64,000 bases of DNA, from assembly GCA_965224245.1 (NCBI GenBank), contig OZ245046.1, forward strand, positions 128,001 through 192,000, in the 5' to 3' direction. The translations under genes and the position numbers were made by a program. The notes under the pieces were generated by a model that was not told the origin of the DNA, did not search any database, and worked only from the letters and a program-made list of their open reading frames with translations. Shown piece by piece: positions 1-64,000 of this stretch. Source of the stretch: Candidatus Eiseniibacteriota bacterium. GTDB lineage: Bacteria > Eisenbacteria > RBG-16-71-46 > CAZAMP01. Numbering within the stretch: position 1 is the stretch's first letter; every line of letters starts with the position of its first letter.

Positions 1-962
1 GGCACCTCGGGGCACAGACTCTCGAGCGGTACGAATTCCTCATGGCGGATGGCGTGCACCACGTCCTCATCCCGCTCTGCCACGAACGGGCGGACTCCGG
101 CGATGATCTCGTACATCAGCACACCGGTCGACCACAGGTCCGCGCGGTGATCGACCTCGTGTCCGTCCAGCTGCTCGGGACTCATGTAGGCGATCGTTCC
201 CCCGTGGTCCCTCACGCGCCCCGGGTCGGCGTCGGACCGCCGGGCGACGCCGAAGTCGATGACCTTCACGATGCCCCGATCCGTGACGATCACGTTCCCG
301 GGCTTCACGTCGCAGTGCACGATGCCCGCCTCGTGTGCTCGCGACAGCGCATCGACGAGCTGGAGCGCGTGGCCGAGCGCGACACGATAGGGCAGTCTGC
401 CCCGACGGATCTTTCGGGCAAGCGTCTCCCCGGGGTAGAAGGCCATGACGATGTAGTGACGGACCTGCGGATGCTCTGGCGTGGGCTCGGTCGCGCCGAT
501 CTCGTGGACGACCGCAATGTTGGGGTGATCCAGGGCGGAGGCGGCTCGTGCCTCGCGGATCAGCCGTTCGCGGCCCGCCCCGTCCCGTTCGAAGGCGGGC
601 GGCAGGAACTTCAGCGCGACCTCCCGATCGAGCTCGACGTCGCGTGCGCGGTAGACGACGCCCATGCCGCCCCCGCCGAGCCGCTCGAGGATCTCGTAGC
701 CGCCGATGCGCTCACCGGCTCCGGCCACGTTCTCGTCGAGAGCCCGGAGGGCGTCCGGGAACACCCGCTCGCCGATCGACTCCAGGAACCGCGGCGCCGC
801 GTCATGAGAGCGGAGGAGCGACATGAGCTCCGCTGCCAGGTCGGGACGTCCTCTACACGCCCCCTCGATGAAGGCCGCCCGTTCCCCCGCCGGGATCGAA
901 AGGGCCCGGTCGAACAGCTCTGTGAGACGGTCGCGATCGGCCTCGCCGCGGCGGCCGGTCAT
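1..962 (-). CDS. Ser/Thr protein kinase (Hanks type), ECF-associated; 3' end runs off the window
   Basis: Manual translation from ATG at 962: [21 protein letters not shown]...[10 protein letters not shown]...VALK...HCDVKPGN...DFG...[14 protein letters not shown] overlap with the stop of the upstream sigma factor. Absent from the ORF track because there is no stop in the window. Confidence 0.93.
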
Positions 963-1558
963 CCCGGGGACTCCATCTCGCGATGGAGCCAGGCCTGTGC
1001 GATGACCCAGCCCCGTTTGACCGTGCGCGGCGAGATCTCGAGCGCGACCGCGGTCTCCTCCGTGGTCATCCCCCCGAAGAAGCGACACTCGACGATTCGG
1101 CTACCCCGCGGGTCGACCTCCTCCAGCCGCCGGAGCGCATCGTCGAGCGTGACCAGGGTCTCGAGCAACCGCCAGCGTTGATCCACGTCCGGGATCTCGT
1201 CCGGCGATGCCTCGCCGTCCGGCCCGAGCGCGACCACGGTGACTCCGCCACCTCGCTTCAGAGCTCCCCGGTCTCGCGCGTAGTTGCAGAGGATGTGGCG
1301 CATGGCTCGGGCCGCCAGCGAGCGGAAGTGAGCGCGGCTCTCCGCTCGCACCCGACGCTGGCCCAGGAGGCGAACGTATGCCTCGTGCACGAGCGCGGTG
1401 GTGTTGAGCGTGTAGTCGCCTCGCCAGCGGTGGCGCTGGCGGCGGGCCAGCTCCTTGAGCTCGTCGTAGATGAGCGCGAAGAGCTCGTCCAGCGCGGCCT
1501 GATCGCCACGCTCGAGATCCGCGAGCAGCCTCGTCACAGTTTCCTGGTCGTCACTCAA
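959..1558 (-). CDS. ECF RNA polymerase sigma factor (ECF43/TIGR02999-like)
   Basis: VTRLL...GDQAALDELFALIYDELKELARRQ...TLNTTALVHEAY...VECRFFGGMT.EETA..L.IS..TVKR.W..AQAWL. TTG start at 1558 is inferred. Confidence 0.92.
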   Translation of the reverse strand: MSDDQETVTRLLADLERGDQAALDELFALIYDELKELARRQRHRWRGDYTLNTTALVHEAYVRLLGQRRVRAESRAHFRSLAARAMRHILCNYARDRGALKRGGGVTVVALGPDGEASPDEIPDVDQRWRLLETLVTLDDALRRLEEVDPRGSRIVECRFFGGMTTEETAVALEISPRTVKRGWVIAQAWLHREMESPG

Positions 1559-1829
1559 CCGGGTGTCCCCCGAGAAGCGGCCGGTTCGGACGACCGGCAA
1601 GACCGCCGGTCGAGATGCCTTCACCATACCACCCCGCGGGGCGGATTCCGCCTCACCCGGCCCCGACCGGCAGGCGCTCGCCACGTCCCAAATCCGTGAT
1701 CCGAAATCACTTGCCGGTACCCAGGCCCGTGCGTCCCCGACCCGTGGCCCCTTCCTCCGCGAGACCGGGTATCTGGGATTGAAGGCCGCCGCGTTCACCG
1801 TCGGCCAGAAACCAACCCAGGAGGATCCG

Positions 1830-2369
1830 ATGAACTCGCTCAAGCTGACCGCCCTGATCGTCGCACTCGCCGCCACCACCGGCTGCGATCGCACCACCGC
1901 ACCAGGTGACGCCGCCCATGTCGCCACTCACTCTCTGCGCAGCCCCGATCACGTCGCCGTGGCTGGCACATTCGCCCAGACCGGGATCACGAGTCTCGAC
2001 TATCGACCCGTGGGCGACACGACGATCATCGAACAGACCTCCGTCGGCTCGATCTCGGGCACGATGAACGGAGGCTACTCGGACGAGATCCGCGTGGTGG
2101 TCGCTCCCAACGGCTCCTTCACCGCCGAGTTCACGATCACCGCCGAGTGCTCGGTGAACGGTCGGAGTGGCGTGGTCGTACTGCAGGCGACCGACGTCGG
2201 AGAGGTGGTCAGCCCGGACCTCGCAACCTTCGCGGGACAGGCCGCGATCGTGGACGCCTCGGGCGAGCTCTCCGGTCTTCGCGGCGTGCTCGAGATCGAG
2301 GGCACGATCGAGTTCCCCAGTGGACTGGCGACCTACGACTACTCCGGCGATCTGCGTCTGCCCAGCTAG
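1830..2369 (+). CDS. Hypothetical lipoprotein (beta-rich)
   Basis: SD AGGAGG before ATG 1830; signal peptide MNSLKLTALIVALAATTG-C; divergent from the ECF-kinase pair. Confidence 0.75.
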   Translation: MNSLKLTALIVALAATTGCDRTTAPGDAAHVATHSLRSPDHVAVAGTFAQTGITSLDYRPVGDTTIIEQTSVGSISGTMNGGYSDEIRVVVAPNGSFTAEFTITAECSVNGRSGVVVLQATDVGEVVSPDLATFAGQAAIVDASGELSGLRGVLEIEGTIEFPSGLATYDYSGDLRLPS

Positions 2370-2400
2370 ACGGCGCCTGCCAGGCCCGGCCCGCCCCGGT

Positions 2401-2580
2401 GGCGGGCCGGTGGCGAAGGGCGATGCTTCCGAGCTCGCGGCACGATCGGAAGGCAGACCTCGCGGATCGGGACGGTGACGACTACGAGCATCCGCGTTCC
2501 AGGCGTAGAATGGACGTGTGGACGACGCGGCGAGGCTGGCGAGGTGCCGGCCCTGCGTGCATCGCCGAGTGCCGGTGGTT
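2401..2580 (+). repeat. Intergenic direct repeat, copy 1
   Basis: 2401-2510 aligns ungapped to 5341-5450 at 94/110 identities by manual count; similarity continues to about 2580. Confidence 0.9.
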
Positions 2581-2590
2581 CGAGATCACG

Positions 2591-3028
2591 ATGATCCGGG
2601 AAATGATCGCAGAGGACACCGAGCGGGTCGGGGAGATCTGGCTCGAAGCGTCACTCCAGGCGCATCACTTCGTCCCCGCCGAGTTCTGGCGTGCGGATCA
2701 CCGGGTGATGGTGGACGAGATCCTCCCGGCGGCGAAGGGATACGTCCATCTGACCGGCGGCGTGATCGACGGATTCATCACCAGCCGGGACGGTGTCATC
2801 TTCTGTCTGTTCGTGGATCCCGCCCGACAGAATCGAGGGATTGGTCGCTCGCTTCTCGAGCACGTGCAATCACGGAGCAAGGCGCTACGACTGACCGTCT
2901 ACGCGGAGAATGCCGGTGCCCGTCGTTTCTACGAGCGCCATGGCTTTCGATCCGTGGGGTCGTCGGTATGCCGCTACACCGGACGTCCGGAGCTCATCAT
3001 GACGTGGCGACCGCGTCGGAATCGCTGA
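2591..3028 (+). CDS. GNAT family N-acetyltransferase (YjaB-like)
   Basis: IWLEAS..AHHFVP..FW; LFVDPARQNRGIGRSLL (motif A); VYAENAGARRFYERHGF (motif B). Confidence 0.9.
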   Translation: MIREMIAEDTERVGEIWLEASLQAHHFVPAEFWRADHRVMVDEILPAAKGYVHLTGGVIDGFITSRDGVIFCLFVDPARQNRGIGRSLLEHVQSRSKALRLTVYAENAGARRFYERHGFRSVGSSVCRYTGRPELIMTWRPRRNR

Positions 3029-3056
3029 CGGGAGCACGACGACGAGGAGCGGTCCG

Positions 3057-5144
3057 TTACCGGATGAAGAGCAGCTTCAGGCTCCCAGACTCCTCCGGCG
3101 TGGTCACCCGGACCAGGTAGACGCCGGTCACGACGAGCCTGCCTCGGTCGTCCCGGCCGTCCCAGTGCAGTCTAGCGTCTCCGTGCCCCATCACGCCTCG
3201 TGTGAGACGTCGGACGCGACCTCCACGTGCATCGAATACATCCACGGTCACGAAGCGGTCGCGATCGAGCTCGAGCACGAGCTCGGCTGCGCCCCGGGCC
3301 GGGTTCGACTGCGTCCGGATCAACGGATTGGGCATCGAGGGATCCGCGTCGAACACCGCCGTCACACCGCTCAGGAACTCGAATGCGCCGATGTCCACGA
3401 TCGGCGGTGTGCCGAGACCGGTGTCCGCGGTCGAAGGATCGTCTTGAAACCGCGGCTCTCCCGCGAAGTCCTCCGGCAGCGACTCGGTCCGGTCCTCGTC
3501 GTCGTCGAGATCGCCGACGTCGGCTGGAACCTCGGAGTTGTCGCCGGCGTCGATGGCCGGCGAGCCCGGGCCGAGACGAAAGTCACCCACGCCCGGGTTC
3601 ACGAACAGCGGGTCACCATCGATGTTCCCCTCGCCGGGGTCGACGAGCCCCTGGACCAGACAGAAGGTCATGTCCCTCGGCTCGCCGGCGATCTGTCCCG
3701 CTTCGGACTGATCGCCATTGACGTCGTTGTTCCAGAGCACGTTGTTGCTGACCTGCGCGGCCACCCCACCCTGTGCGACGTTCACCGCTCCCCCCGATCC
3801 AGTGGCCGAGTTCTCGGTGAACGTGTTGCCGCCGATGCGCAGGGCATCACATCGAGAGGTGGCCACGGCACCCCCGTTCGTGGCCTCGTTGCCGTGAAAG
3901 AGGGAGCCGAAGACGTCGAGCGCGCCGGCGCGAGAGTGGACGGGGGATTGAACCTGACACACGCCGCCTCCCCAGACGGCCGAGTTACCGACGAAGCGCG
4001 ATCGGATCACGGTCGCGTCGATGCTCCACAGGAGCAACCCTCCGCCGACCCCGCCGCTGGTGCTGTTGTTCTCGAAGTGGCAGTCCTGAAAGAGTGCCTT
4101 CTCGGTGTCCGGGATCGTCGACAGCCTGAAATGCCAGATGGCCCCTGCCTGAACCAGGGACCGGTTGTCCACGAACGTGCAGCGCAGGAATGTCTTCGAG
4201 GCCGGTTGACGCGGCTCTTGATCGACGATCGCGCCCCCGTACTGCGCGAAATTGCCGGTGAAGGAACAGTCGGTGACGATCAGCTCCCGGGCGGCGGCCG
4301 ACCAGAGCGCGCCGGCAACCTGCTGCTCGGCGAAGTTGCCGGTGAACGCGCAGTCCGTCACGGTGCATGTGACCGTCTCGGTCTCGCTCGGAGCGTAGAT
4401 CGCGAGAGCACCGCCGTTCATGCCCCGGTTGGTCAGGAACTCGCACTCCGTGACGAGATACTCCCCGACTCGCAGGAAGACCGCGCCCCCCAGGCCGCCC
4501 GTGTCCGGCTCGTCCCATCCACACCGGTTGAACTCGAACCGGCAGTTCGAGAGTGTGAAGAGGCTCCGTTCGATGAGCATCCCGCCACCGCCGGTCATGA
4601 GTGCACCGTCGAAGTCGGCGTTGCCGCCGCGAACGATGAACCCGTCGAAGGTGACCGGCTCGATCAGATCGAAGCCCGTGACGACGTGGTGCGCATTCTC
4701 CTCGTAGTTCTGAAATCCGGGCAGGGGGGGAATCTCGCCCGCGCCCACGCGGGTGGGGAACTGGATCACGTCGTCACCGGCGAAGTCGCCGGACAGCACG
4801 GTCGGGTGGGCTCCCGGCACGCGCTCGTCCACGGAAGTCTCGTTGCCGGCGAATCCGCCGTAGAGCGAGACGCCGCTCACCAGCTCGAAGGCGTCGTCCC
4901 GGTCGCCGAGGCCGCGGTCGGGGGTGTATACACCCTCGGCCACCCAGATCTCCTCGATCGCCGGCTCGAGCGTGGCCGCGCTCAGAGCTTGGTGGAGGCT
5001 TCGGTAGGCCTCTGCCCAGCTACCGCCTTCACCTCCGGCGGGGGCGTCGACGTCGACGTAGACGATCGGCTGGGCGGAAACGGCCGCGGCGAGGAGGGCC
5101 GAGGCGGCACATACGACGAATCCTTCGGCGATGGGTTGGGGCAC
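3057..5144 (-). CDS. Secreted parallel beta-helix (choice-of-anchor Q / Pmp-like) protein with FlgD-Ig CTD
   Basis: Signal peptide; IVYVD..A..GG.SW..AY..L..AL; repeated F.GN.A..GGA; GNIDGDPLFV...DFRL.PGSPAIDAG; C-terminus VFDARG..VRRL...WDGRDDRG..V.TGVY.VR...KLLFIR. Confidence 0.88.
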   Translation of the reverse strand: MPQPIAEGFVVCAASALLAAAVSAQPIVYVDVDAPAGGEGGSWAEAYRSLHQALSAATLEPAIEEIWVAEGVYTPDRGLGDRDDAFELVSGVSLYGGFAGNETSVDERVPGAHPTVLSGDFAGDDVIQFPTRVGAGEIPPLPGFQNYEENAHHVVTGFDLIEPVTFDGFIVRGGNADFDGALMTGGGGMLIERSLFTLSNCRFEFNRCGWDEPDTGGLGGAVFLRVGEYLVTECEFLTNRGMNGGALAIYAPSETETVTCTVTDCAFTGNFAEQQVAGALWSAAARELIVTDCSFTGNFAQYGGAIVDQEPRQPASKTFLRCTFVDNRSLVQAGAIWHFRLSTIPDTEKALFQDCHFENNSTSGGVGGGLLLWSIDATVIRSRFVGNSAVWGGGVCQVQSPVHSRAGALDVFGSLFHGNEATNGGAVATSRCDALRIGGNTFTENSATGSGGAVNVAQGGVAAQVSNNVLWNNDVNGDQSEAGQIAGEPRDMTFCLVQGLVDPGEGNIDGDPLFVNPGVGDFRLGPGSPAIDAGDNSEVPADVGDLDDDEDRTESLPEDFAGEPRFQDDPSTADTGLGTPPIVDIGAFEFLSGVTAVFDADPSMPNPLIRTQSNPARGAAELVLELDRDRFVTVDVFDARGGRVRRLTRGVMGHGDARLHWDGRDDRGRLVVTGVYLVRVTTPEESGSLKLLFIR

Positions 5145-5297
5145 GATACACGCTCCGGGTCGTTGTCAGCTGACGCATCTCATCTCGAAGACGCCCCGCC
5201 GACGCCGATGATACACGCAACTCGTCCAGAGATGAGGCCCGCGGAGTCGGCCGCGGAGTCGTGGACCATCTCGGGTCGGTTACTCGGGGTTCCTCCT

Positions 5298-5313
5298 GCA
5301 AGTGATCACTTGC
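5298..5313. promoter_or_regulatory. Perfect 16-bp palindrome GCAAGTGATCACTTGC
   Basis: Self-complementary; lies between divergent genes, just upstream of repeat copy 2. Confidence 0.5.
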
Positions 5314-5340
5314 CAGGCGTTTGACGGCGCCTCGGCAGAC

Positions 5341-5522
5341 GGCGAGCCGGTGGCGAAGGGCGATGCTCGCGAGCTGACGGCACGATCGGAAAGCAGACCT
5401 CGCGAATCGAGGGAGTGACGATTACGAGCATTGGCGTTTCGGGCGTAGAATGTGAGGTATGGACGACGCGGCGAGGCAGCCCAGATGCCGATTTGGCACG
5501 AATCGCCGAAGCGTCGGTGGAT
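5341..5522 (+). repeat. Intergenic direct repeat, copy 2
   Basis: See copy 1; offset 2940 nt. Confidence 0.9.
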
Positions 5523-5787
5523 GGTCGGGAGAGGGAAGGCCGGAGGGGTTGCGGCGCATCGCTGCAATCGCACTCGTGTTCGGGGATGGTGGAGAGACAG
5601 AAGCCAGTCACGGAGGTAAGTGCCGACACCGTATCCATGGGCGAGATGGAGAGGAAAGCCGATGTGGAATCGACAGAGCGGACGACGTTCCCGACCTTTC
5701 AGTGCCACCGGCCCGTCACCGACGTCGCCCAGCTCCGGATCACGCCGGCCACCGACACACTGCCGACGTGTCGCGCTTCTCTCGATC

Positions 5788-7995
5788 GTGACGCTCCGCG
5801 TTCCCTCACCCCTCACGGTGGCTGCCCTCCTTCTGATCCCGTCCGGCTCCACTCTCTCGTCGACCGTCCACGACGTCTCCCACCGTACGTTGCTGACCAT
5901 GCTGGGCGAAGCGAGTGAGGACCGCTTCGGCTACGCCTCCAGCGCCGGTGACGTCAACGGCGACGGTCATGTGGACCTCATCCTCGCAGGACCCTTCAAC
6001 GACGCGGGGGGGGCGGACGCGGGGCGGGCGTACATCTACCTCGGCGGACCGGGAGCCGATGCGATCGCAGACGTCGTGTTGACCGGAATCGAGGGCGAGC
6101 ACTTCGGCTTCTCCGCCTCCGGCGCGGGGGACGTGAACGGCGACGGCTTCGACGACGTGATCGTGGGCGCCGGCACGAACTCCCAGGTTGCGACGTCGGC
6201 GGGGGCGGCCTACGTGTACTACGGTGGTGATCCGATGGACGCAACCATCGATCTCACCTTCCTCGGCGGCTCGGCCGACGATCAGTTCGGGATCTCCGTA
6301 TCGGGCGCGGGGGACATGAACGGCGACGGGTTCGGCGACGTGATCACCGGCGCGTTCCTGGATGACACGAGCAGCAATACCGCCGGCCGCGCGTATGTCT
6401 TCTACGGAGGCGCCGCACCCGACACCACCTCGGATCTCCAGCTGGACGGAGAAGCGTTCAACGACTTCTTCGGTCGATGCGTCTCGGGGGCGGGGGACAT
6501 GAACGGCGATGGCTATGACGACGTGGTCGTCGGGGCGCCGGGCTTCTCGGGCTTCAGCGGCAAGGTGTACATCTTCTTCGGTGCGGCGGCTCCCGACACG
6601 ATCCCCGACCACACCATCGTCGGAGAGTCGCTCGACCAGCTGGGCCGCTCGGTCTCGGGCGCAGGGGATGTGAACGGCGACGGTCGCGATGATGTGATTG
6701 CCGGCGCTCACCTGCACGACGACCCGATCTTCGGCACGACGGACGTCGGAGTCGCCCATCTGCTCTCGATCGGTCAGAGTGGGACGCTGTTGACGTTCTC
6801 CTTCGCCGGCACCGAGGAAGCCGGACAGCTCGGCTACGGGGTGTCCGGGGCAGGCGATGTGAACGGCGATGGCTTCGACGACGTGATCGTCGGCGCGTTG
6901 CTGGAAGACGCGGGTAGCGTGCCGGGCTCCGACGTGGGACGCGCACACATCTTCTTCGGGAGCGATGCGCTCGACATCCTCGACACGAGTGCCGACCTCG
7001 TGCTCAACGGGACGACCGTGGGCGAGCACTTCGGCGACATCGTCGCGGGTGCGGGGGACTTCACGGGAGATGGGTTCGACGACCTGATCGTGGGTGCGAC
7101 GGTGAACGACGAGTCCGGTGTCAACGCGGGCAAAGCGTATGTCGTCGACGTGTACCGCTACGTTCTCGTGTCCCCCCACGGCGGTGAGATCTGGCCGGTA
7201 GGCTCCCTGCAGACGATACGCTGGCTTGGACCGACCCCGGCGGATCTGCTGCTCTCGGTCGACGGCGGGTTGTCCTACGACGAGATCGTGTCGAACGCCG
7301 GAGGGAGCGAGAGCAACGTGACCACCCTACGGGTTCCGCACGCGCCGACCCGATTCGCGGCGTTGAAGGTCGTGCCCGCCGACGACACCGTGCTCGGGAG
7401 CGCAACGTCGGACTCGCTGTTCACGATCGACGCGTCAATCGTGCTGGGGTTCCTTCGAGCCGATCCGGCACCCGACGGATCGCGCGGCGTCGTCGTTTCC
7501 TGGAGTACCGATCCTGGGCCGGAGGATCTTCGCGGGTATCGTCTGGAGCGGACGACCGCGCAGGAGGACTGGGACACCATGGTGGAGCTCACCACCGACA
7601 CCGAGCTTCACGACCCCGCCGGGACGCCCGGCACACGCTATCGTCTGACGGTGATCAACGGGCTCGGGGAGTCGCTCGTACTGGGCGAGACCACGGTCGC
7701 TCCTTCGGAGCTGCTGGCCGCGACGCCGCTACCCTATCGGGGGGGAACGATGGCGATCACGTTCGCGACCTTCGGGGGCCAAAGCGAGGAGCTCGGCGAT
7801 GCCGAGGTCGCGCTGTTCGACATTGCCGGGCGTCGGGTCCGCCTCATCGCATCGGGCCGCCATCCGGCCGGCCTGCAGCGGACGAGCTGGGACGGCCGGG
7901 ACGAGGTCGGACATCTGGTACCGCCAGGGGTGTACTTCCTGCGGGTGCAGTCGGGAGGGCCGGTCACGACCCTGAAGCTGCCGGTCGTCCGATGA
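5788..7995 (+). CDS. Secreted FG-GAP (integrin-alpha beta-propeller) repeat protein with FlgD-Ig CTD
   Basis: Seven (S/A)GAGD(V/M/F)(N/T)GDG.DD.I.GA-type repeats; CTD ends KLPVVR. GTG start at 5788 is uncertain. Confidence 0.9.
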   Translation: MTLRVPSPLTVAALLLIPSGSTLSSTVHDVSHRTLLTMLGEASEDRFGYASSAGDVNGDGHVDLILAGPFNDAGGADAGRAYIYLGGPGADAIADVVLTGIEGEHFGFSASGAGDVNGDGFDDVIVGAGTNSQVATSAGAAYVYYGGDPMDATIDLTFLGGSADDQFGISVSGAGDMNGDGFGDVITGAFLDDTSSNTAGRAYVFYGGAAPDTTSDLQLDGEAFNDFFGRCVSGAGDMNGDGYDDVVVGAPGFSGFSGKVYIFFGAAAPDTIPDHTIVGESLDQLGRSVSGAGDVNGDGRDDVIAGAHLHDDPIFGTTDVGVAHLLSIGQSGTLLTFSFAGTEEAGQLGYGVSGAGDVNGDGFDDVIVGALLEDAGSVPGSDVGRAHIFFGSDALDILDTSADLVLNGTTVGEHFGDIVAGAGDFTGDGFDDLIVGATVNDESGVNAGKAYVVDVYRYVLVSPHGGEIWPVGSLQTIRWLGPTPADLLLSVDGGLSYDEIVSNAGGSESNVTTLRVPHAPTRFAALKVVPADDTVLGSATSDSLFTIDASIVLGFLRADPAPDGSRGVVVSWSTDPGPEDLRGYRLERTTAQEDWDTMVELTTDTELHDPAGTPGTRYRLTVINGLGESLVLGETTVAPSELLAATPLPYRGGTMAITFATFGGQSEELGDAEVALFDIAGRRVRLIASGRHPAGLQRTSWDGRDEVGHLVPPGVYFLRVQSGGPVTTLKLPVVR

Positions 7996-8243
7996 GGCGA
8001 TGAAGAGCAGGTTGAGCGCACCGTCGGACGCGATGACCTTGGTGATCACCTGATCCGTCGCGTCCCCGCCATCGATGGTTACTGCGTCGTGACCCGGCCG
8101 CGGGAGTGCCTTGGGAACGATACAACAGGAGACGTCGAACGGATGAGATTCGCCGAGAGATCACGCACGCCGGCCATACCCCCTGACTCCAAGACGCCCG
8201 TGCGCCCTCCGTCCGTGGACGCAGGTGCGCCGGGCTCCGCCCG

Positions 8244-9410
8244 TCATCTCAGCAGCGCCGCCTTCCGTGTCCCGACGACCCGCTCATCGACACTCAGCAC
8301 GTAGACATACACGCCGCTGGGCATCGGTGACCCGGTCGCATCGCGACCATCCCAGGTGACCGAGTGCTCACCGGCGGGAAGGTGGTCATCCACGAGCCGT
8401 CGCAGGAAGCGGCCGTTGACGTCGTACACCAGAATCCGGCTCGAGCCGGCCGTCCCGAGCGTGAACGGAAGGGTCGTCGTCGGGTTGAACGGGTTCGGAT
8501 ACGGGGCGAGGATCATGCTCCGGACCAGTGGTGGGGAGGCGCCAACGGAGATCGTGCCGGATAGGGTCCAGATGTCCCAGTCGTCGATGCCGTCGCCATC
8601 GTCACGGTCGGACCGGAACGCGATCTGACTGCCGTCGGGTGACCAGGCGGCGGCCCGGTCATCCGCCGGGCTGGCGGTCATCCGCCGCTCCATGCCGCCG
8701 GTCGCCGGGACCGTCCAGATGTCGTAATTGGAGTCGCGGTATCGAAAGAAGGCGATCTCATCATTGACCGACCAGTGGGGACCACCTTCCTCGTCGAGGC
8801 TGGTGGTGACCTGGGTCAGGGTGCCGTCCGACAGCCGGATCCGCCAGATGTTGGTGTCACCGCCTCGGTCGGACCGGAAGGCGAGCTGACTGCCGTCGGG
8901 TGACCAGGTGGGATGGGTGTCGCTGGCGCTGGGATAGTCGGTGATGTTGGTCACCGCGCCGTCTGACAGTCGGACCACGCAGATGTCAACGTTCTCCCAG
9001 AAGGCAATCCGGCTGCCGTCAGGCGACCAGGCGGGTATGTACTCGCCACCGGGGAGGTTGGTGACCTGGGTCAGCTCGCCGTCCGACAGCCGGATCACCC
9101 AGATGTCGCTGCTGCCGCCTCGCCACGACCGGAAGGCGATCCGCTCACCGTCGGGCGACCAGTCGGGCTGGGTGTCCGCGTCCGGATGCGTGGTGATCTG
9201 GGTCAGCTCGCCGTCCGACAGCCGGATCACCCAGATGTCGTCATTGCCGCTACGGTTGGACACGAATGCGATGTGGGTGCCCTCGGGCGACCATGCAGGA
9301 TACGAGTCGTTGGCCGGGTCGGTGGTGATCTGAGTGTGCGACAGAGCCCCCTGCGAGCCGAGGGCGAGCGCCGCACAGGCGGACAGAACGGAGACCAGGA
9401 TGGATCTCAT
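8244..9410 (-). CDS. Secreted TolB-like/PD40 beta-propeller protein with FlgD-Ig CTD
   Basis: Six P.WSP(D/E)G..IAF-type repeats; PYPNPFNPTT...WDGRD..G..MPSGVY; SD GAGGAG before ATG 9410. Confidence 0.92.
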   Translation of the reverse strand: MRSILVSVLSACAALALGSQGALSHTQITTDPANDSYPAWSPEGTHIAFVSNRSGNDDIWVIRLSDGELTQITTHPDADTQPDWSPDGERIAFRSWRGGSSDIWVIRLSDGELTQVTNLPGGEYIPAWSPDGSRIAFWENVDICVVRLSDGAVTNITDYPSASDTHPTWSPDGSQLAFRSDRGGDTNIWRIRLSDGTLTQVTTSLDEEGGPHWSVNDEIAFFRYRDSNYDIWTVPATGGMERRMTASPADDRAAAWSPDGSQIAFRSDRDDGDGIDDWDIWTLSGTISVGASPPLVRSMILAPYPNPFNPTTTLPFTLGTAGSSRILVYDVNGRFLRRLVDDHLPAGEHSVTWDGRDATGSPMPSGVYVYVLSVDERVVGTRKAALLR

Positions 9411-9592
9411 CGGACTCCTCCAGGATGGATGCCGTTTGGCGCTACCGGAAGAGAGCGCCACTGCGCCGGCGTTCCTCGGCTTCGTGGGCGCGCACCCCGT
9501 GAGCGATGGTCCCCGTCCATCTGCCGGGGATCCGACCGTTCCCGATCGGCGGTGCGCAGTTTCGGGCGGAATGCACGAGAAGTCGCCGACAG

Positions 9593-9700
9593 CAGGAGTA
9601 GCGCATGGGTGGGAACAACGTGCGTCTCGACCTCCAGGTAGCGGCCACCAACCCTGCGAGGGACGAGATCGGCGGAGGTCGAACGAGAGAGGGAATCCTG
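9593..9700 (+). pseudogene. Possible decayed fragment of a sigma-54 activator (NtrC-type AAA+) domain
   Basis: Reads QE*RMGGNNVRLDLQVAATNPARDEIGGGRTRE, resembling QE..F.RVGG...I.VDVRVIAATNRDL...V..GRFRE. Confidence 0.3.
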
Positions 9701-10049
9701 CGACCCAGTCCCGCGAGACGACGCGTGAGCCCGGTGCCCGTCAAATCGGGCATCGTCGGAATCACGCGCTCGTGGTCGCGCTTTGCCTGCCGGCACCCGC
9801 CAAGCCGACCCGACACCCCATATTATCCAACGACCTGGACGAGTGTTTCAACCGGGTAGACGACGCATCCTCGGCTCATCCCGACGGCGGCCTCGTGGCC
9901 GGATCGGCACAAGGTCAACGGGAGCAGAGGATTGTGGGATCAGGCCGTCGACCGGCGGGCGAGGTACCATCATGGGTGGAACGATCAAACCGCTCGAACT
10001 GGCGGGGTGGGCGGTCCGCTGGGTCACGAGATGCTCCGGAGGTCAGGAC

Positions 10050-10517
10050 GTGGATACGAGCTCCAGCACTCCTTCGGCTGCCTACACGCTGCGCTGCGCC
10101 GGCGTCACGGATCTGAGCTTCGTGTGCGATCTTCGCGAGAGAACCCTCCGAAAGCACATTGACGACGCCTTCGGATGGGACGCCGCCGAGCAGCGATCCG
10201 GGTACGAGAAGCTGCTTCGTGACGCCGACGCGTGGGTCGTCGTCGTCGACTCGGAGGACGTCGGCTTTCTCCACTTCGAGATGGAACGAGACGGCGGCCG
10301 GCTTCACGAAATCGTGATCCGGCCCGAGAGTCAGGATCTGGGACTCGGATCGACGATCATTCGCGATCTCTGTCACGAGTGTGCGTCGGCCGACGTTCCT
10401 CTGGAGCTCGCCGTGCTCCGAGCGAACACCGCGGCGATCAGGCTCTACGAACGGATGGAGTTCGTCATCTTCAAGGAGTCCGAGCAAGCGCTGTGGATGC
10501 GATGGTGGGCTCGCTGA
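10050..10517 (+). CDS. GNAT family N-acetyltransferase
   Basis: FGWD...Q; IVIRPESQDLGLGSTII; LAVLRANTAAIRLYERMEF. GTG start inferred. Confidence 0.85.
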   Translation: MDTSSSTPSAAYTLRCAGVTDLSFVCDLRERTLRKHIDDAFGWDAAEQRSGYEKLLRDADAWVVVVDSEDVGFLHFEMERDGGRLHEIVIRPESQDLGLGSTIIRDLCHECASADVPLELAVLRANTAAIRLYERMEFVIFKESEQALWMRWWAR

Positions 10518-10564
10518 GAGCACCGTTCGGTCGAGAGACGCACGCGCGTCATCGACGCGACGGG

Positions 10565-11365
10565 CTATCGACGCAGCCGTAGTGCGAGCCGGTCGTCTCG
10601 CAGGATCTCCTCGGCCCGACCCGGCAGTGCCCTCCAGTCGTCGACCCGTGCGTCGATGTTGCGACCGGACAGCGCGTCGAGAGCGCCGGCGGCGATGAAC
10701 GCGACGAGGTCGGCCGCTTGCTCGGGCGGCGTCCAAACACTCTCGGGGATCTCGGCCGCGGCCTCGCCGAGCGCGGTGATCATCCGCTCGGTCATGGTCG
10801 TTCTAACCGACCCCGGCCGGACGGCGAACACGGATACTCCGTGGGGACGCGCGTCGTGGGCCAGGACCTCCGTGAGACGGGTGAGCGCGGCTTTGCTGGC
10901 CATGTACGCGCTGTAGGTCGGGGACTCGTCGACTCGGTTGTACGCCATCTGGCTGCCGAGGTTGACGACCCGGCCACGCCGACGCTCGTTCATTCTCGGC
11001 AGGATCACACGGGACAGGAGGAACGGACCGAGCAGGTTGACCTTGAAAACGCGCCACCATTCATCGGGCTCGCGCTCCCACGCCGGTCCACCCGTTTCCA
11101 GCGCGCCCGCGTTGTTCACGAGCAGATCGATCGGTCCCAGCTCGCGCTCGACGCGATCCACCGCGCTCTCGACCGCGTCGCCGTCCGTGACGTCGAGAAC
11201 CACCGCGGCGCCGCCGATCGTCCGGGCGACCTCCGTGATCTCGTCGCGAGTGCGCGCCGCGACGGCGACTCGCATTCCGTCGGAGGCCAGACGCTCGGCT
11301 ATCGCGCGGCCGATGCCTCGGCCGCCTCCGGTCACGAGGGCAACACCGTCCAGTGCTTTCGACAT
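10565..11365 (-). CDS. Short-chain dehydrogenase/reductase (SDR)
   Basis: TGGGRGIG, NNAG and YMASK motifs; SD GGAGGAG. Confidence 0.95.
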   Translation of the reverse strand: MSKALDGVALVTGGGRGIGRAIAERLASDGMRVAVAARTRDEITEVARTIGGAAVVLDVTDGDAVESAVDRVERELGPIDLLVNNAGALETGGPAWEREPDEWWRVFKVNLLGPFLLSRVILPRMNERRRGRVVNLGSQMAYNRVDESPTYSAYMASKAALTRLTEVLAHDARPHGVSVFAVRPGSVRTTMTERMITALGEAAAEIPESVWTPPEQAADLVAFIAAGALDALSGRNIDARVDDWRALPGRAEEILRDDRLALRLRR

Positions 11366-11724
11366 GGGCAGGCTCCTCCAGGTCGTGTTGAGCCCGTGAG
11401 TTCAGCATGCAGTGTCGGTCCCGTCCAGTCGCGGTCCGCGCAAGACCGACTCGGATCGAGTAGCGCGACCGAACTGGCGCTGCTGCATGCCTTTCGAGCG
11501 CCATCGGCACCGCTGATTCGTTCGTCAGGTCCGGTCGCGATCGGACCTTGGAGGGCCTCGGACCTCGGACGATGATGACGGCACGCCTGGACAGGCGTAG
11601 AATCCGGGTCGGAACGACGCCGGGATGCCGGCGCGTCGGTGGCCCTACCTCAACTCGATGCAACGTTTGCGGGTCCTCTGGCCGGCCGGCTACCGCGTGA
11701 ACGACCCTGACGCGGGAGGATCGA

Positions 11725-13200
11725 GTGAACGGCACGACTGTTCTTCGGGGTCACCTGCTCCTACCCTTGCTAACCGGCCCGGCGGCGGCATTCGACCCGG
11801 TCGATGATTTCGAGCGAGGGTTCTTCACGGAAAGCGCGTTCGTGGACGAGGTCCACGACATCGCGATCCCCGCCTCGGACGGGCACGCGATGCACCCGAT
11901 CCGGACGCTCATCCTCGACTCCGACGGGGGACTCGTCTACGCGACGAATACCTCCACCACGCCGTTTCCGGACTACGCGCTCTTGGCCTACGCGGCAGGT
12001 ACCGGCTCGGTGAGCATGCGGTGGGACTGGGGAAGCAGCCGCGACCTGACCGCGTTCGGCACGATCGATCGCATCGAGATGCTCGTGGGTGGAAGCCCGC
12101 CTGGGGGGCAGATCACCACCACGCTGACCGACCTCTCCGGTAGCGAGAGCGTGACGCGGCCCACGAGCGGGGGTCTGGAGCTTCTCGCGTACCCGCTCGG
12201 CGACTGGATGGTCGTCGACCCGACAGCGGCGCGGTCGCTGACCGTCCGGTTTGCGGGTGGCGAGGACCACTACACGGTTTCGGAGATTCGCTTCCGACGC
12301 GTCGGCTCGGTGGACGTCGACCTCATCGGGGACTTCGTGGCCACGGCGGTGCCGCCGCTGCCGTCTCCTCCGCTGCGATACCGTGTGCTGGACGACCTGG
12401 CGAACCCGCTGTACCGTGCCGACGTCGTCATCCGCGACGCGGTGGCCGAGGGTCCCGTGGAGATGACGGCATCCTGGCGAGAGCAGCTCGGAGTCGCCGG
12501 TGATCAGGGCGTGACGGAGTTCCAGTGGAACCCAGCCGGTGAGTTTCAGAACACCGCTTTCACGTTCTCGATCGACTTCACCTCGGCAGACGGATTCGCG
12601 CCCGAAGCCTGGCCGCCGGACCCATACCTCGACGACCCGACGTCGTTCTCGCTCGCGTTCCCCGTGCGCGCGCTCGACGGCGGTGCAACGGTCGGAACCT
12701 CGAACACGCTCCTTCTCTTCGACATCCATCCCGGGCAGGGCCTCGAGTTCTCGTCCGCGGCGGTCACGCCACGACGGAGCACCGGGGCCTGGACGACGGG
12801 GTTCGACGTGCTGTTCGAGCTCGGGCAAGTATCGGGCGTGGAGCTGGAGCTGCCGCTGTTGATCACCACCTGGATCGCGGACTGGGTTCCGGCCGATGCC
12901 GTCGGCGTGGGTGGGTCAGGCACAGCTCCCGGACCTCGCCTCCACCTGGTCGCCCGTCCGAGTCCGACGCGCGGCCGGACCGAGATCGGATCGAACAGGC
13001 CCTTCACGGCCCACACCCAGCTCTGCATTCACGACGTCGCGGGTCGCCTCGTTCGGGCGCTGATACCGTGGTCCGGAGCCGAGCATGTGGTCTGGGACGG
13101 CAGGGACCGCTCCGGTATGCCGGTGCCGGCCGGCGTCTACTTCGTGCGGCTCCAGGAGCCGTCTGGCGAGGTCGCGGCGCGGGTCATCCAGGTGCGTTGA
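11725..13200 (+). CDS. Secreted hypothetical protein with FlgD-Ig CTD
   Basis: Signal peptide ending PAAA; C-terminus IHDVAGRLVRAL...WDGRDRSG.PVPAGVYFVRL...RVIQVR. Confidence 0.82.
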   Translation: MNGTTVLRGHLLLPLLTGPAAAFDPVDDFERGFFTESAFVDEVHDIAIPASDGHAMHPIRTLILDSDGGLVYATNTSTTPFPDYALLAYAAGTGSVSMRWDWGSSRDLTAFGTIDRIEMLVGGSPPGGQITTTLTDLSGSESVTRPTSGGLELLAYPLGDWMVVDPTAARSLTVRFAGGEDHYTVSEIRFRRVGSVDVDLIGDFVATAVPPLPSPPLRYRVLDDLANPLYRADVVIRDAVAEGPVEMTASWREQLGVAGDQGVTEFQWNPAGEFQNTAFTFSIDFTSADGFAPEAWPPDPYLDDPTSFSLAFPVRALDGGATVGTSNTLLLFDIHPGQGLEFSSAAVTPRRSTGAWTTGFDVLFELGQVSGVELELPLLITTWIADWVPADAVGVGGSGTAPGPRLHLVARPSPTRGRTEIGSNRPFTAHTQLCIHDVAGRLVRALIPWSGAEHVVWDGRDRSGMPVPAGVYFVRLQEPSGEVAARVIQVR

Positions 13201-13270
13201 CTTGCAGGTCGCTTGCTGCCGGGGCGACCTCCTCGAACTCGGCGTATGCATGTACCCCGCCCAGAACGTG

Positions 13271-13290
13271 GTACCGACACGTGTCGGTAC
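13271..13290. other. Perfect 20-bp palindrome GTACCGACACGTGTCGGTAC between convergent genes
   Basis: Read directly from the sequence; possible bidirectional terminator or binding site. Confidence 0.55.
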
Positions 13291-13348
13291 TCCATCGCGC
13301 TCGTACTGCTCGAGAAGCGAGTCCTGGACGGGAGCGGGGTCGACGCTC

Positions 13349-14722
13349 CTACATGCCGCCGATCACGACGGGGCCGAGCGGAGCGTCCAGGATCAGCTTC
13401 CGGTCGAGGTCACCGCTCCAGTCGTGTGAACCCGGGTGAAACAAGAGCTTGGTGCCCTCCGTGACGTTGACCAGAGTCCACAGCATGCCGCCGAAGGGAT
13501 CGTCGTAGCTGCCCACGCCGAGCCCGATCACGTCGGAGACCCACAGCCCGTCGATGCACGTCGTCGGCCAGATCACGGTATCGAGGATGTCCCAGATCCG
13601 CCCGCCGATCTCGGCGGAAGCGTAGCCGGTCGTGCCGCCGTCCAGCTTGCGGTCGTTCATGAGAACGACGATGCCGACGTCGGTGGCGTTGCCCCGCAGG
13701 TAGCCGCTGGAACCCCCCATCCACCCGATGAACCCGTGTCCGGTCGCGGCATAGTGCTCGTGAAGAAACGTCAGGAGGGGCGCCGCACTCGCCACGATCG
13801 AGGTCGACCCCACCGCCGCGAAGGTGTCGAATCCGCCGTAGGGCCACTCTACCCGGGCGCCGTCCGAGTTGTACACGTTTCGAACGAGGCTCTCTGCGGG
13901 ATCGATGAAGTAGTGCGGCTCGCGAAGGCCGGTCTCCCAGAAGGGCTCGGCGATGAAGAACTCCGTCGAGGGGACCCACATGCCTTTCGTCAACACGCGT
14001 GACCGGAGGTACTCGAAGTACGGCATGCCGCCACGTTCCTCGACGATGCGTCCCAGAACGTTGTATCCGAAGTTGGAGTACCGGTCCTCGGCTCCGGGAT
14101 CATCGATCAGATCCTTCCCCAGTGCATACCGGATGGTGTTCTCGAGTCCGGGAGGTGAGTCGATGCCCATGGCGTCGGCGATCTCGATCTCGCGGAACGT
14201 GTACTCGTCCGCCCACGCAGCCGTGTGGTCGAGCAGATGCTGAACCGTGATGTCACACACGCGAACGTCGCTGATTCCTCCGAACGGTGCCAGCGCGAGC
14301 ACCCCGCCGCCCGGCTGACCCAGATCGAATGCATGCTCGCCGAGCGCCAGCGCGCCATCCTCCACGAGCTGGTCGATGGCGCGCTTGATGAAGCACTTCG
14401 AGATGCTGGCCACGCGCATCGTCGCGTTCTCGGGCATCGGGTCTCCGAGCTCGTTGCGGTAGCCGAAGCCGCGAAGGTAGACGAGGCATCCCTCGTGCAT
14501 GACGCCGACGGTACAGCCTTCGATGTTCTCGGCGGTCATGACCGCGATGACCTCGTCGTCGATGTCGGAGAGCTCGGGGACGGGCATCCCCCGGATGGGA
14601 ATGCTGGCCACGTTCGTGCTCAGCCCCAGCGCCAGCGCCAGAAGGGCGCCCGCTCGCGTGTTGTCCGGGCGGAGCCGATGGATGACTCGGCGATGGGTCG
14701 GCCACCGGATCGATCTCGGCAT
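13349..14722 (-). CDS. Serine hydrolase, beta-lactamase class C/AmpC-like family, secreted
   Basis: RVASISK (SxxK), LLDHTAA, PG...YSNFGY..LG..VE; SD GGAGGT. Confidence 0.88.
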   Translation of the reverse strand: MPRSIRWPTHRRVIHRLRPDNTRAGALLALALGLSTNVASIPIRGMPVPELSDIDDEVIAVMTAENIEGCTVGVMHEGCLVYLRGFGYRNELGDPMPENATMRVASISKCFIKRAIDQLVEDGALALGEHAFDLGQPGGGVLALAPFGGISDVRVCDITVQHLLDHTAAWADEYTFREIEIADAMGIDSPPGLENTIRYALGKDLIDDPGAEDRYSNFGYNVLGRIVEERGGMPYFEYLRSRVLTKGMWVPSTEFFIAEPFWETGLREPHYFIDPAESLVRNVYNSDGARVEWPYGGFDTFAAVGSTSIVASAAPLLTFLHEHYAATGHGFIGWMGGSSGYLRGNATDVGIVVLMNDRKLDGGTTGYASAEIGGRIWDILDTVIWPTTCIDGLWVSDVIGLGVGSYDDPFGGMLWTLVNVTEGTKLLFHPGSHDWSGDLDRKLILDAPLGPVVIGGM

Positions 14723-14835
14723 GGCTACCTCCAGAGCGGCGGAGCTTCGACTCCGAGGCTCGGCCAACGTGTCACGGGTGGTCACGACGAGCCCCGATCT
14801 CGGCGCGATCCTGCGTTTGCATCCGGCCGATGGCA

Positions 14836-15243
14836 TCACGCTCGGGGGCGACGCGACGCCGTCACGGTAGAAACCGCAAGCAAGCGCGCGAACCCTTCAC
14901 GAGATCGCCGTCTCGAAGGTCGGGACGCGGATCGTCCGGAGACGGCCAGGGTGCCTGCTTCGCATACGACACGGAAGTCTCCGGGTGTGGAGCCGTCGAT
15001 CACGAGATCGCCGTGAATGGCGACCCCGTTCCGCGCCACGATGGTCGTCCCGGCGGGGTACCTCTGCTCGTCTCCGGCGGACACCTCGAAGTGATCGAAC
15101 TCCAGCTCGCCGGTGGAGTCGGGGGCGACGGTGGAGCTGTCCTGGCCGCACGAGCCGGCGACGAGCGCGAGCATCGTGGCGAGTGCCAGGATCCGAAGCG
15201 AACCGAGCCGTGGGTGGCGGATGACGTCCACGAGCAACTCCAT
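14836..15243 (-). pseudogene. Probable truncated lipoprotein (N-terminal fragment)
   Basis: Lipobox LVAGS-C and a plausible beta-rich start; the sequence turns into Arg/Ser-rich noise after GTLAVSG. Confidence 0.4.
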
Positions 15244-15465
15244 CGAGGCGGCTCTCCGACGAGGCTTCGCATCGGGGCGAAGCGGAGCTGACGTCGGAGT
15301 CCCCAGGAGACGACAGTGTTGCTCAGATCACAGCCTACGAACGCGCCGCCGGAGCGGCTTCATTTGGACAACCACCTGACAGCGCGCCGTGGGACGGGCG
15401 AGACGCGTACGTGCTCTCGCCCTGTCCAGAGGGCGGCAGATCGATGTGGATCCGCCGTCCCGTCG

Positions 15466-15507
15466 CGGGTCGGAGAGGTGGGGCGTGTGCCCACTCCCTC
15501 CGACCCG
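15466..15507 (-). terminator. Hairpin downstream of katG
   Basis: CGGGTCGGAG...CTCCGACCCG inverted repeat a few nt after the katG stop. Confidence 0.5.
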
Positions 15508-15513
15508 GTTCCG

Positions 15514-18191
<2,678 letters not shown>

Positions 18192-18205
18192 GGGTGAGCC
18201 CTACA

Positions 18206-18256
18206 TCAGAATGAATTACGAGGTAGGAGTGGATCAGATCTCGGGCGAGCTGTCAA
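18206..18256 (-). promoter_or_regulatory. Putative fur-katG promoter (-35 TTGACA) and operator TCGTAATTCATTCTGA
   Basis: TGTCAA at 18251-18256 on +; AT-rich imperfect palindrome at 18206-18221 near the start codon. Confidence 0.5.
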
Positions 18257-18615
18257 GCGCGGCCGCGATCGCTCGCGGCGGTCGGGATCGCGGCGTCCGG
18301 GACACGATCCCGTTGCCAAATCACCGTTCACGGGGCACGGCTCCGGGCCTGCTGGCGGCCGATCGGGGCGGTGACGCGCGGGACGTACGGGAAACCCACA
18401 ATGCCGGAAACGCTTGCTGTCCCACTAGAATGGAGCAATCGTGGTCGGCACGTGCCGTGCCCGCACGCCAGTGTCGGAGTGGGACCACGTTTCAATCCCC
18501 ACTGCGCCTCTGCCGGCACCCATCACCAGCGTCTCACCGTCGATCCCACGAGGGAGTCGTCTCCGACGCTCTCGTCGTCGGCTCCTCCAGGAGAAGGAGG
18601 CGAACCGTGAGAACG

Positions 18616-19335
18616 ATGTCGTGGCTCGCATGGGGACTCGCACTGACACTACTCGGATGCAGCCAGCACGGGGGTCGTACCAACGGTCTGGAGCTCTCGC
18701 CCTCAGCGTCCGGTCTCGTGGTCGTGGACGCTCCGGTGGCGCGCACCTCACTCATCGCGGCGTCTCGAACGGACGAGGACCCCGCATCGTCACGTGGGTA
18801 CGTCGTGAACACGGTCACGCTCGTCGATGAGAACGGCGTCTCGCGTGCTCTGGACACGATGTACCTCGATCCGGAGCGGTGGGTCTTTCTTCATGCCCTC
18901 CCGGCCGGTACCTACCGGCTCCGACGCCTCGAGCTGGGGTTCGGCGAGGATCGCCAGGTCGGAGCCAGCCTTCCGGTCGGGTCCGTCGGCGACGCGCAGC
19001 TGTCCGTCGGTGTCGAGAAGGCGGTCGGCGGCGGGAACGTGACGCTGAACGGTCCGGGTCGCTCGCTCGAGGCCGATGGCGATGGTGCGGAGTTCGAGTT
19101 CATCGTCGCTCCCGGCCGTGTCTCCTACGTGGGACGAGTGTCGGTGGCGCGCGATGCACCGCGAGTGAAGCCGGACGACCCATTCGGGATCGGCGTCGAC
19201 CCCGAGATCGAGATCAACACGCTGCAGAACGTGCTCCGCCACTTCCAGACGAAGCGGAGCCTTCGCGCCCAGCACTGGGTGCCGGCGCTGACGCACCGGC
19301 TGGAGGAGCTCGGCGCCAGCTGGACCGGCTTCTAG
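18616..19335 (+). CDS. Hypothetical lipoprotein
   Basis: MSWLAWGLALTLLG-C lipobox; LPAGTYRL and F.VAPG.VSYVG motifs. Confidence 0.7.
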   Translation: MSWLAWGLALTLLGCSQHGGRTNGLELSPSASGLVVVDAPVARTSLIAASRTDEDPASSRGYVVNTVTLVDENGVSRALDTMYLDPERWVFLHALPAGTYRLRRLELGFGEDRQVGASLPVGSVGDAQLSVGVEKAVGGGNVTLNGPGRSLEADGDGAEFEFIVAPGRVSYVGRVSVARDAPRVKPDDPFGIGVDPEIEINTLQNVLRHFQTKRSLRAQHWVPALTHRLEELGASWTGF

Positions 19336-19412
19336 GCCGGAGGATCGAGCTTCGGGTCGCGCCGATGCCGGCGCGTGAGATCATGGGTTTCACGAACGAA
19401 GGCGAGGAGCCA

Positions 19413-20810
19413 GTGCTCGATCGCTCTCTGATGACAGGAGGCGGCCGGGTCGCTCACCCGCGCCGGCCGGCCCGCATCGCCGGGGTGTTCTGCGGAACGA
19501 CGATCAGCTTGCTGCTCACCTCGACCTCGGCGGCCGACCCACCGGGCGGTGCGCAAACACCGAAGTCCGCGTCCGCCCCCAGATCCGGCGATCCGGCGAT
19601 CCTGGAGCTGATGGCCGCCGCGACGGACGAGAAGGAGCCCGAGAAGAAGAAGCGCGTCCCGAAGCCACCCGACGACGAGGACGAAGACGACGACGAGAAG
19701 AAGCAGAAAGAGGACGACGACAACTCGTGTCTGGGGGAGTTCACGAGCTGCTTCATCAGCACGCTCTTCTCGAGCGACGACGACTCGCCGCAGGAGACCC
19801 TCGCGCCGGAGGTGACCGCACCCGCACCCGAGGAGCGCACACACGAACGCCGGATCGAGACCGGAACCGAGGTCGTGATCGATCCCGCGCCCGGCGTCGA
19901 GTCCGTACCCGTCTGGAGTGCGCCCGGCGGCGAGATGCATGGCGCGACACTCGTGTATCAGCTGGGGCGAGATACGGTCGCGCTCGTGGTCGGGACGGCA
20001 TCGGTCGCATCGACGACCTGGCTCTCGGTGAATCCTCGAGACGCCGATCTCACGCCGGGATGGATTCTCGCCGATCACGTGCTCGACACTCCGGACCCGG
20101 AGATCGCCTTGGCGCCCGCGCCGGCACTCACGCCGGCACCGAGCGACGAGCTCGAGCTCCAACACGACCTGATCGAGCCCGAGAGGCCGCCGTTGTCTCG
20201 ATGGCAGGTCACGGGCGACCTCGGATTCTTCGTGGCGGACGATCCCTCCTCGGCGATCTCCGACGAGTACCGTGATGGCGGGTTTGCCGCCGGAGTGGGC
20301 ATTCGCTTCATGCCCGGCGCGTCACCCCACACCCTTCGGCTGCGGTATGCGTTCGGTCATCAGGGAGGCGACCCCCAGTTCAACTTCATCACGGGGGACA
20401 GCGCGCGCGTGGACATTCCCACCGACGTCGACATTTACTTCCACACCCTTCAGCTGCTCGCCGGCACCAGCCACGCCGTGTCCGACGACGGCCTCCTGTC
20501 CTGGGGGATCGGCCCCACGATCAGCCGCGTGCGAGAGCGCGGATCGATCGACTTCGAGGAGTACGAGTCCGGGGTGCTGGTCAACGCGGGCACCGAGGAG
20601 CAGAGCCTCGCCCGATGGGCGTTCGGAGCCGCCGTCATGTTCGGATACGAGGCGAACGTCGCCCCGACACTCTCGCTCGGCGGGATGATCAACGCGACGT
20701 ACGCCGCCTGGGAGAGCCGGCGAGAGGAGTCGCTCGGCCTGGACTGGCTCGACGATGACGGCATCTTCCTCGTGTCGATCACGGCCGTGATCGGCTACGG
20801 CATTCGATGA
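19413..20810 (+). CDS. Exported protein: acidic linker, SH3b-like domain and probable outer-membrane beta-barrel
   Basis: SD GAGGAG before GTG 19413; VWSAPG...WLSV...GWI; alternating beta-strands ending VIGYGIR. Confidence 0.6.
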   Translation: MLDRSLMTGGGRVAHPRRPARIAGVFCGTTISLLLTSTSAADPPGGAQTPKSASAPRSGDPAILELMAAATDEKEPEKKKRVPKPPDDEDEDDDEKKQKEDDDNSCLGEFTSCFISTLFSSDDDSPQETLAPEVTAPAPEERTHERRIETGTEVVIDPAPGVESVPVWSAPGGEMHGATLVYQLGRDTVALVVGTASVASTTWLSVNPRDADLTPGWILADHVLDTPDPEIALAPAPALTPAPSDELELQHDLIEPERPPLSRWQVTGDLGFFVADDPSSAISDEYRDGGFAAGVGIRFMPGASPHTLRLRYAFGHQGGDPQFNFITGDSARVDIPTDVDIYFHTLQLLAGTSHAVSDDGLLSWGIGPTISRVRERGSIDFEEYESGVLVNAGTEEQSLARWAFGAAVMFGYEANVAPTLSLGGMINATYAAWESRREESLGLDWLDDDGIFLVSITAVIGYGIR

Positions 20811-22090
20811 TCGGTCGCACGCGCTCGCTCGGTCGCGGTGTCGCGTGGCTCGGCGTCTCGCGGAGAGCGCGGGTCTCCGTGCTCTCGTTCGTGTGCCTCG
20901 TCGCGATCGTGACCGTGCCGGTGCGTGCCGGTGACGGCGACTCGCTGCCCGGAACGCTCATTCACTTCTACCAGCGGTACATCTCGGATCTGCGTGCCGG
21001 AAAGTGCTACTTCGAGCCGAGCTGCTCTCGGCACGCGAGCGAGGCGATCGCGACGAACGGGCTGGTCGCCGGCCTCGCGCTCTCGGCGGATCGACTCGTT
21101 CGATGCGATGCGGGCGCGAGAGGCCTGCATCGAGCGAACGAGTCGGGGCGCCTGCTGGATGATCCCTCGGGTCTCTCGCCGGTGCCCGATGAGCCGCGCA
21201 CGCCGGCGTGGCTGATGCCCCCCGTTCCCGCCGCGCCTCCGATCGATGCACCCGACGAGGCGACACGCACCCACCTGAGCGAGATCCTCTCGTTCGCCGA
21301 GTTCCTCGCTCGGGAGGGTGAGTGCTGGCGTGCGGCGACCGAGTACAAACGTCTCGCGTTTCTGTCCGGCACCGAGGCGATGAGGCACTGGACCTTCGCG
21401 CGAATAGGCTGGTGCTACCACGTGCACCGTGATCCCGACGCCCTCGATGCGTTCCTCGAAGCGGCTCTCCATGCGCCCACGGGACTCGATCGCGATCGGT
21501 CGCTTCTCTGGTCGGCCGGCGCCGCGTTCGATGACGGCGAATGGTCACGGTGCCGGAGGATCCTGAACGAGCTCCCGGGTAAGCTCGACCGGACGGCACC
21601 GCCGGCCGAACGCGGCGTCCTCGGGCGGGCGTGGACGCTCGGCGGGCTCGTGTCGATGGTCGATGGGGAGTGGACGCGCGCCGAGGCCGAGCTGACGCAG
21701 GCGAGCGCGTTGCTGGCGGACTCGCCCGACGCATCGAGATCGCGCTTGCTGGCGTCACGAGCGGCCGCGGGTTCGGAGCTGTCGACGAGGAGCCCCGGTC
21801 TCGCGGGCGTGCTCTCGGCAGTCATTCCGGGGGCGGGGCAAGTCTATGCCGGACGGGTCCGTCTCGGACTTCGCCACCTGCTGTTCAATGCACTGCTCGG
21901 CGCCTGGCTGTACCAGCTGATCGACGACGAGCAGTACACCGGCGCCTACCTGGTGGCCGGTGTTCAGCTTCCGTTCTACCTCGGGAACGTGCTGGGAGCG
22001 GGCCGGACCGCCGCGCGGCGGAACCGCGCCGTACGCGCACGGTTCCTGTCGGAGTCGATACGGACGAGCAGTGGGGATCATGTCCCGTGA
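20807..22090 (+). CDS. YidD-like domain fused to TPR and C-terminal membrane (TM2/DUF5683-like) domain
   Basis: LIHFYQRYIS....KCYFEPSCS.HASEAI...G...G..LSADRLVRC; SPGLAGVLSAVIPGAGQVYAG; ATGA coupling to the upstream gene. Confidence 0.8.
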   Translation: MIGRTRSLGRGVAWLGVSRRARVSVLSFVCLVAIVTVPVRAGDGDSLPGTLIHFYQRYISDLRAGKCYFEPSCSRHASEAIATNGLVAGLALSADRLVRCDAGARGLHRANESGRLLDDPSGLSPVPDEPRTPAWLMPPVPAAPPIDAPDEATRTHLSEILSFAEFLAREGECWRAATEYKRLAFLSGTEAMRHWTFARIGWCYHVHRDPDALDAFLEAALHAPTGLDRDRSLLWSAGAAFDDGEWSRCRRILNELPGKLDRTAPPAERGVLGRAWTLGGLVSMVDGEWTRAEAELTQASALLADSPDASRSRLLASRAAAGSELSTRSPGLAGVLSAVIPGAGQVYAGRVRLGLRHLLFNALLGAWLYQLIDDEQYTGAYLVAGVQLPFYLGNVLGAGRTAARRNRAVRARFLSESIRTSSGDHVP

Positions 22091-22226
22091 GAAGGGTGAT
22101 TCGTTACGGGCTGCCTCCCATGGCTCGGCGTGACATTCCCCGACGCGTTCGCTAAGCTCCGCGATACCTCTGCTGGCGCCGCGCCGCGGCGTGCCCCGAG
22201 CGATGCTCAGGACTCGGGAGGCACCC

Positions 22227-23510
22227 ATGACCGCGTCTCGATCGATCCTTCTCGGGATCGTGCTCTGCGCGCCCGCTTTGACTCACGCTCAGCCGGCGGC
22301 TCGACTCGATTCCGACTCGTTGCGGGCGCATCTCGTCGCCTTCGACGCCGCGCTCGATGCCGCCAACGCGCTCAGCGGCGTCGTTCTCGTCATGCAGGGG
22401 GGAGACGTCGTCCTCCACGAAGGGTTCGGTCTCGCCGACCGCTCTCACGGGGTGCCCAACGGACCCGAGACGCGCTTCTGCATCGCGTCGATCACGAAGA
22501 TCATGACCCGCATCGTCGTGTATCAGCTGCTCCAGGAAGAGCGTCTGCGGCTCGATCAGCCGCTCGCCACGTTCGTCCCCGAGTTTCCGCGCGGCCCGGA
22601 GATCACCGTCGAGGACCTCTTCCGGCACCGCGCCGGGATTCCGCACCGGGTGACGTCGCCATGCGAGACATGCCGGCCGATCGACGCAGAGGGAATGACC
22701 GAGCTTGCGATGAGAGGAACGCTTCTCGTCGAGCCCGGCAGCGAGAGCATCTACTCCAGCGCGGGCTACTCCGTGCTCGCGCGCGTCGTCGAGATGGTGG
22801 AGGGACGGCCCTTCGCGGAGGTGCTGCGACGGCGGATCTTCGAGCCGGCCGGCATGACACGCTCCCTGGACGTCGATGCACGTGTCATCGTCCCGCATCT
22901 CGCGCGTGCCTACATGCCCGGGCGCGACGAGCTCATCAATGCGGCACCGATCGACCCCTCGTACCTGGTCGGTGCCGGGTCGGTCATCTCGACGACCGAC
23001 GATCTGTATCGGTTCCTCGTTGCCTACCGCGACGGCACTCTGGGTGAGGGCGCATGGCAGATGGAGGGTACAGGAGACGTCACATGGACGGGCGCGACGA
23101 ACGGCTACCACGCGTACCTGAGCTACGATCCTGACACCGAGACCGTCTTCGTCTACACGGGGAACAGCTTCGGCGGCGGCGCGGGCAACCTGCACGGCAA
23201 GCTGGACGCGCTGCTCGCCGGGGAGCGCGTGATGCCAGATCCCATCCCCATGACGTCCGGCCCTGTCGATCCAGCACGACTCGCGGGCTACGTCGGCGAG
23301 TACGAGTCGCGGCCCGGGTCGACGATGTCCGTCTCGGTGCGTGCCGGTGAGCTTCTCATCGCCGACTCGGTGGCGCTGCCCCTGTCGGACACGCGGTTCT
23401 TCTTTCAGAACTGGATGCGTGAGCTCGAGTTCGTGCCGGCCGAGAGCGGAGGGTGGGGGCTGCGGAGCGGGGACGACGTATGGCCGTGCGTGTCCACCGG
23501 TGGTCCGTAA
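22227..23510 (+). CDS. Serine hydrolase, beta-lactamase family, secreted
   Basis: FCIASITK, LFRHRAGIP, EPG....YSSAGY; signal peptide; SD GGGAGG. Confidence 0.9.
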   Translation: MTASRSILLGIVLCAPALTHAQPAARLDSDSLRAHLVAFDAALDAANALSGVVLVMQGGDVVLHEGFGLADRSHGVPNGPETRFCIASITKIMTRIVVYQLLQEERLRLDQPLATFVPEFPRGPEITVEDLFRHRAGIPHRVTSPCETCRPIDAEGMTELAMRGTLLVEPGSESIYSSAGYSVLARVVEMVEGRPFAEVLRRRIFEPAGMTRSLDVDARVIVPHLARAYMPGRDELINAAPIDPSYLVGAGSVISTTDDLYRFLVAYRDGTLGEGAWQMEGTGDVTWTGATNGYHAYLSYDPDTETVFVYTGNSFGGGAGNLHGKLDALLAGERVMPDPIPMTSGPVDPARLAGYVGEYESRPGSTMSVSVRAGELLIADSVALPLSDTRFFFQNWMRELEFVPAESGGWGLRSGDDVWPCVSTGGP

Positions 23511-23723
23511 ACGGAGAGACGGCCGCCGCTGCGGATCATGGCTCACGGGCGACGCGCCGTCACCGAAACCGGGCCACCCGACCCCTCTCGACGCCGGACC
23601 GCGTCGTCAGTCGATGATGGAAGACACCGGGATCGACGTCTCTACGTCGTCACGTCCGTTCCAGGTCACCGTATGATGGCCCGCCGGCCATCGGCTCGTC
23701 CACCAGGCGACGAACGATGCGCG

Positions 23724-25187
23724 CTATCGCATGAGCGTCAGCTTTCCTTCGGCTCGGTGGATCGTCCCGGGAAGGGAGGCCCGGTAGAGATACGTGCCGC
23801 TGGCTACATCCAGCCCCGCGTCGTCCTTTCCGTCCCATGCGAAGGTCCAGAGCACGTCGGACTGGCGCAGACTCGAGGATCTTCGTATGCGCCGTCCGCG
23901 CACGTCGAAGATCTCGACCGCTGGTGAGCCGGAGTGTGGACCGCCGATCGTCAGAAGTATGAGCACCCGGTGCGAGAACGGGTTCGCGACGACGCGGGCG
24001 GAGATCCGCGGCGGGTCGGGCGCAAGCGGTACGTCCGACAAAGCCGGTGTGAGGAGGAACGCGTGCCACAGCGAGTCCGGGTTGAAGCCGAAGCCGACGA
24101 TGTCGCCGGACTCGTTGATGCCGGTGGCCTGCGAAAGGGTCCACTGGGGTGACTCGGCGATGAGGCCGTTGAGATCCTCTGCTCCGGCGCCGCGCCAGAT
24201 CGTCGCGTGATCCCGACCGTACATCGGAGGGAGAGTATCGGTCTCCGAGTATCCGACGATGATCCCGGCATCGCTGACGTCGAGAGCGACGCTCAGCTCG
24301 GCACTCGGGAGCGCGCCGAGATCAGCGACTCCGACGGAATCCCAGGCGCAGGCGCGAACGACGACGTCGTCGAGATTCGCCCAGCCCACGATCGTTCCCG
24401 ATGCGCTCACCGCAGTCGCGGTGCTGTTGATGCCACCGAGACCGGTCAACGCGACGACGCCGGAGTCGGTCCACGCCACGGCGAGGGTGGCAGTGCTGTC
24501 AGCGGAGTATCCGACGACGAGCCCATCGTCGTTGATGCCGAGAGCGCGGCTGTTCATCTGCGCGGGACGTCCGGGCAGCACGATCATCCCGTCCCCTGAC
24601 GTCCACAGAAAGGCTCGCTCGGAAGAGGTGGAGTCGACATGTGTGTATCCAACGACTGCGCCGGTCTCGTTCACGTCGAACGCTTCGGATCGCGCTCCCC
24701 CGATTCGTCCAAGCGGGGTCACGGTGCCATCGCCGGACCACATTACCGCCTCGACGTCGTCACCGACCATCGACATCCCCACCAGGACATCGCCGTTGTT
24801 GACGGCTCGGGCGAGGCTGGGGACGCCGATGACCGCAGCATCGGCGGGCCTCAGAGGTTCGGTGCCGGAGGCCCAGGACACCGCACGGTGATACGTGCTG
24901 TCGTGCGTGGCGAATCCCACGATCACTCCGAGATCGCTGATGTCGAGCGCCGCGCTGCCGGTCGGGCCGAGGACCCCGGGAACGGTGAGGGGAGTCCCGA
25001 TCTCTCCGAGATCGAGCACGACGAACTCCTCGGCCGTAGCCGTCAAGGCGGATATGAGGATTGCAGTTACCGGTCCGGCGGCGAACGCCGTCGGCGAGCA
25101 TGGCTGGAGTCTCCCCGGCCGCCGTCGTGCGGCCGAGCGTGTTCGGCTGCCGCGAACGGTCGCGGTGATGTGCGCGCTAGGATCCAT
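23724..25187 (-). CDS. Secreted HAF-family repeat protein with FlgD-Ig CTD
   Basis: Repeated A..(I/V)N..G.IVG; RAFLW and HAFLL; CTD WDGKDDAG..VASGTYLYR...KLTLMR. Confidence 0.88.
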   Translation of the reverse strand: MDPSAHITATVRGSRTRSAARRRPGRLQPCSPTAFAAGPVTAILISALTATAEEFVVLDLGEIGTPLTVPGVLGPTGSAALDISDLGVIVGFATHDSTYHRAVSWASGTEPLRPADAAVIGVPSLARAVNNGDVLVGMSMVGDDVEAVMWSGDGTVTPLGRIGGARSEAFDVNETGAVVGYTHVDSTSSERAFLWTSGDGMIVLPGRPAQMNSRALGINDDGLVVGYSADSTATLAVAWTDSGVVALTGLGGINSTATAVSASGTIVGWANLDDVVVRACAWDSVGVADLGALPSAELSVALDVSDAGIIVGYSETDTLPPMYGRDHATIWRGAGAEDLNGLIAESPQWTLSQATGINESGDIVGFGFNPDSLWHAFLLTPALSDVPLAPDPPRISARVVANPFSHRVLILLTIGGPHSGSPAVEIFDVRGRRIRRSSSLRQSDVLWTFAWDGKDDAGLDVASGTYLYRASLPGTIHRAEGKLTLMR

Positions 25188-26718
25188 CGGGATCGATCAC
25201 GTCGTCCCACGCCTGGAGGACCAACGGATTGCCGAGGTTGATGGTTCGGTCATAGGGCTCCACATGCCGAGTGGAGAGCGTGTCCCATAGAGCTGCGCTC
25301 GCGATGGGATCGAGAACCGAGTCGGGGGCTGTGCCGAGGTGGTGGGCCCAGAGGTTCACCCTGAATTCATGCGGAGCCCACAGGCGGGCGCACGAATCAC
25401 TGCCCTGATCCACGAATCCAACGACGGCCTCTGAGTCGTGTGTGAAGCTCCGACGGTTGGTGTTGGCCGAGCCGATGATCGCGTACTGATCATCGAAGAC
25501 CCAGGTCTTCGAGTGTACGTAGCTGTGATTGCTGCCCGGATTCCTCGGATTGTAGACCTTGACCTTGCTCCCCCCCGGTGCGGCCACGAGGTGGTCGATG
25601 AGCTCCTTTCGTTTGCGCGCTCCGCCCGGTACGTCGCAGAGACGAGAGTGGGGCACGAGCACGATCAGCTGCTCGAAGCCCGGCTTTGCCAGTGCGACCT
25701 TGATTGCCGCCTCCACGTCGATGCCCGTCGCGACCGTCGGCGCGGTGGGAAAGAAGTACTGATCCTCGACGTAGATGCACCTCTCGGCTGCGACGATGCC
25801 CGCGATGATCATGCGGGCGGCATCTTGCTCGCCGTTCGGTGCGAAGGCGTAGCCTTTGGTTCCGGTGAGCCCGTCGAATGCGATTCCACGCCGGCGCTTG
25901 CCGTTGCCGTACGTGGTTCCCACCTGAACCCAGTGCACGGCCCCTTCGACGGGGTCTGGAATGCCGGTGTTCGTCCCTCGCAGAGCCGATTGTCCTTGGG
26001 GGTGATCAGCCCAGCGCTGGAGGAAGATCCGGAGGAGATCGCCGGCTGCGGGCCCCCGTACGCTACAGTGCACGTCGTGAAACGGTGCGCCGGGTGTCGA
26101 TCCATGCTTGTTGTGGGACACGCCACGGGGCCAGATGCGGTCGGGATTGATGTCGATCCCCCCGCAAAACCCCACCAGATCCCGTTCGTCTCCGTCGACG
26201 GTACCCACGACCAAGAGCTTCTGGTGATGGGAACCAACGTAGAGCGTTCGGCTGTCGATGATCGCGGCGCCTGTGAAGAGCGCATCGATCCGTTTTGCAG
26301 CCGAGTTGTTCTGCGTAATCGGCATCAGCTGGTCCCAGAACATCGCACGGATCTCGACCCCGACGCGCGACAGGTCGCTGAGCGTACGGTTGAGCCAGCT
26401 CGGTCGCCCCGGCCGCAGCTGAAAGCGATCGTCAACCCACCAGTTTGCCAGGTACACGTAGTCCTGGACGTTGTTGGCCCGACGCATCTCGTCGTACATC
26501 GCACTGAAGGCGTCGGCGGCGTCGATGTATGGTGTGACGACGTTGCCCTGGCGGAGGTTCGGCATTCCAGCACCGGTGTTGAACCAGCGCAAGACTTGCG
26601 TCTCGGTGAGAAGTGAGTCGCCGTTCGTACGAAAGACGCCGGCGCTCTGCGCGTTTGCCTCCCTCGGGACGACGGCGACCGAGGCCCACAGAGAGCAAAC
26701 TATCGAGAAGGATCTCAT
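25177..26718 (-). CDS. Secreted phospholipase D superfamily protein
   Basis: SHHQKLLVV...GGID, PFHDVH, IYVEDQYF, YVHSKTWVFDD....IGSAN.N.RS; signal peptide ending ANA. Confidence 0.9.
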   Translation of the reverse strand: MRSFSIVCSLWASVAVVPREANAQSAGVFRTNGDSLLTETQVLRWFNTGAGMPNLRQGNVVTPYIDAADAFSAMYDEMRRANNVQDYVYLANWWVDDRFQLRPGRPSWLNRTLSDLSRVGVEIRAMFWDQLMPITQNNSAAKRIDALFTGAAIIDSRTLYVGSHHQKLLVVGTVDGDERDLVGFCGGIDINPDRIWPRGVSHNKHGSTPGAPFHDVHCSVRGPAAGDLLRIFLQRWADHPQGQSALRGTNTGIPDPVEGAVHWVQVGTTYGNGKRRRGIAFDGLTGTKGYAFAPNGEQDAARMIIAGIVAAERCIYVEDQYFFPTAPTVATGIDVEAAIKVALAKPGFEQLIVLVPHSRLCDVPGGARKRKELIDHLVAAPGGSKVKVYNPRNPGSNHSYVHSKTWVFDDQYAIIGSANTNRRSFTHDSEAVVGFVDQGSDSCARLWAPHEFRVNLWAHHLGTAPDSVLDPIASAALWDTLSTRHVEPYDRTINLGNPLVLQAWDDVIDPDGS

Positions 26719-26903
26719 CCAGCGGTGCTCGGCGCGCAAGGGACGACCTCACGATCGGCTGGACACGGGTGAGAAAGCACGAGTCTAGCATGGACCGATG
26801 ACGCAGGGTGGCGAGGCAGGCCGTGTCGTGGGACCCACGCATGTCCGCGGTGCACTGGGATGGCGACGTCGGGCGGGAGGCATGCACCACCCGCCCGACG
26901 ATC

Positions 26904-27494
26904 TCAGCGCGAGACGACCACCCTCAACGCGGGCCTGGCGGACCGCTCGGTGCGCACGAAGTAGACACCGGGCGGGACCCGTCGACCGGCATGGTCTCTG
27001 AGGTCCCACACGATCGTCTGTTCGGAGACGGCCACGTCCGGCTGCCAGCCGCGCACGAAACGGCCCGTCACGTCGAACACGCGGACGGCCGAGCCGTCCC
27101 AGCCCGCGAGACGGAGCGACAGCATCGATCGCGCGGGCTGCGGCCACGCGGTGAGCGCGGGAGGCGCGACGGCCTCGATGTCGACGTCCAGCAGGTCGTC
27201 GCTGACGATGACGTCCTCCACGTACTGGACCCGGTAGTCGTTCACGCGGATCTCGAGGTCGTAGGTACCCGGATCGACGTCCTCGATGCAGAACTCACCG
27301 GCCGCATCGGTGGCGGCATGCCATCCGGTGTAGGTACCGGCGTCCGTCCTCACGAAGACGCCGGCGCTCGCGACGGGCAACGTGGTCTGCACGTCGCGGA
27401 CGGTTCCACACAACGTGCCCGCCCGGGCCGCGCCCCAACCGAGGGCGAGCGCGGTCGCGAGCAGCGTGCCGAGGTATCGCGTCAGCGCCTTCAC
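26904..27494 (-). CDS. Secreted carboxypeptidase-regulatory-like domain protein with FlgD-Ig CTD
   Basis: GTLCGTVRD...TDAAGEF.I..V.PGTY; C-terminus VFDVTGR.VR...WD.RD.AG..VPPGVYFVR. Confidence 0.82.
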   Translation of the reverse strand: MKALTRYLGTLLATALALGWGAARAGTLCGTVRDVQTTLPVASAGVFVRTDAGTYTGWHAATDAAGEFCIEDVDPGTYDLEIRVNDYRVQYVEDVIVSDDLLDVDIEAVAPPALTAWPQPARSMLSLRLAGWDGSAVRVFDVTGRFVRGWQPDVAVSEQTIVWDLRDHAGRRVPPGVYFVRTERSARPALRVVVSR

Positions 27495-27811
27495 GACGCC
27501 ACCCCGCCGAACGAGACGATGGTCTGGGTCGTTCCCGCGGGACCCGAGGCCGTCAGCTCGTGGATTCCCACGGGTACGTCCTCGATGGTGTAGTCGCCGA
27601 CGTCGTCGGTGATGCCGACGTACGACGTGCCCTGCACGTAGACGATCGTGTTGCGGCGAACGGATGCGCTCTCACGAGTGACGTTTCCGGTCATCGTGCC
27701 CGTGGGGACGAGATCGATGTCGACGAACGTGGTCTCGGCCTCGGCGAGGGACATCACGGCGAGCGTGAGTATCGGGGCCAGGCAGCGACCCCAGGGCAAT
27801 CCGCGGTACAT
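27491..27811 (-). CDS. Small secreted carboxypeptidase-regulatory-like domain protein
   Basis: SD GGAGGAG; signal peptide; TDDVGDYTIEDVPVG; GTGA overlap with the next gene. Confidence 0.65.
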   Translation of the reverse strand: MYRGLPWGRCLAPILTLAVMSLAEAETTFVDIDLVPTGTMTGNVTRESASVRRNTIVYVQGTSYVGITDDVGDYTIEDVPVGIHELTASGPAGTTQTIVSFGGVAS

Positions 27812-28225
27812 GACTCCTCCAGTCAAATCGATGCCCCGGCGCAAGCGGCGGGGGCGTGTACGACTTGGGTCCGGCCTGGCCAGATCCGGGCTCCTCGGAG
27901 TCCGACCTGAGGTGCCGCCGGGTTCGATGGGCGGATTCGGCACCGCCCGCTCTCTTCAGGAGGAAACGAGAAAGGTGCCCGATCACCGCCAAGAAAGGAG
28001 TCCGGAGGGCTCGGGACACGGGGTCTCGAGCCGGAGCCGGGGCGCGTGAGGCGAGATGGCGACCCGACGTCGCGCACGAGAGGTGCATGCATCCGCGTGG
28101 CCCGCTAGAATCAGACCTCTGGACGTCCCGGGGCTCGAGATGCTGAGGTCGCAACGTCAATCGGACCAACGGGTTCGAGCTCTCGGGGTCCGCTGGGCCG
28201 ACGTCCGCGAACACGGGAGAACGGC

Positions 28226-28909
28226 ATGAGGGTCGATCACGTGACCGTGGCGATGATCCTGCTCGCGTCCAGTGTGGCTCCAGCCGAGAAGGTCCGCTTC
28301 GAGGGGTCTCCCCACGACCTGGTCACCGACTGTGTGACGAATGGGTACGAATCATACCCGCCGGCGGACGGTGGGTGGATCGTCCCCTGCGATCCGGTCG
28401 GAGTCCGCTTCGGACCGCTCGCCATCGAGCCCGATCCCGATCGCATCACCGACGTCGTGGTCGAGGTCGAGATGCAGCACACCTGGGTCGGGGATCTCAG
28501 GATGACCCTTCAGTACGATCTCGACTGCGACGGCATCTCCGAGAAGGACGCGCTGTTCATGTGTCGCATCGCTCTCGACGGCTGTGACCCCGAGGGTTGC
28601 TGCGGGTGCTCCGGAGATCTCGGCGGCACGTACCGGTTCACCGACGACGCGGCCGTCGCATCGCTCGAGGAGATCGACTGCCGTGCCCCCATCCCGCCCG
28701 GGTGCTACCGACAGGACGACGACGCTGCGGCGGAGGGGTTGCAGACTCTGGAAGGTGAGCCGACGTCCGGGTGCTTCTGGCTCTACGTCCAGGATGGGGG
28801 ATGCGGCGACTCGGGCACGATCTTCAGCTGGACGGTGCACCTCGAGAACGAGCCGGCGTCGACGCCCATGGAAGAGGCGAGCTGGGGCGCGATCAAGGCC
28901 CGCTACTAG
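28226..28909 (+). CDS. Secreted proprotein-convertase P-domain protein, Cys-rich, C-terminal SWGAIKARY tail
   Basis: ITDVVV.VEMQHTWVGDL.MTL...W.L.VQD...GDSGTI.SW. Confidence 0.85.
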   Translation: MRVDHVTVAMILLASSVAPAEKVRFEGSPHDLVTDCVTNGYESYPPADGGWIVPCDPVGVRFGPLAIEPDPDRITDVVVEVEMQHTWVGDLRMTLQYDLDCDGISEKDALFMCRIALDGCDPEGCCGCSGDLGGTYRFTDDAAVASLEEIDCRAPIPPGCYRQDDDAAAEGLQTLEGEPTSGCFWLYVQDGGCGDSGTIFSWTVHLENEPASTPMEEASWGAIKARY

Positions 28910-29120
28910 GCCGCGGGCGTGCTTCGACGACGAGGCACACATGGGCCGCGGGCCCGTTGCACGACCGGAGAGACGCGAGACGGCTCGCGCGTCCGCCACG
29001 AAGCAGCACTCGCGGCGGATGATAGGTTCACAGGTCACATTTCGGATTGATGAGTGCCGACCTGCATGAGCAGGCGCACTCGTGACCGAGACAGCCAACG
29101 AGGAGCCTTCCGGACGCCCG

Positions 29121-32100
29121 ATGTCTAGCAGCTGCAACACGATGAACTTGATCGCGCTGGGAGTCGCACTGGCGTCCCACGGACTCGCCACGATCGCGAG
29201 CACGGCTGACTTCGAGGTCGAGGTGGTGGAGACCGTCCCAGATCTCTTCAGGTCCTGGACCGCGATCGCGATCGACTCCCAGGGCCGTCCGCACGTCGCC
29301 TACACCTCATTCGAGAGCGATGGCACGGGAAGCGACGTCAAGTATGGAGTTCGAACATTCCCCGGCTGGCAGCTGGAGTTCCTCGGCGATGATACCAGCA
29401 CCGGCACGAGTCGGGTGTCGCTGGCTCTCGATGCAGAAGACGATCCGCACATCGCCTACGTCGGCATATACGCGCCGATCAATCACGGCGTCATTCATGC
29501 CGAGCGGCCCACCGGCGCCTGGAACCTCGAGTGGGTGGACAGCAGGCCATTCGGTGGCTACTCGTTCGACCTGGCGGGCATCGAGATCGACGAGAATGGA
29601 AAGCTGCACGTACTGAGCGACCAGGCCAATCGACCCCATTCCCTCTGGTACTCGAGCAAGGTTCCCGGCGGGTCGTGGACGGTCGAGCTGGAGCTCGACA
29701 GCAACGGTGCGGCCGCGATAGCGCTGGGTAGCGACGAGAAGCCTCGGTTTCTCTACGCACAGTATCCCGGGCCCGAGTACTTCACCTATCCCGATCCCGA
29801 CACACCGGGCTCCTGGTTCACGCAGAGCATCGGGTACAGCGCCCTCGACGCGAACGTGCGCCTCGCCATGGACGGAACGTCGATTGCGTACGGGCTGGGA
29901 TACGAGCAGGGCTCCGACGACCTCCTCTTCGCGCGCAGAATGGGGACGTGGTCCGTCGACGTCGTCACGAACGTCGGCCAGGTCGAGACCGGAGGCGGAA
30001 AGTCCGAAATCGCCGTCGACGGTGGCGGCGTGGTGCACATCGCCTTCTACGACGGGGCTCAGCAGGATCTGCGGTACGGGCGATGGGACGGTAGCTCGTG
30101 GGAGCTGCAGACCGTCGCGTCGGCCGGCGACGTCGGGAACTACTGCTCGATCGCGGTCGATCCCTGGGACCAGCCGCACATCAGCTTCTGGGACGAGACG
30201 TCCAAGAGCATCGGCTATGCCGGCGTCCACGACTGCGACCACGACGGCGTGTCCGACGCCGACGAGATCGCGGCCGGGACCGCCTTCGACTGCAACGGCA
30301 ACGGGATCCCCGACGAGTGTGACGTCCTGACCGGGGCCGCGGAGGATTGCAACGGGAACGGGCTCGCCGATTCGTGCGAGACCGACTGCAACGCGAACGG
30401 CGTGCCGGATGATTGCGACATCGCCGGCGGCACGTCACAGGACTGCAACGGCGACGGTGTTCCCGACGAGTGCGAGCCCGACTGTGACGGCGACGGCGTT
30501 CCGGATGCCTGCGATACGTTCGAGGATTGCAACATGAACGGGGTGCCCGACGAGTGCGACATCGCCGACGGCACGTCCTACGACTGCAACATCAACGGCA
30601 TCCCGGACGAGTGTGACGGGCTGCCCGACTGCAACGAGAACGGCGTTCCCGATCGGTGCGACATTCTCGACGGCACGTCCGACGACTGCGATTTCGACGA
30701 CGTCCCGGACGAGTGTCAGGCGTCGTACGCCGACTGCAACGGAAACGGCATCTTCGATCGCTGCGACATCGAGGATGGGACGTCCCTGGACTGCAACGTC
30801 AACCTCACACCGGACGAGTGTGACCTCGTGGATGGGTACACCGATTGCGATCTCGATGGGGTGATCGACGTCTGCAACCTCGTGCTGAAGCTCGAGCTGG
30901 GTGGTGCCTCGGCCGGCAACTACTTCGGATCGGCGATCGCGAGCGGGGACATGAACGGCGACGGACTCCCGGACCTCATGGTCGGAGCCCCGGGCTTCGG
31001 GGCCAGGCTCGTGTACGTCTACCTCGGCGGCGAGCCGATGGACGACGTGCCCGACCTGGAGCTGAGCGGCACCGGCGCGACGTTCGGCACGGCGATCGCG
31101 GTGGGAGACTTCAACGCGGACACCTACGACGACGTCGCCGTGGGGGCTCCCCACTCGGGCTCCGGAGCCAAGCGCGTGTACGTGTTCCTCGGCTCATCGG
31201 TTCCCGACGCGTCCGCCGACGTCGTCATCAGCGCAGGCACGAGCGGAGCCAACAACGAGTTCGGCGCGGCGCTGGCGGCGGTGAACGTGAACGGGGACGC
31301 GAACATGGATCTGGCGGTGGGGGTGCCCGCGAACGGGAACGCCCACGTCCGGATCTATCTCGGCGACGACTTGACGAGCACGTGGGCGACGCTCACCGGC
31401 GCGGGCACCAGCGACGAGTTCGGCGCGTCGGTCGGAAACGCCGGTGACGTGGATGGAGACGGACTCGAGGACGTCGTGGTCGGGGAGTTCGAGAGCGACG
31501 TGCCGGGCTTCCCCGCGGCCGGACGCGCGCATCTGTTCCTCTCGCAGCCCGGCGGGACGCCGGTACCGGGCCCGGAGTACCTCGGCGAGGCCGCGGGATC
31601 CCGCTTCGGCTACACGGTCTCGGGCGCGGGGGACGTGAACGACGACGGCTTCGCCGACGTGGTGGTGGGGGCTCCGTATCACGCCACGTCCGTCAGAGGG
31701 GCCGCGTTCCTCTACCTGGGCGACGTGGTGCCCGACGCCACGGTGGATCTCATGATCGAGGGCATCGACTGGTTCGATCCCATCGGGGGCACGGTCGGGC
31801 CGGCCGGTGACGTGAACGGCGACGGCATCGACGACTTCCTGGTGGGAGTCGGTCTGGGTGGCTTCGGTGACGGGCTCGCGCACCTGTACTTCGGGGGCGA
31901 CGACCTCGACGCCGAGAGCGAGAGGGTGTTCTTCGCGCCGCTCTCGTACGACGGCGTGGGCTCGGTGGGACCGCTCGGAGACATCGACGGGGACGGATAC
32001 CCCGAGTTCGTGGTCGGAGGACCGGAGCACGACGTGCAGCGCGGTCGCGTGATGATCTTCGACATCGACATTCCGGACTTCGGGGACTGCAACGACAACG

Positions 32101-32489
32101 GGGAGCCCGATGCCTGTGACATCTCCGGCGGTGCGTCCTTCGACGTGAACGAGGACGGCATTCCGGACGAGTGTCAGGCGCTATCCACCGAGACCGGATC
32201 CTCGACGTCGCTTCGAACACGCCTCATCGGTGCATCCCCGGCGCCATTCAATCCGGCCGCGCACATCGAGTACGAGCTGGCCGACGCGGTCGGCGTCGTG
32301 CTTCACGTGTTCGACGTGAGTGGACGTCGCGTGGCCCGGGTCGACGCCGGACATCGAGCTCCAGGGCGCCACACACTCATCTGGAGCGGTCGCGGCGACG
32401 ACGGACGAGCGCTCCCCAGCGGCACGTACTTCCTGTCACTCGAGCTGGGTCGCGATCGGTTCCGGACACGGCTCGTCCTTCTGCGGTAG
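29121..32489 (+). CDS. Large secreted multidomain protein: beta-propeller, Cys-rich DCNxNGxPDxC repeats, FG-GAP propeller, FlgD-Ig CTD
   Basis: IA.D..G.PH(I/V)AY repeats; about 15 DC(N/D)xxGxxDxC units; GD.NGDG..D..VG repeats; C-terminus RLVLLR. Start uncertain (29082/29121/29142). Confidence 0.88.
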   Translation: MSSSCNTMNLIALGVALASHGLATIASTADFEVEVVETVPDLFRSWTAIAIDSQGRPHVAYTSFESDGTGSDVKYGVRTFPGWQLEFLGDDTSTGTSRVSLALDAEDDPHIAYVGIYAPINHGVIHAERPTGAWNLEWVDSRPFGGYSFDLAGIEIDENGKLHVLSDQANRPHSLWYSSKVPGGSWTVELELDSNGAAAIALGSDEKPRFLYAQYPGPEYFTYPDPDTPGSWFTQSIGYSALDANVRLAMDGTSIAYGLGYEQGSDDLLFARRMGTWSVDVVTNVGQVETGGGKSEIAVDGGGVVHIAFYDGAQQDLRYGRWDGSSWELQTVASAGDVGNYCSIAVDPWDQPHISFWDETSKSIGYAGVHDCDHDGVSDADEIAAGTAFDCNGNGIPDECDVLTGAAEDCNGNGLADSCETDCNANGVPDDCDIAGGTSQDCNGDGVPDECEPDCDGDGVPDACDTFEDCNMNGVPDECDIADGTSYDCNINGIPDECDGLPDCNENGVPDRCDILDGTSDDCDFDDVPDECQASYADCNGNGIFDRCDIEDGTSLDCNVNLTPDECDLVDGYTDCDLDGVIDVCNLVLKLELGGASAGNYFGSAIASGDMNGDGLPDLMVGAPGFGARLVYVYLGGEPMDDVPDLELSGTGATFGTAIAVGDFNADTYDDVAVGAPHSGSGAKRVYVFLGSSVPDASADVVISAGTSGANNEFGAALAAVNVNGDANMDLAVGVPANGNAHVRIYLGDDLTSTWATLTGAGTSDEFGASVGNAGDVDGDGLEDVVVGEFESDVPGFPAAGRAHLFLSQPGGTPVPGPEYLGEAAGSRFGYTVSGAGDVNDDGFADVVVGAPYHATSVRGAAFLYLGDVVPDATVDLMIEGIDWFDPIGGTVGPAGDVNGDGIDDFLVGVGLGGFGDGLAHLYFGGDDLDAESERVFFAPLSYDGVGSVGPLGDIDGDGYPEFVVGGPEHDVQRGRVMIFDIDIPDFGDCNDNGEPDACDISGGASFDVNEDGIPDECQALSTETGSSTSLRTRLIGASPAPFNPAAHIEYELADAVGVVLHVFDVSGRRVARVDAGHRAPGRHTLIWSGRGDDGRALPSGTYFLSLELGRDRFRTRLVLLR
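30231..30880 (+). repeat. Intragenic tandem array of 13 Cys/Asp-rich units (GACTGCAAC...GACGAGTG)
   Basis: Visible at DNA and protein level. Confidence 0.85.
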
Positions 32490-32650
32490 GACGGTCAGGC
32501 GCCGCTCTCTGGTAGGCTGGCGGCCGTCGGCTGTCGGCGAGGACTTCCTCGACGGGGTATGAGCGCACGATCTCCCGGTGTGGGCAGGTTACAATTGGAG
32601 TCACGACCGCCTGCTCCGACGAACCGGACACTACGACATCCGGAGACTCC

Positions 32651-33409
32651 ATGCCGCCTCGACCGCAGACGAGAGCGACGATCACCGGCGCGCTCCACGG
32701 CCGTGCACGAGTCGCCATCCGTGCCGCCACGGCTGTTCTCGCAGGGTTGGGGGTCCTCGCCTCGTCGCCGGGCTCCGCGCGGGCGGAGAGCGACCTTTAT
32801 CTGCCGCTCGTCCTCGGGGCCACGTGGGAGTACGAAGGGCTCGACGGAGGTGTCGAGGTGCAGTCGGTGACCGAGACGGAGGTCGTGTTCGGCGACCAGA
32901 CGTACGTGATCACGTTTCTCGAGAGCCCGCTCGACGAGGGACTGCGACAGTTCTGGAAGACCACCGAGTCCGGCGACGTGTACTTCAGAGGCTACGACCG
33001 GCCCCCTCTCTCCCGGGTGTACGTTCCGGCAATTCTGTGGGTGGATGCTCCGCTCGAGCTCGGCAAGACCTGGGAGCAGACGTTCGACGCCTACTCCTAT
33101 CCTGACGGCGAGTATCTCGGCCGGTTCGGCCTTTCACTCACCGTCCACGAGGACACCGTGGTGTCGACGCCGGCGGGGGAGTTCCATGCCTTTGGACTGG
33201 GCAGCGGTGCCGCGGCGCCCCTCGACGAGTCGTCCGGCCTCGAACCCTTCTCGGTGACCGGGCGGCGCGCCGCGACTGCCTGGTGGAGCGAGTTCGTGGG
33301 CCGCGTTCAGTACGATACGGTCGATCTCTACCGGTTGACGTCGTTCGAGCTCCCGAGCACGCCCGTCCGAGAGACGAGCTGGGCGACGGTCAAGTCGCAC
33401 TACGACTGA
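32651..33409 (+). CDS. Secreted hypothetical protein with C-terminal SWATVKSHYD tail
   Basis: Signal peptide ending ARA; YLPL..GATWEY; PLELGKTW; VSTPAGEF. Confidence 0.8.
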   Translation: MPPRPQTRATITGALHGRARVAIRAATAVLAGLGVLASSPGSARAESDLYLPLVLGATWEYEGLDGGVEVQSVTETEVVFGDQTYVITFLESPLDEGLRQFWKTTESGDVYFRGYDRPPLSRVYVPAILWVDAPLELGKTWEQTFDAYSYPDGEYLGRFGLSLTVHEDTVVSTPAGEFHAFGLGSGAAAPLDESSGLEPFSVTGRRAATAWWSEFVGRVQYDTVDLYRLTSFELPSTPVRETSWATVKSHYD

Positions 33410-33739
33410 CACCGTTCACGATCGCTCGCACGAACCTCGTCGTCTGCGCCCGAGCTTGCGGATGCTCGATCTCGTAGACATCCGACGCGGGATCCGGCCA
33501 CAACGATGTGACACCCACCGGCCTCTGCTGTAGCATGCGAGCCGCCCATGGAGCCCGCGTGGGTCTCGAACCACAACACTCCGCACGTTCGATGGGGGAG
33601 GCGGCGATCCGTCTCTTCCAGACTCCGACGACGTGCGGATGGACCTTCTCCTCATGCTCGAGCGAGGTGCGATCGGTGGGCCGTTTCTCGCGGTAACTCC
33701 GCCGCGAGAGCGGCGTCGACTGCGGCAAGGAGGTCGAGA

Positions 33740-34639
33740 ATGTCCCGTTTCCTTCGCGTGCTGGGTATGCTGCTTCTCATCACCGCGAGTCCGGCGGCGA
33801 CCGCCGGTGCGGCCGAGCCCGGAACGCCGGCGAGCGATGCACTCGCCGAGATCGAACAGGCCTTCGGGTTCGTCCCGTCGATGATCACGGCGTTGCCGGA
33901 GGCCGCGATCCCGGGCGCCTGGGAGGCGCTTCGCGACCTGGAGTTCAACCCCGGGACCGCGATCCCCAGCAAGTACAAGTCGCTGATCTCGATGGCGGTA
34001 GCCGCCCAGATTCCGTGTCACTACTGCCTGTACATCGACACGGAGTCCGCGAGGCTCGCGGGTGCCACCGACGCCGAGATCGCCGAAGCGCTCGGGATGG
34101 CGGCGATCACGCGTCAGTGGAGCACCGTGCTGAACGGAGCTCGGGCCGACATGGCCGCGTTCGAGGCGGACGTCGCCGGGATGCTGGAGTTCGCGGCCAG
34201 CCAGCCGGACGGCGGTGGCGCCGCGTCCGGGCCGGTCACCGACGCTGCCTCGGCGTACCAGGACATGGAGCGGACGCTGGGGCGTGTCCCCGGATTCATG
34301 CGTGCCTTTCCCGAGGTTGCCATCGCCGGAGCCTGGAAGGAGTTCAAGATGCTCCAGCTGAACCCGGCGACCGCGATCCCGGGGAAGTACAAGGAGCTCA
34401 TCGGGCTGGCCGTGGCCGCCCAGATTCCGTGCACGTACTGCATCGACGCGCACACCGCGTTCGCCGAGGCGAACGGCGCCACGGAGGACGAGCTGACGGA
34501 GGCCGTGGGCATCGCCGCGCTGGTGCGGCACTGGAGCACGGTGGTCAACGGCTCGCAGCAGTCACTCGACTCGTTCAAGGCAGAGGCCGATCGCATGCTC
34601 ACGGCTGCTGCGGCTGCTGCGGCGGCATCGAGCGATTGA
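33740..34639 (+). CDS. Signal-peptide protein with tandem AhpD/carboxymuconolactone-decarboxylase domains
   Basis: Two copies of AIP.KYK.LI..AVAAQIPCxYC...AR/E..GAT..E..EA; SD AAGGAGG; leader MSRFLRVLGMLLLITASPAATA. Confidence 0.9.
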   Translation: MSRFLRVLGMLLLITASPAATAGAAEPGTPASDALAEIEQAFGFVPSMITALPEAAIPGAWEALRDLEFNPGTAIPSKYKSLISMAVAAQIPCHYCLYIDTESARLAGATDAEIAEALGMAAITRQWSTVLNGARADMAAFEADVAGMLEFAASQPDGGGAASGPVTDAASAYQDMERTLGRVPGFMRAFPEVAIAGAWKEFKMLQLNPATAIPGKYKELIGLAVAAQIPCTYCIDAHTAFAEANGATEDELTEAVGIAALVRHWSTVVNGSQQSLDSFKAEADRMLTAAAAAAAASSD

Positions 34640-34648
34640 AAGACGCGC

Positions 34649-34675
34649 GAGGGCCGGCATCGTTCGCCGGCCCTC
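34649..34675. terminator. GC-rich hairpin after the AhpD-like gene
   Basis: GAGGGCCGGC/GCCGGCCCTC 10-bp stem between convergent genes. Confidence 0.55.
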
Positions 34676-34898
34676 CGCTCATGGGTGTGGATCCCGAGCA
34701 TCGCCCCGAGCCCCATCTCGGGGGACTGCGCCACGCCGTGCCGCCGTCGGCCAGGCCGGATGCCGGGGGACTACCATCGTCAGGCGGCGAGACGGGGACG
34801 ACGTTCAGCTTCGGCGGAGCCTTCTCGACCACACGGCGCCACGATGCACGAATGCGCTGCGAGGGCGCGGCTCAGACCCGGGTGAGCGCTCCTGGAGC

Positions 34899-36215
34899 TC
34901 AGTGCAGCATGCCGGAGAGCGACGTCGCGATTCCGAGGAAGCTCAGGAAGCCCACCACGTCCGTGACCGTGGTCAGCACGATGGACGAGGACTGTGCGGG
35001 GTCCTGTCCGAGTCGCGTGAGAACCATCGGAATGACCGCTCCCGCGAGGCCGGCCGCCGTCATCGACAGGATCATCGACAACAGGATCACGAGCGCCAGT
35101 CCCGGAGATCGACTCCAGATCCAGACTGCCGCGCCCGTGGTCAGCGCCACGGCAACGCCGTTCATCGCGCCCGCGGCGAGCTCCTTGAGCGCCACCCGAG
35201 CCCACTGACGAAGCCGCACCTCGCGAAGCGCGAGCCCCCGCATGGTGACGGCCAGCGCCTGGGCCCCCGTGTTTCCGGACTGTCCCGCCACGACCGGCAA
35301 GAGGATTGCCAGCGCGGTGAAGCGTGCGATCGTGTCCTCGAACAGCCCCACCACCGCGGCGGCCAGGAATGCGGTCAACAGGTTGATCTGGAGCCAGGGC
35401 AGTCGCTTTCGAACCGCGAAGAACGGACTCGACAGCGCGCGTTCGTCGCGCCCCGCACCCACCATCGTGACGAGACTGCCGGCGGACGCGGTTTGCGCCG
35501 TCTCGATGAGCTCGCGCTGTCGGAGTACGCCGAGGATGCGGTTGTCATAGTCCACCACCGGGAGGCTCCGGGCCCGCCGGCTATCGAGCGTCTCGATGAT
35601 CTCGTCCCGCGGCGCGAATGCCGTGACCTTCGGCGGGTCCCACTGGGCCAGCGTCTCGAGCGCATCGGACGGCTTGGCGAGCACGATGTCCTCGATGCTC
35701 ACCGCGCCGAGCAGGTGATCCTCCTCGTCGACCACGAAGACATCCTGCAGTCGAAGTCGCCGACGGCCGCGAAGGCGACGCCGGACCTCGCGCACGCGCG
35801 TGTCGGCGAGGAAGGTGGTCACGCGGGGATCCATCAGGTGTCCCGCGGTGTTCTCGGGATACGACATCAGATGGGTGAGCTCTTGGACGGTTGCGGCCTC
35901 CATGGTGGTCAGGCACGCCTGCCGCGTGGCGGCGCCCAGCCCGGCGAGCAGCGCAGCTGCCCGGTTCGGATCCAGCTTCTCGAGGAGGTGGCCGGCGCGC
36001 GACGGCGGCATCTCGGCCAGTGCGCCTCGAGCGGCCTCGGGTGTGAGCCGGCGAAGCACCTCGACGGCGCGATCGATCTGCTCCTTGGTCAGCAGCGAGG
36101 CAAGGTCGTCGGCGGGGGCCGACTCCAGACGCCGCGCGAGATCGGTCGGGTACCGATCGATGTAGGCTCGGACGAGCCGATCGAGGACCGGCTCGGCCGC
36201 CGGGGAGACGGTCAA
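34899..36215 (-). CDS. mgtE: Magnesium transporter MgtE
   Basis: MgtE_N, YPENTAG.LM, CBS pair, RLPWL..NL, GQSGNTGAQ, DPA..S...LTT.TDV.G. Confidence 0.93.
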   Translation of the reverse strand: MTVSPAAEPVLDRLVRAYIDRYPTDLARRLESAPADDLASLLTKEQIDRAVEVLRRLTPEAARGALAEMPPSRAGHLLEKLDPNRAAALLAGLGAATRQACLTTMEAATVQELTHLMSYPENTAGHLMDPRVTTFLADTRVREVRRRLRGRRRLRLQDVFVVDEEDHLLGAVSIEDIVLAKPSDALETLAQWDPPKVTAFAPRDEIIETLDSRRARSLPVVDYDNRILGVLRQRELIETAQTASAGSLVTMVGAGRDERALSSPFFAVRKRLPWLQINLLTAFLAAAVVGLFEDTIARFTALAILLPVVAGQSGNTGAQALAVTMRGLALREVRLRQWARVALKELAAGAMNGVAVALTTGAAVWIWSRSPGLALVILLSMILSMTAAGLAGAVIPMVLTRLGQDPAQSSSIVLTTVTDVVGFLSFLGIATSLSGMLH

Positions 36216-37090
36216 GACTCTCGTCCTCCCTTCGCACCGTCTGCCTGCGCCGCCGGTCGATCCGGGGTGATGCTACGTGCCAGCGCATCGATCACGCCCA
36301 CGATCCCGGTGCGGAACAGATCACCGAGCGCGTTGGTGGTAACGGCAGATGGCGGGCCGCCGACGTCCTCGAGCTCACGCTCCAGTCGACGGAGCATTCC
36401 GTACCGGATCGCACCCAGGAATCGGCCGTTGTCTCCGACCACCGGCAGCGAGTAGACCTCCCGCCACCCCACGTGCTCGAGGATCGACCGATGATCATCG
36501 GTCACGAGAATCCGGTGGTGAGCCGAGCTCATCACGGCGGGAAGCCGCTCGTGCTCGTCCGCGCTGAGCAGCTCCTGCAAGTTGAGGACTCCCAGCAGCA
36601 CGCCCCCACGATCGACCACATACAGATTGTATGTGACGTGCTCGGACTCTCGGTCGACGACGGCCCGGGCCTCCCGGACGGACAGATCGTCCGGCACCGC
36701 CAGCACGAGCGGATCCATCAACGCGCCCGCGGTCCGGACCGGGTATGCGATCGACGCGCTCACGCGCGGTGCCAGATCCTCCGGCAGCGCCTCGATGATC
36801 GCGACACGACGATCCTCCGGAACTCGACGGAGCAGCGCCGTGATGACGTCGAGCGACAGCTCCGAGAGGAGCGCACTGGACTCCTCGGGCGTGAGCTCGA
36901 TCAAGACGCGACGCGAGTATGATGGCACCATCTGGCGGAGGACCCCGGCGGCGGCCGAGGCGGTGAGCGATCGCAGCAGCCACGCGGCGTCGGCGGCACT
37001 GCCCGACTCCAGTAGGCTGGCCACGTCGCTGGGGTGTCCCGCCGCGAACGCTTGGGCGATGTTCCGTCGCAGGCTCATCCCGTTCGCCAC
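36212..37090 (-). CDS. Stand-alone MgtE N-terminal + CBS domain protein (no membrane domain)
   Basis: YP..TAGALMDP, LYVVD..G.LLGV, SLPVV...G.FLG.I; 4-nt overlap with mgtE. Confidence 0.85.
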   Translation of the reverse strand: MANGMSLRRNIAQAFAAGHPSDVASLLESGSAADAAWLLRSLTASAAAGVLRQMVPSYSRRVLIELTPEESSALLSELSLDVITALLRRVPEDRRVAIIEALPEDLAPRVSASIAYPVRTAGALMDPLVLAVPDDLSVREARAVVDRESEHVTYNLYVVDRGGVLLGVLNLQELLSADEHERLPAVMSSAHHRILVTDDHRSILEHVGWREVYSLPVVGDNGRFLGAIRYGMLRRLERELEDVGGPPSAVTTNALGDLFRTGIVGVIDALARSITPDRPAAQADGAKGGRES

Positions 37091-37230
37091 CGAAGACCCC
37101 TACTCGTCGCCCCGGCGCCGTTGGCCGTGCCTTCTGACTTCCAGACCGCTAGGCTGTCGTCGCGTCGAGTCGTACGGTAGCGTGTTGTGACCACGAAGGC
37201 CACTCCAGCTTGGGTGCGGGAGGGAATGAC

Positions 37231-38061
37231 ATGTCGGACATTATCGATCTCGAGGCCTGGCGCGCCGCGGCCGCCGAGTCGCTGACTCAGCTCGTTTCGA
37301 GAGCGGCGCAGCTCCTGCCGGCCCTTGCGAGCGCGGTCGTCATCCTGATCCTGGGGTGGGGGGTGTCGCGGCTGGCAACGGCCCTGACCGTCCGGGTGCT
37401 CACTCGTCTTGGGTTCGATCGGACGTGCGAGCGCCTCCGGGTCACCGAGACGCTCCGGCGCGCCCGAATCTCGCTCACACCATCGATGATCGCGGCCCGC
37501 GTGATCGGCTGGGTGCTCCTGCTCGCCTTCGCGTTCTCCGCGGCGGAGACGCTCGGGCTCAGGTCGGTGACGCGGATCATCGACTACACGATCGCGTACG
37601 TGCCCCGGCTCGGGTCGGCGGTACTGGTCGTGGCGCTGGGGCTCCCGCTCGGTCGCCTGGCACGCAATCTGGTGCAGTCGGCCGGCACCATGGCCGGGCT
37701 CGCGCAGGCGAGCCCACTCGGCACGGTCGTTCAGGCCGCGATCATCCTGATCACCGGAGTGCTCGCGTTGGCGCAGCTGGGGATCCAGACGGACATCCTG
37801 GTCACGGTCATCACCGCCCTGATCACGACTCTCGGACTCACGCTCGGCGCAGCGTTCGCCCTCGGTGCCCGTCCACTCGTGACTCACATCCTCGCCGGCC
37901 ACAGCCTTCGCGCTCACCTGGACGTGGGGACGGCGGTCGAGGTCGTCGGGCGCAAGGGCGTCGTCGAGCGTATCGGCGCCTTCGATACCTACTTCCGGGA
38001 CGAGGGGCGTCGGTGGTCGATGCCGAACGCGGTGCTCCTGGAGGAGATCAGAGCGTACTGA
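37231..38061 (+). CDS. Small-conductance mechanosensitive channel, CmpX/MscS-like
   Basis: Repeated LP.L..A..IL.LG helices; ALAQLGI; AFALG; G.V.RI....T; PN..L. Confidence 0.85.
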   Translation: MSDIIDLEAWRAAAAESLTQLVSRAAQLLPALASAVVILILGWGVSRLATALTVRVLTRLGFDRTCERLRVTETLRRARISLTPSMIAARVIGWVLLLAFAFSAAETLGLRSVTRIIDYTIAYVPRLGSAVLVVALGLPLGRLARNLVQSAGTMAGLAQASPLGTVVQAAIILITGVLALAQLGIQTDILVTVITALITTLGLTLGAAFALGARPLVTHILAGHSLRAHLDVGTAVEVVGRKGVVERIGAFDTYFRDEGRRWSMPNAVLLEEIRAY

Positions 38062-38346
38062 CCGACTTCGAAACGAATGTCCGCCGTCGACCGCCGCCGG
38101 GTCGGCACGCTCGTGTTCGGCCGAGTCGCACCGATGGCTCGTTGCGTTCGGTTGGGCGCTGGGCTAAAGCTACCGGCGGGGACAGTGGTCCCGGGCCCGA
38201 GACGACCCGAACCGGTCGTGAGAGTCGAGCACGCGGTCACGTGGTGAGTTCGCGACGACGCTCGCGCGACCGCGCAATCGGGAGTCGTGCTCCGCGCATG
38301 ACGGAGCGGTCGGATGGGGGCTGCAACCGCGCATCGAGGTGGGTCC

Positions 38347-39378
38347 GTGACGACGAACACCCTGGTCTGGATCGGAATCGTGTTCTGCATCTCCCAGTCC
38401 GCGATCTTCTCCGGGCTCAACCTGGCCGTGTTCGGAATCAGTCGGCTGCGTCTCGAGATCGAGGCGTCTGGCGGAAGCGCGGCGGCCTCCCGGGTCCTCG
38501 AGCTGCGGAAGCGCTCGAACATGACGCTCACCACGATTCTGTGGGGAAACGTCGCGGTCAACGTGCTCCTGACGTTGCTGTCCAAGTCGGTGTTGGCGGG
38601 GGGCGCGGCGTTTCTGTTCTCGACGTTCGTGATCACCTTCGCCGGCGAGATCCTGCCACAGGCGTATTTCTCCCGAAACGCGATGCGCATGGCCTCGCTG
38701 CTCTCTCCCGTCCTCGTCTTCTACCAGCGTCTCCTGTACCCGGTGACGAAGCCGTCGGGGATGCTGCTCGACTGGTGGCTCGGTCCGGAAGGGATCCCCT
38801 ACTTCCGCGAGCGGGACTTCCGGGAGGTCATCAAGAGGCACATCCAGGCGGCCGAGACCGACTTGGAGCGAGTCGAGGGACTGGGGGCGCTCAACTTCCT
38901 CGAGCTCGACGACGTAGCCGTCGCCGAGGAGGGAGAGCCCGTGGACGCTGGAAGCGTCATCGAGCTGCCCGCCACGATCGACCTTCCCGTGTTCCCGCCC
39001 ATCGAGCGATCACCCACCGACCCGTTTCTCAGCAAGGTGCACGACTCCGGCAAGAAGTGGGTGATCCTGACCGATCCCCAGGGCGTCCCCCGCCTCGTCC
39101 TGGACGCAGACGGCTTCCTGCGAGGCGCTCTGCTCGACTCGGGCTCCTTCAATCCCTACGCCTACTGTCATCGACCGATCGTGGTCACCGATCCCGGCGC
39201 GAAGCTCGGCGAGGTTCTCTCGAATCTGGGGGTCGAGGCTCGATCACCCGACGATGACGTGATCGACCTCGACATCGTTCTGGTATGGGGTGCCGAGAAA
39301 CGCGTGATCACCGGTGCGGACGTCCTGGGACGTCTGATGCGTGGGATCGCCTCTCGCAAGGAGACCCCGCGCATCTAG
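38347..39378 (+). CDS. DUF21/CNNM domain membrane protein
   Basis: SAIFSGLNLA, LTTILWGNVAVN, FAGEILPQA; degenerate CBS-like C-terminus ITGAD.LGRL. Confidence 0.88.
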   Translation: MTTNTLVWIGIVFCISQSAIFSGLNLAVFGISRLRLEIEASGGSAAASRVLELRKRSNMTLTTILWGNVAVNVLLTLLSKSVLAGGAAFLFSTFVITFAGEILPQAYFSRNAMRMASLLSPVLVFYQRLLYPVTKPSGMLLDWWLGPEGIPYFRERDFREVIKRHIQAAETDLERVEGLGALNFLELDDVAVAEEGEPVDAGSVIELPATIDLPVFPPIERSPTDPFLSKVHDSGKKWVILTDPQGVPRLVLDADGFLRGALLDSGSFNPYAYCHRPIVVTDPGAKLGEVLSNLGVEARSPDDDVIDLDIVLVWGAEKRVITGADVLGRLMRGIASRKETPRI

Positions 39379-39561
39379 GCTCGGCGACCATCCGTGCCGG
39401 ACGGATCGCCAGCGCGCCACCCATCGAGTCCTCGGGACCTTCCGGAATCGGTGCTATGTTGGTCGTGGATGGAACTCGTGGCAACGGATGCTCGGAACCC
39501 GCAAGCGACGAACGACACGGCCGGCTGAACGTGAGGGCGACCTTTGTACGACCTCCCCACG

Positions 39562-41070
<1,509 letters not shown>

Positions 41071-41192
41071 ATCGCCCCTGTCGGCGTCTTGCGGTCGAGC
41101 CCTCACGTGCCGAATCCGCGCGCGCATCGGCTCGCGTGGGCTCGAGAGAACGACCGCGGTGTGACCCTCGTCGTCGGTCGTCCGGGCGCGGC

Positions 41193-41591
41193 CTACAGGA
41201 ACCCGACGTCCTTCGTCGCGGACGTCACGACGTAGCACCGTTCGATGTTGGAGCCACGGTCCGCGGGCACGAGAAAGAACCCCGGTCGACCCGGCTGATA
41301 GCCCGCCGTCGTTCCGGTCAGCACTTCGCCGTCCGCGAACTCCACCTTGATGCGACGCCCGGCCATGGGGCGCGACGGGTCGAACTCGTTGGTGTGGACG
41401 TGCTCTCTGTCGCCCTCGAAGTTCCTCACGAAGAACAGTGCCTTCAGGTCCTCCGTGGCAATCTCGATCTGCTGGGCTCCGTCGGCGCCCGACGTCTCAC
41501 GTACGTGAAACGAAGCCTTCGCGGGCGAGAAGTCGGCGGTCGTGCCCTTGACGACCCGGCCGTCGATGAACCGCGCTACGACCTTGTTCAT
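41193..41591 (-). CDS. DUF6982-like small protein with internal duplication
   Basis: MNKVVARFIDGRVVKGTT.DF and IKVEFADGEVLTGTT..Y halves; SD AGGAGGAG. Family assignment from memory. Confidence 0.75.
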   Translation of the reverse strand: MNKVVARFIDGRVVKGTTADFSPAKASFHVRETSGADGAQQIEIATEDLKALFFVRNFEGDREHVHTNEFDPSRPMAGRRIKVEFADGEVLTGTTAGYQPGRPGFFLVPADRGSNIERCYVVTSATKDVGFL

Positions 41592-41830
41592 GAGAGGCTC
41601 CTCCTGGAACTGGAGTACCGCGTCAGCTCGGGGATCCATCCTCGGGCGCGGCTGGACGGTCCCCCGGGACGCTGTCGACCAATATGGAATCTTCGGGCGA
41701 AACCCCTCGATCCTTGACGGTATCGTTCGCGTCCAGGTCGAGGACCTCCGCGCCGGTCCGGCGGCGCGGCTTCTCATGCGCGCGTGACACCTCCGAGCTC
41801 CGCCCCGTGCACGGCCTACGATACGGTGGT

Positions 41831-41866
41831 GGTTGTCGTAACGTTTACGATTATAATAACTTACGA
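41831..41866. other. AT-rich imperfect palindrome, Xer/dif-like or Fur-type operator
   Basis: GGTTGTCGTAA-CGTTTACGA-TTATAATAACT-TACGA stands out in very GC-rich DNA. Confidence 0.4.
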
Positions 41867-41879
41867 AGAGGGACAACCC

Positions 41880-42111
41880 GGGGCGGCGAGCCGGCGCCTC
41901 TTCCTCACGCTTCGTGCTCCTGGTGGAGCGTCCGAGCTGGCCATTCTCGATGTGTCGGGGTGCGCCGTCGGGCTCGTGTCCACGGCCGACACCGAAGGAC
42001 GTGATTGGAACGGACGAGGTGCCGATGAACGACCGGTGCCGTCCCGGCGTCTACGTCGCACGTCTCGCCGCGGGTGGCGCGGCGAGCACGCGCGTGCTCG
42101 TCGTTCGATGA
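41880..42111 (+). pseudogene. Orphan frameshifted FlgD-Ig CTD fragment
   Basis: LAILDVSG..V...WNGRGADERPVPS, then a frameshift at about 42043, then GVYVARLAAGGAASTRVLVVR*; no passenger domain or signal peptide. Confidence 0.7.
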
Positions 42112-42343
42112 CCGCTGCTCGGCCTTGACTCATGCGTTCACGCCGACGAACATGATCCGGCCTCGGAGCCAGCGCGATGAGAACGGCGGCCCGTGCTCGC
42201 GCGTCGAGCCACGCGGAACGCCGCCTCTATCCGGCACGGCGACGAGCTCGGAAGATGGCAGTGAGCCGATGAGCGCTGCGTGAGCGCCTGGTGGAGCTTC
42301 TGGTAGCCGGCGAGGCTCGTCGACGTTGAGTAGATCACCTCGA

Positions 42344-45300
42344 ATGGGTACCCGCGCCTGCCTGGCGCTGGTGTGGGTCGCGCCGGCCGTCCTCTGCCAC
42401 GAGGCGCGCGCCGCCGATCCCGAGATCGGCGTGCTTCAAGCTCACCGCTTCATGCGGCCCCTCGGCGACCAGAGCTGGATCGTGTCGATCAGGGAGTGGC
42501 TGACCGATCACTGGCCGCAGCTCGGCGTGACGACGCTCGAGATTCCCACGGACGGGGGCGTGTTCGCGTACGTGGGGCCGGACGAACCATGCAGCACGGA
42601 GTGCGGCGGCCGATGGCCGGACGGAGGCTCCGGAATCGTGCTCTCGGCGGGCACCCACGGAGGTCCATACGGTCCCCTGACGTCGTTCATCGGCATCGAC
42701 GACTTCGACGTGCTGCTCGTCCCACCGGCTCTCGCCAACCCCCTGCACGCACGCATCGCACCGGACTGCCCCGACGCCCGGGCGGCGGTCGCCGGGTCAC
42801 CGGAGTGTCCGTGTCATCTGTCCTACGACGACATGCTCGAGTACGTCGAGCGGTATCTCCTCGCCCTTCACCGGTGGTGTCGATCCGATCCCGCCAACGA
42901 CGCCTGGAGTCGCGTTCGCGGGCTGCGCTTCAACATGGAGTACAATCCGATCCCGAAGCGCGTCTACGCGATGGACGACAGTGGCCGCGACCCACAGCCG
43001 AGGCATGGGATACCAGCCGTCTGTGACGCGACCATCGATCGATGGAACGCGCGCACGGGTCTCCAGGCCGGTGCCCCCGAGGGAACGCTCGAGGCGTTTC
43101 TCCGGGACGCGGTCTACGACTTTCCCGAGCTCGTTCGAACCGTCGATGGCGCTCCGCGAGGAATCGCCGAATGGGCGGCCGACGACCCGTCGATCGCCTG
43201 GCGCTCGGTCGCGCAGATCTTCACGCTCGGTGAGGACGACGCGATCTCGCGCATCGACGTCCGTGCCCTTCGGCTCGGCGACGGACGCGCGCAGAACAAC
43301 CCGTGGTACTGGCTCTCGGCGGTCGACGACGCCGGCGAGCCGATCCTCTCCGACCGAACCGGCCCCCGGGTCATTCGCCGCTCCTGGCTGCCGGACCGCA
43401 CGCGCGAGACCGAGTGGGTCCCGCTCTACTTCGATCCTCTCGAGGTGTCGGCACGCTTCGATCCCGGTGAGCGCGTGGCGCTCGTGCTCTGCGGGAGCAA
43501 GACGTTCCGGTCGGAGCCCGAGTACGGCGCCGTGGTGCTCGACGCGAGCACGGTTCCGGAGGGAGACGCATACGCCCTCGACACGCCGCACGGCGCGGCG
43601 CCGCTCACGCACGCCGGGGTCCGATCTCTCGACGCCGACCTGGCGTTTCGGGTCTGGCGGTCCCGCGATCCGTCGTCGCGCGCGCACGAGAAGTTCGTGG
43701 CGTATCAGCTGGACAACATGGGGCGGATCTTCGCCGACATTCGCGACCGGCTCGACCGGCACGAGGAGCTCGCGCACCTCGAGATCGTCCCGTTCTGTCA
43801 CATGCCCGACGATCGCATCTTCGGCGTCGAGCGCCGCGAGTACTACGGATTCGACTTCACTCACCCCGACGTGTGGCCGACGATCTCATACATCTATACC
43901 TGGACGGCCGCGCAGACACTCGGGAAGATCCGGGATGCGGGACGGATCCACTCCGCGGGTCAGTCCACGTCCTACGGCCTCGTGCGACGGCACCGTGACG
44001 CCTTCGACGCGGTTCGCCTCGGGTTCGTCGCGGGCGGACTCAACGTCTGGCAGGACACCTACGCCCCATCGGGTCCGCGAGCCAACGAGGCGTGGCGCGA
44101 CTCGACGATGGCCTTTCTCGCCGGCGTGTTCGATCCGATTCGTGAGTTCGCGGATCACTATCGCTACGTCGACTCCGGCCGAGGCTTCCCGGACAGCACC
44201 CGGATACCCGGGTCACGGTTCGATGCCGAGGCATGGTCGCTTCGAATCCCGGCGTCGGACTCACCCACGGGACGACCGCTCGGCCACGTGCTTCTGACGA
44301 GTCAGAGACTGACCGGAGGCGGCGCCGGACAGGTACGCATCCGGGACGCGGTGCCCGACGCGTGGTGGGGTGCATTCTCTCGTCGGCGCCTGGTCACCGA
44401 CAGTCTGGTCGTGCTGGAGGCGGCGCGGCGGGACGTCGAGTCGGAGCCCGCCCGCATGGACCTCTCGGTCTGCTCCGAGATCCAGATTCCCACGGTGCAG
44501 CTCGAGGGCTGGTATCAGCGCGGCAGCACCGTCGCGATCCGGCATCAGCCGACGCATCGGCAGCCGGGCCAGCTGTTGACGACCGTCGAAAGCGCGTACT
44601 GCGCCGGCGATGCCATCGACGTCACCTGGACGCCGGTGCCCGAGGTCTGCCGGGAGGCGTACGAGCTCGGCGAGCTGCGTACCCGTCTGAGCCTCCACAG
44701 ACGGCTCCCTGGCGGTTCGGCCCCCCTCGTCGCGGAACGCACGCTCCCCGCTTCGGCGGCGCACGCCACGATGCCCCTCTGCGAGAGAGCCGACGTCGAA
44801 GCGTGCTTCGACCACCTGGCGGTCTTCGAGTTCGAGATCCGGGTTCGACACGAAGCGCGCGTCGATGACCGCTGGGAATCGCTCACCGACGAGCGCACGG
44901 GTCCGTTCAGGGTCGCTCCTCGCGGCGGCGTGCCGTGTCCTCCTCCCGGTGGCGGACCGATGGAGGTCGTGGTCGAGCACGCCGACGGCGGGTTCGGTGT
45001 CGCGGGCGTGCTCCTCGCATCGATGGGGGACGGGCAGCCCGGTTGGAGCGCGGTCACCATCCCACCGGAGGTCACCTCGATCGCGATCCGCGCAAACGAA
45101 CGCGTGTGGATCGACTACGTCGGCTTCGGTCGTGACGAGAGCGATCGGCCCGGCACGGCGGCGTCCATCACCGGCGTGGTGGGGTTCGAGCTTCCTTCCT
45201 TCGCACTGGAGCGTGCCCACGATGAAGGCACGATCGTCCCCGTGGGGGCGATCCTCTATGTCGACATGCCGTCGAGCGGTGAGGAGCGTGCGCTGCTCGT

Positions 45301-45610
45301 CCATGCGCGGCGCGGATCCCACCTGCCCGGCGCCGACACGATCCGCGTGCGAGGGCTTCCGGGACAGCCGTCCATGTCGATCGAGTACACGATCGCCACC
45401 GGGGCGCACACCTCGGTGGCGGTGTTCGACGTGACGGGACGACGCGTGCGATCGCTCGTCGACGAGCATCGCCTCGCGGGGACCCACCGATTGACCTGGG
45501 ATCGACGAGATGACCGGGGGCGAGCGGTGGCGGCGGGGGTCTACTTGCTGCGGCTTCGACTGGCTCGGCGCCGCACGGTCGAGGCGACGTCGGTCGTCGT
45601 GGTTCGCTGA
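42344..45610 (+). CDS. Large secreted hypothetical protein with FlgD-Ig CTD
   Basis: Signal peptide ending EARA; C-terminus VFDVTGRRVRSL...WDRRDDRG..VAAGVYLLRL. Confidence 0.82.
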   Translation: MGTRACLALVWVAPAVLCHEARAADPEIGVLQAHRFMRPLGDQSWIVSIREWLTDHWPQLGVTTLEIPTDGGVFAYVGPDEPCSTECGGRWPDGGSGIVLSAGTHGGPYGPLTSFIGIDDFDVLLVPPALANPLHARIAPDCPDARAAVAGSPECPCHLSYDDMLEYVERYLLALHRWCRSDPANDAWSRVRGLRFNMEYNPIPKRVYAMDDSGRDPQPRHGIPAVCDATIDRWNARTGLQAGAPEGTLEAFLRDAVYDFPELVRTVDGAPRGIAEWAADDPSIAWRSVAQIFTLGEDDAISRIDVRALRLGDGRAQNNPWYWLSAVDDAGEPILSDRTGPRVIRRSWLPDRTRETEWVPLYFDPLEVSARFDPGERVALVLCGSKTFRSEPEYGAVVLDASTVPEGDAYALDTPHGAAPLTHAGVRSLDADLAFRVWRSRDPSSRAHEKFVAYQLDNMGRIFADIRDRLDRHEELAHLEIVPFCHMPDDRIFGVERREYYGFDFTHPDVWPTISYIYTWTAAQTLGKIRDAGRIHSAGQSTSYGLVRRHRDAFDAVRLGFVAGGLNVWQDTYAPSGPRANEAWRDSTMAFLAGVFDPIREFADHYRYVDSGRGFPDSTRIPGSRFDAEAWSLRIPASDSPTGRPLGHVLLTSQRLTGGGAGQVRIRDAVPDAWWGAFSRRRLVTDSLVVLEAARRDVESEPARMDLSVCSEIQIPTVQLEGWYQRGSTVAIRHQPTHRQPGQLLTTVESAYCAGDAIDVTWTPVPEVCREAYELGELRTRLSLHRRLPGGSAPLVAERTLPASAAHATMPLCERADVEACFDHLAVFEFEIRVRHEARVDDRWESLTDERTGPFRVAPRGGVPCPPPGGGPMEVVVEHADGGFGVAGVLLASMGDGQPGWSAVTIPPEVTSIAIRANERVWIDYVGFGRDESDRPGTAASITGVVGFELPSFALERAHDEGTIVPVGAILYVDMPSSGEERALLVHARRGSHLPGADTIRVRGLPGQPSMSIEYTIATGAHTSVAVFDVTGRRVRSLVDEHRLAGTHRLTWDRRDDRGRAVAAGVYLLRLRLARRRTVEATSVVVVR

Positions 45611-47262
45611 TGCCACCGGGGACGCCGACGCGATGGCTCTCCAGTGCGATCGCGGTGATCGCGGTCACGACGGTGGCGGCCATGTTGCGATTCGTGCCCG
45701 TCGTGAGCGAGTCGTTCCAGTACGACGCGATCTCGCTCCAGCTGGCTGCACGAGAGGGGTTCACGGCCAACGCCTGGGATCAGGCCGACGCCTACGCGCT
45801 GCGGCGCAAGCATCCGCCGCTGGTGGCCTACGCGGTCCTGATCAACAACGCGATCGCCGGAGACGATCCGTATCGCGCCCGGTGGTTCTCGATCCTGTCC
45901 GGGGTGGCGACGTGCGTACTGGTCTCGATCGCGGCGACCAGGCTCTCCAGGGCGGGTCCCGGGATCGCCGCGATCGGAGCAGGTCTCGCCGTCGCCCTGC
46001 TTCCAGTCCATCTGTATGTCAGCCGCAGCTCGAACTGGGACGCGGTCTACGGGATGTTCGCCGTGATCGCGCTCTGGGGGCTCGCCGAGCACCAGCGTCA
46101 CGGAGCGCGACGGTCGCTGGATGTCGCCTGGGTGGCGGCGGCGCTCGCCTTCGCGACCTCGGAGCTCGCCGTCGCTCTGGGGCCGGCCTTCGCCATCGCA
46201 TTCATCGCCACACGCGGCTGGAGACGCGCGCGGCACTGGATGCGAGCCGTCGGGCTGAGCCTCGGCGCTCTGGTCGTCCTCTGGCCCGCCGGGATCCTTC
46301 GCCTCGACATCGTGCGGACGCTGCTCTTTCGCCTCGACGACTCCGCCCACCGGGCCCGCAACGCTCCCTGGACGGAGTTCTACGTCGAGCTCTGGGAGCA
46401 GTCACCCGCCTTCGCGGTGCTGAGCGCGGTCGGTGTGGCCGGTGGTCTCTACGCACTCGTCCGCCGGCGATCACCCGCTCGGTGGGTGGCGCCGTTCTGG
46501 GTGTATGCGCTCACCGTCGCCGTGCTCAGCCTGCGACAACGCCTGGTGTTCCTTCACCATCTCGCGGACCTGTTCCCTGCGCTCGCGGTCGCGTCGGTCG
46601 TGACGTGGACCTCGATGGTCGGGGGCATCCGGGGCGGCCGGCTCGCGGTCGCCGCCGTGCTGACCGGGTTGCTGGCGTGGCTGGCCACCTCGGCCAGATC
46701 CTCCGATCCCGACGTCGTGGGGCCCCAGGAGCACCCGGGGCACATCGGCGTCGCCGCGTTTCTCGATCAGTACCCGCACGCTCGCGTGTATCACTACCAC
46801 GTGATCGCGATGACGCTGTACGCGAGTCCCGAAGCCGAGCTGCACGTGGAGGGAGAGGCGCCACGGCGCTGGACACGCGAGCGGGTATCGGAGCTCGTCG
46901 AACGCCGGGATCTCGACTTCGTGGTGGCGGACTGGTCGATGTTCTCGGACGAGTTCCCGTCGATCGGCCGGCTCGAGTCGGTGCTCTCGCCCCGGTATCG
47001 GCTCGCACACGTCGTCGAGCATCGGCGAACCGGAGAGCCCGTGGCGTGGGTCTTCCGCAATCCCGATGCGTCACTCGGTGGACATCAGGTCGGCGAGAAG
47101 ACGATGTGGCTCGGCCTCGACTCCCTCGTTCCAGGCGCGCCTGAAGGCGTCGGACGGCAGCGCACGGCGCGTCTCCGCTTTCCAGATCTCGACCAGACCG
47201 GCGGAACGTCCGAGCAGCGGTCCATCGCCTCGCTCCACCGCACGATGCGCGGCGCCGAGTAA
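45610..47262 (+). CDS. GT-C fold glycosyltransferase (ArnT/PMT, GT83/GT39-like)
   Basis: Multi-TM; KHPPL..Y, R.FS.L.G, P.H.YVSR...D; TGATG coupling to the upstream gene. Confidence 0.75.
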   Translation: MPPGTPTRWLSSAIAVIAVTTVAAMLRFVPVVSESFQYDAISLQLAAREGFTANAWDQADAYALRRKHPPLVAYAVLINNAIAGDDPYRARWFSILSGVATCVLVSIAATRLSRAGPGIAAIGAGLAVALLPVHLYVSRSSNWDAVYGMFAVIALWGLAEHQRHGARRSLDVAWVAAALAFATSELAVALGPAFAIAFIATRGWRRARHWMRAVGLSLGALVVLWPAGILRLDIVRTLLFRLDDSAHRARNAPWTEFYVELWEQSPAFAVLSAVGVAGGLYALVRRRSPARWVAPFWVYALTVAVLSLRQRLVFLHHLADLFPALAVASVVTWTSMVGGIRGGRLAVAAVLTGLLAWLATSARSSDPDVVGPQEHPGHIGVAAFLDQYPHARVYHYHVIAMTLYASPEAELHVEGEAPRRWTRERVSELVERRDLDFVVADWSMFSDEFPSIGRLESVLSPRYRLAHVVEHRRTGEPVAWVFRNPDASLGGHQVGEKTMWLGLDSLVPGAPEGVGRQRTARLRFPDLDQTGGTSEQRSIASLHRTMRGAE

Positions 47263-50200
47263 CCGTGCGGCCCCGGTCGCGTCGCCGAGACCGAGCCGGG
47301 CCCGGGCCGCCGTCGCGAGGTCCATTGCGGCGCGCCCCCCGGAGGCCGCCTTTCTCGCCCCGACGGCCTCGCTGGCATGGTCCCATGCCTCACGGAAGCG
47401 GCGTTCCACGAGTGCGAGCTCGGCCAGCGCCGTCAGCGCATCCGCCAGTCCGGCGGCCAGTCGCGTCCGGCGGGCCACCTCCAGGCTTCGCTCGAGCCGG
47501 ACGCGGGCCGCACCGGCGTCCGTGGCCGTGAGCGCCTGACCCGCGACCAGATCCGCGCTCGCCTGCCCGAACCGGGCGCCGATCCGGCCGGCGATCTCGT
47601 CGGCCTCGTTCGCCAGTCGCACCGCCTCCTCGAGGTCGTTCTCCTCCAGAGCAATCGTCGCCAGCTCGATGATCGTGGATACGCCCTCCGCCGACACCGG
47701 CCCCATCTGGCGCATCGCACCGAGCGCCTTGGTGAGGTCCGCCCTCGCCCCCTCGACGTCACCCAGACGCCGCTTCACGGCTCCGAGTGCCGCGCTGATG
47801 TTGGCGATTCGTGGGGCGTCCCCGATGGTCTCGTGCAACCCCAGGCATCGCGTCAGATCGGCGGCGGCATCCCGGTCCTTTCCGAGCTCGCCGGATATCT
47901 GGCTGCGATCGAGCAGCGCGACGGCGAGGCGCCGCATGCCGATCACCCGTTCCTCAACGTTCGACGCGTTTTCGCATCGGTGGTCCCAGTGGTCGACCCG
48001 CTGGTTCGCCTTGACCAGCGCGTCCTCGTAGCGGCCCTCGAAGCGGGCGAGGTTCGTGAGACCGGTGTCACAGATCTGGACCACCTCGTCGTCGCCGACG
48101 TGATCACCCACGGCCCGCCCGGCCTCCAGACACGTCGTCGCCGTCTCGACGTCACCCTGCAATCGCGCGATGTGCCCGGTGGCGCAGAGCATGTACCCAT
48201 GATGTCGGGTGTTCGTCTCCTGCAGGCGCTCGATGTCGGCCAGCAGACCCTCACAGACCTGACGGCCCTGCTGCCAGCGCGAGGCAACCGACCAGTACCG
48301 CAGGAGCGATCGGGCCAGGGCCGCCGCTTCGGAGATGGGGACCGAGCGCCGGTACTCGCGTGAGAGCGCGGCCATGAAGTTCTCGTCATCCACCTCGAGA
48401 CGCTTCACCCACATGCGCGCGGTCCTGTCCTCTCGCGAAACGTCCGGGAGACCCTCGAAGTACCTGAAGTGCCGGCGGCGGAACTCGGTCTGCTCTCCGG
48501 CCGCCTCGAGACGGGCGTCCGCGAACTCGCGTACGGTGAGGAGCATGTCGTATCGCGACTGCTCGACACCATCGACGAGTACGGTACGACGAACGATGAG
48601 CGACTTCGAAACCAGCGCCTGGGTCAGCGCGCGTATCTGCCACTCTCCGACGGCCGCGCCGGCGTCGTCGGATCTGGACCCGGCGCGAGAGGACCGGTCG
48701 TTCTCCGGTGAGCGCTCCGCCACTGCATTGCTGCAAACGGCCTGGGCGGCGGTCAGAGACCAGCCACCGCGGAACACGGAGAGCCGCCGGAGCAGCACAC
48801 GTTCGGCGGGGGGGAGCTGGTCGTGACTCCAGGCGAGAACCGCCTCCAGGCTGCGATGGCGATCCGGTCCGCCCGGAACGGGACGGGCCGCCTCCAGTCG
48901 ATGTCCGAGATCCTGGAGCAGCTCGGCAGGAGTCGACAGCTCGAGATGCGTGGCGACCAGCTCGATGGCCAGCGGGAGGCCGTCCACACGACGGCAGATC
49001 TCCGCCACCGCGTCGACGTTGTGCTCGGTGAGGCGGAAGTCCGGGTCCATCGTCGCGCCGCGATCGGCGAAGAGAAGTGTCGACGGATGCCGTGCCGCCG
49101 TGCCGAGATCCGCGTCCGGTGGTGGGACCGGCAGAGGCTCCAGGGGAACGATCTGGCCGCCGGCGATCGGCAGCTGCTCCCGACTGGTCACGATCATGCA
49201 CAGCGACGGGAGCCGTGCCGTCAGCTCCGATACCAGAATTGCACACGCATCCGCCGCCTGCTCGCAGTTGTCGAGAACGACGAGCACCGGCTTTCCCCCG
49301 AGTGCGTCTGCGATCGTGTCCACCGCGGATCCACCGGGTTCGGCGCGAAGACCCAGCGTCAGCAGGATCTGGCTCTCGACCTGGTCCCGATCGAGTGACG
49401 CAGACAGATCCACGAACCACCGCCCGCCGGGGAACCGGGACGCGGACGCGTGTGCGACCTCGACCGCGAGACGCGTCTTGCCCGTTCCTCCCCAGCCGAC
49501 GATCACGACGCAGGCACGTTCGTCGAGGAACTGAAGCACCCGGTCGACGTCCTCGGCGCGGCCGAACAGGCGGGTGGGATAGCGCGGCAGCCTGTGCGTG
49601 CCATCGGAGACATCGCTGCCCAGTCGCTTGCGGAGCCGCTCGAGATCGCGCGCTTCCTGTATCTCCTCGATCTTCTCCCGGACGACGGTCATCGATGGGA
49701 TGCGCTCGCCGGATCTCGCCTTCAGGCAGCCATCGACGAGCTCGGTGAGCGGGGGCGGGAGCTCGCTCGCCCGGCCGGCGGGAAGACCATCGCAGCGTAG
49801 CGTGGCCTCCAGGCGGCGCTCGGTCGTGCCGGGCAGCAGGCGGGTACCCGTCGCCAGCTCGAAGAGGACACATCCGAACGACCAGACGTCCACGTGGGCA
49901 TCCGTGCGCTCGCCGCGGATCTGCTCGGGACTCATGTATCCGGGCGTGCCCCGCACCGGCGCCCCGGCATCGGAATCATCGTCGTCGTGTGTGACCAGAT
50001 GTGCCAGTCCGAAGTCGAGCACCTTGACCATCCCGGAGTCGGTCACGAGGATGTTCGAGGGCTTGAGATCCCGATGGACCACACCGCTGGCATGCGCCGC
50101 TTCCACGGCCGATGCGATCTGGTGGGCGATTCCGAGGACCTCGTCGGTCGTTCTGTCCGGCGCCGCATCGGCTCCGGCCGGCTTGCCCGGCACGCACTCC

Positions 50201-50658
50201 ATGGTGAGAAAGGTCGTGTCGCCGTCTTGCTCGAGCGAGTGGACGGTCGCGATGTTGGGATGGTTGAGGCGGGCGAGGAGGCGCGCCTCCTCGCCGAGGC
50301 GATCGGTGGCCGCCTCGTCGGCGGCGAATCGCGTCGGGATCACCTTGATGGCGACGTCCCGCTGGAGGGCCGGGTCGACGCCCAGATACACGACGCCCAT
50401 CCCGCCGGCTCCGAGCCGACCGAGGATCTCGTACTCGCCTATTCGCTGGGGGGGTGGCTCCTCATCCTGGGGAGAGGGTGCCACGATCTCTTGTGACAGG
50501 TCGGTCACCGACGCGTAGGAGAGCAGTCGCCGGGCCGCGGTGAGGATCTCCAGGTCATCCCCGCACGCGCGAACGAGGAAGCCATCCCGCTCGGCAGGGG
50601 TGTGGTCGAGCGCATCGGCCACGATGCGACGGAGCAGCACGAACCTCGGATCGTGGAT
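47071..50658 (-). CDS. Ser/Thr kinase fused to STAND-type ATPase and TPR repeats
   Basis: Kinase motifs; FGR; Walker A GWGGTGKT; Walker B LVVLDNCE; TSRE; ICRRVDGLPLAIEL; TPRs. Start is ATC 50658 behind a strong SD, or GTG 50640. Confidence 0.9.
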   Translation of the reverse strand: MHDPRFVLLRRIVADALDHTPAERDGFLVRACGDDLEILTAARRLLSYASVTDLSQEIVAPSPQDEEPPPQRIGEYEILGRLGAGGMGVVYLGVDPALQRDVAIKVIPTRFAADEAATDRLGEEARLLARLNHPNIATVHSLEQDGDTTFLTMECVPGKPAGADAAPDRTTDEVLGIAHQIASAVEAAHASGVVHRDLKPSNILVTDSGMVKVLDFGLAHLVTHDDDDSDAGAPVRGTPGYMSPEQIRGERTDAHVDVWSFGCVLFELATGTRLLPGTTERRLEATLRCDGLPAGRASELPPPLTELVDGCLKARSGERIPSMTVVREKIEEIQEARDLERLRKRLGSDVSDGTHRLPRYPTRLFGRAEDVDRVLQFLDERACVVIVGWGGTGKTRLAVEVAHASASRFPGGRWFVDLSASLDRDQVESQILLTLGLRAEPGGSAVDTIADALGGKPVLVVLDNCEQAADACAILVSELTARLPSLCMIVTSREQLPIAGGQIVPLEPLPVPPPDADLGTAARHPSTLLFADRGATMDPDFRLTEHNVDAVAEICRRVDGLPLAIELVATHLELSTPAELLQDLGHRLEAARPVPGGPDRHRSLEAVLAWSHDQLPPAERVLLRRLSVFRGGWSLTAAQAVCSNAVAERSPENDRSSRAGSRSDDAGAAVGEWQIRALTQALVSKSLIVRRTVLVDGVEQSRYDMLLTVREFADARLEAAGEQTEFRRRHFRYFEGLPDVSREDRTARMWVKRLEVDDENFMAALSREYRRSVPISEAAALARSLLRYWSVASRWQQGRQVCEGLLADIERLQETNTRHHGYMLCATGHIARLQGDVETATTCLEAGRAVGDHVGDDEVVQICDTGLTNLARFEGRYEDALVKANQRVDHWDHRCENASNVEERVIGMRRLAVALLDRSQISGELGKDRDAAADLTRCLGLHETIGDAPRIANISAALGAVKRRLGDVEGARADLTKALGAMRQMGPVSAEGVSTIIELATIALEENDLEEAVRLANEADEIAGRIGARFGQASADLVAGQALTATDAGAARVRLERSLEVARRTRLAAGLADALTALAELALVERRFREAWDHASEAVGARKAASGGRAAMDLATAARARLGLGDATGAARLLGAAHRAVERGDGPLLGRSAGLVEIWKAETRRALPSDAFRRAWNEGVEAEPHRLLADLMSTE

Positions 50659-50807
50659 GGGACACCTCCCAGGCCCCGGGGTGACGATGGCCAACTGGGA
50701 TCGCGGCGTGCGGCCGGTGGTCTGGACCCCAAAGTGTCCGAGAATTCGGTCCCGTTGGCAAATGCTAGTCTTCCGACCCAACCCACGGTGAGCGTCGATG
50801 AAGCCGC

Positions 50808-51713
50808 TCACGTTTCGCCGTGGGCTCGCCTCGCCAGCACGACGTTCAGCATCGGCGATCTCACGTCGACCGCCGTGGGCCGCCACTTCTCGTACGCCGC
50901 ATCGAGAACGCGCTTGCTCGTCTCGGCGTCCATCGTCGGCAGGATGTTTCGGCGGAAGATCGGGATGTCGTACCAGCCCTTGTCCGACTCCGGTGAGTGC
51001 CGGAACCAGAAGAGCTCCTGACGTACGACCTCCAGCGCACACGACTCCAGGCCCTCGACGAGCTCCACCATGTATCGACGGCGCCGCTCGGCACGTGTCT
51101 CGTCGAGCGTCTCGTCCGGGGTGAAGCCGAACTCGGCACGTGCGACCTCGATCATCACGTCCGGCAGGCTCGGGCTCTGCTTGCGGGACTCGATCAGGTC
51201 GTCCGGGCTCGGGATGGAGGGGTCGTACGTCGTCTCCACCGGCTGTCCGTTCTCGATCGCGAGCGTGGGAAACGTGTTGAACACGATACGGAGGTCGCCG
51301 GCGGCGATCTCGGAGAGCTGCCGCAGCGTCTCCCGTGGCTTCATCTGCCAGAAGGCTGCATTGCTGACCACGCGATGCACCGGCCCCTCCACCACGTCGG
51401 CCAGCTCCTCGGCGGGCGAGCACAGGTACTCGATGCTGGTCGACGGAGCATGCTCGCGCGCGATGGCGAGCTGAGCCTCCGATCCGTCGAGCGCGACGAT
51501 GCGGGCGGCATCGGCATGGGCACGATACAGCGCATCCACGGTGGCACCCGTCCCGCATCCGAGATCCAGTACCGTCATCCCGGGGTGGACGTCGCAGAGC
51601 GCGACGAGGCGATCGCTCATGTCCCGATACATGCGGTGCTCCTCGGTGTACGCGCGATAGAGCCGTGCGTTCTCGGGCGTGTCCCAGTCGACTATCTTGC
51701 GCTCGTCGCTCAC
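50808..51713 (-). CDS. Class I SAM-dependent methyltransferase
   Basis: VLDLGCGTG; V.SNAAFW; SD AAGGAGG. Confidence 0.88.
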   Translation of the reverse strand: MSDERKIVDWDTPENARLYRAYTEEHRMYRDMSDRLVALCDVHPGMTVLDLGCGTGATVDALYRAHADAARIVALDGSEAQLAIAREHAPSTSIEYLCSPAEELADVVEGPVHRVVSNAAFWQMKPRETLRQLSEIAAGDLRIVFNTFPTLAIENGQPVETTYDPSIPSPDDLIESRKQSPSLPDVMIEVARAEFGFTPDETLDETRAERRRRYMVELVEGLESCALEVVRQELFWFRHSPESDKGWYDIPIFRRNILPTMDAETSKRVLDAAYEKWRPTAVDVRSPMLNVVLARRAHGET

Positions 51714-51769
51714 GTCGCCTCCTTCGACGAAGGCCGCCGACAGGCGGCGGACTCACGCGGCTCCCCTCG

Positions 51770-54670
51770 CTAGGAGCCGGCCCGGAGCTTCTCGAGACGT
51801 CGCTTCGCGCCCTCGACGATGGGAATGCCGGGGTCCGCACTCTCCCAGATGCTCAGGAACTCGTCGTATCGCTCGATCGCCTTGTCGTTCCAGCCCGACT
51901 CCTCATATGCCAGGCCGGCGTAGTAGTGCACGATGACGGCGCTCGTGGGGTCTTCTCCCCAGGACTCGTCGTAACGGTGCAGCGCGGCCTCGTACTCCCG
52001 CACCGCCTCCGACAGCCGGTGCGCGTGCTGATACGCACGTCCGAGATCGACGCGTTGCCAGATGGGTGTGTCGTAGGGGTCTTCCCGAACGATCCACTCG
52101 AAGTGCTCCACGGACTCCTCGAGCTGTCCGCGCGCGCGGGCGAGATGGCCGAGGCAGTAGCGGTACCCTCGTTCGGCGCCCTCGACACCCTCCTCGACGA
52201 GCTGGGCACGGCGCCTCGCAATGATCTCTGCTCGTTCGAGATCGCCGGCGAGCACGTACCAGCGACAGAGCTCCGAGTGAATCGCCGCTCCCGGATCGTC
52301 CGGATCACGGCTGGGCAGATGCTGCCCGTCCGCGATCGCCTCGTCGTACTCCCCGAGGATCTCGTGGATCTGGCCCTTCAGCAGGTGCTTGTCGTAGTGG
52401 TACCAGTCGTCCGTCGTGTTCTCCAGCCGGTCGGCGGCGATGCCCTGGTCGTACTGCTCCAGCGCCGCGGCGAACTTGCCCTGGTACGCCAGGATGTGGG
52501 CCAGATAGCAGCGAGCGTAGCTTCGCGTTCTCGGGCTCTCCGAGCTCAGCAGCCGCCGGTAGGTCGAAGCCGCCGCCGCGTAGTCGCGTTTCGCTCGGTA
52601 CTGGTGGCCCAGCTTCCAGATCGTGAACTCGGAATCGGGATTGATCTCCAGCGCCTTCCGATAGGAGGCGATCGCCTCATCGACCTTTCCTGCCCAGGCG
52701 TACAGGTCTCCGCGCGTGTCATACGGGTTGTACTCGTCGGGGGCCACCTCGATGTACTTGTTGATCGCCCAGATCGATTGCCCGAAGTCGCCGATGGCCT
52801 CGTAGATGTAGGCGAGCGTGTTGTACGGAAGCTTGAAGAGGGGATCGATCTCGATCGCGGCGTGGAGGTGGCGGATCGCTCCCTGTGGGTCGCCGCTGCT
52901 GAGCAGCGTTCCGAGCTGCAGATGGGCTTCCTTGTCGTCGGGATCGAGCGCGATGATCTTCTCGATGGTCTCGACCGAACCGGACACATCATCGTGGAGC
53001 TGCTTGTACTTCGCATCGATCCACAGCCGTTCCTTCCGGGTGACGTTCCGGGCGTGAGCCCACGCCTTCTCGACGAACACCCTTCCCGTTTCCCCAGGCG
53101 CGCTTCGAGCGAGCTGGAAGTAAGCCATGGCGAAGGTGGAGTCGATCTCGACCGCCCGCTGGAAACTCTGCCTCGCTCTCGATCGTTCGAAACGGTTGTA
53201 CAGGTCCAGACCTTCGAGGTAGTAGCGGTAGGCCTCGACGGACTGCGTGGACACCTTGACGTCGGCGGGAGTGGTGGACGTGACCGAGAGGTCCATGTCA
53301 CGCCTGATCTCGTCGGCCAGCCGGTCCGCGATCACGAAGATGTCTTCTTCCTCCGCTCCGCCCACGCGCTGGGATGACGCGACCTGGCCCGTCGCGATGT
53401 CGACGATCTGGGAGGTGGCCACGATCTCGGGCTGGGTCCGGAGCAGGCTCCCCAGCAACATCCACCTGGCGCCGGCCCTTCTCGCGACGTCCGTGGAGGT
53501 GCCGGAATCCAGCTTCTTGAGCCCTTCCTTCCCCTCGAGCTTGAGCAGGTCGTAGAGGCGCTGGCTGGAGATGACCGTCATCGACGACGACTCCGAGAGA
53601 TGGGTGATGAGCAGGTCCGTGATGATCTCGCCCAGCCTCTGCTCGTCCTCGCGGTCGGCCTTGTTGTCGAAGTACATGATCGCCAGCGTGTTCTCGTCGG
53701 TGGTGGGGGCGTTCGTTCGCCCGGCCAGCGGAAGCCGCCTGGCCACGAACAGGAGCGAGACGATGGCCAGCACGGCGACCGGTACGATCCATCGCCGTTG
53801 CCGTCGCACGTGTGACGCTTCGACCGACGGCATCACGACGGTGGCGGCGCCTTCCACGGTCAGTCGACTCTCGCGACGCAGATCGGCCGCGAGGTCGGTG
53901 GCCGACTGGTAGCGCTCGTCAGGATCCTTGGCGAGTGCTTTCCGGACGATCCGTTGCAGCTCGGGGGAGGCGGAGCTGCTGAACCGCGCCAGCGGCTGGG
54001 GCTCCTCGGTGGTGATGGAATGTGCGACCGCCGCGGCGTTCTCGCCACGGAAGGGAAGCCTCCCGGTGACCATCTCGTAGAGGATCGTGCCCAGCGAGAA
54101 GAGATCGGAGCGGTGATCGACGTCGGAGGAGCGCACCTGCTCGGGCGACATGTAGAAGGCGGTACCCAGCGTGACCGAGTCGTCTGTGAGCTTCGTCGCG
54201 CCGGTGACCTTCGCCAGGCCGAAGTCCAGAATCCGGACGTTGTCCGCGGTGTCGATGATGACGTTTGCCGGCTTCACGTCTCGATGCACGATGCCGGCGT
54301 CGTGCGCCCTGGCCAGCCCCTCCGCGATCTGAAGCGCGTACTTGAGCACCTTGTCGATGCGGAGACTCTCGTCGCCAATCGACGCGGAGAGCGGTGCACC
54401 CTCGACGTATGCCATCACGATGAACGGACGTCCCTCGTGCAGTGATACTTCGTGAATCGTGATGACGTTCGGATGATCGAGCGAGGCCGCGGCCTGGGCC
54501 TCGCGCCTGAAGCGGGTGAGTGCATCGGGGTCGGTGGCATCGACGTCGACGAGGAACTTGACGGCAACGCGACGACCGAGCTCGGTGTCCTCCGCCAGGT
54601 AGACTTCGCCCATACCGCCCTGGCCGAGCTTCTCGAGGATCCGGTAGTGGGAGATCGTTCGACCGAGCAT
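51770..54670 (-). CDS. Transmembrane Ser/Thr kinase with TolB_N/FlgO-like and TPR sensor
   Basis: MLGRTISHYRILEKLGQGGMGEV; HRDVKPAN; single TM; LAIMYFDN; many TPRs. Confidence 0.94.
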   Translation of the reverse strand: MLGRTISHYRILEKLGQGGMGEVYLAEDTELGRRVAVKFLVDVDATDPDALTRFRREAQAAASLDHPNVITIHEVSLHEGRPFIVMAYVEGAPLSASIGDESLRIDKVLKYALQIAEGLARAHDAGIVHRDVKPANVIIDTADNVRILDFGLAKVTGATKLTDDSVTLGTAFYMSPEQVRSSDVDHRSDLFSLGTILYEMVTGRLPFRGENAAAVAHSITTEEPQPLARFSSSASPELQRIVRKALAKDPDERYQSATDLAADLRRESRLTVEGAATVVMPSVEASHVRRQRRWIVPVAVLAIVSLLFVARRLPLAGRTNAPTTDENTLAIMYFDNKADREDEQRLGEIITDLLITHLSESSSMTVISSQRLYDLLKLEGKEGLKKLDSGTSTDVARRAGARWMLLGSLLRTQPEIVATSQIVDIATGQVASSQRVGGAEEEDIFVIADRLADEIRRDMDLSVTSTTPADVKVSTQSVEAYRYYLEGLDLYNRFERSRARQSFQRAVEIDSTFAMAYFQLARSAPGETGRVFVEKAWAHARNVTRKERLWIDAKYKQLHDDVSGSVETIEKIIALDPDDKEAHLQLGTLLSSGDPQGAIRHLHAAIEIDPLFKLPYNTLAYIYEAIGDFGQSIWAINKYIEVAPDEYNPYDTRGDLYAWAGKVDEAIASYRKALEINPDSEFTIWKLGHQYRAKRDYAAAASTYRRLLSSESPRTRSYARCYLAHILAYQGKFAAALEQYDQGIAADRLENTTDDWYHYDKHLLKGQIHEILGEYDEAIADGQHLPSRDPDDPGAAIHSELCRWYVLAGDLERAEIIARRRAQLVEEGVEGAERGYRYCLGHLARARGQLEESVEHFEWIVREDPYDTPIWQRVDLGRAYQHAHRLSEAVREYEAALHRYDESWGEDPTSAVIVHYYAGLAYEESGWNDKAIERYDEFLSIWESADPGIPIVEGAKRRLEKLRAGS

Positions 54671-54837
54671 GGACACTTCCATCTCGCTTGATCGACGGAG
54701 GTTAGGAGATAGTCGGTCAGCGGGTCAACGATGGTGCCGAGGATCGGGAGGCAATCCCGCGATGGAAGGAGGATCCGATCGATCTCGGACACGACGCTGG
54801 TCGCTCCCGGACAGCGCACCTCTTCGCAAGAAGGGGA

Positions 54838-54863
54838 GAGCCGCCTCGCGACCGAGGCGGCTC
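54838..54863 (-). terminator. Hairpin downstream of the small secreted gene
   Basis: GAGCCGCCTCG/CGAGGCGGCTC 11-bp stem followed on the minus strand by a pyrimidine run. Confidence 0.5.
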
Positions 54864-54910
54864 GATGCCTTTCTCGTACGCGGGGTGAGGATCAGGGACG
54901 GTGGCGCAGG

Positions 54911-55228
54911 CTAGCTACATGCGTCGATCGAGTATCCCCACGCGGTTGCCACGAACGCGCCGAGCGCCTGCATCGTCGGCTCGGGGATCGCGCCCATCTG
55001 ATACAAGTAGTCGGCCAGATTGGCGAGGCCGGATCGGGGTTCCTCCTGGTCGCTGGCGTGGAATCCCATCTCACCGGCCCGGGCGAAGACGGCGCTGACC
55101 TGTCCCCAGCACGCCGATCCCTGATCGGTGCTCCCGGTGTCATCGGGATCCGCAGAAGCTCCGGTGAACGCCGCCAGCATCATGATCGTTACCAGTCCCG
55201 CAAAGCCGAACATGCAGATGCGCCTCAT
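54911..55228 (-). CDS. Small secreted protein (105 aa, two Cys in the mature part)
   Basis: Signal peptide MRRICMFGFAGLVTIMMLAAFTGASA; CWGQ...MG.H...PR.GL.N. Confidence 0.7.
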   Translation of the reverse strand: MRRICMFGFAGLVTIMMLAAFTGASADPDDTGSTDQGSACWGQVSAVFARAGEMGFHASDQEEPRSGLANLADYLYQMGAIPEPTMQALGAFVATAWGYSIDACS

Positions 55229-55600
55229 CAGGTACCTCGATTGTTGGTAGATGCGAACTCGTCGCCACTCGTCGGCTGGCTCCACCGACACGTTCCCGAT
55301 CGCCTCACCCTGGAGAAGTGTAGCAGGCGATTCAGCGTGCGTCGGAGGCGAAGACACCGACGCACGCTCACACGCGGCCTCGCTCCCGCGAAGTCAGTTC
55401 TCGGTGGCGCCGATCTCGTCGCGCCGGGTCCGGTTTCAGCCGGGACAGCTATATAGCGCGATGGGGATCTTCGGCCGTGGTCGCATCGAGTCGGCCCCGT
55501 TCATTGCCTTGTTGCAGCCTTTGAACACGTTGCCCGGATCCCTCTGACGGCAGCGTGCGAGCCAACCCCGCGTCCGCGCCACCCGCGAGAAAGGTCTCGA

Positions 55601-58540
55601 TCACTCTCCAGTCGGAGATGCGCCGGAGATCCGCGTCAGTCTTGCAGCCGCGTCGACCGCCTCGGGCAGCGGTACGTCCGGATCGCCCCAGCGCGCGAGG
55701 AACTGGCGATAGTGTGCCTCGGCCATCACGATCTCACCGCGACTCTCCTCGAGGCGTGCCAGCGGATGGAGCACGGCCGTGTCGATGATGCGCCACTCGC
55801 CGTGCTCGAACTCCCGACCGAGCCGCGGATAGGGCGGCTCGATCACGCGGCGGTAGGCCTCGATGGCGGCGGTGGTGTCTCCGAGCGCGAGCGACAGTCG
55901 CGCATTCAGCTCTTCCTCCCTCTGCCGGTCCCGGTAGGCCGGCGAGAACCGGGACGCCGCGACCAGCGCCTCCTGTGCCGACGCGGTCAGATCCCGGTCG
56001 AGCGCGATCTCCGCGGACAGGAAGAGGTGCCAGACCTCGGCCTCCGGGCTGCGTGTCGTCGGAAGTGCGGTGCGAGATTCCTCGGCCACCGCGTCGGCAC
56101 CCGGACGGTCGCCGGAGGCGAGCAGGGCGCGAACCAGCCAGTACCGGGCTCGCCAGTAGTACTCGTTCGAGGCGATGGCCTCGCGAGCGGCGTCTCCGGA
56201 CTCCTCCGGCCGGCCGATCAAGAGAAAGACCTCGGCCCGTATCGAATGAAACATGGCCGGGTCCCAGGTCGGCATCGGGTTCAGCCAGATGACCCTCTCC
56301 TCTCGCGACAGCCCATCGAGGAAGCGTCCCTGGCACAGTGCCGCCAGTCCGGCGATGTGTTCGCTGTATGCCCGTTGATAGCCTTCCAGACGCTCGTTCC
56401 CGGCTCGCGCCACCCTCTCGGCCTCGGCGCCGTCGCCGACCTGCATGAGTGCGACGGCGTATCGGTACCATCCACCCCACTGCCCGGCCCTCATTCTCTC
56501 CGATGCGCGCTGCTCGAGCTCCGTCCAATCGCGTCGCGCGGTCAGGAGCGCCATCTCGAGATCCGTCACGACGGGGGTGGTCGCCCCGTCGGCACGTATC
56601 GACCGGATCATGGCTGTGACCTCGGCGGCGTCGCCCCTGAACAGCGAGTGCTCCGCCCAGTGATGGAGCACGACCTGGTAGCTCGGGTCGATCGAGAGCG
56701 CGCGCTCGAATGCGGCCTGTGCCCGGACGGGATCCCAGTGGCGAGCCGAGTGGGTCAGAACCTCACCGAATGCGTCGTGCGCGGCCGCGATCTGGACCTC
56801 GGCCACGATCAGCGGCTCGAGCAGATCGAAGGCCGAGTCGAACTCGGCATCGTTCCAGTCGACCGTCGCCTGGTAGATCGTGCGCCACTGCTCCGAGAGC
56901 CGATCCGTGTACGGGAGTCCCTGCCGCAGCGCCACGTGGGATCCGGCCTGGTCACCCTGCCAGTTCAGAGCCTGAGCCATCTGGAAGTACGCCATGGCGA
57001 AGCTCTCGTCACGGCGGATGGCGGCGGCGAAGTGCTCCGCGGCTTCCTCGAACTCCTGATGATGCAGCGCGAGCTCTCCGGCCGCGTAGTCACGGTATGC
57101 GTCCGGCGACGCGGTCAAGGTACGGGCGAGATCGAACCCGTCGGCCGCGCCGCCGCCGGTGGTCACCCCGAGCTCCCGGCGCACCTCGTTCGCTACGTCG
57201 CCGGCCAGTGCAAAGAGCTCATCCTCGTTCGCGGCATCGTGCCGGCGTGACCCGATGGTGTTCCCGGTGTGCACGTCGACCAGCTCGGCCGTGAGCACGA
57301 TCCGGGAGTTCACGTCCATCACCTGCCCGACCACCATGACGTCGAGCTGTGCGATGCGGGCCGCCTCCCGCGCCAGCGCCATCTCGAGGCCCGGGGTCCG
57401 CGCGCCCGCCCGCTCGAGAGATGCGGTGATCTTCGCCGTCGACGCGATGTCGAGGCCTCCCGACTCCACCAGGGCCGTCGTCACGAGCGCCATGAGCATG
57501 CGGCCGATGTGACCGGAGTCCTCGGGATCGGCGAGGTTCTCGAACCCGACGACGCCCACCGTGGAGCCCGATCCGAGGACGACGTCGGCGGTGGGGCGTA
57601 GCAGGAACCACAGCGTGGCGGTCACGGCAATGACGACGACGGATGCGATCACGGCGGTCACCGGGATCGGCCGGGGACGCCCGGGAAGGGAGCGACCGGG
57701 CGGGTTCGCCGCGAGGTCGACGAGGGCATCGAGCACCTCGGCGCCGCTCTGATACCGCGTGGCGGGGTCCTTCTGGAGACAGCGGTCCACGATCGCATCG
57801 AACCGCGCGGGCAGCGACGGCACGAACTCGCTCGGTGACGTGGGGGCGTCCCGCAGGATCGCGGACGTGAGATCGGAGGGCGTGGCTCCCTGAAACGGCC
57901 GTCGCCCGGTTGCCAGCTCGTGCAGGAGAATGCCCAGCGAGAACACGTCCGTCCGAAGATCGACCTCCAGGCCTCGGACCTGCTCCGGCGACATGTAGGG
58001 AAGCGTGCCGACGACCGAGCCCACCTCCGTCACCGCCGGCGTCGTGGTTTCCGATCCGATCGCGGGGGGAGCGACCAGCTTGGCGAGCCCGAAGTCGAGC
58101 ACCTTGATCGCGCCGTCGTCGGTTGTCATGACGTTCGCGGGCTTCAGATCCCGGTGCACGATCCCTTTCGCATGCGCCGCGGCGAGGGCACGCGCGATCG
58201 CGGTGCCCGTCTCGAGCAGTCGCGCGAACGGCATCCCGCCGGGAGGGATCGTGCGATCCAGGCTCGTGCCATCCACCAGCTCCATGGTCAGGAAGTGGAC
58301 GGCGCCCGCCTGCTCGACCGAGTGGATCGTCACGATGTGGGGATCGTTCAGCGCGGCGATCGTCTTGGCCTCGCGCTCGAAGCGAGCCAGGCCGGCGGGA
58401 TCGGACGCCAGCGAGGCGGGGAGGACCTTGAGCGCGACCCGCCGCTCGAGCGTCAGGTCGTCGGCGACGTAGACCTCTCCCATCCCGCCGGCCCCGATCC
58501 GGTCGAGGATCCGGTAGTGGCCCAGAGTTTCGCCGATCAA
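55601..58540 (-). CDS. Transmembrane Ser/Thr kinase with TolB_N-like and TPR sensor
   Basis: TTG start after SD GGAGGG; GHYRILDRIGAGGMGEV; HRDLKPAN; TM; VVGFENL; TPRs. Paralog of 51770-54670. Confidence 0.93.
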   Translation of the reverse strand: MIGETLGHYRILDRIGAGGMGEVYVADDLTLERRVALKVLPASLASDPAGLARFEREAKTIAALNDPHIVTIHSVEQAGAVHFLTMELVDGTSLDRTIPPGGMPFARLLETGTAIARALAAAHAKGIVHRDLKPANVMTTDDGAIKVLDFGLAKLVAPPAIGSETTTPAVTEVGSVVGTLPYMSPEQVRGLEVDLRTDVFSLGILLHELATGRRPFQGATPSDLTSAILRDAPTSPSEFVPSLPARFDAIVDRCLQKDPATRYQSGAEVLDALVDLAANPPGRSLPGRPRPIPVTAVIASVVVIAVTATLWFLLRPTADVVLGSGSTVGVVGFENLADPEDSGHIGRMLMALVTTALVESGGLDIASTAKITASLERAGARTPGLEMALAREAARIAQLDVMVVGQVMDVNSRIVLTAELVDVHTGNTIGSRRHDAANEDELFALAGDVANEVRRELGVTTGGGAADGFDLARTLTASPDAYRDYAAGELALHHQEFEEAAEHFAAAIRRDESFAMAYFQMAQALNWQGDQAGSHVALRQGLPYTDRLSEQWRTIYQATVDWNDAEFDSAFDLLEPLIVAEVQIAAAHDAFGEVLTHSARHWDPVRAQAAFERALSIDPSYQVVLHHWAEHSLFRGDAAEVTAMIRSIRADGATTPVVTDLEMALLTARRDWTELEQRASERMRAGQWGGWYRYAVALMQVGDGAEAERVARAGNERLEGYQRAYSEHIAGLAALCQGRFLDGLSREERVIWLNPMPTWDPAMFHSIRAEVFLLIGRPEESGDAAREAIASNEYYWRARYWLVRALLASGDRPGADAVAEESRTALPTTRSPEAEVWHLFLSAEIALDRDLTASAQEALVAASRFSPAYRDRQREEELNARLSLALGDTTAAIEAYRRVIEPPYPRLGREFEHGEWRIIDTAVLHPLARLEESRGEIVMAEAHYRQFLARWGDPDVPLPEAVDAAARLTRISGASPTGE

Positions 58541-58719
58541 GATCCCTCCATCGGACGGGCTGGCCGAGCGGGAACGCCGGAGCCACGAGGAGTAGTATCC
58601 GAGAGTGCGAACGTGTTGCCAACCGGTTGTTTGCGGCAACGCGAGGCGTGTCGCACCCCGCAGGTCGTCGTCCCGCGGTGACCCACGCCGAGGTTTCCGT
58701 TTCCGATGCTCGGCGGCAG

Positions 58720-59021
58720 CCTGCCCAACGCCCGCGCCGCCGGCGGCTACGCGCTTCGAGCGGATCGTGCCGACCCCTTCCCGGCTGCGCACGCGCATGT
58801 CGTTCTCGGTCGCGAAGGCCGGGCATGTCACGCTGAGCATCTACGATGCACGCGGTCGTCTCGTGCGCGTTCTCGCGGACGCCTCGATGACGGAGGGGAT
58901 GCACCGGCTCGACTGGGACGGCACGAGCACGCACGGCGAGACGATGCCGAACGGGACCTACTGGATCCGATTGCGGACGCTGGACGCGACGGTCAGTCGG
59001 CGCATCTCGATGGTTTGCTGA
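58720..59021 (+). pseudogene. Orphan FlgD-Ig CTD (fragment or stand-alone)
   Basis: VTLSIYDARGRLVRVL......G.H.L.WDG....G..MPNGTY.IRL...RRISMVC; no signal peptide or passenger domain upstream. Confidence 0.65.
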
Positions 59022-59479
59022 GAGAGCGCGTGTGCTCGAGTGAGGGGCGGTAGCGCTCGAAACAGCCACCGAGTCCCGAGACGTCGCGGGACCCGGGGTG
59101 GATCCGGGTCGATATGGCGAATCGCGTGGCCTCGACTGACACGCAACATCGTCACTCTGTCCGGTGGCCTTGACGATCCGACGGGCCGCATGGATCGAGT
59201 CTGCACGAACGACCGCGATCAGCTGCGATGAGGACGCCTCCCGGACCCGTCTCCTGATCAGATGGAAATGCCTATGTGGCCGCGATATCATGAATTCGAG
59301 CCCGAACCCTGTCGTACACACCAGACCATTGGCGCTAGACTGAACATCCAGTAATCGGGGCTGGATCGGGTCATCGTCGGCGTGCGTCTGTTCGAACGGC
59401 GTGCAGGCGCACACGTCCTCACACTGGATTCCGGCCTCTCTACGGCACTCGAGTCCGAGTCGGGGGGCATCGAGCCGAC

Positions 59480-60061
59480 ATGGAATCCACGGCCACGCTT
59501 CTCTCCCTCGTTCGCGAGGGCGACGAGAAGGCCAAGAGCCGCCTCTTCGAGCGGTACCTTCCACTTCTCGTTCGATGGGCGTCGGGCCGGCTGCCGCCGG
59601 CGACCCGATCGCTGGCCGATACGAATGACCTCGTTCAGGTCACCCTCCTGAAAGCGTTGAACAAGGTAGACGGGTTCCAGCCCCGACACGAGGGGGCGTT
59701 TCTGTACTACCTGCGCCGAGCCCTCGTGAACCAGATCCGCGATCTGATCCGGCATGCGAAGCGGCAGCCCGAGATGCGGTCGCTCTCGGAGGACATTCCC
59801 GACCAGGGTGCAACACCGCACGGGGACGCGCTGAGGGGTGAGATCATGGATCGATACGACGCCGCTCTGGAGACGCTCACGCCGGCTCAGCGCGAGGCCG
59901 TCGTGTTGCGCCTGGAGCTGGGGCTCACGCACGTGCAGGTGGCCGAGGCGCTCGAGGACTGCCCGTCCGCGGACGCGGCGCGCATGCTGGTCACGCGCGG
60001 CATTCTCCGCCTGGCCAAGGAGATGGGACCCGACCTGAACCCCGATGGGAGCACCCGTTGA
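59480..60061 (+). CDS. ECF RNA polymerase sigma factor (kinase-associated type)
   Basis: ST..LL..VR.GD..A..RLF.RY.P.L...A..RL...DT.DLVQ.T; L...QREAVVLR.E.GL....VAE.L...S..AAR....R. Confidence 0.93.
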   Translation: MESTATLLSLVREGDEKAKSRLFERYLPLLVRWASGRLPPATRSLADTNDLVQVTLLKALNKVDGFQPRHEGAFLYYLRRALVNQIRDLIRHAKRQPEMRSLSEDIPDQGATPHGDALRGEIMDRYDAALETLTPAQREAVVLRLELGLTHVQVAEALEDCPSADAARMLVTRGILRLAKEMGPDLNPDGSTR

Positions 60062-61749
60062 CGCCCGACGACGAGGTTCTTCGCAGGATAGCCGAGGAGA
60101 TCGCGGACCTCCGCTCCATCGACTGGGAGCAGGAGAGCGTCGTGGACGGCCCGCTGGCGGTGAGGCTAGGGAACCTGCGTCTTCTGGACGCGATCCGGTC
60201 TCTCCACCAGGACAGCGCGGACCCCGACGGTGCGACCACGACCGAGGATGCGAAGCCCGGTCCGTCGGCCGAACCGGAGATCGGCTCGTACTGGGGTCCG
60301 CTGCGTATCGTCGAGCGTGTCGGCCACGGATCCTTCGGCGACGTCTTCCGGGCGTGGGACCCGACGCTGCAGACACACGTGGCGCTCAAGCTGCTCCACC
60401 GGCGGCGAGGGAAACCGGGGCGGTTGCTCCGAGAAGCACGCCAGATGGCGAAGGTGCGTCACGAGAACGTCGTCACGGTGCACGGCGCCGCGGAGCACGA
60501 CGGGCGGATCGGGATCTGGACCGAGTTCATCGAGGGGAAGACGCTCGAGCAGGAGCTCTCCGAGCGCGGCGCCTACGGAGCCGACGAGGCGGCGCTGGTG
60601 GGCCGGGATCTCGTCCGCGCCATCGCCGCCGTCCACGCGGCCGGGCTCGTGCACCGCGACATCAAGACGACGAACATCATGCGCGCGGTGGGGGGGCGGC
60701 TGGTGCTCATGGACTTCGGCACCGTGATCGATCGGGAGCAGCTCGAGTCGCTCGGACCCTCCGACGCGTTCGTGGGAACGGCGCTCTACATGGCGCCCGA
60801 GCTCTTCCTGGAAGGACACGGCGGCAAGGCGGCCGACGTGTACTCGCTGGGTGTGGTTCTCTATCGCCTCGTGACCGGGACCTTCCCGGTCGACGCGAAG
60901 AACCCGATCGAGCTCGGGGCCAAGCATCGCCGAGGTGAGCGTGTCCCGCTGCGCGATGCCCGACCGGACCTGCCGGCCGCCTTCGTGAGCATCGTGGATC
61001 GCGCTCTCGCGACGACGCCCGAGGACCGGCCCGGAAGCATGGGCGAGATGGAACGCGAGCTGGTCTCGTTCCTGAGCGCGCTCCCCGGGGATCCCCGGTC
61101 CGTCCGACGGAGCCTCCCGCGCTGGATCCTCCCGTTGGCGGCGACCGCGCTCGTGGTGGTCGCGATCCTACTCTGGTCGCTCGTGTCCGGTGGTGCAGGG
61201 GAGCTCCGTGTCGATGCGGAGCTCTTCCGGGATCGGGTGGGGGTCGAGGAGCGGCTGCGAGCGGGCGGTCGCGTGCAGCCCGGAGACCACCTCTTCCTGG
61301 AGCTGCTCGCGTCGACCGACTTCCACGCCTACGTGTTCAACGAAGACGAGCAGGGAAACACGCATCTCCTGTTCCCGCTCACCGGGCTCGAGCCCTCCAA
61401 CCCGCTCGAGGGTGGACGCACCCACCGGCTACCCGGATCGCGCGACGGTGTTCCGTTGACCTGGGACGTCGACGCCTACGGCGGGCGCGAGACCCTGTAC
61501 ATCGTGGCGTCACGGGCTCCCCTCGAGGATCTCGAGGCAGAGATGCGACGCTTTCCCGAGGCGGGATCCTCGCCGGGGATCCCGATCGGGTCCGGTTTCC
61601 TGCGACGCAGCATCGGAGGGCTCGGGTCGGCCGCGGCCGAGCGGGCGGCGGATGAGCCGACGCTCGGAGACTTCATCGGCCGGCTATCGACCGAGCGAAC
61701 CAGTGAGCTCTGGACGTGGTCGATCCAGCTGGAGAATCAGCCACCATGA
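60058..61749 (+). CDS. Transmembrane Ser/Thr kinase with C-terminal DUF4384-like domain
   Basis: VG.GSFG.V, HRDIKTTN, DFG, GT.LYMAPE; TM; G..VQPGD.L.L...YVFN.DE.G...LLFP...ETLYIVASR.PL; TTGA overlap with the sigma gene. Confidence 0.9.
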   Translation: MTPDDEVLRRIAEEIADLRSIDWEQESVVDGPLAVRLGNLRLLDAIRSLHQDSADPDGATTTEDAKPGPSAEPEIGSYWGPLRIVERVGHGSFGDVFRAWDPTLQTHVALKLLHRRRGKPGRLLREARQMAKVRHENVVTVHGAAEHDGRIGIWTEFIEGKTLEQELSERGAYGADEAALVGRDLVRAIAAVHAAGLVHRDIKTTNIMRAVGGRLVLMDFGTVIDREQLESLGPSDAFVGTALYMAPELFLEGHGGKAADVYSLGVVLYRLVTGTFPVDAKNPIELGAKHRRGERVPLRDARPDLPAAFVSIVDRALATTPEDRPGSMGEMERELVSFLSALPGDPRSVRRSLPRWILPLAATALVVVAILLWSLVSGGAGELRVDAELFRDRVGVEERLRAGGRVQPGDHLFLELLASTDFHAYVFNEDEQGNTHLLFPLTGLEPSNPLEGGRTHRLPGSRDGVPLTWDVDAYGGRETLYIVASRAPLEDLEAEMRRFPEAGSSPGIPIGSGFLRRSIGGLGSAAAERAADEPTLGDFIGRLSTERTSELWTWSIQLENQPP

Positions 61750-64000
61750 TCGGGATGTGGAGACTCGCGGCCGGTGCCGTGCTCCTCGCGACCTCCGCCA
61801 TGGCCGCGGAGACGGATCTGACGGCGCCCGAGCTCGACACACGGCTGGATCGGATCTGGACGATGATCCGGGACGAGCGAGCGTTCGCGGTCGCCGATTC
61901 CGTAGCGCTCGAGCTCCTGGCCGACGTGGAGACGTCGTTCGGGCACGAGTCCGTTTCCGTGGCGCGTGTGCTGGACCCGCTCGTGATCGCCCGACTCGGG
62001 CAGCGCGCGGTCGACGCGGAGTGCCTGAGCCTGGCCGAGCGGGCGGTCCGCATCAAGGAGCGGGACCCGGTTCCGGAGGAGCCCGAGCTGGCGACGAGTC
62101 TACTCGGTCTGGGCCGGGTGCTGCAGGTGCTGGAGCGATCCGGGGAGGCTCGTACGCCTCTGGAACGCGCTCTCGAGATCCGGCGGAGCCGGTTCGGCGC
62201 TGCATCCGCCGAGGTCGCGGACGTGCTCACACAGCTCGCGCAGGTCTACATCGATCTCGATCTCGAGCCGGAGGCCGCCAGCATGCTCCAGGAGACGCTC
62301 GCGATCTACGACGCGTCCCCGGACACCGACGTTCGCACGGTCAGTCCACTGCTATACAACCTCGCATGGCTCCGCCGCGCGCTCGGTCAGTTTCGAGCCG
62401 CCGAAGAGCTATACCAGAGGTTGCTCGACATCACGCCCGAGTCGGTGATGCTCGTTCGCGCGTCTGTCTTCAACGGCCTGGGAGCGCTCCATCACGAGGA
62501 GGGCCGGTACGCCGAGTCCCTGGCCGAGCTGGAGCACGCGCTCGCTGTCGCACGGGAGGCCGGGGCCCACCCGGTCCTGATGACACACATTCTCAACAAT
62601 CTCGGGTTCGTCTTGTCGAACCTCGGAGACCATGCAGAGGCCGTCACGCGCTACGACGAGGCGCTGTCGCTGCAGCGGGAGCTTCACGGCGACGAGCACA
62701 CCATGACCGCCACCATGCTCGCAAATCTCGCCGAGACGCACCTGGCCCTGGGACACGTGGACGAGGCCCGTGAGCTGCACGAGCAAGCGCTCGGCATCCG
62801 GGAGCGCATTCTCGGCCCGGACCACGCCGAGACGGCGACGAGCCTCGGCGGACTCGCCGAGGTCTATCTCGAGATGGACCGGCCCGATGACGCTCGGCGG
62901 CTGCTGGAACGCGCGCTCGCGATCCGCACACGTCATCTCGGTCCCGATCACTTCGACACCGGCAAGGCCGTGGCCCGATTGGCCCGGTCACTCGCGGCGT
63001 CGGACAGCCTGGACGCGGCCGAGCGATCGTATCGCCGGGCGCTGGACGTGATCGCGGCCACGCTGGATCGGGGCAACCCGGAATGGTCCGAGGTCAGTCT
63101 CGGGCTCGCCGAGGTCGAGCTGTCTCGTGGCGCGTTCACGGAGGCCTGGACGCTGGCGCGCGAGGCCGAGACGCGATCCCGCGAGCACGCGAGGCTCACG
63201 GCGGCCGCGCTGTCGGAGCGCCAGGCGCTGCAGTACGCCTCGATCCGCAAGGAGGCGCTGGATCTCATCTTGACCCTCGTGGTGTCCGGGCATCGGAGCG
63301 ATGCACTGGAGGCCTGGGACCACGTGATTCGTTCCCGGGCCCTGGTCCTGAACGAGGTCGTGCTGCGTCGCGAGCGGCTGCACGCCGAAGCCGACACGTC
63401 GGTGACGCGGCTCATGGCCCGCTACGCGGATGCGAGCACCGCGCTCGCCACGCTGATGGTCCGGGGACCGGATGCCTCCGACCCGGGCTCGTTCCGCGAC
63501 CGGCTCCGGGAGGCGCGTGCCGACCGCGAACAGGCCGAGCGGGCCCTTGCGCTCCGCAGCTCGGCATTTCGCGATCGTCTGGCCACCGCCCGGCGCGGCG
63601 CCAATCAGGTGCTCGCGGCCCGGCCCGAGGGCTCGGCGGTTCTCGCGTACGTCCGCTACGAGCGATCCGGTCCGGGTCCCGGCGCGGCCTACGCGGCCTT
63701 CGTGACCGGGAAGGGCGCGGCCGCTCCCGTCGTGGTGGATCTCGGGAGCGCCGAGTCGATCGACGCCCTCGTCGCGGACTGGAGAGCGGAGGTGGTTCTC
63801 CCGTCGCCGGCCGATCTGGATCGGGCGACCCGACGGTATCGAGACGTGGGGAGGCGGCTGCGCGAGGCGATCTGGGATCCGGTCGTCCCCGCGCTCGAGG
63901 ATGCACGGACCGTCTTCGTGGTACCCGATGGTGAGCTGCATCGCGTCAGCGCCTACACGCTGCCGGACGAAGGCGGCTACCTGGTCGAGTCGGGAATCCG
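61746..64000 (+). CDS. Signal-peptide TPR repeat + CHAT (caspase-like protease) protein, partial
   Basis: Manual translation: MIGMWRLAAGAVLLATSAMA, kinesin-light-chain-type TPRs (ALGIRERILGPDH.ETA), then LREAIWDPVVPALEDARTVFVVPDGELHRV...LP...GYLVE, typical of the CHAT N-terminus. ATGA overlap with the kinase stop. Confidence 0.85.
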   Translation, partial: MIGMWRLAAGAVLLATSAMAAETDLTAPELDTRLDRIWTMIRDERAFAVADSVALELLADVETSFGHESVSVARVLDPLVIARLGQRAVDAECLSLAERAVRIKERDPVPEEPELATSLLGLGRVLQVLERSGEARTPLERALEIRRSRFGAASAEVADVLTQLAQVYIDLDLEPEAASMLQETLAIYDASPDTDVRTVSPLLYNLAWLRRALGQFRAAEELYQRLLDITPESVMLVRASVFNGLGALHHEEGRYAESLAELEHALAVAREAGAHPVLMTHILNNLGFVLSNLGDHAEAVTRYDEALSLQRELHGDEHTMTATMLANLAETHLALGHVDEARELHEQALGIRERILGPDHAETATSLGGLAEVYLEMDRPDDARRLLERALAIRTRHLGPDHFDTGKAVARLARSLAASDSLDAAERSYRRALDVIAATLDRGNPEWSEVSLGLAEVELSRGAFTEAWTLAREAETRSREHARLTAAALSERQALQYASIRKEALDLILTLVVSGHRSDALEAWDHVIRSRALVLNEVVLRRERLHAEADTSVTRLMARYADASTALATLMVRGPDASDPGSFRDRLREARADREQAERALALRSSAFRDRLATARRGANQVLAARPEGSAVLAYVRYERSGPGPGAAYAAFVTGKGAAAPVVVDLGSAESIDALVADWRAEVVLPSPADLDRATRRYRDVGRRLREAIWDPVVPALEDARTVFVVPDGELHRVSAYTLPDEGGYLVESGI

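Follow-up and report, generated by a model that had tools for sequence, protein, structure and literature searches.

Can a bacterium pass a signal from outside the cell to a sigma factor by way of an exported protease and a membrane kinase? The question is raised by three adjacent genes at the end of the window, the whole 64,000-nucleotide stretch of DNA that was analysed, and by two sites upstream of them:

59480-60061, + strand: ECF sigma gene (193 aa; ORF call)
60058-61749, + strand: membrane Ser/Thr kinase gene (563 aa), with a TTG start overlapping the sigma stop
61746-64000, + strand: TPR-CHAT gene, truncated after 751 of its 1031 residues where the window ends
59263-59291, + strand: sigma-70-type promoter-like site TGGAAA-17-TATCAT, ~190 nt upstream of the sigma gene
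59334-59341, + strand: putative GCTAGACT motif with -10-like TAGACT, read from the sequence

The + strand ORFs bore out the claim of the earlier note that the three genes are coupled by 4-nt start/stop overlaps, the sigma/kinase junction being TTGA and the kinase/CHAT junction ATGA. One site of the TGGAAA-17-TATCAT type was found upstream, compared with a mean of 0.2 in shuffled sequence, and a TAT[GC]AT box lies upstream of the sigma genes in 13/14 divergent relatives. A second box, GCTAGACT/TAGGCT with TTGnnn 17-18 nt upstream, was recognised by eye ahead of the C11-CHAT operons of related loci. In sequence, the two conserved boxes resemble promoters of the housekeeping type. Our best explanation of the whole, offered tentatively and at somewhat less than even confidence, is that the sigma, kinase and TPR-CHAT genes form one operon for a trans-envelope signalling module in which the protease would act on the kinase and the kinase on the sigma.

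An ECF sigma factor with an acidic region 2.2

The first gene encodes an ECF (group IV) sigma-70 factor. Pfam identified Sigma70_r2 (E 3.9e-13, residues 22-95) and r4_2 (E 1.5e-6, residues 125-158) and found neither region r3 nor region r1 in the 193-aa protein. The match to Pfam Sigma70_ECF was weak (27.9 bits), the match to TIGR02937 was above its cut-off (79 bits; cut-off 42.9), and the best NCBIfam match, TIGR02984, scored below the TIGR02984 cut-off. The protein database yielded 602 relatives. The sigma alignment located one motif of particular interest:

59618-59629, + strand: region 2.2 motif D47-T48-N49-D50

This motif had been read as having a Thr in place of the usual acidic DAED, and a case for Thr phosphorylation had been built on it. 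The DTND motif is indeed present, but Thr48 stands for the Ala of DAED, both Asp residues are retained and no acidic residue has become Thr. What has truly been lost is the Glu of the Q-E that follows the motif, which is Val54 here and Val in 85/120 relatives. The Thr and the last Asp of the motif were invariant in 24/24 sigmas of the surveyed loci and in 120/120 database relatives, and position 1 was D or E in 117/120. The family consensus is D-T-D-D, with DTDD (58) and DTND (18) the commonest forms among the 120 relatives. Because region 2.2 retains its acidic residues, the phosphorylation argument drawn from DTND is weakened, and the "missing charge" mechanism of ECF43 sigma factors is not transferable to this family. 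Thr48 may be structural. In the sigmas of the anti-sigma-type loci described below, which belong to a different clade, Thr occupied the equivalent position in 2/17.

A membrane kinase with an outer DUF4384 domain

The second gene encodes a protein with the following parts:

60058-60297, + strand: conserved N-terminal extension (aa 1-80) with invariant W23 and L40
60307-61041, + strand: Hanks kinase domain (aa 84-328; Pkinase E 9.3e-43, Pfam)
61111-61206, + strand: single transmembrane segment (aa 352-383), from hydropathy
61213-61746, + strand: extracytoplasmic domain (aa 386-563), predicted as DUF4384 beta-sandwich, flexible loop, helix and closing strand
61600-61620, + strand: loop motif L515-R516-R517-S518-I519-G520-G521, consensus L-R-G-[VI]-G-G-L

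With its Gly-rich loop, VAxK Lys, catalytic loop, DFG and APE, the protein is by its motifs a Hanks Ser/Thr kinase. K111, H199, D201, N206, D219 and P247-E248 were invariant in 19/19 kinase family members; the window kinase has HRD and several relatives have HGD. Hydropathy and Pfam agreed with the one TM helix and C-terminal DUF4384 noted earlier. The 19-aa hydropathy maximum of the segment is 2.51, RSVRRSLPR stands just before it, and 18/19 family members have a TM segment at the equivalent place. DUF4384 was identified at residues 406-488 (E 3.4e-11, Pfam), on the outer side of the membrane according to the predicted topology, as had been supposed; the sandwich follows the TM segment with hardly any linker.

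The AF2 model of the ectodomain had a pLDDT of 84 and gave no PDB fold match at E <= 0.01. The ectodomain family comprised 714 representative clusters at E <= 1e-30, and full-length carriers combined Pkinase with DUF4384 in 74/74. R517 was invariant in 151/151 alignment rows, and the motif regex matched 145/150 representatives. The R517 loop is the low-confidence part of the ectodomain model; since model residues 132-136 exceed pLDDT 50, R517 may act as a structural latch.

A probably exported TPR-CHAT protein with an invariant dyad

The third gene encodes a protein with four recognisable parts:

61746-61808, + strand: signal-peptide-like start (aa 1-21, A-M-A/A), by a hydropathy and charge rule
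62043-63185, + strand: kinesin-light-chain-type TPR array (aa ~100-480; TPR_12 E 3.4e-59, TPR_10, Pfam)
63186-63842, + strand: helical middle region (aa 481-699), family-specific, with a conserved RSRALVLDE block
63843-64000, + strand: first ~52 CHAT-domain residues (VFVVPDGELH...), placed from the CHAT span of full-length P0001

The simple hydropathy/charge rule found a signal-peptide-like N-terminus, in agreement with the Sec-type signal peptide claimed earlier. The N-terminus reads MIGMWRLAAGAVLLATSAMA followed by AE, an A-x-A site is present, and the h-region is not long enough to anchor the protein in the membrane (19-aa hydropathy maximum 1.43). The same rule was passed by 0/120 sigmas and 0/8 kinases. 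Across the surveyed loci, such starts were found in 52/57 intact CHAT ORFs, compared with 0/24 kinases and 0/23 sigmas, and in 17/18 CHAT ORFs of the kinase-type loci. Predicted export is a trait of the CHAT family.

The best PDB sequence matches of the TPR array were kinesin light chain TPRs, and 68 relatives were found with the helical middle region plus the CHAT start. Pfam found no CHAT domain in the 751-residue piece inside the window. The dyad lies beyond the window end and was sought in P0001, an identical full-length protein of 1031 aa from the protein database, which has its CHAT domain at 700-1029 (E 9.4e-60) and contains ATHG and LSACDTG. The downstream catalytic dyad that the earlier note had asked for is present there as His856/Cys936; both residues were invariant in 48/48 aligned relatives, and the dyad was likewise invariant in 45/45. 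A CHAT-domain model (pLDDT 79) was made for the triad locus L059, a homologue of the window protein. Its best matches were Csx29 (8eex_B, E 2e-9) and DdvA (8rot_A, E 4.4e-9); the 36 matches at E <= 1e-3 included Csx29, DdvA, separase, SAVED-CHAT and gingipain. Judged on this homologue, the predicted fold is caspase-like. The CHAT protein is in all likelihood exported and catalytically competent.

The invariance of the dyad (48/48 and 45/45) implies selection for catalysis on some substrate, which argues against the idea that CHAT does not cut the kinase at all and is a TPR co-receptor or restraint binding the ectodomain loop, with a protease activity that would cut CHAT itself or a third protein. 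Kinesin-light-chain-type TPRs do bind short linear peptides, the invariant Arg motif lies in a flexible loop, and the dyad of DdvA is described in a resting state (PMC11506125), all of which suit such a binding role. However, the window-type loci showed no third exported partner that is conserved, and we regard this explanation as improbable.

The three genes recur together

To what extent does CHAT belong with the other two genes? A survey that took CHAT relatives as anchors covered 80 loci, and a window-type kinase was present in 24 of them, 23 of those 24 with the window-type ectodomain; a window-type sigma was present in 23 of the 24, and the 24th stops at a contig edge. The order sigma>kinase>CHAT, as in the window, was found in 5 of the 24, a divergent order in 15 and other orders in 4. 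The neighbourhood check proposed for the triad was thus answered by its recurrence in several gene orders. A further 22/80 loci have an ECF sigma and/or a zinc-finger anti-sigma factor where the others have the kinase, which points to CHAT working with a sigma regulator and not being a bystander. Where at least 4.6 kb of upstream sequence was present, an ECF sigma and/or anti-sigma factor lay within 4.6 kb upstream in 41/59 loci; a downstream sigma was found in 4/54. The 59 informative loci comprised 21 of the kinase type, 21 of the anti-sigma/sigma type and 17 in which no sigma or regulator was found near the CHAT relative. On the CHAT tree, the window-type loci were scattered and did not form a single clade. 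A conserved periplasmic [LF]-R-[GSAT] was present in 13/13 anti-sigma partners, and the divergent relatives add a Peptidase_C11 gene. We consider it very probable that the sigma, kinase and TPR-CHAT proteins constitute a conserved functional module.

The 17 loci with no nearby sigma regulator suit a different explanation, in which TPR-CHAT is the output: an exported protease, acting for example on foreign or misfolded envelope proteins, that is merely co-expressed or controlled, while the kinase senses its own signal via DUF4384. Co-transcription by itself would suffice for this, and the ectodomain kinases (714 clusters) far outnumber the CHAT-linked loci seen. However, the link holds across four gene orders and with either kind of regulator, and DdvA is reported to join an anti-sigma domain and TPR-CHAT in one polypeptide, which argues for joint action (PMC11506125). 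Moreover, the CHAT gene of relatives is divergent from sigma and has its own housekeeping-type promoter box, so that it is not obviously sigma-dependent. A pure effector role seems unlikely to us, although less so than the binding role above.

Comparison with known systems

The earlier statement that no characterised example of such a chain existed needs correction: in DdvA-DdvS the anti-sigma factor has a periplasmic TPR-CHAT, and Csx29-Csx30-RpoE and SAVED-CHAT/PCaspase/PCc-sigma/PCk are partial precedents. DdvA of Myxococcus xanthus is described as a TPR-CHAT in the periplasm joined through a TM helix to a zinc anti-sigma domain (PMC11506125). CHAT self-cleavage was proposed there as the site-1 step; the dyad mutants behaved like the wild type under the conditions tested, and CHAT proteolysis is undemonstrated according to that account (PMC11506125). 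In DdvA-DdvS, as presumably in the window, a single-pass membrane partner and an extracytoplasmic His-Cys TPR-CHAT control an ECF sigma factor, and the CHAT folds correspond (8rot_A, E 4.4e-9, L059 homologue model). Csx29 and DdvA have the nearest folds of known structure, DdvA with a periplasmic TPR-CHAT; the window thus contains a split DdvA-like module with a kinase in the place of the anti-sigma factor. The TPR-CHAT here is a separate, probably exported protein, whereas in DdvA it is the C-terminus of the membrane partner; that partner is here a Hanks kinase with DUF4384 and not a zinc anti-sigma domain, and the long TM linker of DdvA is almost absent from the window kinase. The anti-sigma-type sister loci share the CHCC zinc motif of DdvA, and Pfam found no CHCC zinc anti-sigma domain in any of the three window proteins. 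DdvA-like fusions are reported only in Myxococcota and one Comamonas (PMC11506125), whereas the split-form loci came from MAGs labelled Acidobacteriota, Eisenbacteria, Krumholzibacteriota, Gemmatimonadota and others.

The exchange of kinase and anti-sigma factor in homologous loci could also mean that the kinase is mainly a membrane tether of the anti-sigma kind, the outer CHAT cut being followed by an RseP-type cut that frees sigma or a sigma-kinase fragment, with phosphorylation not the switch. RseP is reported to cut DdvA after its TPR-CHAT part is removed (PMC11506125); the conserved kinase extension could hold sigma, whose region 2.2 is acidic already. However, this extension showed no similarity to the zinc anti-sigma (ZAS) profile (hhalign probability 1.6%), and the kept catalytic residues (19/19) and Pkinase domain (74/74) would be needless for a mere tether. 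In addition, two kinase-linked ECFs are reported to be directly phosphorylated (PMC8999054, PMC13147305). The tether seems to us about as improbable as the pure binding role.

The latter pairs are those of ECF43 (EcfP/PknT, EcfK/PknS), in which, as here, the gene of a single-pass Ser/Thr kinase directly follows the sigma gene (+1) and region 2.2 has a conserved Thr; a conserved kinase N-terminal extension is also described for PknS (PMC13147305). In ECF43, DAED is replaced by uncharged S/T motifs (QTTA, STTA) with the phospho-Thr at position 3 (PMC8999054, PMC13147305), whereas here the Thr stands second in D-T-[DN]-D, a motif that is not of the ECF43 form. ECF43 kinases have outer TPRs; here DUF4384 is outside, Pfam found no TPR in the outer domain of the window kinase, and it is the CHAT protein, a separate polypeptide, that bears the TPRs. 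When PknS lacks its periplasmic domain, the kinase domain is reported to be phosphorylated under non-inducing conditions (PMC13147305).

A true ECF43-like pair (N-T-T-A) was observed elsewhere in the window, at 3-1927 on the - strand. Its sigma at 962-1927 scored 154.8 bits against Sigma70_ECF, compared with 27.9 for the sigma at 59480-60061.

Craspase (Csx29-Csx30-Csx31-RpoE) likewise combines a TPR-CHAT protease with an ECF sigma, its sigma-binding partner is reported to be cleaved by that protease, and one C-terminal domain group of the substrate Csx30 is DUF4384 (bioRxiv 10.1101/2022.08.17.504292); Csx29 was also the best fold match of the L059 CHAT model. Type III-E Craspase is, however, described as cytoplasmic and RNA-triggered via Cas7-11, with a partner that is not a kinase (bioRxiv 10.1101/2022.08.17.504292). 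The CHAT protein here has a signal-peptide-like start; the 64-kb window contained no CRISPR-like repeat array, and no CBASS, CRISPR or cas genes were recognised in it, PADLOC giving generic kinase and TPR matches only. The type III-B SAVED-CHAT/PCaspase/PCc-sigma/PCi/PCk cluster of Haliangium ochraceum shares with our loci a CHAT protein, a sigma and a Ser/Thr kinase, and has a second clan-CD protease (bioRxiv 10.1101/2023.06.23.546230), which the Peptidase_C11 gene of the divergent relatives parallels. In contrast, that system is described as cytoplasmic and triggered by cyclic oligoadenylate via SAVED, with a kinase, PCk, whose role is not known (bioRxiv 10.1101/2023.06.23.546230), and as described it lacks a TPR array, a signal peptide and DUF4384.

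In actinobacterial ECF54, an ECF sigma with a conserved nearby TPR-CHAT gene, proteolytic regulation has been predicted; the genes described with it encode carboxypeptidase-regulatory-like proteins and subtilases but no kinase, and it belongs to another phylum (PMC7826278). In the regulated intramembrane proteolysis of sigma-E by RseA-DegS-RseP, too, a periplasmic protease acts first on the outer part of a membrane-bound sigma regulator, but DegS is a serine protease, RseA is an anti-sigma factor and no phosphorylation step is part of the description (PMC11506125).

A proposed model for signalling across the envelope

The trio, which recurs in many soil bacteria, is probably a kinase version of a known protease-linked outside-to-gene switch. 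TPR-CHAT would serve the pathway as both its extracytoplasmic sensor and its protease, as proposed for the periplasmic TPR-CHAT of DdvA. A signal bound by the TPR array would lead CHAT to cleave or release the outer domain of the kinase, the candidate cut being at the invariant Arg in the L-R-G-x-G-G loop, and loss of the ectodomain restraint would turn the kinase on. The kinase N-terminal extension would then dock sigma, which would be phosphorylated, with Thr48 in region 2.2 as the candidate site, and phosphorylated sigma would engage RNA polymerase. That the kinase acts on sigma by phosphorylation is slightly favoured in our judgement; that CHAT acts on the ectodomain by proteolysis is plausible, with chances a little short of even, and Thr48 and Arg517 are each doubtful as the exact sites.

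An unlikely but broader possibility is that exported TPR-CHATs act on ECF sigmas as a modular "site-1" gate that is widespread in Acidobacteriota and neighbouring phyla, with CHCC anti-sigma factors and Hanks kinases as interchangeable membrane partners. The TPR-CHATs would recognise both by an outer motif of the hydrophobic-Arg-small type, which reads L-R-G-x-G-G in the kinases and [LF]-R-[GSAT] in the anti-sigma partners. The kinase version of such a gate would convert proteolysis outside the cell into sigma phosphorylation inside, and we know of no characterised system that does so. On this broader view, the divergent relatives would have a second protease-substrate pair, made up of a clostripain-like protease in the cytoplasm and a small protein of tandem x4-R-G peptide repeats, which could generate a peptide signal or serve as bait.

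ECF sigmas are known to be controlled in two unusual ways, each in a few organisms: either a membrane kinase phosphorylates them, or their anti-sigma factor bears a periplasmic, caspase-like TPR-CHAT. This locus joins both. The CHAT component is not restricted to myxobacteria, the split form being spread across several poorly studied soil phyla, and the exchange of kinase and anti-sigma factor in one slot is a natural experiment on the role of CHAT. Compared with DdvA, a protein of 1000 residues in which the trigger and the protease activity are unproven, a soluble protease-substrate pair may be the simpler one to test, and C936, R517 and T48 are concrete residues for mutation.

A sigma factor, a transmembrane kinase and a TPR-CHAT protein are encoded by overlapping genes

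Positions 59480-64000 of the window are occupied by three ORFs on the plus strand:

59480-60061, +, ECF sigma factor ORF, 193 aa (Pfam Sigma70_r2, E 3.9e-13; r4_2; Sigma70_ECF)
60058-61749, +, kinase ORF, 563 aa, TTG start (Pfam Pkinase and DUF4384)
ATG at 61746, running past the window end, +, TPR-CHAT ORF (Pfam TPR_12/TPR_10, long array)

The ORF junctions read TTGA and ATGA, and the ATG of the third ORF overlaps the kinase stop codon. The three-gene observation of the earlier note is real and largely correct. In the kinase, Pkinase covers residues 84-328 (E 9.3e-43) and DUF4384 residues 406-488 (E 3.4e-11). A single strongly hydrophobic stretch (352-383) follows RSVRRSLPR, which predicts that the catalytic domain lies inside and the final 180 residues outside. 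The 19 kinases of related loci (alignment A2) retain all catalytic residues and have in common an N-terminal extension, in which Trp23 and Leu40 are invariant, and a TM segment followed by a variable Pro/Ala-rich linker and the outer domain; the linker is nearly missing from the window's kinase. Several relatives in A2 have H-G-D in the catalytic loop (non-RD), and the window's kinase has H-R-D.

The outer domain belongs to a large family. An exhaustive profile search retrieved 4133 representative proteins at E <= 0.001 (714 at E <= 1e-30), whereas a word-indexed search found only 8. Among the 150 matches listed, the domain was C-terminal in 150/150, and all 74 full-length examples were Pkinase+DUF4384 proteins. 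In an AlphaFold model of this ectodomain (pLDDT 84), a beta-sandwich leads into a low-confidence loop, after which come a helix and a closing strand. Searched against PDB folds, the model gave nothing at E <= 0.01 and only weak beta-sandwich look-alikes; its profile found nothing among PDB sequences, and a plasmid collection yielded one weak Deinococcus DUF4384 match. The most conserved linear element of the domain lies in the low-confidence loop: Arg517, within L-R-G-[VI]-G-G-L, is invariant in 151/151 rows. The loop pattern was matched by 145 of the 150 listed representatives, with Leu before the Arg in 126 of these and Gly after it in 120.

The TPR-CHAT protein retains the catalytic dyad and is predicted to be exported

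The window ends at residue 751 of the TPR-CHAT protein, ahead of its catalytic part. An identical, full-length database protein (P0001, 1031 aa) contains a CHAT domain at residues 700-1029 (E 9.4e-60) with the motifs ATHG and LSACDTG, and His856 and Cys936 are invariant in all 48 aligned CHAT relatives (alignment A1). The catalytic dyad that the earlier note had expected downstream is thus present. The N-terminus of the window's protein reads MIGMWRLAAGAVLLATSAMA and then AE, with an A-x-A site and a hydrophobic core not long enough to anchor the protein in a membrane. A simple signal-peptide rule was applied to this and the neighbouring families: near the start, Lys/Arg followed by ten uncharged residues with a mean hydropathy of at least 2.0.

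Proteins passing the signal-peptide rule
CHAT proteins in A1 (database starts): 34/48
CHAT ORFs of kinase-type loci: 17/18
All intact CHAT ORFs away from contig edges: 52/57
Sigma factors, database: 0/120
Sigma factors, loci: 0/23
Kinases, database: 0/8
Kinases, loci: 0/24

By this rule, predicted export is a trait of the CHAT family. The sequences show the parts of the module and their predicted sidedness, the intact dyad and the intact kinase.

Against PDB sequences, the whole TPR-CHAT protein matched TPR proteins only, with no CHAT match, and the CHAT domain of a homologue gave no matches. As these searches were uninformative for CHAT, a fold search was needed. The AlphaFold CHAT-domain model of L059, a locus carrying all three genes (45-row alignment, pLDDT 79), had Csx29 as its best PDB match (8eex_B, E 2.1e-9), followed by DdvA of Myxococcus xanthus (8rot_A, E 4.4e-9) and then by separases, SAVED-CHAT and gingipains.

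CHAT genes are linked to ECF sigma modules in two forms

A genome scan with A1 returned 80 loci, all from MAGs and all anchored on the CHAT gene. Their labels include Acidobacteriota (Vicinamibacteria, Polarisedimenticolia, Bryobacteraceae), Eisenbacteria, Krumholzibacteriota, Gemmatimonadota and Latescibacterota. With the window's sigma factor, kinase domain and ectodomain as queries against the ORFs of these loci, a window-type kinase was found adjoining the CHAT gene in 24/80. The window-type ectodomain was present in 23 of the 24 (the exception being L031), as was the window-type sigma factor; L071 stops at a contig edge where the sigma gene is expected.

Gene orders in the kinase loci
sigma>kinase>CHAT, as in the window: L018, L049, L059, L071, L076
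kinase<sigma, divergent from CHAT: 15 loci
other orders: L015, L031, L036, L045

On likeness to the window's own sigma factor and kinase, 34 loci had been labelled as lacking a partner. This label was wrong, as sigma and anti-sigma genes were found upstream. Pfam identified the genes directly upstream of CHAT in those loci as zf-HC2 anti-sigma factors with C-terminal TPRs or as ECF sigma factors; the anti-sigma N-termini carry an invariant C...H-x3-C-x2-C, and a TM segment comes after it. A second survey queried the loci with these upstream proteins and counted as informative the 59 that extend 4.6 kb or more upstream. Within 4.6 kb upstream of CHAT, an ECF sigma factor and/or anti-sigma factor occurred in 41/59 (38 with sigma, 18 with anti-sigma). 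In the control loci with at least 4.6 kb downstream, a sigma gene occurred on that side in 4/54 and an anti-sigma gene in 0/54. CHAT family members therefore regularly form the third part of ECF sigma modules. The informative loci comprise 21 of kinase type, 21 of anti-sigma/sigma type and 17 of neither; the corresponding numbers for all 80 are 24, 22 and 17, with 17 flanks too short to judge. Judged by gene position, the kinase and the anti-sigma factor fill one slot beside CHAT, and the neighbourhoods demonstrate a conserved CHAT linkage to ECF regulators in two interchangeable forms. The case is weakened by the 17/59 informative loci without any recognised partner.

Some loci depart from these layouts. 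L033 (5690-12359) encodes a Sigma70_ECF-type sigma factor (E 2e-58, region 2.2 Q-P-T-A), a TPR_12-fused kinase (879 aa) and then a TPR-CHAT protein. Four-gene loci (L021 3123-11258, L025 2961-11258, L055 3104-11373) contain an ECF sigma factor, a zf-HC2 anti-sigma factor, a large outer-membrane barrel and a TPR-CHAT protein. The barrel is CarboxypepD_reg + OMP_b-brl_4 by Pfam (E about 1e-160; L021 and L025 only were scanned), and the four-gene order is reminiscent of cell-surface signalling through an outer-membrane transducer. Pairs of TPR-CHAT paralogues, side by side or close to each other, occur in some genomes (L047 500-11468, L051 482-6087, L064 4801-11012, L045 7466-16827), and in L045 two C11-CHAT units converge on a single sigma-kinase pair.

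Peptidase_C11 genes and upstream boxes

Of the kinase loci that are not of window-type order, 17/19 have a clostripain-like Peptidase_C11 gene immediately 5' of CHAT (Pfam E 1e-18 to 1e-23 in five proteins scanned), mostly with a small repeat protein gene between the two; neither gene was found in the window. The C11 proteins open directly with the catalytic domain (e.g. MAKKPWTVM) and look cytoplasmic, those of L010 (4790-6577), L034 (6627-7826), L028 (187-1923), L037 (5696-7477), L042 (5296-7392) and L045 (5064-7442) being without signal peptides. Short tandem repeats, each unit containing a single Lys, form the C-termini of several (KGFNLS and ELGFAK, ~7 times each, KYSDNS, KFGP.S and GPGDVKSDL). 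The small repeat protein (L026 7284-7730, L015 441-1046, L036 7239-7871, L041 6917-7417 and others) had no Pfam match and no visible signal peptide. It consists of tandem hexa-/heptapeptides, each ending in R-G or K-G (REPGRG, EDSERG, KEPGRG, EKAERG, KPMGRG, KQADKGP), and a conserved tail, DIFRR.TDLGGHL.VAFVAPV; the L015 repeat DNA (568-703) has a period of 18 nt and 7.6 copies by TRF. In a quick maximum-likelihood tree of 84 CHAT domains, the C11-bearing loci formed one group (23 rows, SH-aLRT 83), the window-type loci were scattered and poorly resolved, and the window's protein grouped weakly (87) with L013, L031 and L058.

A TAT[GC]AT box precedes 13 of 14 divergent sigma genes, C11-CHAT operons are preceded by TTGnnn-17-TAGACT or TAGGCT, and the window has TGGAAA-17-TATCAT plus GCTAGACT. 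Since these conserved boxes resemble housekeeping -35/-10 elements, an ECF-type autoregulated promoter was rejected, and no sigma target motif was found.

The sigma factor carries an invariant Thr in region 2.2

Region 2.2 of the window's sigma factor reads D47-T48-N49-D50. All 120 of its closest relatives have Thr at position 2 and Asp at position 4, position 1 is Asp/Glu in 117/120 and position 3 is mostly Asp; DTDD (58) and DTND (18) are commonest, and the 24 sigma factors beside related kinases follow the same pattern. The earlier note had read the Thr as replacing the acidic motif. The motif is as described, but the Thr stands for the Ala of DAED, so the patch remains acidic; what is truly lost is the charge of the Glu in the Q-E that follows, a residue that is Val54 in the window and Val in 85/120 relatives. 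In ECF43 sigma factors such as EcfP and EcfK the motif is uncharged (STTA, QTTA or QATE), and its third residue is the phospho-Thr (PMC8999054, PMC13147305). The sigma factor studied here is therefore kinase-linked and yet fails the defining ECF43 motif test. Position 48 is Thr in 27/27 kinase-type versus 2/17 anti-sigma-type sigma factors, a comparison between two different sigma clades. Invariant Thr48 is a candidate phospho-acceptor and nothing beyond.

Comparison with known systems and a possible mechanism

The anti-sigma factor DdvA crosses the membrane by one TM helix, with a CHCC zinc domain in the cytoplasm and, in the periplasm, a TPR-CHAT part of ~900 residues that has a His-Cys dyad. 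In the model its authors propose, a signal induces CHAT to cleave itself as a site-1 step ahead of RseP; they report that truncated forms are lost in an RseP-dependent manner, with the trigger and CHAT activity stated to be undemonstrated; DdvA-like fusions are described there only from Myxococcota and one Comamonas (PMC11506125). The anti-sigma-type loci here encode the same protein split in two pieces, and the window locus has the same arrangement with a kinase replacing the anti-sigma factor. Two cytoplasmic CRISPR systems also combine such parts: in type III-E, Csx30, a binding partner of the ECF sigma factor RpoE, is cut by Csx29 (bioRxiv 10.1101/2022.08.17.504292), and a Haliangium type III-B cluster contains SAVED-CHAT, a sigma factor, a Ser/Thr kinase and a caspase-like protease (bioRxiv 10.1101/2023.06.23.546230). 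In the searched parts of the ECF reclassification supplement, CHAT is mentioned for actinobacterial ECF54 only, and no kinase-linked group is listed beyond ECF43, Planctomycetes or Proteobacteria (PMC7826278). A full-text literature search found no description of a split or kinase form of the TPR-CHAT/sigma module, and PADLOC defence models gave generic kinase and TPR matches only. We rate the module as a DdvA-like pairing of an extracytoplasmic TPR-CHAT protein and an ECF sigma regulator, in which a Hanks kinase replaces the anti-sigma factor and would exert ECF43-type control.

In the mechanism we propose, the exported TPR-CHAT protein would sense something via its kinesin-light-chain-type TPRs and then remove or release the outer domain of the kinase; loss of this domain would activate the kinase, which would phosphorylate the sigma factor. 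The activation step is borrowed from PknS, whose truncated forms are phosphorylated without stimulus and whose full-length form is not (PMC13147305). The anti-sigma partners carry P-x-[YFW]-x-P-x-x-[LF]-R-[GSAT] directly before their outer TPRs (Arg in 13/13), and they are not related to the kinase outer domain that bears the L-R-G element. Several clan-CD proteases cleave after Arg. Given this specificity, the hydrophobic-Arg-small element shared by kinases and anti-sigma factors is a candidate CHAT site, although it is short and the likeness may be chance; Arg517 may equally be a structural latch.

We give substantial weight to three other arrangements. CHAT may be a co-receptor that does not cut, CHAT may instead be the output, or the kinase may be a tether released by intramembrane proteolysis. 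The N-terminal extension of the kinase was rejected as a zinc anti-sigma domain (hhalign probability 1.6%), which counts mildly against the tether arrangement. A complex prediction of CHAT 210-1031 (A1) with the kinase ectodomain (alignment A3) scored 0.00 without controls and speaks neither for nor against binding. The genes 3' of CHAT in the five window-type loci had nothing recognisable in common, and no conserved output gene was found among them; this weakens the case. The gated signalling chain proposed in the earlier note is partly supported, by the dyad, the sidedness and the conserved linkage, and has partial precedent. On our reading, the module would join DdvA-like CHAT gating to ECF43-type kinase control, widen the known range of the CHAT-gated form and offer a separable protease-substrate pair for testing, the substrate role being putative.

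Other genes in the window

A second sigma-kinase pair lies at 3-1927 on the minus strand, and 39544-58840 holds a run of further Ser/Thr kinase genes:

3-1088, -, Hanks kinase following the N-T-T-A sigma factor, cut by the window start
962-1927, -, Sigma70_ECF sigma factor (E 3.1e-45; region 2.2 N-T-T-A, uncharged ECF43-type; ORF start over-extended)
39544-41070, +, Ser/Thr kinase
47074-51840, -, kinase fused to NB-ARC/AAA_16 and MalT-like TPRs
51773-54682, -, kinase with TPRs
55604-58840, -, kinase with TPRs, directly upstream of and divergent from the studied operon

A FlgD Ig-like domain (E 2.8e-11) makes up the last ~55 residues of a short ORF at 58605-59021 (+) that overlaps the divergent kinase ORF at its 5' end; the same domain is found at the C-terminus of a 1094-aa ORF at 42326-45610. 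The short ORF has no visible signal peptide or body and may be a remnant of a secreted protein gene. At 30528-30824, a tandem repeat of 102-105 nt (2.6-2.9 copies), with a consensus rich in Cys, Asp and Asn codons, may encode a repeated Cys/Asp-rich protein module.
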